From Takakia lepidozioides (taxonomy: Eukaryota > Plantae > Bryophyta): a stretch of 64,000 bases of DNA. The position numbers were made by a program, and so were the translations under genes. Where the stretch lies: positions 31,248,001 through 31,312,000 of the forward strand of contig CM060731.1 in NCBI GenBank assembly GCA_030704615.1. The letters are read 5' to 3'. Below, in pieces: positions 1 through 64,000 of the stretch (positions are counted from its first letter, which is position 1; every line of letters begins with the position of its first letter). The notes beneath the pieces are model-generated. The model made no database searches, was not told where the DNA came from, and worked only from the letters and a program-made list of their open reading frames with translations.

Positions 1-720
1 TGAGAGAGCCGTTTTCTCCGAGATGGAAAGGATATTTGGAAAGGATTGCAGGATCTCATTTCTGAATTCGATGTGGCGGGGATCATTCACTTCCTTGGAG
101 AAAAGTTTTGCAAAGTGTTCTGCAGCAGCATCTGCCATTTTTTCGGCTCAAAGACTGTCTCACCGGTAGGAGCCACAATGGCACGGAGGTGAGTAGCCTC
201 TCTTCTCTGCTTCGCTTTCTGAAAAAAATAACCAGTCATCTTTTCCCCTTCAATGGCCAGTTAATCCCAGCTTTGACCCGTAAGAACTTTTCCTTATCAA
301 CATCAGCTTAAGTCAGATTTCTCCTGGCAATAAGGTAAGACTCCGTAATGGTACCGTGGTTTCCCTCCTCAATTCTTCTTTGGCAATGCAGCAAGCATTT
401 AGACAAGGTCTTATGATGTTGAGATTTTTCTAGGGCCATGGCTCGTGAAAGGGCTTGAGCCAGCCTTCTTGTGGCTTGCAACTTATGTAAGAACGAGATG
501 GAGGGTGACTGAAATCCATTGCCGGCAGCAGTCCATTCAGATTTCAGCTTCTGTAGACAATCAGCCTTCTTTAAAATGCTAGGGTTCAGTTTGAAATACC
601 CCCTGCCTCTAGCATGCAATCCATATGGTTTAAATTCAGCTGATACCACTGCGTGATCAAAGTCAGCTAAAAATGGGTGACTGCAGCATACCTTTGGCCC
701 AAGATAGGGGAGATTGGGAA
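1..720 (-). mobile_element. L1-type LINE ORF2 fragment (end of endonuclease domain and linker), runs off window
   Basis: ORF 308-649 and upstream: DHAVVSAEF...RGRGYFKLNPSILK matches the SDH-x-(W/F)KLN signature that follows the APE domain of plant L1s; stops present. Confidence 0.75.
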
Positions 721-1325
721 CAGTAGATCCTGTCCAGACGGGCCATACTCAGGTGAAAACTCTATTTTAACTAATTCTGGACTTTTGTTTGGTCCAGAAA
801 TAATATGAGAAATATGAATAAATAAAATTTATTATTGAAATAAAGTGATATATATGATTATTTGGCTATTTTATGCATAATATAACCATGAACAATAATC
901 CTCCAATTATTTTTTGGAGACAATATAAGTATGTATTGTAGTTTTAGAAGAACATCCACTACCAAGTTGACGTTCACAAAAAAAATGGAATGATGCAATA
1001 AATTACATCGTGATGTGAGGTCAGATATGTAAAACTTTTTGCACAAAATGGTTGCCATATTAGATGACATACAAAACCAAACATAGAACAATCATGGCAT
1101 ATGATGAAGAGGATGACATGAAAGAATGAGTCCGCATACATTGATGATAAACATTTATATTTTATTAGAGATTGTAACTTTGGCGTTGCAGTCAGACATA
1201 ATGTAACGTCAACTGTAAATCTGTTCACATCCGTTGGACTTAATGTTATCCATCGGCTTGAAACCATACAACGGCTTACACTAACCCATTAAATATTACA
1301 GAGTCTCCTCCCAAACGGCTCACAG

Positions 1326-2405
1326 TCAAGGTATGTGTTCGAAGACGCATCCGGTTACCACAACCACTTGCAACGGTCTCCGCACCAGAGGAAATGGAAA
1401 TACTTTCTGAGAACTCGAACCTAGTAGTAACATTATCATCCGAAATGTTACTTGGAACTCTACTTGTTGAATCTCTTGATGCCCTTGAAGCCTGCCGGGA
1501 AGCCCGCCATTCTTACGAATCACGAAGCTCTTCTTCTTCTTTTCAAATTCGTTCCTTGAATGTGACTGGGCAAAACAATTTTTCATATGACAAATGTCAG
1601 CTGAAATGTGGAAGATTTGTAGAAAAAATGATAAGGTAAAAGTGCAAGTGGAAGACACTTTCAAGATCAAATTCTCCATAAATAACGAACAGTGGGATAA
1701 GTACATACCAAGGTAATCAGGTTCCTTTTGTTGTGGAATCCAAACACGAGAATCAACATATCTTCCATACCAAGCCCAATAGGCGTGGTCGCAACCAATA
1801 GGCTTATGAGAACACTTGGCAGGGTTTTTGATGATGTAATCTACGACTGTTGAAGCTGCAGCCATTTTCAATATATATGGCCACGTAGCTTTTGTCATAT
1901 CATCCTGGTCAACCAAGCCCTTTGGTGATGGCTTGTATGAAATAGGGAAGAATCCAGTATTTGGTGGGTTTCGGAGGCCCTTTGATGGCTCATCATCGAC
2001 AATGAGTATTTGTCCTTGCGTTGCAAAGGGTGTACCAGGGTACTTGGCAAGAACAATGCGAATTTCCTTAACGAGATATTTCATCCCAGGCATGATGTAA
2101 CCGTTAGTATCTTTGCAACCCTCAGCTGACCAGATGAAGCAAAACTTCTTCGCAATTTTCGTGGGAACTAAGCGCTCGAGCATCCTACAAAGAACATCTC
2201 TTTCAGCATATGACCAAATCGCCACATGAAAATGCATCAACGCAAGGTTGAGAAACTCCAAGACTCCGGGCCGAGGAACCACAAAAGGTCTGTCGGGAAC
2301 ATGAACTGTAACTTTCCTTAAACAAAATCTCTCCTTAAACAATTCACCGCCAATTGGAGGTGGCCGGTAGCAGAGGAGTCCGTTGACACTCAATATTAAC
2401 AACAT
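1326..2405 (-). CDS. FCP1/NIF (HAD-superfamily, CTD-phosphatase-like) domain protein, copy 1
   Basis: LLILSVNGLL...RPGVLEFL...FHVAIWS...ILIVDDEPSK..NPPN motifs; catalytic DxDxT degenerate (SVNG); 3' part of ORF probably intronic. Confidence 0.75.
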   Translation of the reverse strand: MLLILSVNGLLCYRPPPIGGELFKERFCLRKVTVHVPDRPFVVPRPGVLEFLNLALMHFHVAIWSYAERDVLCRMLERLVPTKIAKKFCFIWSAEGCKDTNGYIMPGMKYLVKEIRIVLAKYPGTPFATQGQILIVDDEPSKGLRNPPNTGFFPISYKPSPKGLVDQDDMTKATWPYILKMAAASTVVDYIIKNPAKCSHKPIGCDHAYWAWYGRYVDSRVWIPQQKEPDYLGMYLSHCSLFMENLILKVSSTCTFTLSFFLQIFHISADICHMKNCFAQSHSRNEFEKKKKSFVIRKNGGLPGRLQGHQEIQQVEFQVTFRMIMLLLGSSSQKVFPFPLVRRPLQVVVVTGCVFEHIP

Positions 2406-3999
2406 CCGTTTCCTCTTCCCCGATGTGGCAGATGAAGGTTGATGGACGATGTCATCCTGCGCAATTTAATGAAATAAATTTCAGTGTTCCCGCCGTCATA
2501 AACAACCCGATGTAGTGTTTATTAGTTTCAGAGTGACCTCTACGTTTGCCGAGACATAAATGTCCCAACAATGGACTACTGTAAAGGACCAAGAGTAGAC
2601 GATATATCGAACAGTTGGAGATCATGAAAAGATGAACGTCGGCTGTCAAGTGGAGGTTCGTGGACGCACCTTGTCGGAAGGCGTATTCAAGAAGTTCTGC
2701 GGCTCCATACTCGCTTGTATAAAAATTACGGAGTTAGTTTGGGACCGCAAAACAAACTGCAAACGAAAATGGTGAAATGGTTTGAAATTTACCATTGAAG
2801 GTCTCGCAGAGGAACAGTGTCCGATTCCCGCGGGCTTGGATTGACGAGGCGCCACAACATTCGAGGGAGTCCTCATGTGTTTACAGTCCGTTTTTTTTTT
2901 TTGTCAGCCTTTTGTCCGTTGGAATGATTTCATGCAGAGGAAGAAATGGCTCGGAGGCTCTTTTTCGCCTCTTTGGTGCAGAACATTGTGCCACCAGTTC
3001 AGGGTCAGGTTGTGTCGATGTTAGAGATGTTTTGCCATTGAACGTCGGGGGGAGTGGAGGGGCAAAAACAGCCCAGAATTTTCCCTGAGCACTCGGCAAG
3101 CACAGAAAATTTTCCCTTGAGCACTCGACATCCTGGATGGAATGAAAACGCAACGAAGGAATAATTTACCTCGGAACTGCATTCCAATGCAGACGTCGTT
3201 TGACAACAAGGTCATAATCTGCAGATTTTCTGACCTTGAGCGACAAATGAATATCAGACCTCAAACTAAGTGAAACTAGGAGAATGAGCAAGGAGCAAGA
3301 AATGAGTTTAAGTCACCTGACTCCTGCGGATTTGGGCTGTCCAACCCTCGTGTTAGGGAATTATGCGAGGAAGAGACAGAACAAGGTGCAGCAGAGCCGC
3401 AGCCAACTCCCCGACGGTTGCCCTGCGGGTTGGATAGACCAGACCCTGCGTACTGAACGGGGAGGGTGAGGAATGTTGGGAAAGGTCGATAAAGTTTCCG
3501 GGATATTTCTGTTCTTCACCTGCACCTTGGACTTTACACCCAGGAGGACCCGAGAGGAGAAGAGTGTCGTCCGCTTCTCGAAAGGAGAAAGGTCTGACCG
3601 AGGATCCACCCTCAATTTGAGCACCATCGTGAACCCTCAAAAACCCTTCAATACTCCGACTTACTGCTAATCCGGAGGGTTCCCTTAGGGGACTTGAGGA
3701 ACCGTTGACGTCGTCAGCATCTCCTTGAACCTGCCAAAGAGACATAATCATAAATCCGGGAGTGCAGGAATGTGAACCTCCACTGAACAGTGGAGGTCAC
3801 TAGATATAGTCATGTCCTGGTATGAAGGCCTGTATGCTCTGGTCTTGGGATTGCCCGGAATGTGCGTCAAGAATTCAACAGAAAATGAGTGAAAATGAGA
3901 GTATCATATCTAATACGTGTGTGATTACAAGGCAATGAAAATCAGACACCATGAAGATATTCAATAGCTGGAGTGAGAGGGGATTGATCAAAAATAATT

Positions 4000-4719
4000 T
4001 TATTTTGAAGCATCATATCTGAGACTCTTATAACCGTTGTCCTCAATAAAATCCCAGAGTGGGCTAAACTTGGGATCGTTTGAAACATTGGGAAAAAAAC
4101 TCAACCCTATCTTTTTTTTCCTAAGATAACTTGAAACAGTGGGATGATTCATCATTCCAAGCAAATAGGTCTGAAGAACCTTAAGAAGATAGCAACCATC
4201 AGTCTCCACGGTCTGGAACGGTTTGAGAACAAGACATGAGTCGGGCGGGTTCAATACACACTTCATGGCGGTGTCGTCAATGAGCAGAGTGTTACTCTTG
4301 GTGTATTGTCCACCAAATCTCTGCCAGACCTTGACCAGTGGCTTCAAAAATAAATGAGGAGGGTCCAATCCTGATTTGAATTGAGGGTGAACCGAAGTAT
4401 GACATGAAATACAATCCTGAGACATAACGAAAGCCGGTTGAGGGAGACCACGAAGCAAAAAATCCAGGATTGGTTGCAAGTTCTTGTACATCATAGAGCT
4501 CCAAATCCCTAGCCTAAAGTGTTAGTGCAACTCTGTCCACACTTCGCGATATTTCTCCCGTCTAAAGACAAGTCGGAATCCGACAAGAGCTGGAATTCCG
4601 GGAGAAAACCGGGGGACATTGTAGCTCTTCTGGTGCTTCAAGATTTTGCACAAAACTCCATTCACGTCAAAAATAATCAAATGCAACCCTTGCGCAGGAG
4701 GAAAAAACAGGTGCTCCAA
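4000..4719 (-). pseudogene. FCP1/NIF-like domain, copy 2 (interrupted near 4500-4520)
   Basis: LIIFDVNGVL (4522-4719 ORF), then FLKPL..VW...NTLLIDDTAMKCVLNPP (4000-4494 ORF). Confidence 0.7.
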
Positions 4720-4901
4720 TCTGCCAGAGAGTCATTCATACTTAGGATGATAAAAAGTAAACAGTACAATGCATTGGAAAAACCGACACCAGGGAAGTGA
4801 ACAAGAACGTTCACTGGACAGCCGAGATTCACCAAACTCAATTAAAATATTTTATGTCCCAATGCAGCGGCACGCAACTCGTGATTGCTAAGGAACTTCT
4901 A

Positions 4902-5579
4902 TCACCTATAATCAAAGTCTCTAAGAAATTTGACCGCAGGGTCGTCCTCGAAAAAATCCTTCGTAACGCTGAATAGATGTAGCTCGTTGAATGACATGAC
5001 ATCCATCCCGGATAACCGGAACATGTTAAGGTGAGGCTTGAGCTCTTCCAGTAGAAACTTATCTCTGTCAGGGTCCACGAGCGTTTTATATTTTGGAAGG
5101 AAGATGGTATGTCCTAACGGGTTGAAGTATGACTTGTACATATTGTCTACAGTGTCGATGAGGAGAGTATTGGATTTGTAAGCTGTTGGGTCTTCCTCAG
5201 CGAAAATGTCGTAAAGACGTTTAAAGCAGATGGGATTTTTGGGAGCTTTAGGACATTTTTCGTTGAATGTCGATCTATGCATAACGGAATTGTCACTGCT
5301 GTAAGTTTTGACCTGGGAATAGTACTTCCCGAACACGGCCTTGGCGATAGTCTCGACGTTCATTTCAGGTCTCGTGTTCCAAAAACAAACGACAAACTTT
5401 TTGATGGCCCACTTAATGAATTCGTCGAGACTGTTTCGCGTAACTAACTTGAATTTCCCTGCGGAGATACAAGGTTGCGTGGCAGGAGGGGATTTCTTTC
5501 CATCCTTTAGGTAAACCTCACAAAGGTAACCGATGTCCAGAATCAGGACGTAGTATCCTGGCCGGCATCCGTTCGGTCC
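4902..5579 (-). CDS. FCP1/NIF-like domain, copy 3 (divergent)
   Basis: Exon begins after ccttAG at 5580: YVLILDIGYL...RNSLDEFIKW..KFVVCFW...NTLLIDT..YKSYFNP, in frame with ORF 4902-5363. Confidence 0.6.
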   Translation of the reverse strand, partial: GPNGCRPGYYVLILDIGYLCEVYLKDGKKSPPATQPCISAGKFKLVTRNSLDEFIKWAIKKFVVCFWNTRPEMNVETIAKAVFGKYYSQVKTYSSDNSVMHRSTFNEKCPKAPKNPICFKRLYDIFAEEDPTAYKSNTLLIDTVDNMYKSYFNPLGHTIFLPKYKTLVDPDRDKFLLEELKPHLNMFRLSGMDVMSFNELHLFSVTKDFFEDDPAVKFLRDFDYR

Positions 5580-5699
5580 CTAAGGAAGGGAATGCAGATC
5601 GTTTGGATTGACAGAAATGGAATAGTCGACTGGAGGGTAATGCATGTTATCATGTGGAATAACAGAAGAGTTTATTATTAATTTCAATTTCAGTAATCC

Positions 5700-6278
5700 C
5701 AATGTAGATAAACGGAAAAATGGAGTTGAAAGCATTACCGTTTTTGGGGGGGGCTGTTGGGATCCTTGAGCAAGCTGCTCCTCCTCTTTCCCAACTCTAC
5801 GGGAAACGGTATCCTCCATCTCTGTGGCAGCAAATGGCAACCTCAACTGTCCAATGGATGTTACTTGTAGAACCGGCTCAGATAGCGCAACGTGTTCTTG
5901 GGTATTTGAAGTACTACCGAGCGTATCCAACCCAAAAATTTCCTGACCCTCTCTTTCCCTTTCCCACATCAGTCGCATCTGCCCCTGGTCTTCGGTGACG
6001 ATTTCCATGTTCTCATCTTCGTCTTCATGTTCATCTTTCTCCTCCTCCTCGTCCTATTCTTGTTTCTCCTCCTTTTCCTCGTCTTGCTCTTTGTCGTGTC
6101 CTTCCTCATCCTCTTCTTCGTCCACTTCGTCATCCTACAGTGAGTCTCCGCCATCTCCGTCTCCGGCGATAGTCTGATTATCAATCTGAAGCGTCTTGAA
6201 ATAAGCCTCTACATTGCTTCTATAAAACTTCTTTTTCGTTACATAGTTTATGTCAAGCACACGAATATTTCTTTCCTG
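5700..6278 (-). pseudogene. Exon with long acidic (E/D-rich) tract, probably part of the gene upstream of the FCP1-like domains
   Basis: ttgcAG acceptor near 6278; GAG/GAA/GAC-rich run at 6000-6140 on minus strand; in-frame stop. Confidence 0.4.
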
Positions 6279-6490
6279 CAATGAAACCAAACAATGAAAT
6301 CAAAATAAAGTTTGTCGTGCGCATACATATCGCTACACAACTACATCGCTGTCCAAAAACCACACAACACATGTGCACACCACACACTAGTATACCACTA
6401 GTCCACCACTAGTCCAACCACTAGGCTACAACTAGTCAGTCACTAGGCTGCCACTATGCTGCCCACTATGGCAGTCACTAGTCCACACAA

Positions 6491-6668
6491 TGATAAAGAA
6501 GAAGAATACAAGCACAAGCTCATGCGAACTCACAAAGCTGAAGCATAAACTCATGCATATATAACCTCATCACTCAAATACAAGTCAAGCCAAGTGCACC
6601 CCACGCCATGGGGAATCTATACTACGGCGCCATAGCTAGGCGCGGTGAGGCTCAACTCGAGAAAGATG
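6491..6668 (-). repeat. 3' LTR (partial, fused to truncated integrase)
   Basis: Direct repeat of 15728-15905 with 2 substitutions. Confidence 0.9.
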
Positions 6669-7100
6669 CACATATATGTGGTGGCGCATAGTCAGTGGCA
6701 ACGGTCCTGCGAAGTCAAGACTCCACCTGTAGCCCAATCCCATGATTGGTAAAGGATGCAACTGTGGTGTAGGGGCGTTGAATGAAGCACGCACCCTGTC
6801 ACACACCATGCACCTAGCCATGAACTGTTGCACCTCTGTATGCATACCACGCCACCAATACTGCCCCTGCAGTAAACTGTGAGTGCGTCGCACTCCAAAA
6901 TGCCCCAAACTCCTCATGGGCATGCCGCACTAACCGTGCACGCTGTGTGGGGTGAGGCACAATCCTCACACCGACCATCCTCCCACACTCGAAGTAGGTG
7001 TATCCTCCCACTTGAACCTCTTGGCTCGTTGCAGGATCCGATCCCTCTCCCTGGCAATCACAATGGCTGCCGTGTCTCCCGTGCGGAGGTAGTCCAACAC
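6669..7100 (-). pseudogene. Integrase N-terminus (HHCC Zn finger and first catalytic D), truncated
   Basis: HAHEE/GHFGVRRT...YWWRGM...CMVC...WSLDFAGPLP. Confidence 0.85.
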
Positions 7101-7306
7101 AGCCGAATCCTCATGTATATCTCTGGCACCACCTAGCTCATCACTAGCCTCAGGGTCCTCAGACACTCCGTCTACAGTCATCCCTGTTGTAGGTCCAATC
7201 TGACCTCCCGATGCCAAGATACACAAAAATGCAGATGCGTGCAATCCCGACACCATCTCCTCGTCCGTCTTACCATGCCACCGAGCTCCAGTGTCATCCT
7301 GCTGGC

Positions 7307-8700
7307 TCATGCATGGATTGCGATCAATCCATCCGCATCTCGATTGACCAAACCCGGTCGATGCACAACCTGAAAGTCATACTCCTGGAGTATAAGTGCC
7401 CACCGTGCAAGCTTCCCCGTAAGCTTGTCTGACTCCATCAACCACTTAAGTGGCTGGTGATCCGTGACAAGGGTGAAAAGATTGCCGTATAGATAGCACC
7501 TGAAGTGTGCCACGGCCCACACTGCAGCTAAGCACTCTCCCTCATATGAGCTGTACTTAGCCTCTGCAGCGTTGTTCGAGCGGCTAGCGTAAGCCACTAC
7601 GAACTCTCTTCCCTCATCATCCACCTGTGTGAGCACCGCTCCAAGCCCCAGCATGCTCCAATCCGTATGCAGCTGAAAGGGACGCCCCCTGATAGGTCGT
7701 CTCAAGATAGGCGCCGAGGTCAACCTCGCCTTGAGCTCTTGAAAAGCTCGTTCCTGCTCATCTTCCCACTGCCACTCCTGGTCCACCTTGGTCAGCTTGG
7801 TTAGAGCCTTTGCAATGGTACTAAATCCCTTGACAAACCATCTATAATAGTTTGCCAACCCCATGAAAGCTCGAACTCGGCTCACATCCGTGGGGCGTGG
7901 AATTTGTGCAATGGCCTCTACCTTAGTCTGCTGTACCCCCAATCCTCCAGGATATATCATGTGACCCAGACTCAATCTGGTTGTGGAAAAACTTGCACTT
8001 CCCCGGATGCAACTTCAATCCGTGCGCTCTCAAGCGCTCCAATACCACTGAAGGTGTCTCTCATGCTCCTCCATCGTAACACTAAAGATGATGATGTCAT
8101 CTATGTAGCACCGAGCAAAGTCCACCCCTGCTAGAATCCTATCCATGACTCTCTGAAACTCTGCAGGAGCATTCTTAAGCCCAAATGGTAAGAACCGCCA
8201 CTGATATAGGCAATCCTTGCCGTGCTCATTGATCGCCCAGAATGCCGTCTTCTGCTTGTCCGCCTCCTTGATTGGCAACTGGTGATATCCGGATCGTAAA
8301 TCCAAAGTGCTAAAGGCCTTAGCATGCCCGATGGCATCAAAGATCTCCTCTGGTGTTGGCATGGCATACTTATCGGACTTGGTCTGACGATTTACAGGCC
8401 GGTAATCACCGCACATACGTCTCTCCGTCCAATTGCCATAGACATCCTTCTTGGCTGGCATCACTGTGGCTGAAGCATACTCTCCACCAGAGAGCTCCAC
8501 CAAAACCTGCCTCCCAGAGATCTTGAGTCCTCATCTGAATCAAAGACCTCTCCATGTCACTGTATCTATAGGGTCTCCGAAAGATTGGCGTGTCAGTGGC
8601 CAACTCAATACGGATCTCTTGACCCTTCAGTGCTCCCAAGTCCTTCAAACTGAAGGCAAAGCAATTCCTGTAAGCCCTCAGGAACCGCCGTATACGTCGT
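7307..8700 (-). pseudogene. Reverse transcriptase and RNase H (frameshifted)
   Basis: [34 protein letters not shown]; HTDWS..GLGAVL, VAYASR, YSSYEGE, VTDHQPL, RWALILQ. Confidence 0.95.
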
Positions 8701-9119
8701 CTCTCTCCTCCGGTGACAATGGGTCCAATGTCAGGCTCCCAATTGTCCTCCGTAACTGCAACCTTAAGTCCAGTGGGCTTAGAGGTAGAGGACGCGTCCA
8801 GTGGTTGCTATGTTGCAACCTCTTGAGCAGTACTCCCTGCCTGCTCAGTCAATGACAAGGCCTCATCCTCCCATCATCTCATCCTTGAGGACCTCCTCAA
8901 CCCGAGAAGAATCCCCAACCTCATCCATCACAGCCGCCTTGGCTGCCAACTCCCTCTGAACCTCGAGCACCTCCCACGTGTGCCATGGATGCATGCACCC
9001 CGTGGTCCTCACATGCTCGCCCCCACTCACTGCCTGTACCGTCTCGGTAGGTAGAGAGACCATTGAGGGAAGTGTACTCCGCACTCTGTGTTGCTCAGCC
9101 AGAGCCAAGCTGATAATCC

Positions 9120-10055
9120 AGGTCAAGCAATTGAGATCCATTGCTTGCCCCAACACTTGACGACGTGATGCCTCAGAAAGAGACGACACCGCCGTGGTAC
9201 CAGTGGTAAAACCCATTGTCCGCTCACGCTCGTCAGCATTAGGCTCCACTAACTGCTGCAACTGAGCATCCCACAGGAGGCCAGGTCCACTATCCCGGAA
9301 AGCATGCGATCCTGGGAAGCTGAGCAGTGTAGGTAATGCTGCTCGTGGTTGACCCACCTTGTTGACCACTGCCAAAGGCGAACGGTCATCGTGTCTCACA
9401 CACTGAGACTGCCTCCCTGTGTCCAGAATGTTATCCACTGTGAGATGTGCTGGCCGCTGCACCCCATCAAATGCACGCTTGAGCAGTGCGGGTGGCATCA
9501 AGTTAGTCCACCATAGCCGTGGACGATGAGCCCGTGATCCCACTGTAGCTGCATCTAGCAACACTGCTGACCCAAGCCACGACGGACTTGATGCACACTG
9601 GCATCACCTGGCCCGAGAATCGCCCATCAGTGGCACATTCTCCAAGATGTATGCTGGGAGATACAGCTTGATGAAGCTGCAAGTGGCGCAAAACCCGCAC
9701 CATCTCCCAAAACAGACCCGACCTCGAGTCTCGCAATCCATGTCATGCCCGCTGATGAATGCCCTTGGCAGGGCCAACCTGCCACTACCAGATCAATGGA
9801 GCCAACCCGCTCCAAATCCTGCGCCCCCAGCAACGAAATGTCTGCTGGCAAGGCCTGCTGATACCACGAATTGCAGACACCGAGAAACAACTCAGGGTAC
9901 CGCTGCAGCCAACTGAGCAACATGGCGAAGTGAACACGTCGTGCAGTCTCATCCCTCTTTCATACAGGTAACGCCGAACTCGTACACCTGCTTGTAACAA
10001 AGCAGCCAATCCGGTGCTGATCCCGCCAACAAAGTCCAGAAGACAAATGCCCTTC
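9120..10055 (-). pseudogene. C5 cytosine DNA methyltransferase domain (DNMT3/DRM-like) inside retrotransposon pol
   Basis: Motif I LLDFVGGISTG, motif IV DLVVAGWPCQGHS, RSGLFWEMVRVL, motif VI ILENVP (~9634-9650), motif VIII AHRPRLWWTN, motifs IX/X ERERTMGF...RRQVLGQAM, in canonical order across frameshifts. Confidence 0.9.
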
Positions 10056-10408
10056 ATCCGGATACTGCCACACAATAGGTGTGTGTCCAATGGAGACAAT
10101 TGAGGTGGTCCTGGTGCAATCCCCACACTCTCCTCCTCTCCTGACGGTACAAAAGCCTCCCCCAGGCTTGTTGCACCCGTCGATCAGCATCCCGCTGCAA
10201 ATCCTTGCTCGTGCCCCACAATGGAAGTCTGAGCAACCATGGTAGGCAACTCCGCCATACCATACATGCCATCCTGCTCTCTCGGAGGTGGTACATCCTC
10301 TGAATGAGCATTGCCCTCAAGCAACTCTCTAGGCCAACTCACTGCGCTGTGAATGCTGCTAGTGTCGCATCTTGCCTCGCTGGGCAACCGCAACTCCTCC
10401 TATGAACG

Positions 10409-10969
10409 TCACAGGGAGCTGCACACGCCGGCCCTCCCCTGACTGCCATGCAGGCCTATAGGAAGCTGACTCCTCCCAAAAATCCAGGGTGAAGCCCATG
10501 GGGTACAACAGACTGCCCCACCAACCAGGACATCGTATGAGACTGCGTCTGTCACAATGGCCTTGGCTCGCATCACTGAGCCATCTGTAGGGTGATCCGG
10601 CCGTAGTCTGATAGCCAACTCACGCCGTGTCATGCCCCGAGCCTGCTCCGATCCTCCCAGAGACGTCTGTATCTGGAAACAAGGCTCCATATCCGCCTCC
10701 GTGAGGCCCAAGCCTGCAATAGCAGCTCTGCCCAGCATCAATGGCTGAGCTCCCGAGTCCAACAAGACCCGCAGTGGCCGGTACCTCTTGCCTGCCGGTC
10801 CACTCAAACAGAAAATGCCATCCTGGTTGTCTAACATGACAACTCCAGGTGTCACCATGGCGCGCTCAATGGCTGGCCTAGCTGGCAGCTCCATCAACCT
10901 GGCAGCTGCAGCTTGCCATGGCGCCGCCGTGGCAGTCTTGACCCTCAAATCCGAGGATCCCTCCGGCAC
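10409..10969 (-). pseudogene. Retroviral-type aspartic protease
   Basis: RVLLDSGAQPLM...YDVLVGG. Confidence 0.85.
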
Positions 10970-11154
10970 TACACCTCCACTATCTCCGCAGAAGATGAAG
11001 TAACCTCCCCACTCTCACAGAGTGTAGCTGCCAGCCTGAAACCTCAGCTGGTCTTACCCCCGGCGTCGCAATCATGGTAGCCGAGAACAATGGAGCCTGG
11101 CACACAGATGTGGCCGCTCCTAGCAGCACACTAGCTGCCGTAGCCTTGGCAACA

Positions 11155-12960
11155 CTAGGTAGTGGTGCTACCCGTGTAGCTCTCCCCAATGGCATAGTAA
11201 CCTCCCTCGGTAACAGTCGGGCGAGAACTAGGTGCCATGGATGGCGTCGACACTGTCTCCGCCAATGTGAATGACTGAGGAAGCCTAGCCTGACGGCTTG
11301 CCTCCCCACGCTGTGGATCCAACTCCACCTCTGCACCTCGTGGCTCAGGAACTCGTGCTGCTCCTCGAGTCACGGCTGCAGCAGACTCCACCTGCACTAG
11401 TGGTAGTGCTGCTCCACACATGAATCCCATGCCTCCCATATCTCCTCCCTCAGGAGCAGGAGGTGGACCATCCGGCCTTAGAGCCGGTACCACCTGAGCT
11501 GTAGCCATGGCAGCGAGCCTCTGCTCTAGCTGCTGAAGCCGGTTGGCCATGCCTTGGTCAACACCCCTCCGCGTCCTTGGCCACGTTGAGCTTGCCCTTG
11601 GCCTGCACCTCGTGGCTGGCCACCTCGTCCTCTCTGGGCTGCTCCACCTCGCCCCCGGCCACCATTGTTCCCTTGGAACTGGCCTGGGCGCAACTCAGGA
11701 TGCAAACCATAACACTGGGCCTCTCCATGCCCGTGCTTGCCACAATGCCCACACTGCAACTGTGCAGGCTGTGCATGTGCCGCCCCTTTGCCTCCCTCTG
11801 GCAATCCTTCTTGACATGGGGTCCTCCACATGTCCAGCACACCACATCCGCCGTTGTTGGCCAGCAAATGAAGGGAGAGACCCCTGCATCTGAGGTCCTC
11901 TCTGCCCTTCCCTGAGCTTCACCTGAGCCCCCTTGTTGCCTTGAGCACGTTGAGGTAGTGGTTGGCTAGGAGCACCACTACCCCGTGGTGTCTCCTTAGC
12001 AAATCCCACCATGACCACTCGTTCCTCCACCATGTTGAGCTCTATCCGCTCTGCCAGCAAAAACACATTTGCTAAGGTGGGTTGGGCCGCTTGTAGGAGA
12101 GTTGCATCCCGCACCCTTCTCCTCAGCTCCTTGTCCAATATCCCATACCAGAATTGGACTGCCTGAGCTTCCGTAACCCCTTGGGTTACATTTATCAAGC
12201 GCCTCATGCGAGTGAAAGCCTCCCTCAAGCTCTCGGTCGGCTTCCGTTGGAACTCTTGCAAGCTCCGCAACTTCTCTGTCCTCACCCTTGGTAGTTCCCT
12301 CTCAACTCTTCGAAGAACTCCACAACAGGGTTGAAGGCAGGCACGGGTGCTAGTGCTGGTGCGGTAGTGGCTTGGGTGGACGTCGTAGCTACTGTACCAC
12401 CAGTCCCACTATGCTACTTGCTGAAGCTGCCGGTGCAGCGGCAGGTGTAGCCACTGCCCTCGTGGCTCTAGTGCCCCTAGTGATGGAGACATAGTCGGGT
12501 GACCAGTACATCCTCCACTCCTCGATCTCAACCTCATGCCCCGCCTGAACTCATGGTAATCATCCATAGGCGGCCCCTCAAGGTGCTGAAACAGCCCCTT
12601 CCATGCCATGAAAGGCGTAAATAGTTGTGGATTGCGCATTTGCTGCAAATCACACCAACTATCAAACTCTTGGATAAAATCATCCAACTCGATGGTGCCC
12701 ACCGCCCCAGAGTACCTTCGTGGCCCCTTGGTAGCTCCATACATCTCCTCCATTGTGTCCCACAACAATGGCAAAGAAACAACTTGCACCGCCGGTATGA
12801 GTCCTCCTGATTCACAATCCGAATCAGAACCTTCCGTGGAAGACACAGGAGGTGAAGGTGGCCTAAACCGCACACCTCGTCTCGTGTACCCACTAGTATC
12901 GCTAGTGCTCGAACCGGCACTGTCCCCAGCAACTAGTGGCACCTCCGTGTTGACACTCAA
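11155..12960 (-). pseudogene. Gag with two Zn knuckles
   Basis: RYSG..ELDDFI.EF..W; FQRKPTESLREAFTR; CWTCGGPHVKKDC and CGHCGKHGHGEAQC; RGG-rich tail. Confidence 0.8.
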
Positions 12961-13624
12961 CCGGTCATGAACATGTCCCTAACCCCCTCTCCACAAGGTA
13001 ACCGGGTAGAGAACCTGTTGCGGCTTATGGTTTGGAATACTAAGTTCCTAACATAGCCTACACCTGTACCTGCATCCACCGCAAGCACTCCTATGGTTGG
13101 CTGGTCATCACCTCCAACCTCACCACAGGAGAAACAATGATGGTCTGGCTGGTCATCACCCCAGCCTCACCATCGACAGCATGCTCTAGGACTGGCCGGT
13201 GATCAAATCCGGACCAATCACCTATAAAAACAAGCGCCCACACAAAACTAGCATGGCGCACAGTCAAGCATGCAGGTATGGAGGGGATCCAACACAAGAA
13301 ATCAGAACGACAACTCCCCCACACCAAAAACAACTCCACGGTGTTGCTCCTGCAAGGACACCCCAGCCCAAACCCGACTGACTCTTGCCTCCACCTACGG
13401 AAAGGTCTTGGCCTAATGAGAGGGTGGAAACTACGAGGAAGAGAAGCTAAAGCAATGCCTAACCCCAGCATGCCTCATCCCAACACTCTTCCTCTCCTCT
13501 CTTCCCTCACTTGCATGACCATGGGAATATCATGAAGATACTCCTCAAACCGCCCTCCACGAGCTTCAAAATTCGGCCTTCCAGACCACATGCCAGTCCT
13601 TAGGCAGTCCACCAGTGCCTCCAC

Positions 13625-14292
13625 GAGTCAGCACAGCCCGTCACAGCCCCACAGGCCACTGGGCACAGCCAGTCACAGCCCCGCACAGCCCTCACAGCCC
13701 CAAAGGCCACGGGCACAGCTTGTCACAGCCCGTCACAGCCCGTCACAGCCCCAAAGGCCTCAGGCACGGCCTGTCACAGCCCCTCACAGCCTCAAAGGCC
13801 TCAGGCACGGCCTGTCACAGCCCCTCACAGCCCATCACAGCCCCAAAGGCCATGGGCACAGCCTGTCACAGCCCCTCACAGCCTGTCACAGCCTCAAAGG
13901 CCTCAGGCACGGCCTGTCACAGCCCCTCACAGCCATCACAGCTCCAAAGGCCATGGGCACAGCCTGTCACAGCCCCGCACAGCCCGTCACAGCCCCACAA
14001 GCCACTGGCACAGCCTGTCACAGCCCCTCACAGCCCCAAAGGCCACGGGCACAGCCTGTCACAACCCCACAGGCCTCAGGCACGGCCGACACAGCCCATC
14101 ACAGCCCCAAGGCCTCAGGCACGGCCTTCACACAGCCCGTCATAGCCCGTCACAGCCTCAAAGGCCTCAGGCACGGCCTGTCACAGCCCCTCACAGCCCA
14201 TCACAGCCCCAAAGGCCATGGGCACGGCCTGTCACAGCCCCTCACAGCCCATCACATCCCCAAAGGCCATGGGCACAGCCCGTCACAGCAGC
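13625..14292. repeat. Compound minisatellite (GTCACAGCCC / CAAAGGCC subunits) in the retrotransposon 5' leader
   Basis: Dozens of (T)CACAGCC copies with higher-order units. Confidence 0.9.
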
Positions 14293-15727
14293 CCATCCAT
14301 GGCCGCTCTGGCAGTTTAGCCATTTCTCCAAGGGGTTTAGCCACGCCAAGCTAGGGTTTGTGTCTCTTGGACTCTAGGCTTCTTTCCACCGAGCTATGGC
14401 GGCTGTGAGGAAATCAGCAAGGTATTCTTGCTCTTTCGGCTCCCACACACCACCATAGTAGCCCTAAGCCATGAGGTGGTTGCCACAAACCAAGCCTTCT
14501 TTCTCACTTAGCCTCCCCAAACACGCCACTAAACTCAATGGCAAACAACCAAGCCCTGCTGGTTCCCAGCCCTTGTGAGCGTTCATTCAAGCACTCTCCT
14601 TGGCCATAGCATCTGTCTTAGAGCCTATTCCAGCCCCCTACACCTGCTGCTTCAAGAGTTGCGCTCCCTTCAAGCTTGAAGTTGAAACCCCAACTCACAT
14701 AGGCCCTACAAGTGCTTTTCTTTCACTCCAAGTGGAAACCAGCCCTAGACCTTCCGTTCTAGCTCTCTAAAGCTTGAAAACAAGAGCCTCAATGGGCTGA
14801 AGGCATGCTCCACACATGCCCCACTCTCACCATAAGAGAATCAACTCCTTTGCTTCATTTCTTGCACCCACAAACTTGAAAATACAAGCTTCAGCAGGTT
14901 GAAAGCATGCTCCACATGCCCTACAGGGAAACCAGCCCCTTCCTTCCTTTCTTGCACTCCCACACCTGAAAGTGCAAGCCTTCACCAGGCTGATAGCATG
15001 CTCCACACATGCAACCTCTTCACACAAGAGATATCAGCCCCCTATCTTGGCTCCTTGGTTCCTTGATGCTCTCTAAGACAAGACTAAGCACTCCACAGCC
15101 TTTGCCAAGCTCCTGAAACCCTAAGGCTTACATTTCCAGCCACAAGACACTTCTCTTGTGGTGCAAGAACTCTTCTTCCAAGCTCTGAAACCCTAGGTGC
15201 ACATTCCATGGCCTTGCCGCACCTCTTAGCTCCTGTTCCAGCCCTGCTCTCGCCATGACAAGAGCCCTCTCAATGCTGAAGCTCGAGATTGAAACCCAAT
15301 CTCACCATACTCCACAAAGTGCACTGATTTGCCCCAAGCCAAATCAGCCCTTTCGCTTGGTCTTGCAATCCTTCACACAATGAAAGCTCGCATTCCCAAG
15401 TGCAGTTCTCAGCTTTGCCACCAAAGCCACTATAACCTGCTCTTGACTGGTCCTCTTCCCAATCGTGCTTGCTCATGCATGTACACAATCTGAAACCATC
15501 AAGGTGCTCTAGAATTACCTGCAGTATGGTGCTTTCATCTCTGAAGCTGAAGATCGAATGTCAAGGTTTACCACCTCGTAACCCACATCGCCTCCGCTTC
15601 TAACAACCAAGAGCTCCACGGTGCTCCTTGCATAACAACTTGGTTTCTCTCATTCTCAAGCAAAAACCACAAGTGCTACAACTAACTCGTATCTAGCACT
15701 CATAGATACGAGCTGATCTTTCTCAAG

Positions 15728-16030
15728 TGATAAAGAAGAAGAATACAAGCACAAGCTCATGCGAACTCACAAAGCTGAAGCATAAACTCATGCATATATA
15801 ACCTCATCACTCAAATACAAGTCAAGCCAAGTGCACCCCACGCCATGGGGAATCCACACTACGGCGCCATAGCTAGGCGCGGTGAGGCTCAACTCGAGAA
15901 AGATGAGCCTTCCGCGCTTGCCATGAAGATAACCACTCCAGGGCCTAAATCTGCCTTGACCCCTGGATTGACACTTGGGCCAATCCCAAATGTCAATATG
16001 TAAAAGCTAGCTATTTCCTAGCTAGTTTCA
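15728..16030 (-). repeat. 5' LTR (~303 bp)
   Basis: Minus strand starts TGAAAC and ends TTATCA; outer boundary inferred from CA end and CACTA flank. Confidence 0.75.
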
Positions 16031-16149
16031 CACTAGTGGTAAAATAACTTGACAAGTTGATGAACTGTAACCATCGAAAAATTGAAAGGGTTAGGCTTTC
16101 TTTTGAGACAACTGATAAACACACCAAACTCTCGAATAACAAACACCCA

Positions 16150-17181
16150 AAGCATCGGCCACCACGTTGTCTTGTCCCGGTTTGTACCGGATATCCACGT
16201 CGAACACCGCCAAAGTATCTTGCCACCTAAGTTGTTTTGGGGACAACTTGGGCTGCGTGGCAAAATACTTCACCGTGACATTGTCCGTGAACACCTTCAC
16301 TGGGTTGGAACCAACATAGTGGCGCCAAAGCTCAAGATAGTGTACCACCGCCTTCATCTCTTTCTCGTGCGTCGGCCACCGTCGCTCCACTTCATTCAGT
16401 TTCTTACTTTCATAAGCCACTGGACGTCCATCTTGCATCAGTACACCCCCAATCGTGAAGTCCGACGCATCTGTATGTATCTCGAACGGACGATCGAACT
16501 CCGGGATTTTCAAGACTGGAGCTTCCGCCATCCGCTGCTTCAATTCAGCAAAAGCCTGGCCACAAAAGGTGTTCCATGCCCAGACTTTAGATTTACAGAG
16601 AAGGTCTGACAGCGGCCCCGCGATTTTGGCAAAATTTCTCACATATTTCCGGTAATAGGAGGCGAGTCCTAGGAAGGATCGCACTCCCGGGACCGAAGTC
16701 GGAGGCTCCCAGTCCAAAATTGCCCTCACCTTCCTGTCATCCATTCTAATCCCATCCTGTGTAATCACATGCCCTAGGAACTCCACTTTTGTGACCCCGA
16801 ATTCGCACTTTGAAGCTTTGGGATACAACTTCCCTTCCCGCAATTTCTGGAACACCTTTTTGAGGTGCTCCAGGTGCTCCTCCTTTGTTTTCGAATACAC
16901 CAAGATATCGTCGATGTACACGATCACAAAATCATCCAACCACTCCTGGAAAAGGGGCTGTTCATCAGCGTGCTAAATGTCGCTGGTGCATTGGTGAGCC
17001 CAAAAGGCATCACCAAGAACTCATATGAACCATACCTTGTCCTGCACGCGGTCTTCTCCTCATCTCCTTCCGCCACCCGAATTTGATGATAGCCGGAGCG
17101 CAAGTCGATCCGGCTGAAATACTTCGCTCCTGCCAACCGATCGAAGAGGTCGTCGATCCTTGACAAAGGGTACCGGTTTTT
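16150..17181 (-). mobile_element. Second Ty3/Gypsy fragment, RT-RNaseH only
   Basis: [53 protein letters not shown]; truncated at both ends. Confidence 0.9.
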
Positions 17182-19245
17182 TATCCTGGAGATACATAGA
17201 GAAGTCCCTTGAAATAAAGTAAGTCATCTTTGAATTCAAAATCGTTTGTAACATGTGGGTTGTCTCGAGGTCGATTTAGTTGACTTCGTAGTGTCGTAGC
17301 AAATTGGTCGTTCTTCGGTGCTTCCTGAATCTCCTTTATGATATCTGTATCGTCATAGGTGGACATGGATAGCATATTCAAATGGAGATTTGCTGGTTTC
17401 AAGATGATGGATTTTTGTTGGTCAAAAGCTGCATCCCCTTCTTTTGGCGCAAGATACGATCGTCGAGAAAGAGCATCTGGTTTTCCTTGAAGATGTCCGG
17501 GACGGTAGGTAATAACAAAATCAAACCTTGCGAGTGACATACTCCATCTCGCTTGACGCCGATTCAAAATACGAGCACTCATAAAATATTCGAGGTTTTT
17601 GTGATCGGTAAAGATAGTGACAGGATGTTTAGCTCCCTCCAATAGATGACGCCACTCCTCAAAAGCATCGATAATCGCTAGAAGTTCTTTGTCATGGATT
17701 TCATAATTGATCTCCGCAGCGGAAAATTTGCAAGAACGAAAACCAACAGGGTGGAGTCGGCCATCTGTACCGTATTGAGAGAGTACTGCGCCAAGTGCAA
17801 AGTCCGATGCATCTGCTTCCAAGAAGAATGGTTTAGATGGGAGTGCATGTACCAGTATTGGAGCCGTTGTAAATGCCTGCTTCAGCCTTTCAAATGTCTG
17901 GTCAGCCTTATCGTCCCATACAAATTTGTCCTTCCATGTGAGTCGTATCAATGGTGCAGCAATTTTGGAGTAGTCATTGATGAAGATTCTATAGAAATTT
18001 GCAAAGCCCAGAAAACATTGTACATCTCGGACCGAAGTTGGTTTAATCCACTCGATGATGGTTTGTATTTTTTCTGATCCATAAAGACGTCTTTGTCGGA
18101 AATAATGTAGCCCAGAAATTCGACCTCAGATTGATGGAAAAGACATTTCTCCAACTTGGCATATAATCCTCTTTCTCTTAATTTATCAAGGACAAGGCGT
18201 ACATGGTGGCCATGTTCTTCTTCATTCTGTCAAAATATCAAAATGTCGTCCAAATAGATGACTACAAAGTCATCTAAAAATTCTCGAAAAATGTCATTCA
18301 TCATATGTTGGAAAATTGCTGGAGCATTTGTAAGACCAAAAGGCATAACATTGTATTCAAAATGTCCATACCTTGTTCGAAAAACTGTTTTCCATTCGTC
18401 TCATTCTTTTATTCGTACAAGGTTATAAGCTCCTCTCAAGTCAATTTTGGTGAAAATCTTCGCTCGTCCTAGCTGGTCGAGAAGCCCAGAAATCAGCGAC
18501 AACGGTAACGATTCTTGATTGTGACTTTGTTGATACCGCGATAGTCGATACACATGCGTAATGATCCGTCCTTCTTTTTCACAAACAGGATAGGCGCCCC
18601 CGCGGGTGATTCTGAATGTCAGATGAAGTGCTTCGACAAATTTTCATCAATGTATTCACGTAATGCAGCCAACTCCGTCTGGGATAAGTTATAGATTGGG
18701 CCGAATGGTGATTGGGCTCCTTCTTGTAACTCAATTGCACAGTCATAAGGTCGATGTTCTAGCAATATGTCTGCATTTTTCTTCTCGAAGACATCTTTGA
18801 AATCTTGATATTGAACAGGTAATGTTGAAGTACCTTTGTCTGTTGTGGTCTTGATCGGAGTCGCATAAAGTGCAAATGCCGTTTTTTTTTTTTGTAGCTC
18901 TCATGAAAGCTCTAGCTCCAAAGAACAGGGGTTGAATACCTTTGATAGTTCTATATTTTTGTCTTGCAGAAATTTTTCGCGATCGCCAGTCGATGTCGGG
19001 ATTGTGAAGTACGAACCAGGGAAGTCCAAGGATCACATGATTCGTTGGAGACTGGATGACATTGAAAACAATATGTGATGCTTGATCTTTAAGCTTCACT
19101 TCAAGTGGTCGAGTCTTATGGTCCACATTTCTTGATGCTAACGGTCGTCCATCGATGACTTCAACGGGGGCCGAGAGTTTCTTCTTTACGAGCATTAAAT
19201 TGTGTTGTTTGGTGCCGTAGTAGCAGTGACATGATGCGTCGTCGA

Positions 19246-20013
19246 TCATCCAGATCGTTTCTCTTGACGTCTTTCGAACAAACGATTATCGCATGCAATG
19301 ACTTGGGTGATGAATTCACTCAGTGTGCTCATGTTTGGCATTGTCAGCAATAAATCTTTTACATCATCTTTTAGTCCATATCGAAACTGACTAATGAAGC
19401 TCTTCTCATTCCAGTCGAGGTCGCACGCAAGTTGTCGAAATTCGGCAGCATAAACGGAAGCAGGACGTGTTCCTTGTCGAAGATTTCGCATCTTTGTTTC
19501 TGCAACTCTCTCTCTATCATTCTCTCCAAACGTTGCAGTGAACTCGGACATGAATGCTTCAAAATTACATAGCAAATGCGAATTTTTTTCTAATAGCGGT
19601 GCAAACCAAGATAGGGCAATGCCTGATAGAAGGGTGCCCACGAATCCTACCTGAACACCTTCATCGGGGTAATGTTGTGGATGTAGTTGTAGAAACAGTC
19701 GTACTTGTTGAACAAAACCGCGAAATCTTGATCTCGTTCCATCAAATTTCTCGGGCATGCTGATCTTTGGTTCTCTCGTAATCTGTTGAAGATGAACCGT
19801 TGCAGTATGAGCTGTTGCAGTAGGGACTTGTATGGTTGAAGATCCATTGTTCGACTCCTTTAACTCTGAAATTTGTTGTTGCAAATTGTAGAGAGCGTTG
19901 TCAAGATCTTGAGACTGATCAGCTTGCAATTGGGCGGTAGAGGTACGAAGTTCTTGCATCTGGAGCTGAAGACTCTGCAATGTGGCGACCATTTCCGCAA
20001 ATGTGTCTTCCAT
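19246..20013 (-). CDS. Gag (Ty3 capsid-like) of Tcn1-like element
   Basis: 255-aa ORF with PEKFDG and LRQG motifs. Confidence 0.85.
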   Translation of the reverse strand: MEDTFAEMVATLQSLQLQMQELRTSTAQLQADQSQDLDNALYNLQQQISELKESNNGSSTIQVPTATAHTATVHLQQITREPKISMPEKFDGTRSRFRGFVQQVRLFLQLHPQHYPDEGVQVGFVGTLLSGIALSWFAPLLEKNSHLLCNFEAFMSEFTATFGENDRERVAETKMRNLRQGTRPASVYAAEFRQLACDLDWNEKSFISQFRYGLKDDVKDLLLTMPNMSTLSEFITQVIACDNRLFERRQEKRSG

Positions 20014-20034
20014 CTTAACTAACTAACGAACAAA

Positions 20035-20050
20035 CTTCAGTCTCGCCAAA
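20035..20050 (-). promoter_or_regulatory. Self-priming PBS (complementary to LTR 20331-20345)
   Basis: Minus-strand TTGGCGAGACTGAAG just after the LTR is the exact complement of minus-strand CTTCAGTCTCGCCAA about 20 nt downstream of the TATA box. Confidence 0.8.
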
Positions 20051-20051
20051 C

Positions 20052-20703
20052 TGTCAAGGACGAGAACATGACTGAACACAAACAAGATATCAAACTAGAG
20101 GTACAAGACTAGGCAAGAAGTCAAGGTCGGCGTGGCCGTATGCACGATGAGTAAATAGAAATCAAGGCGATCTTTATAACAATGAACAAGGGTACAAGAT
20201 ATTGGAACACGACTTGAATACTGGAATGCTGGAAACTGGACTGGAGTACCAGATACTGGAAACTGGGCTAGGGTACTGGGAACTGGACTGGAAAACTGGG
20301 AACTGGAAACAAAAGTAGCTTGAACTGGTGTTGGCGAGACTGAAGAGTGTCCAGTCTCGCCTTCTATATATACTGGCTACTAAGAAGCTTCCCTAAGAAG
20401 CTTCCCCTATGGAGGTTTCTTGCTGGAGAAGTTTCCAAGATTAAACAAAGGTTTCTTGATGGAGAAGCTTCCTTAAACAAATGAGGTATCTTGATGGAGA
20501 AGTTTCCTCCAAAGGAAGCTTCCTGAGCAGTTTCCCAAGTTACTCTTGGTAATTTAGTAAACTCCCGGTAACTTGGTAAGTAATGGTAAATCATGGTAGA
20601 TCATGGTAAATCACGGTAAGTCATGGTAACTTCCGGTAACATGGTAACTTGGTAACTTCTGGTATTTACTCCTGGTAAGTTCTTCTGGGCTATGTCCGTG
20701 ACA
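20052..20703 (-). repeat. 5' LTR of Tcn1-like element
   Basis: TGTCA...TGACA termini, TATA box near 20365-20372, GGTAA-rich internal repeats. Confidence 0.85.
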
Positions 20704-21224
20704 GCGAGTGAATGTTCTCTATTCCTTGAGCAAGAGTGTAGCCCAAGAGGAGGGTACGGTCTATTTGATGTTGTGGCTTCCACCAAAGCCACTGCAGCAA
20801 ATTGTCGAAAAGCACAATACTACATGGTGCATTGATCCACTTGGATTGAAGCCGTAGTGTTGGGCTATCGCATTCTGTTCTATTTTCTATTGCTCTTGAC
20901 AAATCTACCAAGTACACTAGTGTTCTTCGGTTAATCTTAAGTCTGTGGTTAGGGTTTTGGGTGTGAGGATGAGGGAGGAGTGGATCCATTGGTATACCGT
21001 AGACCCGCACAATGTCACGGATATAGCCCAGAGGAACTTACCAGGAGTTATTCTACGAGCCTCTATCTAATGATAGGTGGCCGATATATAAGATTCAGGG
21101 ACATTTCCATGTGTACACGTACAATGCATTATGAAGATTACAGGCCCGGATGTCTCCCGCACAGTGGATCATACGACCTAATCTTGAGAACATCGTAAAA
21201 ACTAGAGGAAGTTTGTGCACAGAC

Positions 21225-21486
21225 CTGTAGCCTGGGATCCATACAAAACGTGTAGCCTTCATGAACAACTTCAAAAGTTCTTCTTGTTTCTCAAATACTT
21301 TTATTCCAAGCTCGTAGCTAGCGCCAAAGGCTGTGCGAGCAATAATATCTGCTGTAACAGTTCCAAGCTGGTGGTATGCTTCGATCTCAGCTTCACCGGA
21401 TTTGGAATCATTCACACCGTCTCTTGATGTGGCCGCGGCTTCTGAGCCAAACACTTCATGTTCGAATCAAAATGCCCCTCAGAGTT
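21225..21486 (-). pseudogene. Cytochrome P450 (CYP72-clan) exon fragment
   Basis: EIEAYHQLGTVTADIIARTAFGASYELGIKVFEKQEEL...IPGYR followed by GT donor; abutted by a CACTA end. Confidence 0.8.
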
Positions 21487-22982
21487 CACTACAGGGAAAG
21501 GGCGGGTTTTCCACGCCGCGGCGTCGTAAAACAGCCCTTTTCGGGTAGGGGGGAAGAACCAAATTTAGGACGCCCGGGCATCGCAAGGGTGTCGCCAAAA
21601 AAACATCGCAAATTTGCGACCAATAGGGTCGCAAATAGGCGAAACCGCAATTTGCGACGCCGACGCGATTTGCGACGCACCGTCCGGGGGTCGCAAAGTG
21701 CAACGCCCGGACGTCACAATATAAGGGGTTACATTTGAATTTAGGCGAGAAAATTTGAATTTCAAAAACTTGTTAACCATTGACTCCGGCGTTGACCATT
21801 GACTCCAGTTCTGTCTAATGGCGATATGTTCATTGTTCTACATATATCATGCAATGCATACTTGAACCTAAGACCTCCACATTATAACATTTCTAATACA
21901 CTACAAACTAAGTAACACACCTACGCTACATCTATGTATCACAAAAGCAATCTATATATATATATATATACATATAAAGATTTCCTTCAAGTTCCTTCAA
22001 GTTCCCCGGTGTCTCTCTTGTGACGCCGGGAAATTGTAACTTCCACAGCCTTAGTGCCCAGCCCCAGCCCCAGCCCCAGCCCCAGCGTCGTCGCCGCTGT
22101 TGCCCCCCCACCGCTAGGCGCCCTAAACGACGTCCTTGTGATGACCTAAGCTGACCACAACACCATTGCGACCCCCTGTGGCGACTCCGTTGTGACCCCC
22201 TGACGTCGCAACGTTGGGCGTCCCAATGCAAGGCGCCCCCAGCAACGCTTTTGTGAAATTGAGGGCCATAAAGCCCAAAAAGAAAAACAAAAAAACAAAC
22301 TCCCATTGTGGTGATGCTGTTGCGACGCCCTGGTGTCGCAGAGGCGCTGGGGCGCCCTTAGTGACGCTTTTGCGACGCCGAGGCGTCGCATCATTTTTTA
22401 ATTTTTTTTAAAAATAAATTTCCGACGTCGGGGTGTCGCAAGAACAAAAATCCGTCATCCGAGCTCCACTCCACAGCCTCGCCAGAATTTGAGAGAGACG
22501 TCAACTGGAAGCACGTCAAGCACCCTGCCACGACCTCCAAGCTTAACTTTCGTTAGTATGATTTCTCGTAAATTAGCCCCTCGATAATCTCGGCTTCATA
22601 CGCTGCTTTTTGGAGGACTCTCTCATTATTAAGGCTTGGCTTCCTTAGATTTACCAGTTCATTACTGTGTTTTATACATGGTTTCTGGTTCCCCCCACAC
22701 TGCCTACAGTGTGTAACCCTTATGGTGTCACTTGGTGTTTTATTTTTTTCCCCGAATTGGTTATAAAATGAGAAATCCTTTAACCAAAAATAAAAATAAA
22801 AATAAAATAAAAAATCCGTCGCAGCGAGGGCCCTCTTTTCATGCCACCTTACGACGGCTAGGCATCGTAATGGTGTCGCAGCGGGGGATTGCGACACCGG
22901 GGCATCGCAAAAAAACGTCGCAAGCTCGGCGTCGCGGGCTCAGCACCGTGCGGCTGGCGTCGCAAACCCCCTCCTATTTGTA
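21487..22982 (+). mobile_element. Non-autonomous CACTA element, right TIR truncated
   Basis: Starts CACTACAGGGAAAGGG; dense GCGACG/CGTCGC subterminal repeats; homologous in inverted orientation to 54692-55893. Confidence 0.8.
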
Positions 22983-24974
22983 CCCAGGGGGATTCTTGCG
23001 AGGCGTTTGTTGTTCATGGAGAAGCCGGTGGGTCAGGAGCAACACCCGATTGTATGCCAGCACTTGTATGGACCAGACCATTGAGACAACAATCAATGCA
23101 AGAAAGCTTAAATTTGTCGCACAGGAGGACTCTGGATAAGAAGTGGGCCCAATTTTTCTACGAGGCCAATATTCCATTCAATGTCTCGAGGCTTCTTGCG
23201 TTTGTGTTTGCTGTCAAAGCCACGTCTGATTCCAAGTCCACATACACACCTCCGAGTTATCGCGATCTCCGCACAAGATTGCTAGAAGAGGCTATGTCTG
23301 ACCTCACCCAAAAGGTGAATGAGAAGACAGGTGTTTCTCTCCGGAAATATGGAAGCACTATATGTGCGGACGGTTGGAGTTCTGTTACTAATCGACCACT
23401 GTTCAATGTCATGCTGGTCTGTCCTGCGGGGGAACAATTTTTGGGATCCGGTGACACAAGCGGGGAGAGAAAAGATGCACGTTATCAAGTAGGGTTGTTG
23501 ACGAGTTTCATCGATACAATTGGAGCTGATAAAATTGTCCAAATGTACACGGACAATGCATCTAACATGGTTAATATGGCCGATATTTTGATGGTACGAT
23601 ATCCCCATCTATTTTACCAAGGGTGTGCTGCTCATATCTTTGATCTCTTTTTGGAGGATTGGGGAAAAGAATCATGGATGAAATAGCTAGTAAAAATGGC
23701 AAAGTCTGTTGTAACGTTCAGCCGTACACATCACATCCTTCTGGCATTGTTTTTGTAAGCATGAACCCAAATACAGCCTTAAGAACCCGGGTGAAACCCG
23801 CTTTGCCACAAACTTTTTGATGGTGGATCGACTAGTGACTGTGAGGGCGGGTCTGAAGCAAGTGATCATCGACCCTCAATGGGATGCGTATGTGGGCACC
23901 TTACGCGACTCCCGTAAGTCCAAGTCTTTGAGCAGAAGTCGGAGGGTCTGCGCAATCATCCGCTCCGACGATTTTTGGGCGAAATGTGCAAATTTTGTGT
24001 ACATGGTGGAGCCGGTGTTGATTGCTTTGCGGGAGTTTGAGGGAAAACAACCAATAATGGGTAAAGCATGGTTGATATTGGAAAATCTTCAGAAGCACGT
24101 GCAATCCTTGAGGCGTCCTCCATTCTCTATGGACGATGATTTGGCGACAAGGACCGAGGATGCATTTTACGACCGCAAACGGATGGTTCGCACGGACTTG
24201 CATTATGTGGGAGCTTTGTTGAATTCAATCTTATTGGACAATACGGATTTGAGAGACGATGTGGATGCCAAAGCCGGGCTTGTACGGGTTATCATGCAAC
24301 TCGCGCCCTTGAACATGGCAGAACAAGCTTTGTCCGAGTACCAGTGCTTCTCGGATCGCCAGATGATCCAAAAGTAATGAACATGTTGCCACATAAATGG
24401 TGGGATCTGATTGGAGCTGGAGCTTAATCAAGAATGTTAGCTCCCATTGCAAAGCGTATTCTTGCTCAAGTGTGCTCTGCCTCGTCCTGTGAGCGGAACT
24501 GAAGCAGTTACTCGTTTTGTTCACAACAAGATTCGCAAACGGTTGAATCATGCCAGGGCTGACAAATTGGTTTATGTCTACACGAATTGTAGGCTACTGC
24601 GAGAGAGGACAACAAATGACGCATCTGCATGGTACGAGAAGAATGTGTTGTCTGAAGAATCTACCTCAGAGGTAAAATCTAGCAGCAATGATGACACTGA
24701 CGCCGCGAGGGACTCCGACGGTTACGATGGGTCCGATGATGTCAGCAATCCTCCACATGACCCATATGAATTTAATGACGACGATGCTGCAATGCACCCA
24801 TCCTTCGATGACCTTGTTGTTGATGAACTGCAACATGGTGTCATCCCAATTGCGGACCCCATTCCCTCACTGGAGCACACTCTCAACAATGAAGTTGAGG
24901 TCAATTTTCCCCCACCACGAGTTCCACGAACCGCGGGAGATGTGCAGGTCGAATCGTCGGATGATGACAACTAG
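22983..24974 (+). mobile_element. hAT transposase pseudogene (DUF659 region and dimerisation domain)
   Basis: FFYEANIPFN, TPPSY, ADGWS, DNASNM, CAAH..DL, TRFAT.F, WWDL, RILAQVCSASSCERN, KIRKRL; stops and frameshifts. Confidence 0.9.
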
Positions 24975-26039
24975 CTGTTGTCATTTCTTCACCGACGTCC
25001 TGCCCCTATGAACGTGCTTTATCTCACGCCGCTCCATCTCATGTTTCTCTTTCTTAAGCAGGTCCATCCCATGCTGGTCCATCTAGTCTCTCTCCCCCTC
25101 ATGTAATTCCTTCCATCGCTACTCCGATCCTGGGAGATGCTTCTTCTTCTGCAGGACTTCTGCAAGTCGAACCATCGGATGACGACGACCGACCATTGTC
25201 GTTTCAATCTGGCCTGACGACGTCCGCATGTGAACCGTACTCCCTCGACCCTCGCTGGTCCATCTCATGTCGGCCCCTTTGATGTACGTGCGAATAGCCT
25301 TCCTTATACGAGACCTGCTCCAAGGCCACCACGAAATCCGGGGCAAGCCAAGAAACGGCAGAGAATTGTGCAACCTTTTGTTGGTGACCAAGATGTGAAC
25401 AGGCCTGATACCCTAGATGGTATTCATGATAGGAGTGGAAATCGACCAGAGAGACAACTGAACGTACTCCGAGGACGACTACAGGTCCAACGGCCAGTTG
25501 CCTCTGGAAACGAAAGAACAGATGGAGATGATGATTCCAACACTGATCATGGGAATGAGGGAGGTTCATTATCCTCATCCCTGGGATGACCTCCTCTGTC
25601 TTCCTCCTCCGCCATTTATGGCTCTAGCTTATCCCTACTCGACAGGTGTTTGCTAAGAAAAATGCTCTCCCAACCCTCCTAAATCGTACCTAATCCTGCT
25701 CCCTAATGCATCATCCCCAAGTACTAGAAGCACGTGTCACTCCCTCCGCAGTTTTAAGTGATATGACGCAATGTGCAATGAAAAAAACGTGGGTGCCAAA
25801 GGAGGGCTTCCTGGGAGGTACTCAGCATCGATTTCGTAGAAACCAACGGCCAAAAATACCCCCCGCCCAACCAATAGCACCCCTCTCCACTCGGACTCAA
25901 CGACAAGGAATGCAACATCCCATCGCCCACCAAGTTCTGGTGTGGAGAGAAGTGAGAGAGAGAATGGTCTCGAAGGCCTTATAGCCCCCCTCCACACTCG
26001 GGGCGCGCGCTGTCATCATGAATACGCACGCTAATAATA

Positions 26040-26660
26040 GTTGCGACCGCCAGCCGGGGTGGTCGCATCATTTTTTATTATTTTTATTATGTGCGACCAC
26101 CAGCAGGGGGTGGTTGAAGAATTTTTCTTTTTTTTAATAAGTGCAACCACCACCAGGGGAGTGGTCGCAACAATTTTGTTTAAAAAAAATAGGTGCGACC
26201 ACCACCTGTTGGTGGTCGCACCATAATCCTTTTCTTTAATAGATACGACCACCAACAGAGGGGTGGTCGCATAATTTTCCTTTTTCTTAATATCTGTGAC
26301 CACCAGCAGGGGGTGGTCGCACCATTTTTTTTAAGGTGCGACCACCAGCAGGGGAGTGCTCGCAGGGGGGTGGTCACATAATTTTCCCTTTTTTTAATAG
26401 CTGCGACCACCAGCAGGGGGGTGGTCGCACCATTTTTTTTAGGGGCGACCACCAGCAAGGGGGTGGTCGCAAAATTTTCCTTTTTTAAATAGCTGCGACC
26501 ACCAGCAGGGGGGTGGTCGGACCATTTTTCTTTTTGTTAAATAGGTGCGACCACCAACAGGGGGGTGGTCGCAACATTTTTATTTTATTTTAACAGTTGC
26601 GACGACCGCTACTGGTGGTCGCACAATTGTTTTTTTAAAAATAGGTGCGACCACCAGGAG
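26040..26660. repeat. Array of ~13 palindromic units TGCGACCACC-N8-GGTGGTCGCA separated by T-rich spacers (likely transposon subterminal repeats)
   Basis: Directly visible, period about 45-55 bp. Confidence 0.85.
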
Positions 26661-27160
26661 ATTGGTCCCTCTGTACCTATATGTTTGGAGAGGCAGATGA
26701 AAAGCACATGTATCGACTCCCCACGGATTTGGATACATTGAAGAGATTTGGATAACCAAAATGGTTATGGTTATGGTATGGATAATTGATTCTCATTTGC
26801 AAAGGGAAGGGAAAGGGTTCTGGGGTATTGGGTTAAGGGTAAATGTTTAGGGTTTTATAGTAAGGGTTTATGGTAGGGTTTAGGGGTTTTGCTTAAGTTA
26901 CAAAATAGACAAACACTTATGGAAACTCCAGTCGCTAGAACTTAGTGTTGTTAGTAGGGTACTAGTAAGCAAAATAAAAATAAAAAACCTAATATTATGG
27001 ACAAGTATTTAAATGAAAGACTCGTCCTTGGAACCTAGTATTAAGATGTAACATAAAAAGCAAACTGTAACATGCCTAAGTGCATGTCAATCCAAAACAA
27101 AGGAAAAAACTAGCGCAAATGTGAAGGGAGAAGACATTTTAATAACCATAATGGTTATGG

Positions 27161-27950
27161 TTATGGTATGAATAGTTCATGGGCCATTTGCAGAAAAGGG
27201 TAAGGGTTAGGGGTAATGCTAACATAAAAAGCAAGGTATAAAAAAGGTATGTCAATCCTAAATCCTAAATTGCCAGAAGATACTAATAAATTCTCTAGAT
27301 CATTTGAGAGTATCCCACTTTCCAAAAGTCGTGTTTTTATTAAAAGCCATTTTACAAGAGACATCAAATATCCAGATCCTCCAGTAAGTATTCTGGTGAC
27401 AGTAACTCCAACATCGTCCTCTCCCAGTTTGTCATTGAGGATCACCTCGTCCGGAATGCAAGCTTGAATCCTCCCCTCGAACAGTGCACCCCCATCTTCA
27501 CCCAACAGTACGCACTACAAGTTTCTCCAGTTGTTTCTTCCAAGTCCTCCGCTCGGATTCTCGGAACTCTTCGATGGTCTGTGGTTTGATTCATCCTCGT
27601 CGACGTCAGAAGTTTCGGCAGTATACCTTGTCTCCGGCATAAAATCAGGATTCATGTCATGCCCTCCTTGATACTCGTTGTTCTCTGCATGAACTTCGTC
27701 AACATTCCACACCACTGGGGTCCCAATGGCCTCCTTCAAGGTGTCAGCATCCATATGTCCATAAGGAAGAAGACATAATGAGTGTGTTTCATCACAGGAG
27801 ATGAGAACCACTGAAATGGTTGAGGAAGATAATTAGTGTCCATGACAGGTCCCAACCCCAGAAACATTAAGGTAGTCTCCAGTTGCTACTGGAGATTAAG
27901 ACCTGGGAAGAGTAAGAAACACTCTTTGACCCGTCTCTAAGGTCATGATC
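27161..27950 (-). pseudogene. CACTA TnpA/Tnp1-like accessory gene remnant (two related domains)
   Basis: LPYGHMDADTLKEAIGTPVVW and EGRIQACIPDE..NDKLGEDDVGVTV resemble En/Spm Tnp1-type domains. Confidence 0.5.
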
Positions 27951-28189
27951 ACCGGAACCTCCACTGCACATGCGAGGTTCAAGAAACTGAAAACCCCTCC
28001 GTAACAACCTTACTCACAGAAGTTTTCAGTATGAGTTAAAATTCTATTCAGAGATGAATCAATACAAAAAAAAGAAATACCCTCGCAAGGCGGCACAGTC
28101 AAAGAGAAGTCACCAACTTGGGAGACAATGTCTTCATTCCTCACTCTTGTAAATTCCTTATCCACTCCCCTCCTTGTCACTTGGTTCTT

Positions 28190-28564
28190 GCAGTGTGGTC
28201 AAATGTCCTTTGAATTGAATTGCTTTGGGGGGTGAAGGCTGGGAAAGGTCCATCGTGGGTGAACAAAGAGAAAAAACCCTTTGCCTGCGAGCTCGTTGTT
28301 GTGGACATTACAGACGGGCTTCCAGTCCCAGATCTTCCACCGAAAGGTGTCACTTCAGCCTGGAATGAATGGGACGAGCGCTACTGGCTCTAGGTCTTCA
28401 AGTTCTATGGGAACTTCTTGGCTGACAATGGGTGTTTGCTCATCCTACAAACTGCCAATGCAAAGTGCCGACGACTATTGTCCAGTTTCCTGAAGTCTGG
28501 TAGGATGAAGGTGATTAAAAGCTGGAATGGAGTTAATAGTCTCCCACTTACAAAGGGGGACTTC
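28190..28564 (+). pseudogene. Beta-class N4C/N6A DNA methyltransferase-like gene, 5' part
   Basis: ELVVVDITDG (degenerate motif IV position), WNE, FLADNGCLLI; reading frame rejoins 50990 once one TSD copy is removed. Confidence 0.6.
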
Positions 28565-29779
28565 CACTACAAAAGATGAGCGTTTTTAGGACTACGGATT
28601 TGGCGGAGTCATAAAAACGGCACTAGGTATACGACTATAGAGCGCTGAAATGCGTTGCAGTCATAGTTTTATCACTTTATAGTAATGGATATCACTACAT
28701 GACTCCGGAAAATTAGGGAGCATTGGTCAAACATTGTTGACCATGATGACAAGGATGGTTTTATGACTAGTGTGATATGTTTGACTAGACGTGGACGACG
28801 TTTCATGGAATCTTGTGACTCCATGACTGAAGATGGTTTTACAGCTCTATTTATACGACTACATCCCTACACGTGTCATTTTGAAAGCACATACATGAAT
28901 GTATTCATCCATTGGATGAGTTTATCCATCGATGACATGGCATGTAAACTTATGAGTCCTTTATTGCAAATTGTTTCATAACTATATATATATAACTACA
29001 TCACTACACATGTCATTTAAAAGGCATATACATTAATGAATTCATTCAATGGATGGGTTCATCCATCCGCCTATACGGTGTGTCGATTTGATATCTGCTC
29101 AATAAATTGGACCTGGATGGACGTGGCTTAACAAGGGTTGCAAGATATATGAGATTAAAATATGTGGTTGTACAAGGTTAGATCATGTGATGGAAATTAT
29201 TTTGAATCGTTAGATTTTACAGGATCTAACGGTCTAGATTGTTTAAGATCTAACGGTTTAAGATTACACCGCCGAACTTTACACCAGGCTGGGACTTAGG
29301 CTTTTTTGTCTCCTGCGTTTCACCATCTATTTGATGTTGTGTCATGGAACGCGATGATCGCAAGATATGCAGGGGCGTGGGATGGAGGCTTTGCAGACCT
29401 TCCTACTCTTGAGCAAATGATGCAGGAAGGAGAAGAGGAGGAGGAGAGGAGACGAGGAGAAGATCCCAACATTCTTGTGAGCTCGCCGTTTTTGGGAGAG
29501 AGACGAGACGAGGAGACGCTCGTCGTTCTTGGGAGAGTCAGCTTGGTCTTAGCAGGCCGTGTTTCAATCTCTGCCTGCTCAGCTGCACCGTGGTGGTTCG
29601 ATCTCACATACCAATCCAACATTACCTGACTACATATACAAGCATCACACACAAGGGGTCCTTTTGGGCTAATGGTCGGTCAAATCCTCTATGGGTTATG
29701 ATACAAGGTAAAGGACAATGTGGTGAGGATACCTTCTTCTTTGACCTATTTCAGCCTGTTTTGCTCTGTTTGGCAGCAT

Positions 29780-30410
29780 GAAAGTATCCAAAAACAGGTA
29801 ATAGAGATGAGGAGAAGCTTTGGAATGAACACTTTTCCGACCCCAGTCAATGGCGAGACAATGGAGACAAAAAGGTGAATGCATGTTGGACTACACTAGA
29901 GAGAAGTAGATGCAATTTAGAATTAGAACTACTGTAATAATTAGGGTTGGGGTTTGCTGGAAGAACTTCACGCCGTCAGTGTCAGCTGCTAGCAGCAAGT
30001 ATTCATGATTTGTACACAGACAGGGGTAGCTAAAGGACCAGGGATAGAGGTCCAGGTTCATCCAAGAGGGCCGGATTTCAAACACAAGATTAGTTCTGAT
30101 TCCCCGTGGATCAATAGCTACAAGAAATCTGCTAATGAGAAAATGGTCTGCTAATGAAAGCACGTTTTTCAACACATTTCACCCTGTTTTTCCCTCTTAT
30201 CAGAATCGGCCCTAAATTTCCTTGTTGAATTCTGCAAGTTAGTTGGTTTAGTGAACCTGGGATAGTTTGGAGTGACTTTGATATGATATTGCCAATGTGA
30301 CAACAGGAAAGTATCCAAAAGAGGTAACAGAGATGAGGAGAAGCTTTGGAATGAATACTTTTCTGACCCCAGTCAATGGTGGGACAACCAAGGCAAAAAT
30401 GTGAATACCT
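29780..30410 (+). pseudogene. Captured fragments with OSB-type PDF motif (organellar ssDNA-binding protein-like)
   Basis: EKLWNE(H/Y)FSDPSQW(W)DN twice and HPRGPDFKHKI; third copy near 32575-32680. Confidence 0.6.
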
Positions 30411-30414
30411 GTCA

Positions 30415-30860
30415 GATTACCAGATGTCATTTTGAACACTGCCCCTGCCTTGGTGGACATGTATGTCAAATGTGGGTGCATCGAGGATGCAAAGGGAGTG
30501 TTCAACACTATGGCTGAACGAGATGTGGTGTCATGGAGTGCGATGTTTGCAGGGTATGCACAACAGGGGCGTGGGATGGAGGCTTTGGAGACCTATGAGC
30601 AAATTATGAGGGAAGGGATACTGAAGCCCGACCACATAACATGTGTATGTGTTTGCAATGCGTGTGCAAGCCTGGCAGCCCTGGAAAAGGGCAGAAGGTC
30701 TATGGTTGCATCGTCAAAGCTGCAAATGTACCAGATGTCATTTTGAACACTCCCCTGGTAGACAATATGTATGCCAAATGTAGGTGTAGCAAGGATGCAA
30801 AGGGAGTGTTCAACAACATGGCTGAACAAGATGTGGTGTCTTGGAGTACCATGATGACCA
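30415..30860 (+). pseudogene. PLS-class PPR gene fragments
   Basis: ALVDMYVKCGCIEDAKGVFNTMAERDVVSWSAMFAGYAQQG...KPDHIT..VCNACASLAALEKG; a second partial repeat follows; small piece at 29330-29430. Confidence 0.9.
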
Positions 30861-32469
30861 CCTTCCCCGGTGACTCTCTCTCTCTCCCTCTCTCCAACTA
30901 CTTGTTTGGGATTATCAATTTTTTTCCATAATACTTATTTTGGAAATACTATATATTTTTAATCCCAATTTTTAAGGTTTCATCCATACTGAATGAAATT
31001 TCTGTTATAACCATAACAGGATGATTTATAGGCAGATATGCATTTCAATGCATTTTAGGTTTATGCGCCTTTGATTTAAACCTATTGAATGCCCATTTTT
31101 CATCCTGGTCTGATACCATCCATACCGGATGGTGGATGAAATCGCGGGTGGTTTTCCTTTAAGTGTCTCTCTGCCCTAGACACAGCACGATATCGTGCGT
31201 GTTTTTTTTCTCTGGAAGAGGGCGATGGCGGACGAATGCTCGATGGCGGCTGAATGCCCGAGCAGCAAGATCCGAACGGGTGTGTTCTTGTTTTTTGAAC
31301 GCGCGATGACGACAAACACTTTCATCTCCCGCGATGGCAAATGACATACTGTTATGTTTGCCTACGTTTTTTCCTCATTGATGAAGCAGCGGCGGTTATG
31401 GAGGTGGGGAAGCGGCCTGTATTACAAGATACAACCTGTCCTCAACTCTCCACCCGTTGCATTCTGTTGTGCTTGTTCAAATTCAGATGATGAACACTGC
31501 AGCGTCCTACTCCACAAAAGATTGAGGTTCTTTGTGATGTCACATCTATGCTTTCTTCTGCTGGTTCTGTGATCTTTGCATGCTTTATGGCTCATACCTG
31601 ACATGGATAGCAACTGTGAAATCCTGTAATTCACCTCGCGCATCCTCACTAACGCACAAAATATTTTTTGTGTTTGTTTTTGGGACGGGCGCAGGTGAGG
31701 GATTTCACTTGGCATGAACTCTTTGGCTTGCAGATGATCTGGTTACTGCAGGAGGGATAAGATATGCTGCAAGCTGCCGTTGTTGCAATTTTCTGCTTCA
31801 AAGCTGCTTCAAGGGGGATATGCCTTAAACCTTTACGTTGATTTCTGGTTCTTGGTAACCAAATCTGTTAAGTCAGGGAAGTAAATGGGCTGGGCCTCCT
31901 AGAAATCAGACCTTATTGTGAAGGTTCGGGCTGGTTGTGATGACAAGGGTTTGGTGATGCAAGTGTGACATTGGATGCATTTTTCCAGACCTGTTTTCTA
32001 GCCTTTTGGAGAGTCAGACAGTGTTGTTTATGCCTCACCAGTTTAGAATGTATTAAGTAAGGCATTGGGTAAGCCTTTTTAAGAACACATACATTCTTTC
32101 AGGCTCCCCCATGATTATAACCTGATTACAGACTGGTATTTTTGAGGATCTCTCTAAAACTTGGCAGAGTGACTGGATAAGGCCCTGGGATACATACCAT
32201 AGCCCTGCATCTACTTATGGAAGTACAATCAGTTCAGCTTGTGCTTTTAGGAACATACAAGTCCTTTAAAGCTGTAATAGGGAATTGTTTTCATCAAAGC
32301 TCTCACTCTTAGGCATGCTGGAATGGTTTTCTCAAAGACCTGTTGAGCTTACAACATACTTGTTTAAGCTATTTGAACCCAAGAATTACCAAGCCAGTAT
32401 TTTTAAAGGGCTTTTTTGATTACGAACTGTATTCTTAAGCTCCCCCTAGAGATTGGGAATGTGACATGG

Positions 32470-32472
<3 letters not shown>

Positions 32473-32513
<41 letters not shown>
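32473..32513. repeat. (CT)n microsatellite
   Basis: Direct. Confidence 0.95.
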
Positions 32514-32517
<4 letters not shown>

Positions 32518-34199
32518 CTCTGATACATGATACATATATACATGATTTGTGCAGAGGCATGGATAGCTGAAGGAGCAGGGATAGAGTGCATGGGTCCAGA
32601 TTCATCCAAGAGGGCCGGATTTCAATCTCCAGATTACATATGATTCCCTGTGGAAGGATAGCTACAAGAAACCTGCATGGATAGATGATCAATTGATTGG
32701 TCTTGAGCTGAAGAGCACGACCCCTGCAGGGATGTCTCTCCATCTGTAGATCTTTTAGAAAGTGGAAGGCTAGGCCTAGGGCCCAGCTTTCTTATGACAT
32801 TGTTAGCTGATTTTCAGTTCTTCTCCTTAGCTCGGTGCCTTTCTATTTCCAAGTTATGGCAGTAGTTTCTGGCTGCATCTGTTCGCCTTTGAGGGGGATG
32901 GAGAGCTGTACAAAGAGGTAATTGCTCCTCTCCATGAGGGTTCCACCTCAGGTACCCAGACAGATGCCGCTGCCGCCGCAGTGCCGTTGGAACACGAGGA
33001 CATCGAAATTGACGACGATTTTGATTGTGAGTAAGTCATGTGCTATTTCTTCTTTGCATGGGACTCTGTTATGGCGTCGGAATTGGGGATTCTCATGAAA
33101 GTTTGCAATGTTTTGCAGGAGCCCAACTACGCCTAGGTTCCTCCCTTTCTTTGCGAACCCGGACTTCTTTCCAAGTCCGCCACCCATGCTTGAATTGCTA
33201 TGTTATGCTGAGGCTGCAGCAAAAACATTTGCTCTCCAAACATCTCCCCCTAGACAGGTTTGTGGCATGAATGGACGTGTTCATAGTGGGACTATGGTGT
33301 TCATTGATAGTTGTGCTTCAGTTTCCAATGAAAGCTCCTCTACTAGTGGATCTGGACAATGGAAATGACCCATAAATTTTCGGACTTTCTATGGATAATG
33401 AAGCAATATCGACTTCTATGGTTTCAATAATGCCTGTGCCCGTTCATCCATCGTATAGACGTCAACAATAGAGAATCTCAGCATCCACATTCTTTTCAAA
33501 CATTCATCCAATGATATGAGCATGCATTAATCCATCAATGTGCCGGATTGCTTCCCTGAACATCCAAAATTCATCCAACATTCATTCATCAAACTCACAC
33601 CATCCACCAAATTTCATCCAGCTTCCTTCATTTATCATCCATCGACTTTCATCCATTATTCATCCAACATCCACCCTCCATTCATCCGCATCCATCCGCA
33701 TTCTGCCATTGTCTCTTCTACATTGTTGCAAACTACTGCCGCGTTGTGTGCAGACTTTCCCGCGGATACAAGTCCCGCATGGTTTCAGAGAAGTAGAATA
33801 GAAATGGAATTACTGTTTGGTCTAGAACATGTAATGTGAAGATGGAGTCTAATTATATAACCTCCACTGTACAGTGAAGGTTGGATGAGATACAGATGAA
33901 AAAAGTTGGACGGATGAATACTAGTGGATGAATATGGTTACGTGGATGAATAATTGTAATGATGGATGAATGTGAGCATTGACGCGACTGTCCAGTGGAG
34001 GTCCACGACTTGAGGGATGACAAAATACTGAAATTGGAGAGATGCACAAATACAGCGAAATGAGAGTATTGGACTGTAATTTCTAAACGTGCAGATGAGA
34101 AATAAGTAGATTTTTCTGTAGACTATCGAAAACACACAGATGTCATAACATTTTCTACGGAGAAACTTGATTCCATCATGTCCAAGAAGCTTTCGTTGA

Positions 34200-37100
34200 C
34201 TGTCTTGTGTTGGTAGCCCGTGGCAACACCTCTGCCAGGGTTAGGTAGGGCCTCATATGGTTTGTCCGACAGAGCTAGTTGTGAACCCCTCTAAGCCCCT
34301 CCTGCCACAGCAGCCACTGCCTGACCTTATTCGCCCTCTTTCTTTTTGTCCTTCTTCTTTCCACCCTTCTTTTTCGGGCTCTAATTTACAACTGGTTCCT
34401 TTGCTTTGAGAAGCCGGAGATCTCTCAACTGCAGCTGCCTATTTGTCAAAGGAGCAAGAGTCTCTGCATTGTCATTCAAATTTCGCAGGACGTTCTCCTC
34501 CCAGGGTGTCGATTGTTTCGGGCAATCAAGGTACCACCCACAATCTTTGAAATGAGACCTGCTTCAGTCCTCCAAAATGCCCGCTGTGTACATTGTTGTG
34601 TCGGGATTTGTCTTTGCCCAGCTGTCAATGAAGAATGGGTACGAGCTTAGAAAACCACCTGGAAAAAGCACTCTGTGGATATATCTGCGAAAACAAAAAC
34701 AACAAAAATCAGGAGAGTTCATAGGAAGACATGATAGCAGGCTCCATCCTTTTGTTGTAACACTCAACAAAAAACAATCCAAGTGCAGGGTAAACTCATA
34801 CTTGCGTCAATGAAAGCCTCTTTCCGGTTCTGAAACAGGAGTTTGACACTTAAGAAATCCTTTCATAACGGAAGGCGTGGGCTGCCATCAAATAGGCTTG
34901 CGTCAACGCAAGCCTCATGCAAACCCGGTAAAAGTCCCGTTGCCTCACAGTTTTGGGTTGAAGGAAACAATGCATAGCTATACTTAAAATTCTCACAACA
35001 TACCCCTGCCGAATACTTGGTTCAAACTACCAATATATATTCCACACACTAGACAGGCTTGCGTCAACGCAAGCCTGACCCTAGCCCAAAAACACTCGGG
35101 AAAATGCAAGCCATGAGTAGCAAGGTCCGCAGGCTTGCGTTAACGCAAGCCTCAATAGAGAAAGCTTCTATCTTAAAGAACAACTCACAACATTAAAAAG
35201 CATGAAATGAAACTTATATATGACTTGTTTCATCGCCTGCTCCCCATTGTACTGGGCATCGAACAAATTCGAACGGTTAATCCCACCATCGACAGCAAAT
35301 TCGCAGAAGAATGCATGGTCCCAAACGATCCCTTTCCACCTCCTTATCCAGGTCTCGAATGACTCATTGGGTGTAGCAACAACTATCTTGAAGTCTGTTA
35401 GAGATTTCTCCATAACCTCCTTAGCCCTCTCCTCCAACTGGCACGCATATAACTTGGTTAGATTTTGCGAATGCACTCAAAGACATCCAAAACAAACATT
35501 GAAGACCTGTGTCATGAAATTCTTACCTGCGCCCAGAATGTGGTTTTATGAAACCAGATGTCCCATACTTGGTCACTGAAAGGGGTCACGACTCCAGTGG
35601 TGGCGTTCTTCTCGCCCATGGGAAAACTATTTGCTTGCCGTAGAACAGGCTCAGAGTTCCAAATTTGAAGCCACCGTATTTTCACTGCTGGCTCCACCAT
35701 TGCCATGGCAAACCTGTGCAGCTTCTCTTGTGTCATTTCAGGCTTTGTTGTCTTGCTCCAATGAATTTGAACCTCATCCAAAAACTGAGGGCCAAGACCG
35801 GGATCAGCAATGCACAGTTGCTTGGTGAACGCAGTCACCACCTTCCCGCAGAATTCGTTCATGTGGAAGGTCATTGCCGCCTCAATACCGTAGGCAGTGC
35901 GTTCACTTTCTGGAGTTTTCCCGTAATATTCCGCTTTTCCCCTCTCTCCCGCATCAGCAATTTCTTGCTATCCAACCCAAAGGCAACGTTGAAAAGGTCA
36001 GACTGCAAAATGTGCAATAGGTACCTGAATCTAAACTTCACAATGATTTAGGCTTGCGTTGACACAAGCCTAAACATGGGTACATATGAATGATAAAAAA
36101 GGCAGTTTGCACGATTTACCGTGTACATGTACTCCAGGAACGCATCCCTCGTGAGTGTGTACCATGTCTCTGCCCTTCTGGAGGTCTCGCACTTCTCGAA
36201 GGCTCGGGTGAAAGAATAGTCTTGAAGCTGGACAATGGCATCCGTCCTAGCTTTTGCATTCTGAATAATGTATGCACCAGGTTTGTGGTGACATGGGAAG
36301 ACTCTGTTTGCCTGCACCATCAAGCTGATAGTGAGAAATTTAATGGCAAATAATAGCATCTGAGGTTGCATCGGAATCTGATGGTTGAAGAGAACTTACT
36401 TGTTTATATCATGCATGGCTGTTAGTAGCTGTGTGTAGTTTCCCTTCGGATCCAAAACGCACGCCGCGACGGAGTAATGCCAATCTTTCTCCTCTCGATG
36501 CATAGATTCAATGTACGCCAGCCAAGCAAGCAAGTGGTGGTTCCCGTCCCAAACAAAGAACATCTTGTTACTATACACCTGCAACTCCGGATTCCTGGAC
36601 AAAGACTGCTCGAATTCCAAATTCACTTCCCTCCAGCACTCATCCCACTTTCCCTCGATGCCCTCGTCTACTAGTCTCTCGTTCCCATTGGAGTCTCCAA
36701 CAGAAATGTAAAAGACAGGGGTTCCAAAAACATACCCGTGCACAAAATCTCCTTGAAGCTTCCTGATATCCCCGGTCAGGGCAGGACGAATAGCAGACAT
36801 TGATATCATCCTGCAGAGGGGTACTATGAGGTTCGCCTCCATAACCATCATGGATCGGATTACCTGTCCAGAATTCACTTTCGAGCCTGACCTTATCTTG
36901 ATGGCCATGCCTTTGTAATCCATATCTGTGTCTTGCACTTCTGTCTGGACTGCTGTCACTGCAACAGGGCCTTTGCCCTTTCTCCTCTTCTTCTACTCAT
37001 CAGCAACAAGAAATACATTATCAGATCAAAAGCGGGATTTTGTGAGATCAGCCTTGCGTTAACGCAAGCATGACATGGAGGTCTTCAAAGGACCGTTTGA

Positions 37101-38010
37101 CAACCCGAAACAGGCTGAGATCCACATCTTTTCGTTGACGCAAGCATGGATGGGACATTGGACCTTTAATCTGAAACACTTCAAGTTTGCATAGTGTAGT
37201 TCAGTAGAGAAGCATGGTACACGGAACAAGCATCAGCGCAGGCTTGTGTTGACGCAAGCCTGATTTGGTAATGCCCAGAACAAGCGGCTTATATCGATTT
37301 GAGTCTCTCAATCTAAACATAGTTTTAGAGATAGCGAGGTTAGCAGGCACACAGACCAGGCTTGCGTTGACGCAAGCCTGAAGTTTATTCCATACAAACA
37401 TAAGCAGGAGGCAGAATCTGTGTGAGTCTATTTGTGAGCCCTGCTGTGTGTCTAAGAAAAGGATAACATCCTTTGTGAGAGAATCTTTAGGGTTTCGTTG
37501 ACACAACCATGGACAGTGTGCTCTCACACAGAAGCAGGGAGCAAATATTTACCTCTGTCGGGTGCTCACCTTGGCCTGATGGTGCTGATCCATCCCTTTT
37601 GTTCCCCTTCTCCATCGCCATGACCTGCTCTCGTAGAGGCCACAAGCCAGCAGAGTAGTTAGACATGAAGAGAATACAATGCACAATGAACAAGTAACTG
37701 GACAATAGTTTAGGGTTTTCTCACCTCGACTTGTATTGCTTCTTCTTGGGCCTCTTGCAGGGAATGGAGTGGAGAAAAACTCAGATCGCCCGGTCCCAAC
37801 ATGGATTGCGTTCCTGCATCTTCCGTGTGCTCGTCGTCGGTTTGAGCCTCGGCATCGTGCCCTGCTCCCGTCTGTGTTCCCTTGTCTTCGCTCTGTTCCT
37901 CATTCTCATCTGCAGCAAGCGAAACAAACTCTCCCTCTTCCCGACCTTTTTCTCTACTAGATGCCGCAGCCATCTTTTCAAACACTCGTCCTAACCTCTT
38001 GCCTTTCATT
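34200..38010 (-). pseudogene. Multi-exon gene with ParB/Sulfiredoxin-like domain (ParB-like gene 1)
   Basis: Exon 36396-36959: IRPALTGDIRKL...PVFYIS...FFVWDGNHHLLAW (DGxHR box variant); acidic upstream exon; further exons 34200-36310. Confidence 0.65.
34800..37510. repeat. Dispersed 22-bp palindrome AGGCTTGCGT-NN-ACGCAAGCCT (7 good copies plus degenerate ones)
   Basis: 34894, 35055, 35131 (perfect), 36050, 37053, 37240, 37358; degenerate at 34801, 37131, 37490. Confidence 0.9.
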
Positions 38011-39067
38011 CTCTCATGTGCTTTCCTTCGCTCTCTCTCGGTAGTGAATACAAAGACTGCCTCCTTCTACGACGCTTGAACGCACTCCCATCTGTTCTAA
38101 ACCCCTCCAGCTTGCTAGGCACTCCGCACGATCACTCTCTCTGAAAGGACGGTGCTTTGCAGAGGGGTATTTCAAATGACGATTGGGGTTTGGGGATGAA
38201 TGGAAAAGGTCATGTCCGCGACTTTCGTTACATTGTCCACATAGGGCTTCTTCCTGATGTGTTTTGTGCACTTCTTCATCCACCCTGGATGTCGGCGTAT
38301 GCCATAACATGTGTCTAGCGGTGACAGGTTGGCTGTCGCTGAATTCGGCACAGGCAATGCATTGTATACCTTTTCCGATACGCCCTCAATGTAACGGTCA
38401 AACTCAACGGTGTGAACGCACAAAAATCAATGATGTCCATTTAACCCTTGGGTCTTGGCCAATCGCAGCTTGTATAGGCACTGACGTGTGGTGGCCATGA
38501 TCATTCTTTTGTTAGTATGAAGCGCCGGTCAGTGCCAGACATCCTCATCCTTTGGCAGTACATTCCTGGCATCATTGTAGCAGGTATTACGTCTTTGAGG
38601 ATTTGTACTAGCTGCTTTTGTACTCCTACGTTCTTCAGTGCACGTACTCCGTCTTGTGCACTACACTTTACCTGCACCCACCTGTGCAATGGATCCCACA
38701 GTGGACATAGCAAAGTTCTACTGTGCGTCCCATTCAAGGCCCATTTGCAAGGTCGCGGGTGGAGATGGTGTCGTTGTTGTGTAGGAGGACGTGCTCTGTA
38801 GAAGCTTGGAACTTGAAGTTGGAACTGTCCATGTTGAGAAAGAAGTGTACGATGATTCCGGTAAGGTTGACAACATGTTGATACTGGAGCCAGATATGGT
38901 TGGGAGTCGTAGAGAATGGAGAGTTCCGGCGGGCAACTACCGTGTTCACGGGGATCAAAGACGCCTGTCTGCAAGTTCCGTCTTGACGCCCGGAACAGCT
39001 GCTTCGGTGGCTCCAGCCTTCACACCTGCTCCCATAAAAAAAAAAACCCAGCATTTCCACTACATTC

Positions 39068-42000
39068 GTGGAGCTCTCCGAAAGCTCGGATGAGGACATT
39101 TTCGAGATCCCTACACCGCCAAACACGAGTGCTTATGTCGACGCAAATGTTCTGGAGATTACAAGTGTCATTCCCAAGCTGCAGTCTCTGAAAGGTTTGC
39201 CTAATTGCAGGAGTGATGTGCGTGGGATTGCTTGGGGGACAATTCGAATTGAAAGAGCAAAATGTCTACCTGCTGAATTTGATGGTGATGTCCTCTTCGA
39301 GTTGCCGCCTCCAACCTCATGTGGAGGTTTGGCTGGTTTGATGCAAGGTATGGACAAAAAACATGATGGACACCCTTGGTGCCGGACAAAAACTTCCAAC
39401 ATACACAATCCTCACGGGTTGAAGTTTCGGAGATCAGTTTGCGTTGGGCACCTGCGATGTACAAATGCAAATTGCAGTGGCCTGGGGCTGACTGGTTCCG
39501 CAAACGAAACCGAGTGGGAGGGTTGTGCGGACAATCCATTTGTGCCACTCCAAGTCACACTACGTTCATCTGCAGGTTCTGCAAATTCGTCCCCACATGC
39601 ATTGCCACATGCAAGGCTCGCATGTACTACATTCTTCATCGTTGCCAGACCCTTACTTGGGCTTGTGTACATCTCGAAAATCATGATCACCCCATGTGCA
39701 AAGGAGATTGCAGGGAAAGTATAGATACGGCACTGGGACTCCTGCAGCAAGAAGTTCACAACGCTTCGAATGCTACGCTGTCAGCCATTGCATTTGCGGC
39801 AAACAAGACGTTCTTGCAAAAATACATTCTTGGAGAACCAGACGATATCTTAGCCAAGCTGGACTCCTCAAAGCTAGATGTTGTTATGGACCATTTTTCC
39901 ACTTTAAGCTCGCCCGATGTCCGGAATCACATCAACGCACTGCGAATAGGCCCAGGGAACAGAGGTCCTCTTGATAGCATTCTGGACTTGAAGCGTAGAA
40001 GTAAATATGACTTTATTCAAGATAGTGTCTTTCCAGGCCAGGGATCCTTGAAAGTGTACTTATTCAAAATGTCCACGGTGGGGGAGGGTAGTGGAGTTAG
40101 CCTGGTCCGAAGAATGCAACCTAGAGGCGATCTGCAGAAATCATGGCTCATGTTCGACCATGTCAAATGTGTTAAAGAGTGGACAACCATGGCTTGTCAT
40201 GTGTATGATCCCACTTACCAAAGAGTAATGACTATAGCCATTTGCGACATGCAATCCGAGGACACACAATCTCAAATTCTGATGTGGAGGTCTCTTGTGA
40301 ACGTCATGAATTTGAATGGTGTGCTTGATCCAAACTTCAATGGATTCATGGCTGACAGCGCCCAGGCAAACTGGAATGCAGTACGGTGTGTGTTTGGATC
40401 TGGAGACCCCAAAACACCTATGGAAGGTAGGGAGCGCACTTGTCTCTTTCATTGGACGCAGTCCCTTCGAAGGCATACAAAGAGTTGCATAAAAGTGGAA
40501 TTGCAGGACGAGCACATGAGACTATGCTGCTTGTACAAAGATGCAAGGACGGACCATGAGGCAAACTCCCTGTATCAAACTATCCGAGCATGGTGGTACT
40601 CCTCGGATGCATCAAGCCAGGAAGGCCTCAAAGAGCTGGACGACTGGTTTGGGTTTTGGCATTTCCGATACAGACGGTGGGGGGGTTTCATGACAACAGT
40701 AAGTTCCAGGAGTTAGAGGGTTTTGTTTCTTCACTTTGATGCCTGCTCTTGTCCAATAAAACTGCACTCAAAACATGAAAACTCATTGCATAATCTGGTG
40801 GCTAGCAGGATATGTCGCTTGAGGATATTGCGGACATGCCCTCCTGCAATCTTTCGGAGACAGTGCATAGTGTTTGGATGAAGCAATCCGGGAAGAATGG
40901 GCGGGATCTGTACGTTGCCACAGCTGATGACATGATCCGCGCGCTCTTGCAACAAACACGGTACTGGGATTTCCTTCGGGGACAGGGTACAGGCAAGGGG
41001 CCAGATAGGGCAGAGTTGCTGCTCAGGGCTGCAAACAGATTGAAAGACCCTACTAAGATGGCACGGGCTGTGAACGAGTGCACAATGGGAACACCATTGC
41101 AGTCACGGCTTGCACATCTGGAAGGAGAGGAGAGGTTTGGTTCGTGCAAAAGAAAACTTGACACCCCACCAGGCTCGGATGCAGATTCACACCACAACGA
41201 TCGGGGAACTTTTCAGTACCACGTGTGCCTGTGCCCCCCACTTTCGTGGGTGCCACCCCTTTTGTGGGGGAGTCTTCTTTGCCTTCGTTCCCTCAGGAGT
41301 CTCCAACCACCACAGTCCCCGGTGAAGGGGAGAACACACTGCCGGTAGAGGAGTCAGACTGTACAGACGCAATGTGGCATATCGAACGGACTCCCCATGG
41401 ATCAAAAGTCAAATGTGCCGCTATTAGGGCCCCCTCGTTCTAAAAGTGCAAGTCCCAAATTTCCAAAGTGACTTGCGAAATTCCTGCCCCGACGTTCACC
41501 GGGTTGTTCAAGCATTACCAATCGCAGGAGTCTAGGCCTCACAAGTTTTGGTTCTGCCCGGATGACATTGTGCGCTGTGTCATGGGGACTGTTCGGGAAT
41601 CTGTGATAATGAAGCCTCAAATTCCAGCCGTGTGGCCAGTGAAGTTTGGAACGGCACTCTCCAAACTGGAGATTGACATGCTAGAGGAGGGCGGGTTTCG
41701 CCTTCCGAGAGCCCCTCCTGTTGTAACACCAGTTGACCCAATGGCTTTCCCTTCCAACTTTACGGCACGTCCTCGACATGGCAATGATAGGCCCACAAAA
41801 AGGGATGGAAAAGCAGTACGTTTGGTTGAGGCTAGTGCAGACAATGAGTGCAAGATGGAGTCTGCTAGAACCCTGCAGTGTTGCGTCACCCAAATTGTGA
41901 ATGTTCCTTTGCCAGGGTATGGGCGGGTGTACACCATGGCGGACCTCTGGATCAATTGTTCATGACCGGACCTATGAGATTACTATTGGCGATTTCAATT

Positions 42001-42210
42001 CCCTAATTGCACTTGTCCGGACTTTCAGAACACGCTTTCAAGTTCTCTTGGCAAGAGAGTGAAATTTGTCCCATGCAAGCATTTGTACTACATCTATATT
42101 CGGAGAATGTTTTGCGATCCAAAACGAGATACGTACATTCACCAATGTACGATTGGACCCAGCGACGTTCACACACTGCTACAGCGAGATACTTCGGGTA
42201 CAAATTGAGA
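39068..42210 (+). pseudogene. Mutator-like (MULE) DDE transposase with N-terminal GCM-like Zn domain and C-terminal SWIM finger
   Basis: DGHPW...CVGHLRCTNANC (GCM-like); WLMFDHVK...GFMADSAQANWNAV...CLFHW (MULE core); NLSETVH; CTCPDF...CKHLYYI at ~42007-42100. Confidence 0.75.
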
Positions 42211-43813
42211 TGTAGTCTGGATTTGCATTACAACTCTACCCGTTTGCCCTCCTTGTCATTGTTACTCAAATCTGGGTGTATCGGACTTTGGAGATGGGTA
42301 CGTTTGCTTCAAGGATGCATTTTTGAATGAGATCAATGTTGTTTTGCAATGAGGATTTCTTCTCAATGTTGATTTTCAATGCATGTTTGTGTTCCAACCA
42401 GGTCGACTTGTATCTAGCTTAGTGTTGGATAACGGGAACACTTTCTTGAATGAGATCAGTGATTGTTTTGCAGAATTGGCTTATGTATTCATTTTCTATG
42501 AGATGAATGAATGAGATGATACTCCATGACTGTTATGAAAATGATGAATGTCATGAATGTTTTTTTACAGACTACTATATTAAACTCATTCGTGCTACAT
42601 TCATCCACCCTTTGTCATCCAACATCCATCCTTCATTCATCCATTTCCCTGAACCCATTCATACTTGCTTACTTCATCGAGAAGTTCTTCGTACACATTC
42701 ATCCCACATTTTCTGGCATGGAGGTCGGCGCCTTCGGTCCCATCATGGCATGTAAACCTCCAATAGACATAAATTTGCGTCAACGACAATAGGCCCTGCT
42801 TCTTCCACGGTTATACGCTCCACTTCCACTTTCTGCTCACGCTTAACTTCTGCTCACATTTAAGGGAATCTGCTCACACTTAGTGCGCTAACCGTGAGCG
42901 CGCTCACGCTGCAGCTGCTCTCCACTGGAGGGAAGCGGAGCAGATAGCGGATTCAAGCGCAAACAGGAGACGGGAGGGAAGCAGAGCGGAGGGGAGAGCA
43001 AAGCGGTGAAAGCTTAAGGGTCAGGCGTTTTAGATCATCAACAGGGGCACCGATATGGCTCAGACATCCAGCAGGTAATCTTTTTGTTTATCGTTTATCT
43101 CATGTTCGATGTGATTCTCTCTGGCTTGCTCTGGCTTGTTTTGTTTTGCAGATTTGTTGTTGTTATGTTGTTTCAGTTTGTTCCTGTGCTTGTTGATTTG
43201 TTTGTTGATTTGTTTTTGTTTTGCTGCTGCTTTTGTTTTACTGCTTGTTGGTCGGCATCGCCCATGTCGCTGTAGGTTTGCTTCTGTTTTCTCACTCGCT
43301 TTCATTCCAGAGGTTATAGAACACCATTTGTTTCTAGCATGTCACGTTTCGTGAGTGTGTTGTCTTGTCTGATGCAGAGCATCTCATTTATATTCATTCA
43401 TTCCAAAGCTGTTTGAATTCATTGGTTCCAAAGCTGTTTCAATTAGTTTGAATTGATTAAAGTTGTTTAGGTGTTTCAATTCATTGTTGCTTCTCTTCTG
43501 GTGGTTTGTATGGTGGTATGTAAGGGTGGTTGGTATGGGTGGTTTGTGGTCTTGGTTTAATGGTGGTGCTGGATTATTAGGGTTATGGATAGGGTTATGG
43601 CGGGTTAGGATCATGGTTTGTGCGATTGGTTTTTCGAATTTCTGATATTCGGGCCTAGTAGACGCTACTCTAGTAGACTAGTCTCCGTAGACCTCTAGAC
43701 CTCTAGTAGACCTCCATAAACTCTGGCAGGACAAACCACACAAACCAAGGAAGAGAAAGATGAAAGTGCTTTCTGCAATCTTTAGTCTGATTCAAATGAT
43801 CACATTTCTGTAG

Positions 43814-44055
43814 GAGATATTGAACAGTCCCCTAGATCCGTCCTTCCGTCCTCTCCCGGATACAGTCCTGACTCTCCGCAGTATCCAGTATCTGTACTTG
43901 TAATTTCTCCAGAATATGTCGCCGCAGATTCTCCAGAATACGTCCCTACATATTCTCCTCAGTACGTCCCTAAAGATTCTCCAGAATACATCTCTGGAGA
44001 TTCTCCAACATATACCCCTAGAGAGTACTCCCCTGAAACCCTCAGGATGATTTGA
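43814..44055 (+). other. Putative exon encoding Pol II CTD-like Ser-Pro-Tyr repeats
   Basis: After ttctgtAG: SSPGYSPDSPQY...SPEYV..DSPEYVPTYSPQYVPKDSPEYISGDSPTYTPREYSPE. Confidence 0.5.
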
Positions 44056-44299
44056 GAGAGCCTTCTGTAGTTATTGTACATATAAGAAAATGAAGGGATG
44101 AACCTCAACTTACAAGAATATATCGAGTTTTTGTAGGTATTAGGTATTCGGTATTCGAACAATTTTGAGACCGGATGATGTATGGAATGGCGAGATGAGC
44201 CTTCTCTGAATAAATGTTTTTTTCTTCTAATGAGTGAAATCTTTTTTTCCTCCTGAATTGAATTGTTTTATCTGTCAGCTATGAGAGTGTGCAGTGGTG

Positions 44300-45042
44300 A
44301 ACCTCCACTGGACAGTGGAGGTTAATGTCCCAAGAGTTTTGTATGGTTGTTATGATATGTGTCTGACGACTGAGGTGGTTTGTTATGTCGACAGCAACAT
44401 CACCCCCAGGGATTGTATTGTTGGAATGTGCAAACCTATCTGTGGTTCATTTGTTTCTCGAAAATCTCCGAATTTCAAGAATGATCACCTGACAATTTTT
44501 GAGCTCAACCCGGAAATCACAGAATGGGACATTGTCCCCGTTGGAACACCTCCTAACCATAAGTTCCGGTTCCACTACAAGATTGGTGCAGAGGTCGCCG
44601 AGCTCAAATATGCAGATGTGGTCAACGTAGAGCTGGAGATGGAGGTGGAATTTCCGATGCTGGTCATTTTCATGATGGAAGATGGTAGATTTCCCAGAAC
44701 GTTTGGCTTCAAACTGGAGGTACGACTTCTAAGGAAGGCCATGATGAGAGAGTCCATTTGGGCGGGGTTCACATATTGCGACGAGGGTACTCAATTTACA
44801 GATGCAGGTTTTTGCGCGTCTTTACCAGCTCCGGGTGTTCGACTCCAAACATCCAGTTTATCTGATTCCCGCAAACCCCGAGAAGCCTATGGAGGTTTCT
44901 AGTTCGAAACCGCGAAACTGGAAGGAGGTGGAAAAGTCCAAATTCTTCGTTATCGGTGGACAACACACGATCAGTGCAGGTAAATTTCTCTACAAAATCC
45001 AATTTTTGTAACAACATAAACCTCCACTGGACAGTGGAGGTT
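44300..45042. repeat. Palindrome ACCTCCACTG-NN-CAGTGGAGGT (also at 3776, 33860 and a half copy at 33987)
   Basis: Direct. Confidence 0.85.
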
Positions 45043-47000
45043 CATGAACTTTAAACAACATGCTTGTTAGGTCGCTATCATTTCTGACCTTATTCAATTC
45101 TATCGCAGGAACTTGTGCAAGACATGGACGACGACAATCTTAAGAAGTACTACTCTGACTAGCCCTCAAAGATTATATGGTCAAAGGATCTGATGAGGCT
45201 CGTGAAGCTATCTAAGCTCCTAAACGACCCGAATAATGCGCAGAAATTTGACACAACATTCCCCGAAAAAGTTGCACATGCACGGAATTTCTTCAAGCTG
45301 AGGGGGAGGCCGAAAAAGTACAACGATCACACAACGAAGTCGGAGACTAGACAATGGAAGGTAAATGATTCATTGTGTTTTTTGTTCCTTTTGCTAGAAA
45401 ACCAAAATATTTTCAAGCTCGGATTTAATGTGACGAACGGAAAGTTCCATCATTCAAATATTCGACTTGCTGAAGTCTTATGTAATGTCTGTTGTTTCGT
45501 AATGAGGTGCTTCTCCACTTGGAACAATTTCGTAAATGTGCCGATAAAATACTTGAAAAACCATATGACCATGAAAACTTGATGCTTCGGATGACGCTTG
45601 CAAAAGATTTCATGGTCTTCTGGTATTTCACGGATCTTGTAGGCACATTTGTGGAACTGTTCTCAGTGGAGAACATGAACAGATTGGATAAATTTGACTT
45701 GGAGGAGCACCGCATTACGAAGCAGGAGACACTACAGAAAGATCTTCAAATTACAAGGCACGACAGGATGGACGGAAATGAATTGGCAATCGAATCATCC
45801 TTTGGAGTACAGTATAATTGACATGATAGTTGTAACTTTTGTTTCATCTCAAAAATCAAATATCAAATATCGAATGAAATGTCTAATTTTGGCCCTGATC
45901 ATTTTCGCAGGAATTTATGCAAGTATGTCAACTCATACTGGAGATGAGTAGTGTGAAGGAGGCCATGGTTCTAGTTCTCTGTGACGAAGACGTATGGAAC
46001 CTCTGGGAGGAAGTGTTTAAACAATGGGAACAAGGAAAGCTTATTGATATTTTCGGGATTCAGTGCAAGGGTGAATAGTTACCGCTGCATAAAACCACTA
46101 TCGCGAAACTGCAAGGACTTAATGGCAGGCAGTTGAAAAGAGTGGCGGAGAAAATCCTCAACAGGAACATTTGCATTCGGAGAATAAAATTCAAGGGCGC
46201 GGACAAATCCAAATGTAATGGAAGTCTTAGGGTGGCCTCGGAGGAGCAAACAAAACCCGGAACCGTACACCAAACTGGAGTGGCGTGATGTGAAAAAAAA
46301 AATACAACTTCAACAAAGCTGAACTCGTTTGGAACTTTTCGAGATCGGCTCGGGAACGACTACATTGTAAGCAAACAAAGATGAATATGGAGACGCAGCC
46401 AATGACTGATGTGTTCAAAAAGTATGTCTTGTCGTGCAAGCAGACATTTGAGGATAACCAGAATGCCTTGGCGATTCTACGTACGAGCTTCAGGTCCCAT
46501 TACACACAGCTGGGGGGAAACCAAAAATTTGTTGATGCCAGATCACGGTTGGGACTTGCACCGAAGAAACGGTTTGACGACACATCGATGGTGTTCGTCA
46601 ATACAGTTTGTGATGACGATTCGAGGCAAATGATTACTCCAATATCCTGGATGCTTTTGTGGCTAGGAAACTCATGTCCAGTGCTTTTGTGTTTTTCTCG
46701 ACACAATAATCATCATGAAATCTTGTGTCATACATCCGGAATGGTCCTGGATCAAAGTCATTTATTATCCGACAGGATTAATACATTTCCGGCGAGTTTG
46801 AATCACCTTACAAGAGCTGCACGAATATATTCTCCCAGACGATCCTTTGCCTCGACTACGTATTTCCGGCAACAGCTGAGGAGATGGTGAATCCGGACGA
46901 TCACATTCAAATTGTTTTGTTAACGCCAGACCCAATTAATCCCGTTATCCAAGGACCTGATGTAGACCCGACCTCGTAGGAGAATGAGTGCAGGAACTAC
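44390..47000 (+). pseudogene. Multi-exon gene with second ParB/Srx-like domain (ParB-like gene 2)
   Basis: PVYLIP...KFFVIGGQHTISA (44800-44978) followed by GT donor; further decayed exons. Confidence 0.55.
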
Positions 47001-50000
47001 ATTCATGAGCTGAGGGCAGACAGAACACAATTTTAAGTAAATCTGGAGTAAAGTTTGGTCCAGAAATAAGGGAAAATATCTGAATATGTATTTTTTTAAA
47101 TCATTTAAATGAATTTAAATGGATGATTTTAAATATAAATATAAAGATATAAATAATTGTTTGTCTATTAATATATAATATGAGCAATAAAGAAACATTA
47201 TGTATAAACTTCAAGAGAAAAAACAGTTTCTATTTGGCTCATAAGGCAAGTTCCACTGTTCACTTGACGTTTAGTAAGAGTGGAATGAGATACCAACAGT
47301 CAGTAGCTCAGTTGGTGAAGTGCACTGAGTGCCACTTAGATGATTATGGGGTCAAATCTTGCTACTGACAGGTGTGGTATGTTCCTGGGTGGTGTCCCAT
47401 TCCAATGCCACATGGCGGGGTTACTGTGAAAGAGGTTATACTATTAAGGGGGCCTGATTTGTGGGCTGTCGCTCCCAGGTGTTTCCATTACATTAAAAAT
47501 AAATTAAAAAAATGGGTGTCGGGTGATAACTCGCTTCATGATCCGCGGCTTGATGGATGATTGGAGCACCAATCATATTCGTAACCGCGACTGAGCTTGT
47601 GAAGGCCGTTACTATGTAACATACAAGACAAATCAATCAAATATGTGAGCAAAACATGGCACAATGGCACAATACCATGACATGAAATGAAAGACAATGG
47701 GGAAACATTGATGATAAACAAGGCTTTATTTCAGAACCATGTCAATTTGAGTAAATCCTTCTAGAAGGAGGGCTAAACTCCGGTAACACAAGACGATGTC
47801 GGCCGACGTACTTATGATGAAAATATTTTGAGGAAAGCCATTTCCCAAAATCACGATATTTTGACAAGGTTAGAGGGACCATTTTCAAATCTGTATTCTT
47901 CCATTGTTCCAAAGGTTTTTGTCAGCAGAAGATGGAAGAAGTCCCTGAAATGTTGTCTCAAGTATCGTGGATATGGTGATGACCTCACAAAAAATATCCT
48001 CCAATATTACGCCAACCAACAATGTCTTGTACAACCGAAGTTCAGCTGTACTTCTCGAAGAATTGGTGGCCTTGTAGACTTTCAGTGAATCGCGAAGATG
48101 ATGAATTACTCGTATGCTCTTCAAAACATAATGTCCAAGTAACTGACCCTGGAGTAATATGTTGAAAGTATCTAATTGGGGAGTAAGTATGTTGCTCGTA
48201 TGCTTCTAGAGAGTGGCTCGGTGGTGAGTACGTTGATGGAGAGAGTGACGTTTTCTGTGAAATCTTCAAGGAAATAGTGTCGGGTGACCAGTCGAGGTTC
48301 TATGACGGGCTGTGGTACTTCTGACGATTTACTGTAAAGCAATCGTAAAGTGTCCCCCAACTAAATAATCTCCAACTGAATAACCACCAACTAACTGATT
48401 AGAGCTGTCACAAGCAATGTAAAAAATCCTATTTACTGCTAGGTATTTGATGCTATTGTTGTTCCTGTAGCTGAATTGTATAGTAGTCATTTTGCTATTC
48501 CCATGTGAATAGTATCAGGTCCCCAGAGACTGTCATATTCAGACTCTCGTATCTGCCATAGCCCACCATTATTGACCAATATAAAACCATCAGCTGCATG
48601 TTAGCTGAGAATTAGATCTTTGATTCATTGTATGCGATTCCAGAAAAACACCATAGCCCACAAGTAGTTGGCTAGCAGCTTGAGATATTTCTTTGGGCTG
48701 TGATTGAATGAACTAGAGATTTCATTCTTAGCTGATGGTTTCATGTAGGTGGTGCCTGATTCCGATTTCGGAATATGGCAGTCTCAGTGGACCTGATGTT
48801 GTTGGAATGGGAATAGCAAAAAGACTCCTATAGAAATCAGCTACATAAACATACACAGTATCAAACACCTTGAAGTACATATGATTGTTGAGATTGTTTG
48901 CACAGATTGTTAGCGACTGTGTTCCTCCTTTGGCGTCCAGTCCACATGAAAACGACGAGAATGACGCTGGGGATTGATGTTCAATTGCTGACATTTTGCC
49001 TCCTCATAACACCATTTTGGGTGCAATGATGGACATCAGAACATGTCAGCTCTTAGAAAAACACGCGTGATCGCGCGATATTAATCGTTGGTGTTCCTCA
49101 GAAGAATAATGGATCTCCAAACGAAGGATATAGGAACCAAAAAATACACCACGAGGATGCTGTCAATTGTTGGAGATCGGATTATGCAAGCAGGGAAAAT
49201 GACTTCAAGTAACTTAAAGACTAGGATTGTAAGATACTTGAATAATCCGCCAAGGAACAAGTGACACCATCAGCTCGGATGATTTGAGTTTCCTCGTTGT
49301 AACTGACGTGAAGTAACTCACTATGCCTACAGAATCATCACAGTTTCAAATGACAGCTTTTTTGTTGTTGATTGCGTGAGCATATAAAAAACATCACTCT
49401 GACCAATCACATGTGGCACTGTTGAGGTAATATAACACTTTGGCAATCGGCTGGAGAACCAGGACGATGCTGAAGTCCGCTTTTCGAACCACGAGTGATC
49501 GCGCAACAGATCTCTGCCTTTACCATCATTGAGAACCACAACAAGCCGAGTGCATCCAAATTTCAATCAACCACAATAGTGCCATCAGTTCGTCAGGGAA
49601 GGAATTTCGAAGCCGCCAAAATTACTTCAATCCATTTGAAGAGAGATTTTAACAGAGCTTCACAATCCGCTCAGGAACAAATGGGATGACCGTCGTGGGA
49701 GCTTGAATTACGAGTTAGGAACCCGAATTCAGTCATAGACGATGATCGTGTCACTTGTTTCCCATCGTAATATGAAAACATCGGAAAAATTCTTCTCCTC
49801 TAACCTCCTCCAGCCTCCAGCCTGATCTGTTATTGCCTAAATTGACAATGAAGTCAACTTGTTTTGATAACATCTGATGGCACTACTGATCCATGCTAGC
49901 TCCACAAGATGATATATGAAGGAACCACGCGCGATCGCGCGCGACTTATCTCAAACTTCGATGACTAACATTACAGCCGAAAGGATCTGGCATAACATTG

Positions 50001-50989
50001 ACAGTATTAAATAGCATATGTATATAATGAACAGGCTGGCCATAGTTTAATTCATCAATAACACAGAGTTGCTTCCCAAATGGCTCACACTCAACGCATA
50101 TGTTCAAGATCGCCGTCGGTTACCACTGATGGCGGAATTCTGTGCACCCGAGGAGATGGATACAGTTGGAGATTGATGTAAGATATGACCAAACACCTCA
50201 CTGGTAGCTATCTCTTTTCCTGCTAGACTCTTTAGTTCTATGCAGACCCCCTTCTTTGCTTGCCTTCCTTCTTACTACTCTTTCTTGTCTTGGTACGCGA
50301 AGCTGTGTCTTCCTCTTTCAGCCTCTATGGCACTCTATCCAGAGGTTATTTTTCCTCTTTGTATCCAAGGACATTTTATGTCCATTACCTATAAAGTTCT
50401 AGAGGCCACTGTCCCCCACTGTCCCTCTTTGTTAACAAAAATAAAAATAATAATAAAAAGACAACAATGGCTTCCATTCTATTTTCCTAGAAACCTAATG
50501 AGAATTTAAATCAATTAATAATCTAAATATTATAATTGTATGATTTAATTTATTAAATTAAAAATATTATTAAAAAACCTCTTTAGTCATGAAGTTATAT
50601 ACTCATGACTATATCATGGCAACGTGGCATTATATGATACGATATTCTTTCCCACGTGTGGGTCATATATGTTGTCCATGTAGACACGTGTCACATCCGG
50701 AGTGCTACATATGTCTCTCTGACGCCTCTCCAATGGAGTTATACTTTGTAGACATGTAGTCATATAGTTAGTCATATATAAATCATATAGTTGTGACTAC
50801 ATCCTCTCTACAGCATGACTCCAGGTGCCACGCACGCAGTCACGGCTATGACTTGCAAAACGCAGTCCTAAAGACTAGTCGCTATGACATGGCTTTTTTC
50901 ACTGCAGAGTGATATAGTCATGAACGCATATAGGACTGAAAAAATAGTCATATGTGCAGTCATAAAAACGCTCATCTGTTGTAGTGTTC

Positions 50990-51640
50990 CCAGGCCAGAA
51001 GGTATGTCGTATCCTCCATTTCATTAAATCTTGTAGAAATGTTCCCCGTGTTTGGATAGCTTTGTTTTCCTTCTGCGCTGTCAATCTTCTCCTGCATCCT
51101 TGCGTTGACGAAATCGTAGTGCAACGTTGTCATCTGCTACCTACCTTGATGTTGCCTTGGCGCTCACCTGACTGAGTCCGGTGTTTTCATTTTGTAGACA
51201 CGAGCTTTTGATGCACACTGTCTCGTAAGAGAACGCCACCCAACCACACCGTCATCCGTTAAGGAGTTCCAGGTCTTGAAAGGGGGAACACATGTTGACT
51301 TGTCCTACGATCCCGTGGATGATGATTTTATCTACAACTACGTGGACGCCTCACTTACTGTGCTGCGGAATTCCGGAGAGCCATGGAGAGGTGCACGGGA
51401 AAAGAGTCCTGCATTCATGCAGACAGTCATCGAGTCTTGCAGTGTTGAAGGGTCCCGTGTTGTTGACCTCACTCTTGGAACAGGTTCGGGCCTTCACACT
51501 CTAGCAATAATCTGCCTTCATTGTTGTAGTTTGGAAGTGCAGGTTCGTGCGCATATCTTGGCTCATTTGGTTTATTCGTCTGGCAGGGGCATCGTTCCAT
51601 GCATGCCTGCAAGGCTGCTGGAAAACTGTGTGGAGGCAGC
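50990..51640 (+). pseudogene. Beta-class N4C/N6A DNA methyltransferase-like gene, 3' part (SAM-binding motif I)
   Basis: PGQK|TRAF...PWRGAREKSPAFMQTVIESCSVEGSRVVDLTLGTG|ASFHAC parallels the N6_N4_Mtase KP..L...LI...S..G..VLDPF.GSG signature. Confidence 0.75.
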
Positions 51641-51879
51641 ACAAAGGGGAATTGTTAAAGAAAATACAAAGATCATTGAAATATCATTGATCTCACAAAA
51701 GTCATGTGAAGTCAACATACGTATAAGTATAAATGGAGGTTGAAGTAAAACTGATGGACTACACACAAAATAGGGCAACGTTAAACTCCATATCCAGATA
51801 ATCGGGATCTTTTTGAGGGGGGTGGGATAATCAAGCACCACACCCACGAATCTTGAAGAGTGACAATGTACACCGGGTC

Positions 51880-53560
51880 AATGGGTGAACCAATTGTTCC
51901 CCTGCCAAATGATTTTAGATTGATTTGAAACTTTGCAAGTGTCTTCTACATGCCCTCTTTAAGTTACCAAGCAAGTATGAGGTCAATCTAAAATGGTTTT
52001 AAGGGTGAACCAATAGTTCCCCTATTAAATGATTTATGGTTAAAAATTGGTTGAAAGGTTTAACGAGTCGTTCGGGGAGCAAATGATTTTTTCTTCGCTT
52101 GCAACTTTGTGTATGCAATTTGTACGTACTTAAGCACATGTGGACCAAAGTTGAACTTCAACAAAGTTGTTTGAATGGGTTATTCAAATTCATAACGGAG
52201 GTATGTGTCGTACAGACGAGAAACAACCTTTCGCCTGCAGATGAATTGTTTTTAATTCCATTCTGAAGCCATATGCTTGATAACAACATGAAGAGTCTGC
52301 ACGCAAAATATCACCATAAACAGACATCGTTTGCATCCAAAACCACATTTTATTCCCTCATTTGCACTCCAAGGTGAAGTTATCTTCAACTTCATGCACT
52401 CTTCATAGAGAGTTATGCAATGGTGAGCATAGAGCAAAGAATGAACGTTTTTTTTCAAACATTTTTTTTTTGTACATTTTTTGGCAAGGATGTGGTGGTG
52501 TGAGGGTTCAACTCATAGAACAAAATCAAGCCAAAAACAAAATCATTGCGCCCCACAAATCCACAATCCTATGCCCTCTAAATCATTTTATTTAGTAAAA
52601 ATCCAATTTAATTCAAAATTGGATGAAAGGGTGAACAGAAACTTCCCCGATGAAATGATATTTTATTGCTCTAAAACTTTGCAAGTGTCTTCTACATGCC
52701 CTCTTACACGTCTTTGAGAAGTATGACATCAATCTAAAATGGTTTAAAGGGTGAACCAATCGTCTCCCTACCAAATGATTTTAAATTGATTTGAAACTTT
52801 GCAAGTGTATTGTACATGCCCTCTTACAGGTCTTTCACAAGTTTCAAGTCAATCTAAAATGGTTGAAAGGGTGAACCAATTGTTTCCCTATCAAATGATT
52901 TTACATTGCTTTGAAGCTTTGCAAGTGTCTGCCACATGCCATCTTACAGGTACCGGACAAGTATGACGTGAATAAAAAATGGTTGAAAGGGTGAACCAAT
53001 CATTTCGCTATCAAATGATTTTATATTACTTTGGATGTCACTGCTTTGGATGTCATTGCTTTGGTAATTCTAGCCCCCTAATGGCCCATCCTAACCCTTG
53101 AATTACAATTCAAAATGCAATTCAGGCCCCTTAAAATTGGTATCGCCAGTCCCTAAAATGGCCAACTCCGGCCGCCCCTCAAATTGTAATTTGAGCCCTT
53201 GAAATTGTGAATTCCAACCCCTTAGCCCCTGAACTGGCAATTCCAGCCCCTCAAATTGCAATTGTAGCCTGTGAAATGGCAATTGCTAGTCCAGCCCCTG
53301 AAATTGGCAATTGAAGCCCTTGAAATGGCAATTTCAGCCCCTCAAATTGCAAGTCCAGCCCCTGAAATTGGCAATTCGAGCCCCTGAAATGGTAATTTCA
53401 GCCTCTGAAATTGGCTATGGATGAACCAATCATTCCACTGCCAAATGATTTTGGATTGATTTGAAACTTTGCGAGTGTCTTGTACATGCCCTCTTAAAGT
53501 TACCGGACAAGTATGAGGTCAATGTAAAATGGTTCAAATGGTGAACCAACAGTTCCCTTG
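51880..53560. repeat. ~120-bp tandem repeat (GGTGAACCAAT...CTTTGCAAGTGTC...) with an inner ~20-bp GCCCCTGAAATTGGCAATT array (53070-53415)
   Basis: Units at about 51882, 52003, 52629, 52749, 52869, 52989, 53418, 53539. Confidence 0.85.
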
Positions 53561-54691
53561 TTGGATGATTCGTGATTAATCGTTAACGATTGATCTTATA
53601 ATACACTGGGACCTATCAGAAGTACATTGAATACACTGGCCAAGTCTCAAAGCGAACGAAAATCGTTTGGATAGGCATTTGTTTTCGCTCATGTTTCCGT
53701 TGAATGTTGCAGGATTTCTTTTTCGCAATGAACAAAAACCAGATGACAACTGAACGCCTCATTGGCCCATCGAACGAATTTTGATTGATCTCATATTACA
53801 CTGGGACTTATCAGAGGGTACATTGAACACACTGGCCAAGTCTCAAAGTGAAAAAAAAAAAAAAAAACATTTGGATGGGCAACCATCCGTTGGCCCATTG
53901 AACGAATTTCGATTGATCTCATATTACTTGAGGGCCTCTTACATGGTACATTGAACATACTGGTACCAATATCCATAATGTACAACAAGGAGAGATTTAG
54001 CTTTGGGAAGAAATCCTTGAGAATGGATTGACTCTCTCCTTTTTTCCCTATGTAAAGGAGGTGCTAAAGATGATAATTAGGACATATAATAACTATCCAT
54101 ATTTATATTGTGCCACGTATACACAAAAATATGAAAATATCAAGGATGATGCTATCAATTAGTCACACTTAAAGATGTTACATTTGACCAACTAATGTTA
54201 GAGAATATGTTTTGTGTTCAAAGATGATTCCAAAGTCCTAAATATTTGAACTATTTTCATGATTTTGTCAAGTCCGTGCGTCACAATCAAGTTGGTTCGT
54301 TGCCAAAATAAATGTATCTTTGACTAGTAAATTGTAATATGTCGATAATGTAATAGTAATATATAGTTTTGAAGCACACCACCCTCAAAAGGAGTCAGTA
54401 GCCGAAAGATAAAACGACATTTAGTTACATTGGCTTCCGCCGGCATTATTTTGGTTTTTTTTAGTTGAAAATTTTCTTTGATGATTTTTAGGATGTTGAT
54501 GTGGGCCAAAGAATTTGTATATACAATTGGAATATTTAACTCTATGATTGAATTTCACGTCGACATCTACAATATAGTGTGTCACAAATGTTGCAGCCAA
54601 AAGTTCACAAACACATTCTATGGGGAAAAAACAGACTTATTATCATGTTTTGTGGGTTGAACATGTGTTAGCTACTAAATGTTTTTGCACT

Positions 54692-55048
54692 CACTACTAC
54701 AAATGGGGGGGGGGGGGGGGGGGGTAGCGACGCCAGCCGCGCCCCCACGCTGGGCGCGGTGCTGGGCCTGCGACGCCACCCTCGCGGCGGGGTGTCGCAA
54801 TCCCCCGTTGCGACGCTCAGCCGTCGCAAGGTGGGGGCCCCCAAGGGCACCAAGACATGCGACGGTGGTGTGACGCCGTGGGGGGGTTGCGACGGGTTTT
54901 CTTTTTTGCGACGCCAGGGGGTCGCAACGCCTTTTTTATTTTTTGTTTTAATTTTTGGGCGTTGCGACCCCCCGGCGTCGCAAAAGCGTCGCTGGGGGCG
55001 CGCCCCAACGCTGACGGGAGATCGCATCGGCGTTGCCATAAAGTTTTT

Positions 55049-55079
<31 letters not shown>

Positions 55080-55893
55080 CTTTTGGGCCTACCGCCCCCA
55101 ACGTCACAAAAGCGTCACTGGGGCACCCCGCGCTGGGGCGCCCAACGCTGCGACGCCAGGGGGTCGCAATGGCGTTGCCACAGGGGGTCGCAACGGTGTC
55201 GTAGCCACTTTAGGGCATCACAAGAATGTCGCTTGGGGCGCCTAGCACTGGGGTTGCAGCAACGGCGACAACGTTAGGGCTGGGCACTAAGGCTGTAGAG
55301 GTTGCAACTCCCCGACGTCATAAGAGAGACCCCCTTAGAAAGAACTTGAGAGAAATCTTGATATGTATATATATACTTAGACTGCTTTTGTGATACATAG
55401 ATGTATCATAGGTGTGTTGGTTAGTCTGTAGTGTCTTAGAAATATTATAACATGGAGGTCCTAGGTTTAAATATGCATTGCCTAACATATGTAGAACAAT
55501 GAACGTACTGCCATTGGACAGAACCGGAGTCAATGGTTAACGCCGGAATTGATGGTCAACAAGTTTTTGAATTGCAAATTTAAATTTAAATTTTGAAGTT
55601 CAAATGTTTTCACCTAAATTCAAATGTATCCCCCTAAACTGCGATGGGGGTCGCACTTTGCGACCCCCGGACGTCGCTAATGCGTCGCAGATAAGGTGTT
55701 TTTTTTTTTTTTTGGTTTTTTTTTAATGTCTGGGGGTTGCAAGTTGCACCGGTGTCACCTAGCGACCCCCATACGTCACAAATTAGCGACGCCTCTGTGA
55801 TGTCCAGACATCGCAATCTGGGGCTTCTACCCTGTTCCAAAAGGGGGCTTTAGCGACGCCGCGGCGTCGTTAAACTCCCCTTTTCTTGTAGTG
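54692..55893 (-). mobile_element. Complete non-autonomous CACTA element (~1.2 kb)
   Basis: CACTA...TAGTG termini, ACT TSD on both sides, GCGACG subterminal repeats, same family as 21487-22982. Confidence 0.85.
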
Positions 55894-58287
55894 ACTAATC
55901 AACTCGATGAAAATAACAACGTATAAATATCACCAAAAATCATGTGTCCTTTTGCATGTATCATCTTCACTATTGTGGTTTGTGCCATTGATCACATATT
56001 GTATCGTTGTTTTATACTCCAGAAAAACCCAATTTACATTTATGACCATGTGTACCAAAAGTCAAATAAAGGCACAATATTCCAGAAAAAAACCAAATTT
56101 GCTGTTTTCATAAATTTCCAATGACAACCCCATACCACAGGTCCAAAAATTATGCAACCGTCTTAATGCACCCCTGCCCATCGAGAGATTTCCAACGGTA
56201 TCAAGATTCCAGGCGAAAGCCTTGCGGTTTGGGGGATCTCAACGACAAAACAAAACCAAACAAAATAAACTACCTTGCCTAATATCTTTATATATCTATT
56301 GGAGCTGCATGCAGAGGGAGCTGCAGATGACGTACTTTGTTGTCACGACCACTAACACATTTTGTAGGTGTCTGTCATTTCTACGTTTGGTTTTTTGGCT
56401 GCAACCCATGCTATAGAATTTGTGAACACCTGCCATTTAAATTTACAGCTGGCAATATCATGATAGCAGGTATCCCCTCTCCAAGTGGGGTGCACACATG
56501 GGGGGGAGTCTCCCTCCATGCATTCATGTGTGGGCTGCCAAAGGGGCTGTTTTATGGGTTCAAATCCCACCCATGCAAAGATGGTTGGAGGCACAAATGG
56601 GTGGGGATGCAAAGATGAGAGTGAAACAGATTTGTATTACACGTTTTGCTGGAAATTACACTGCCCGCCAAGTAGTGGAGCTCACATCTGCGATTTTGAC
56701 CCCCCTATTTTTGAGCTACCATCATGAGCATAATTTTTGGCCATTTGGCATGATTCTTGCTTCGTTGGATGCACGATGTCATGTAAATAAAACCCTCCCT
56801 ACCACAGCCTCATCCGATTCGAATCCAAATTTCCAAAAAGCCCATATATATATAATATCATTTTCTTTTAAGACCTGGCCAAAAATCGGGCCTCAAACCC
56901 AACGGTGGGAAAGTGCGAGAGCTTCACTAATTGGCCCCTAATTTTGACAGACTATGCGGTAGGTATATGGCGTCAGAATCTTCTGTCATTTTTTTTTTCG
57001 ATGAGTAAATTACGGGGTTTTTTTGGGAATGGGGTCCATTTTTTTTGGTTAAAAAAAAAAGGAATGCGGGCGTTTAAGGGTTAACCTCATAGTTAACATC
57101 ATAAATTTAGGCGCGTTCCAAATACGAACACTAGACCACACTATACACCCTAGCTTTTGCCATGCATATGCCTCCATTATCCTTGTTGCTGACTACTAAG
57201 GCTCTGCCCGGAGATCTTACTAATTCATGGGCTTTCAATCTTGGTGGCTGAACTCATATGCCCACTTTCATCCTTCATAATTCATATTATAGAAATCACA
57301 TTCTACCATGATAGATATCCAGACCAATCGATTAGTTATACAAGTGAAAAATATGAACTACTCATACTTGCCCTTCGCCATAGAGGTTGATCCAAGAAGA
57401 CAATGCTTCGTAGCCAAGTCAGTGAAGAATGAAAGGGAGAGATAAAAGCTTAATAACAAAGCGAAGGCTGCCATGAAAGCATAAAAGGTTCTAATAACTA
57501 CCACGATTTCTTTTGTAAGGTTCAAATAAGAGGTGGGTTCTAGAGCGAGTCTTTCTTAGGGACTTGCGATGCCTCCAGTTCACTTCAGACTCTTCACCAT
57601 CTATAGGGGATTGACGTGCAAGCGAGCGCCCAACTTGGTGGGATGGAGTCATTCCAACAAATCCCCGATGTCGGATCTCCAGAGCAGATGACTGCTCCCT
57701 TGTCCCAAGTGTTGTCAAATTGAGTGAGCAATTGAGTTCTCTATCTTTGATCACACCTGCAAAAAGCTTCCCCCATAACCCACCATGCCTTGCGGGCCTC
57801 AAACATGAGGTCTGAACTCGCATTGCACTCATGGACCTAGAGCTAGTAAAACAAGTGTTGATAATCGAGAATTCGTGCTACCAAACGTTTAATCATCCCA
57901 ATGACATTTTGCATCTATGGTGGGGAATGGTGTTGTCCTCACGAATGGTTGGTTTTGGAAGGAGCAGTGTAAAATTTTGGACCCAATTTTTATGTGAATC
58001 TTTCAGTTGGTTTTCTATCTGACATGTCTACTCACTCCCTCTCTCTTCCTTGCTCATGCACCAGAAAGGGAAATACGGAGACTCCACGGAAGTGCAACAC
58101 CTGTACGGCGATGCGTTGACATGCTGTCCGCATCTCCTTCACGTGATTCTATTGCCACCCTGCCACCTGAGCACTGAATCCTTCTGTTCATACACTTCCT
58201 CTGGCTCAACTAGATTTGGCACCCAACCATGGTTCAAATCCTTGGGACAATTTGGGCAATCATGTTGGCATTCCAAACCGAAGTAAT

Positions 58288-59380
58288 TTACACTAGGATG
58301 GTGATTGTATATGTTAAGGTTCCCTTGAGAGAGCTTTCCTTCTCAACAGACATCAGCAACAGATCTGGGCTTGGATAGGCTCTCCTGATGGCAGCCTTGA
58401 AATTGTCCAACACCTCCTCCTGCTGGGGGTCCCTGCGCAACTCTAGAGGAATTGGCCATTCATCCTGACGAGGCACCCAGTACCTCTCATTCATATCATC
58501 CCAGCGGATGCTAACGTCCTCCAACTCCCTCATAAATAGGTCTCTCCCAATCGGTTCGCGATTGTATGGGTCATTTTTGCTGGCACCCATGGATCCTCAG
58601 GCAGTTGGAAGAATCTTTGTCTGGTATAGCTCCAATGCCCTCCCAAGTTCCGGCAAAAAGCTCCCTTTGGACTGGGTCCCGTATGCTTCTAGCATGCGCG
58701 GTTATTTCCCAGTTGGATGTCACCCAAAAGGTCACCGGATCTTTAACTCTCGATTTAGTCAAGGCATCCAAGGCATGCATCTCTCTTGGAGCATCCCATG
58801 TCATTGTCTCCCCCCAGTGCTGACAATTTAAAAAATCATAAGGCTCCACATCCAATGGCATGTTGTACTGGTTGTACTCGTATCCCGTGGGCATATTGTC
58901 TTGCAACCCAAACACCTCGTAGAAACGTCGATGGATTGGTCAACAGCAGTCAGGGCATTGGCTGGCTCGCATGGCTGCCAATATGAGACATGTGGGGTGG
59001 AACAAATGGCCACATGGACCAAGCATATAGCCTCCCTCCGGTCCGTAAGGGTTTAGGCACATTGTGCACACCGTACCATCTGTTACCCATGACGGTGGAT
59101 TGCTCCGTGGTATCCACGTCCGCAATTCCTCATGAATGCCGGATGTCATGTTTGAGCACTATGTGCATACAATTTCCGATACCAATAAGAGCATAAATTG
59201 CTGCTCTAATTCCTGTTCCTGGGCTGATGTAATTTGCACGGCTGAACATTCCCCAGTTTGCACTATGGGGTCCTTCCCTTTTCTTGTCCTCTCCGCTGCA
59301 AGTCTTTCTTCCTCAACCCTCGCCGGGTCCAGATCAGGCGTTTGCACTTCATTCCCATGCCCGATTGAGTCAACCCCCAC
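58288..59380 (-). pseudogene. RING-finger (C3H2C3-like) gene remnant, probably transposon-borne
   Basis: CTMCLNPY...PCGHLFHPTCL......QCPDC; adjacent to CATGACT repeats at 59400-59700. Confidence 0.6.
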
Positions 59381-60998
59381 TACGCCAAATCATGGTTTTT
59401 TTATTTTATTTTTTTGAGAGTCATGGTTTTCATGACTCAAACCATGACTCAAAGTGGGACAGGCACGAAGAAGTCATGGATATGCCTAAAAAAGGTCGGG
59501 TATATGACTAAACGACTCCGTAAAGTTTGGAATTCAGGTCAACGTGGTTTGACCAAAGAAGAGTAGTGATCATAAGTCACACGTATGCCTTTAAAGGGTA
59601 ACGAACCTGACCCTAGAGATTTTGGAGCGTGGTCAAACGTTGTTGACTATGGATAATGTCGCGGTGTAGTCGTCTACATGACTTTTATTTGGTGTCCCAA
59701 TTAATGATAGATATTATTTAGTATAAATGTGGAAAAACAAAAACACATTGGATGATTGAAGCGATGTCCGTCACGTGGCATAATCTGCTGCCAAGGAATG
59801 TGGAATTTAGAGCAGGCAGAAGAATATTCTTGTACGCATACCACATATCGTTAGCTTACATAATCAGATTACAATGGTTTTTTTAAGCCGTCGATGATCA
59901 ATGTCATTGACTGCCCCAATTGATCTGCACTATGAGTCGTTAGATCAATCGCGGAAATTTCACGGCTCAGCAGAGCTCGTCTATTTATCGTTGTTTGATG
60001 CCGCCTGTCCTATTGAGAAGCCCAATCGTCAGAGTCTATGCTACTGAGAAAATTCCACTTATAGAGGGAGGCTGACCACTTTGCTTCTTCAATCTGAGTC
60101 TCATGGTAAGGCTTTTTCGGCTGGCCAGTCACTCGACGCATAGTCCAGAGTCTTTATTTTTCTCCTTGGTGGAGTTTTTCCCCTCGATTCAAGCGTAGTG
60201 CAAGTCTGCCATCTTCATTCTGATTTCTCTCACAGGGTATTAATTAATGTCGGTTGAATTCCATTACATATGTATTCATTCTCTACGCACGCTCAAAACG
60301 CTGAAAAGCAGGAGTATAGCGAGCTACGCCACTCCAAGTCGAGGAGGAAAAACAAATTCTATTGTTGCTAGTGTATCAGGACTGTGTACATGTATATTGA
60401 ACAAAATAAATGAACTCGAAATATAGATGGCACAAACACTGCGGATAGAATTTGATTGTCAGTAGTCCGACCAGATCACGGAGCATTGAACACTGTGAAT
60501 AACCATGTGTGAGGAATAATTGGCAACCATTCTCCTAATTGAATTTTTAATCGCAAAACCACAGAGCAATATCAAATGGGGAAACGAGATTGCACAGAAG
60601 GATAATATCTGCAAGTCACTGAATGGCCAACCAGATAGGTCCGAGTCAAAAGTATAGTTTCAAGTGCTGTACAGTCCAGCAGCTGCTGCTCAGTTTCCCC
60701 CCCGGTATGACAGGCCACTATCTACCAGAAGGTAAAATATCCCCAATCGAATTGGCGGCTCCAAATATGTAGTAATTGCAAATGCGCAGGATATTCTGTG
60801 TTCTCACCGTTGTGACCAGGCTCCACGTTGCCAAGTACCTCTCCCCAAAAAGCAGACCGACCCGATTCCACATCTGCTTGGGCTTTTTCATACTTCATGC
60901 AATCGAGAGCACAAATTTTGTAAATTAACTGTCACTGTCCACCATGAAATGAAATTCATACACATGCAAACTTGCCAGAAAGTGCTAAGGAACAGTAC

Positions 60999-61770
60999 TC
61001 ACTCAATCCAAGGAGCTATGCTCGTGTGGTTGTTAATGACATAATCGTGAATTAGACTGCGCAAATCCACATTCAATTTGCGAGTTCTGCCAGCGCCTTC
61101 GAGGACCTCCCCAGCCACTCCCTCGTCCCCATCGGCATCCCAAATTCGCCTCCTGGTTGCGGGGAAATCTGCCATGTACTCGGTACAATACCCTAGTGCC
61201 TCATCCAACACATACCCTTCTGCCATGGAGCCTTCAGGTTTTGCCTTATTACGAACATATCCCTTGAGGTATTTCATTGCCCTCTCCACCGGATACATCC
61301 ACCTCGTGTTTACAGGTCCACAGATAGCCAACTCATCAACCAAGTGTACCAGCAGGTGAGTCATGACATCAAAGAACAAAGGTGGAAACTCTTTTTTCTA
61401 GGAGACACAATGTGATGACAACCTCTTCACGTAGAGAGTGCATATCTGCAGGATCTACAACCTTGCAACAAAGTTTCCTGAAAACTCTTGACACTCGCAT
61501 TATGGCGCGTCGTGGACTAGGTTCCATCAAACCACGTAGACACAACGGAAGGATTTGTTGCATTATTGTGTGATAATCATGACTCTTCAAATACGTCAAC
61601 TTTCCATCCTCCACGTGTTTTTTGTATGCAGATGCATACCCGGTGGGCACCTTCAACGATGACAGAGTCTTCAAAAATGATTTATGCTCCTCTGCACTCA
61701 AGACGTAAAAGGTTGCTGGCATTAACACCGTATTTGCTCTGCTTCCATGGGGTCGCACCCACAAGTCTTG
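60999..61770 (-). mobile_element. CACTA (En/Spm) TnpD transposase fragment, DUF4218 region
   Basis: LKVPTGY, LKSHDYH, FFDVMTHLLVHL..E..ICGPV..RWMYPVER..K.LK.YVRNKAKPEGSMAE.Y. Confidence 0.92.
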
Positions 61771-62752
61771 AGATCATCACATGGATGAATCGCTACATGA
61801 CTGCACGTGTCGACACATTCTTTTCTGGTTATATATATAATATATTAGTATTTATATTTTGAAAAAACGGAGACTCTGACAACTAGAATGAATTTAAAAA
61901 GAATAAAAATAAAATCAAAGTGCAAAAAGACTTAAAAAAAAACACATTGGTTGGTAAGTGCACAGTGTGTCGCCTTGGTGGTTTGGGGTTCAAACCCGTT
62001 GCCCATATCCCGTGTGTGGGATTGTTCGTGACGGTATGTCTGGGCGTTGATCGTCCTGTAGGTCTTATGGCCCATAAATGAAGGCGGGTGAATTTTTCCC
62101 CCTCCTCAAGGGCCTGTGGTTTCCTTTAAGAAAATTTATTAAAAAAAAAAAAAAAAAAGGCTTTTAGGGTTTACAAAAAGGTTAAAAAACTTAAAAAGTT
62201 GCCCATCACGTAGCAGTGAACAGACTTAGAGCGAGCGGGAGGGAGAGAGAGAGAGGGCTGGGACTTAGAACGAGCGAGCGGGAGGGAGGGCAAACATGCA
62301 TGTGAAGCCCGCAATTGGAGCAACCTTCGCATCTGAAGCAAGCGTCCTAGAAATGTTAGGGTATGTGTCCGAGGAGGTTTCGACTGGGAACTCGTAGTTC
62401 TTGGGAGATTCAGCTTGGTCTTAGCAGGCCGTGTTTCAATCTCTACCCGCTCAGATGCACCGTGGTGGTTCTGACAGACCAATCTGACATTACCTGACTA
62501 CAGACACAAGCAGCACACACAAGAGGTCCTCTTGGGTTCATGGTCAGTCAAATCCTCCATGGGTCATGACACAAGGTTAGGGTTTAGGGTCAAGAGAGGA
62601 TACCTTCGCTCCATTGTTGTAGTGGAGGTTGCTCCTCACAGCCACGTTGAAAATTTTGAGTACAGACATTTGTTGATGTGTAATTCCTCAGGCAAACTGC
62701 TTGCAAGGTTTGTGACCAAAAGATGAAAATGTGGTATGCTTGGTTGGCGCAG

Positions 62753-62852
62753 TGCAACATCAAGTGGTTTCGAGAGTATGATAATATGACGGATCTTGGC
62801 GGGGATTGGTATTGGAATTTCATCTGGCGTAGTGCCCCTGTATATATCAGAG
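62753..62852 (+). pseudogene. MFS sugar transporter (plastidic glucose transporter-like) single-exon fragment
   Basis: AG..GT-bounded 100-bp exon: ATSSGFESMII*RILAGIGIGISSGVVPLYISE. Confidence 0.7.
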
Positions 62853-64000
62853 GTAAGGCTTTGTTCTCGTCTCCTTCCCAACTTTCACTAGTGTCTACGA
62901 GAGCAGTGTTAGAAAATGGTTTTGTTGCATGGTTCAACCTCTATCATAGAGCCAAACGCAGCAGCGATCGCCACGGGGCTCGGCCGACGCTGCCTTCCCT
63001 CTCTCTCTCTTATCGCTCGACTGGTTCATTTCCTAGCTCATGGGAGTACGGCGAGCTGGTGGTTTTAGTTTTTTTTTTTGTTGTTAAAGTTTTTTTGAAC
63101 TCGGTTCTCTCTTTGCCTTTGTGACTCCTCCTCGAGTCCCATTTTTTCCATCTCCTTTGGATCACGTCTCTCGTAGTATGGTACATTTGGTGATTTCGAT
63201 TTGGTCTCTTTGCTTTCAGATTTTCTTGCTTTCTCTTTCCTGATTCAATCTGTCTTTAGGTTCTTGATTGTGGTTTCAAACAGTAGTCAGTGTGGATTCT
63301 ATCTTTCCCTCTTCTCTCGCTTCTTCTTATTCTGAGATGTATGCAAGGTTTGTTCTGTCTCTGCAGTATACAGATCGACTGGGAGTAGGTGGAGTTTCAG
63401 TAGCTCAAATTTTCAGGAGTTCAATGACAAGGTCATGTGCACATGATCAGGCTCTCGGATTGGCAAGATTTCAATGAGCAGATTGTGGAAGCAGAGGCTC
63501 TGTCGTCAGTGAGAAGGGAGCTGCATATACACACACACAGGCACAAGGGAGGCAGGGGTCTGGCTTCAATCCTCTCTCAATCCTTTGAATTTCTTTGCTT
63601 TGTAATATAAGCTAGCAGCGCTGGCAGCTCCAGACGCCCGTAGTCGGGCGCGCGATCGGGCTGCACGAAGAACCTTAGCGCTTGAGCAATAACTTTATGC
63701 TTGAGATCAATGCTGCTCAGTAATCCCTAAGCTTTTTAAGTAGTTAACCACATCATAGTAAACTATGAAGAGAACCATGTGACACCCTATGGCACTTTGC
63801 AAAGTTGCTTGGGATATTTGTTGTTGCACCTCATATCCATGACATTGGAGCACAAGGCTGAGAAAGGGAGCATTGGGGTGGCAATGGCAGGTGTCTCCTA
63901 CAGAGATCCGTGGTACACTGGGAACAGCGAACTAACTTTCCATCTGTGTGGGCATTCTGATGGCTCTTATTGTGGGGCTTCCCCTGAGTGGCAACCCTGC

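What the first reader, a model, noticed from the sequence alone, without database searches (positions are those of the whole stretch)
34800..37510. ParB-like gene whose introns are studded with a 22-bp parS-like palindrome
Seen: at least 7 copies of AGGCTTGCGT-NN-ACGCAAGCCT, apparently all in non-coding or intronic parts of a gene encoding a DGNHH ParB/Srx box. Known: bacterial ParB CTPases load at palindromic parS sites clustered near their own gene. Inference: a eukaryotic mobile ParB/parS-like module that marks or condenses its own element. Alternatively the sites bind the adjacent GCM-MULE transposase.
Basis: partly seen in the sequence, partly recalled or inferred. Interest (0 to 1): 0.78.

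Follow-up and report, generated by a model that had tools for sequence, protein, structure and literature searches.

The report
Plant transposon with self-docking ParB gene
A broken plant jumping gene carries, beside its transposase, a helper gene predicted to join a bacterial DNA-clamp (ParB) fold to a methyltransferase-like fold, and the helper gene's introns hold ten copies of one palindrome that the helper protein likely binds to keep its own element active, a design recently proposed for algal transposons but not yet tested.

Summary
There are seven close and three degenerate copies of a 22-bp palindrome, 10 of 10 in predicted introns of a spliced, frameshifted gene. Its main exon folds like ParB/Srx. 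Full-length relatives from Riccia and Adiantum are ParB fold + helical region (KorB-like over the DNA-binding domain) + amino-methyltransferase-like domain. The gene lies head-to-head with a Mutator-type transposase; homologues of that transposase lie upstream on the opposite strand in 7 of 14 long related loci. No relative carries this palindrome, but 13 of 25 carry their own palindrome array just upstream, against 1 of 17 control tiles. Best reading: a transposon helper protein that likely docks on family-specific sites in its own gene and counters silencing, much as VANC does. Binding, CTP use and methylation are untested; this copy is dead, with His in place of the key Arg. The kind is in print for algae (PMC12477816; bioRxiv 2025.02.11.637652), and this scan noted it before in other plant genomes. 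New here: a Mutator-type land-plant host, intronic sites and a shared CG-N4-CG core.

The parts
34330..37913 (-). Gene A: 5' part of a spliced ParB-fold / helical / methyltransferase-like accessory gene, seven predicted exons (37913-37725, 37624-37553, 36992-36400, 36311-36120, 36002-35527, 35437-35214, 34684-about 34330); decayed (frameshifts in exons 4 and 5, stops in exon 7)
   Evidence: exon homology to P0003/P0004 and loci L006/L007
36400..36992 (-). Exon encoding the ParB/Srx-like domain (VRP-like Arg69, DGNHH Box II-like motif, Asn197)
34798..34819 (.). Palindrome P1, degenerate copy (intron 6)
34894..34915 (.). Palindrome P1, exact (intron 6)
35055..35076 (.). Palindrome P1, exact (intron 6)
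35131..35152 (.). Palindrome P1, exact (intron 6)
36050..36071 (.). Palindrome P1, one mismatch (intron 4)
37050..37071 (.). Palindrome P1, two mismatches (intron 2)
37126..37147 (.). Palindrome P1, degenerate copy (intron 2)
37240..37261 (.). Palindrome P1, one mismatch (intron 2)
37358..37379 (.). Palindrome P1, exact (intron 2)
37489..37510 (.). Palindrome P1, degenerate copy (intron 2)
39038..42208 (+). Decayed Mutator-type transposase gene, head-to-head with gene A: GCM-like Cys/His region, two Asp motifs, CxxH-like His, Glu after a helical insert, SWIM-like finger
   Evidence: motifs kept in L038, L056, L080; SWIM only at E 0.12; family features from PMC1702500 passages
28214..28564 (+). 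Methyltransferase-like exon of an A-type gene (motif IV region, reads VVDITDG), cut by a CACTA insertion
28565..50986 (.). CACTA element ends with 3-bp TTC target duplication; it splits the methyltransferase half and now encloses gene A, the transposase and gene B
50987..51623 (+). Continuation of the methyltransferase half (rest of the motif IV exon, motif X/I exon 51198-51483, start of the next exon)
   Evidence: homologous exons of L006/L007 give weak N6_N4_Mtase hits
51096..51117 (.). Degenerate P1 site in the intron before the motif X/I exon
32876..33368 (+). Last two exons of the A-type gene; joined to 51623 in other copies of the same species
   Evidence: (joint 51623 to 32875, depth 451.7 in X1)
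43055..46980 (+). Gene B: a second spliced, decayed gene with a weak ParB-like FFVIGGQHT motif; its predicted introns hold a different palindrome, P2 (44300-44323, 45019-45042)
   Evidence: (hhalign E 0.016, probability 2.8%: weak)

Best explanation
The palindromes are likely the docking sites of the accessory protein encoded by the very gene whose introns hold them: a predicted ParB-fold/helical/amino-methyltransferase-like fusion carried head-to-head with a Mutator-type transposase, which would bind them as a dimer and keep its own element from being silenced. Shown: the palindrome array and its position in predicted introns, the ParB/Srx-like predicted fold, the fusion architecture of relatives, the recurring transposase neighbour, and lineage-specific arrays at the same place in relatives. 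Inferred: (1) a dimer reads each half-site through the helical region that superimposes on KorB's DNA-binding domain, with the shared CG-N4-CG core as a constant contact and the outer arms giving family specificity; (2) the ParB pocket (Arg69, GNHR, Asn197) gates loading and spreading with a nucleotide, which need not be CTP; (3) spreading carries the methyltransferase-like domain along the element, where it writes or merely reads a mark that opposes 5mC silencing, as VANC does for VANDAL. Step 1 is the firmest; active methylation is the weakest (about 0.3), since motif IV lacks the canonical aromatic residue in nearly all members seen. New sites arise by tandem duplication and are then kept by selection while the spacers drift. 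The copy in this window is dead.
For: Array real and intronic, 10 of 10. AF2 model pLDDT 88.9; 9 of the top 10 Foldseek rows and the top 12 of 15 VIA rows are ParB/Srx-superfamily proteins, KorB Z 8.3, rmsd 2.3, 89 aligned (superfamily assignment of SerK, SbnI, SspE, BrxU and Osa partly recalled). A full-length relative aligns to KorB residues 52-252 (N-terminal plus DNA-binding domain) over model residues 110-464, Z 7.1, rmsd 6.9, 184 aligned, and to beta-class amino-methyltransferases; Pfam N6_N4_Mtase E 1e-5 to 8e-4 in 5 of 8 relatives scanned. Box II-like Arg in 59 of 75 and the Asn in 64 of 75 aligned relatives. Repeated palindromes within 2.6 kb upstream of the ParB exon in 13 of 25 non-redundant loci against 1 of 17 distal tiles, p 0.002; 35 of 44 sites in 14 long loci fall within -2.5 to +4.5 kb, none in the ParB exon. 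Each lineage has its own sequence; none of 80 loci carries P1. In the window the cores are 0.83 alike while the flanks are at 0.29; younger arrays still show tandem units, with flanks 0.38-0.70. No strand bias in C-to-T versus G-to-A changes, 34 vs 30, which fits a double-stranded DNA site. Sites lie in or next to the ParB gene, not at the transposase promoter, in the window, L051, L055 and L056. A degenerate P1 follows the displaced methyltransferase half. Precedents: VANC binds family-specific motifs in introns (PMC5735166); ParB-family VirB and KorB regulate transcription from load sites.
Against: No binding, nucleotide or methylation data. No single fold match is significant alone: Foldseek E 0.017 at best, and Z 7-8 is in the range the tool calls common; the full-length model is poor (pLDDT 55.4, methyltransferase part mostly under 50). 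Pfam and PHROGs do not recognise the ParB domain. This lineage has His for the Box II Arg, no other letter at that codon is among the 40 of 91 differences listed for sister copies, and motif IV reads DITD. 12 of 25 loci show no upstream array, including L038, L060 and L079, which have the transposase. Several loci hold two palindrome families, and some lack the CG-N4-CG core (L051, L078, second families of L070/L072/L076), so another binder must exist. Palindrome arrays also flank a hAT-like element in this window, so transposase-bound arrays occur here. The protein-palindrome correlation (Mantel rho 0.36, p 0.001) is expected from shared descent alone.
Confidence: 0.55

Rival explanations
1. 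The palindromes are likely internal binding sites of the neighbouring Mutator-type transposase (its GCM-like domain), used for synapsis or for activating the element; the ParB-methyltransferase gene only offers neutral intron space.
For: Transposase homologues lie upstream on the opposite strand in 7 of 14 long loci. Mutator transposases bind palindromic and repeated motifs (PMC5499845 passages) and can activate cognate copies (bioRxiv 10.64898/2026.08.24.746577, abstract only). L056 has the transposase most like the window's (43-69% over its main segments) and the same inner TGCGT-NN-ACGCA core. Two palindrome families per locus imply two binders.
Against: No P1 copy in the 1.1 kb between the genes or beyond the transposase, apart from partial cores at 39133 and 42775. 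In L051, L055 and L056 the sites lie 2.5-7 kb from the transposase start and mostly within about 2 kb of the ParB exon. Known Muta1 sites are terminal or subterminal. Arrays also accompany ParB genes in other transposon superfamilies (Plavaka).
Confidence: 0.2
2. The protein likely binds its palindromes only as an autoregulatory repressor or activator of its own gene and the divergent transposase promoter, like KorB at short range; the nucleotide pocket and the methyltransferase domain are vestigial scaffolds.
For: Sites cluster in the gene's own 5' introns (27 of 44 within 2.5 kb upstream of the ParB exon). Arg-to-His in this lineage, non-canonical motifs IV and I throughout. KorB mutants that cannot clamp still repress a proximal promoter (PMC11790492 passage).
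Against: Box II Arg and the Box III-like Asn are conserved across 75 diverse relatives, as are the Asp and Pro of motif IV and the Asp/Gly of motif I, which argues for retained ligand binding. Sites also lie kilobases downstream (intron 6; L057 +2.5 kb).
Confidence: 0.15
3. The palindromes are likely neutral remnants of minisatellites or micro-MITEs that piled up in introns, with no protein partner.
For: Young arrays are plain tandem repeats (L043, L047, L057). About half of the loci lack an array.
Against: In the window the cores are preserved while the flanks are random (0.83 vs 0.29). The same 9-2-9 format and position recur with unrelated sequences, 18 of 18 selected families with CG or its decay product at half-site positions -3/-2 (the AGCT-core families were left out of that count). 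16 of 20 core CG positions are kept while the central CG is lost in 10 of 10. No target duplications or shared flanks are seen.
Confidence: 0.1

Closest known systems
Sola1-1_Ec32 accessory protein of Ectocarpus (PMC12477816; passages; supplement rows)
   Same: DNA transposon with an accessory gene on the strand opposite to the transposase; about 1100-aa protein with a ParB-like domain plus an N4C/N6A methyltransferase domain; proposed to bind and modify its own element.
   Different: Brown alga and Sola-1 transposase there; land plant and Mutator-type transposase here. The main text has no occurrence of 'palindrom'; here family-specific intronic palindromes are mapped. Homology of the two proteins was not tested.
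PAG3 of Bostrychia Plavaka (EnSpm) elements (bioRxiv 10.1101/2025.02.11.637652; passages and section 8; supplements not seen)
   Same: ParB-like accessory gene with tandem arrays of inverted repeats next to it, proposed as its binding sites; the authors draw the VANDAL comparison.
   Different: There ParB is fused to a 2OG-oxygenase and the methylase is a separate gene (PAG2); red algae; arrays described as adjacent tandem arrays, whereas here they are intronic and outlive their tandem units.
VANDAL/VANC anti-silencing system of Arabidopsis (PMC5735166; passages)
   Same: Mutator-type element (recalled); accessory protein binds short family-specific motifs in introns and other non-coding parts; motifs multiply by tandem repeats and differ between families.
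   Different: The VANC21 motif is a 9-bp non-palindromic motif arrayed in one orientation; here 20-22-bp palindromes in both orientations and a ParB/methyltransferase-fold protein. No VANC homology was seen or sought; binding and demethylation are shown only for VANC.
Bacterial ParB-family CTP clamps that regulate transcription: KorB (PMC11790492 passages) and VirB (PMC10770331 abstract)
   Same: Predicted fold of the N-terminal domain and weakly of the DNA-binding domain; GxxR-type motif and late Asn; repeated load sites on a mobile element.
   Different: Motif GNHR/GNHH instead of GERRxR; large insertions; C-terminal methyltransferase-like domain; spliced eukaryotic gene; no ParA seen; nucleotide use untested.
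Phage/prophage ParB-N6N4-methyltransferase fusions (PMC12704722 passages and section 7)
   Same: Same two-domain order; the nearest named clusters by language-model features are phage ParB_N + N6_N4_Mtase proteins (score 0.82-0.83, a lead only); PHROG methyltransferase hits to E 9e-7.
   Different: Extra helical region of about 400 aa and a long acidic linker; motif IV is D-x-P-non-aromatic; no sequence relative of the ParB domain in viral contigs. 'plant' and 'transpos' do not occur in that survey's main text.

Membership tests
ParB/Srx (ParB-CTPase) fold superfamily | ParB/Srx fold | tested here: met
   Model pLDDT 88.9; top rows of two searches are Noc, PadC, Srx, ParB, KorB, SerK; individually weak, KorB Z 8.3.
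ParB/Srx (ParB-CTPase) fold superfamily | Box II GxxR motif | tested here: inconclusive
   Family: Arg in 59 of 75, His in 5. This copy has His; no change listed at that codon in sister copies, but only 40 of 91 differences were shown.
Canonical ParB/parS partition system | Central HTH-type DNA-binding domain | tested here: inconclusive
   A relative's model aligns to KorB 52-252 at Z 7.1, rmsd 6.9; no Pfam HTH hit.
Canonical ParB/parS partition system | CTP binding and hydrolysis, site-dependent clamp closure | not testable with these tools
   PMC12704722 finds nucleotide choice unpredictable from sequence or models.
Canonical ParB/parS partition system | parA partner gene nearby | tested here: not met
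   No ParA-family hit among 56 window ORFs or 37 ORFs of long loci; the neighbour is a transposase.
Canonical ParB/parS partition system | Clustered palindromic sites bound by the protein | tested here: inconclusive
   Clustered palindromes are present; binding is untested.
Beta-class N4C/N6A DNA methyltransferases | Motif order IV before X-I, beta-class fold | tested here: met
   Order seen in L006, L007 and Riccia proteins; Pfam PF01555 E 1e-5 to 8e-4 but below the curated cutoff; Foldseek rows M1.HpyAVI, CcrM, M.BceJIV at E 0.04-0.08 on a low-confidence part.
Beta-class N4C/N6A DNA methyltransferases | Catalytic (D/N/S)PP(Y/F) motif (motif recalled) | tested here: not met
   Seen: DLPT, DMPT, DMPS, DIPT, DYPE, DIPE, DVPR, DIPW, DVPF; window DITD. 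None is canonical.
Mutator/MULE transposases | N-terminal WRKY-GCM1-type finger, D-D-E with helical insert and conserved His, C-terminal SWIM (PMC1702500) | tested here: inconclusive
   All motifs are visible and kept in related loci, but no Pfam MULE or GCM hit and SWIM only at E 0.12; no PDB sequence hit.
Mutator/MULE transposases | Element ends with 8-11 bp target duplication (recalled) | tested here: inconclusive
   No terminal inverted repeat found by self-comparison; the copy is rearranged.
Transposon ParB-methyltransferase accessory genes (Sola1-1_Ec32 type) | ParB-like plus amino-methyltransferase fusion on the strand opposite a transposase | tested here: met
   Fusion in L006, L007 and Riccia proteins; opposite-strand transposase in the window and 7 of 14 long loci.
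Transposon ParB-methyltransferase accessory genes (Sola1-1_Ec32 type) | Sequence homology to the algal proteins | not tested
   The algal sequences were not fetched.
VANDAL/VANC | VANC-family protein | not tested
   No VANC sequence was compared; the predicted folds point to ParB and methyltransferase instead.

The most novel reading that the evidence does not exclude
Bryophyte and fern transposons run a true eukaryotic ParB switch: a nucleotide-gated sliding clamp that loads on family-specific intronic palindromes, spreads over its own element and carries a bacterial-type amino-methyltransferase that writes a private 4mC or 6mA licence mark, with protein and palindrome diversifying together around a fixed CG-N4-CG core, and with several such protein-palindrome pairs (gene A/P1, gene B/P2) in one genome.
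Probability: 0.22. Interest if true: 0.87.

Novelty: new variant of a known kind. Interest (0 to 1): 0.58.

Why it matters
CTP-gated ParB clamps are known from bacteria, plasmids and phages; the 2025 survey of the fold that I read has no plant or transposon entry in its main text. Self-modifying transposons are proven only for VANDAL, according to the Bostrychia preprint. This family supplies many natural protein-palindrome pairs with a simple 9-2-9 site, so the published but untested idea that ParB accessory proteins bind and mark their own element becomes directly testable, in transformable bryophytes and in vitro. If active, it would be a source of site-directed 4mC/6mA or anti-silencing in land plants, and a set of orthogonal DNA-loading proteins.

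Tried and rejected
No assembly is held, so no genome-wide motif count. Word-indexed searches for longer relatives found none with the exon or with alignment A2; the HMMER search did (505 hits). Pfam, PHROGs and PDB sequence searches miss the ParB domain. P1 is absent from viral contigs and has 2 isolated single matches in 596 Gb of prokaryote genomes, about chance and no array: not a bacterial REP or parS. No relative of the ParB exon in viral contigs (27 candidates, 0 confirmed); the prokaryote genome collection was not searched with the protein. RNA-hairpin role: the sites fold, as any palindrome does, but show no G-U strand bias, so rejected as the main role. Identity with Marchantia DN4MT1: that enzyme has TSPPY and no ParB mention; rejected. 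Sola as the transposase here: motifs fit the Mutator description instead, though Sola was not compared directly. Tree of 79 ParB domains (quick tree only): the window's protein is a long unresolved branch and does not group with L056/L077, which share its inner core; no support either way. Element ends not found. Expression: no RNA holder listed, no evidence either way. Gene B's likeness to a methyltransferase was not supported by profile comparison. Literature searches for a land-plant report of this module found none; Iyer et al. 2011, cited for green algal versions, was not read, and the Bostrychia supplements were not seen; either may bear on novelty.
Full report
Setting. The window is repeat-rich land-plant DNA: PPR fragments, gypsy reverse transcriptases, a DUF659 (hAT-type, recalled) and a DUF4218 (CACTA-type, recalled) ORF. 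No assembly is held. Earlier notes on this genome call it a likely moss; I did not test that.

The observation. The pattern has 7 matches with up to 3 mismatches, all in 34894-37379, and none in 100 shuffles. The repeat finder gives a 10-member family at 34797-37511. I built a seven-exon minus-strand gene model from GT-AG signals and homology; 10 of 10 sites fall in introns 2, 4 and 6, p about 1.5e-4. The two middle bases are CA (5), TG (3) or TA (2), so the ancestor was probably a perfect palindrome with a central CG. Of the 20 flanking core CG positions 16 are intact. Cores are 0.83 alike, flanks 0.29. The gene is dead: frameshifts in exons 4 and 5 and stops in exon 7. Contigs of the same species at 80-99% likeness cover all 30 bins of the region, which shows many diverged copies; the depths are not copy numbers.

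The protein. The main exon (P0001) has no Pfam hit but 505 relatives in the representative library. Of 10 relatives looked up, 8 are named, from Riccia sorocarpa and two Adiantum species, and 2 come from metagenomes. The model from 75 sequences has pLDDT 88.9. Foldseek gives nothing at E 0.001, but 9 of its top 10 rows are Noc, PadC or sulfiredoxin matches with probability 0.77-0.99. The exhaustive aligner ranks KorB first (Z 8.3, rmsd 2.3, 89 aligned), then PadC, SerK, Srx and ParB-N. Across 75 sequences Arg69 (60), G-N-H (65, 75, 70), the following Arg (59; His in 5) and Asn197 (64) are conserved. The KorB alignment ends at 198/147, which would place Asn197 on KorB Asn146, needed for hydrolysis and clamp closure (PMC11790492 passages); that mapping is inferred from ranges only. 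This lineage has His in place of the Arg; no change at that codon is among the 40 of 91 differences listed for sister copies. Full-length relatives of 1100-1250 aa end in an amino-methyltransferase-like domain: PF01555 at E 1e-5 to 8e-4 in 5 of 8 scanned, all below the curated cutoff. The model of P0184 is mixed (pLDDT 55.4; good over about 92-445, poor over the methyltransferase part). It aligns with KorB 52-252 over 110-464 (Z 7.1, rmsd 6.9) and with ParB and beta-class methyltransferases at E 0.02-0.08. Motif IV is never canonical: D-x-P followed by T, S, E, R, W or once F, and DITD in the window. The nearest named Atlas clusters for P0154 are phage ParB_N + N6_N4_Mtase proteins at 0.82-0.83, a lead only.

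The element. A decayed transposase gene runs on the plus strand from 39038 to 42208, head-to-head with gene A. Its motifs are kept in related loci and fit the description of Mutator transposases in PMC1702500 (passages), but Pfam does not confirm this. Of 14 non-redundant long loci, 6 have the 5' end of a homologous transposase upstream on the opposite strand (L038, L051, L055, L056, L060, L080), 1 has its 3' part (L061), and 7 have none. The methyltransferase half of an A-type gene is in the window in pieces on the plus strand: 28214-28564, then a CACTA insertion (28565-50986, TTC duplication), 50987-51623, and 32876-33368. Sister copies join 51623 to 32875. Whether these pieces came from this very copy is not settled. 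A degenerate P1 sits in the intron at 51096. Element ends were not found.

Palindromes in relatives. The tool kept the best 80 of 179 confirmed loci; they form 64 clusters. None carries P1 or P2 within 4 mismatches. Many carry their own repeated 9-2-9 palindrome, up to 14 copies, while shuffled loci give at most 2. Among 25 clusters with at least 900 bp upstream, 13 have a repeated palindrome within 2.6 kb, against 1 of 17 distal tiles (p 0.002); 39 clusters were too short to test. In 14 long loci 35 of 44 sites lie between -2.5 and +4.5 kb, none in the ParB exon; 7 of the 14 have no family of three or more. Young arrays are tandem repeats (flanks 0.38-0.70). In 18 of 18 families that I selected, the half-site has CG or a decay product at -3/-2; I left out the AGCT-core families of L051 and L078 and the second families of L070, L072, L076 and L077, most of which lack this core, so the count is post hoc. 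Decay is strand-symmetric, 34 TG against 30 CA. Protein and palindrome distances correlate (rho 0.36), as kinship alone would give; the quick tree does not place the window's protein. P1 has 0 matches in viral contigs and 2 lone matches in prokaryote genomes.

Mechanism. I commit to the accessory protein as the binder (0.55). The sites stay with the accessory gene, differ by lineage, keep a common format, outlast their tandem units and behave as double-stranded DNA sites; the protein has a ParB-type architecture suited to palindromes. Loading, spreading and anti-silencing are inferred from VANC (PMC5735166 passages), KorB and VirB (abstract). Methyl transfer is doubtful. The transposase as binder (0.2) gains from L056, from double arrays, from the hAT-side arrays in this window and from reports on Muta1 (passages) and AtMu1 (abstract). 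Plain autoregulation (0.15) and neutral repeats (0.1) remain.

What is known. An earlier scan note led me to PMC12477816, which describes an Ectocarpus Sola-1 element with a ParB + N4C/N6A methyltransferase gene opposite the transposase and proposes self-binding and self-marking (passages). The Bostrychia preprint reports inverted-repeat arrays beside ParB-like PAG3 genes (section 8). Phage ParB-methyltransferase fusions are in PMC12704722 (section 7) and PMC4738411 (passages). Five earlier scan notes report the same kind in other plant genomes; they are unchecked and are not counted as support. My searches found no land-plant or Mutator report, but the library lacks most subscription papers, and Iyer et al. 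2011 was seen only as a reference entry.

Verdict. A real feature: a new land-plant, Mutator-type variant of a recently proposed and untested class of ParB-bearing transposon helper genes, seen here in a dead, rearranged copy. Interest 0.58.

Noticed in passing
window 43055-46980 (+): Gene B: a second decayed spliced gene with Y-S-P-type repeats at the start (as in L007), a weak ParB-like FFVIGGQHT motif and its own palindrome P2 (AACCTCCACTG-NN-CAGTGGAGGTT) in two predicted introns; possibly a second protein-palindrome pair.
   Followed up: partly
window 951-5862, 33859-34006, 47248: Further P2-like sites, several between three NIF/HAD-phosphatase-like ORFs at 1329-5579, which may be cargo of a P2-bearing element.
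   Followed up: no
window 28565-50986: A 22.4-kb interval between CACTA ends with a TTC duplication, inserted in a methyltransferase exon and holding nested elements.
   Followed up: partly
window 32876-50210: Sister copies join 32875 to 50211 and 51623 to 32875, so this 17.3-kb block seems to have swapped places with 50211-51623 (rearrangement or assembly artefact).
   Followed up: partly
window 22100-22400 and 54700-55900: A third palindrome family (TGCGACGCC-NN-GGCGTCGCA), 8 and 5 copies per tile, the first array just before a DUF659 transposase ORF: likely subterminal repeats.
   Followed up: no
window 33500-33980 and 42500-42700; L056 downstream of its transposase: Runs of TTCATCCA-like repeats in both orientations after gene 3' ends, also seen in L056; could be end or terminator motifs.
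   Followed up: no
L051, L070, L072, L077, L078 upstream of the ParB exon: A second palindrome class with an AGCT-NN-AGCT core, or two families interleaved in the same stretch, implying a second binder.
   Followed up: partly
window 45478-45739, 47754-48064, 48411-48900: Long imperfect inverted repeats, one inside gene B coding sequence.
   Followed up: no
L064 4060-4440: ORF matching bacterial solute-binding proteins (E 4e-8) in the flank of a plant-like locus.
   Followed up: no
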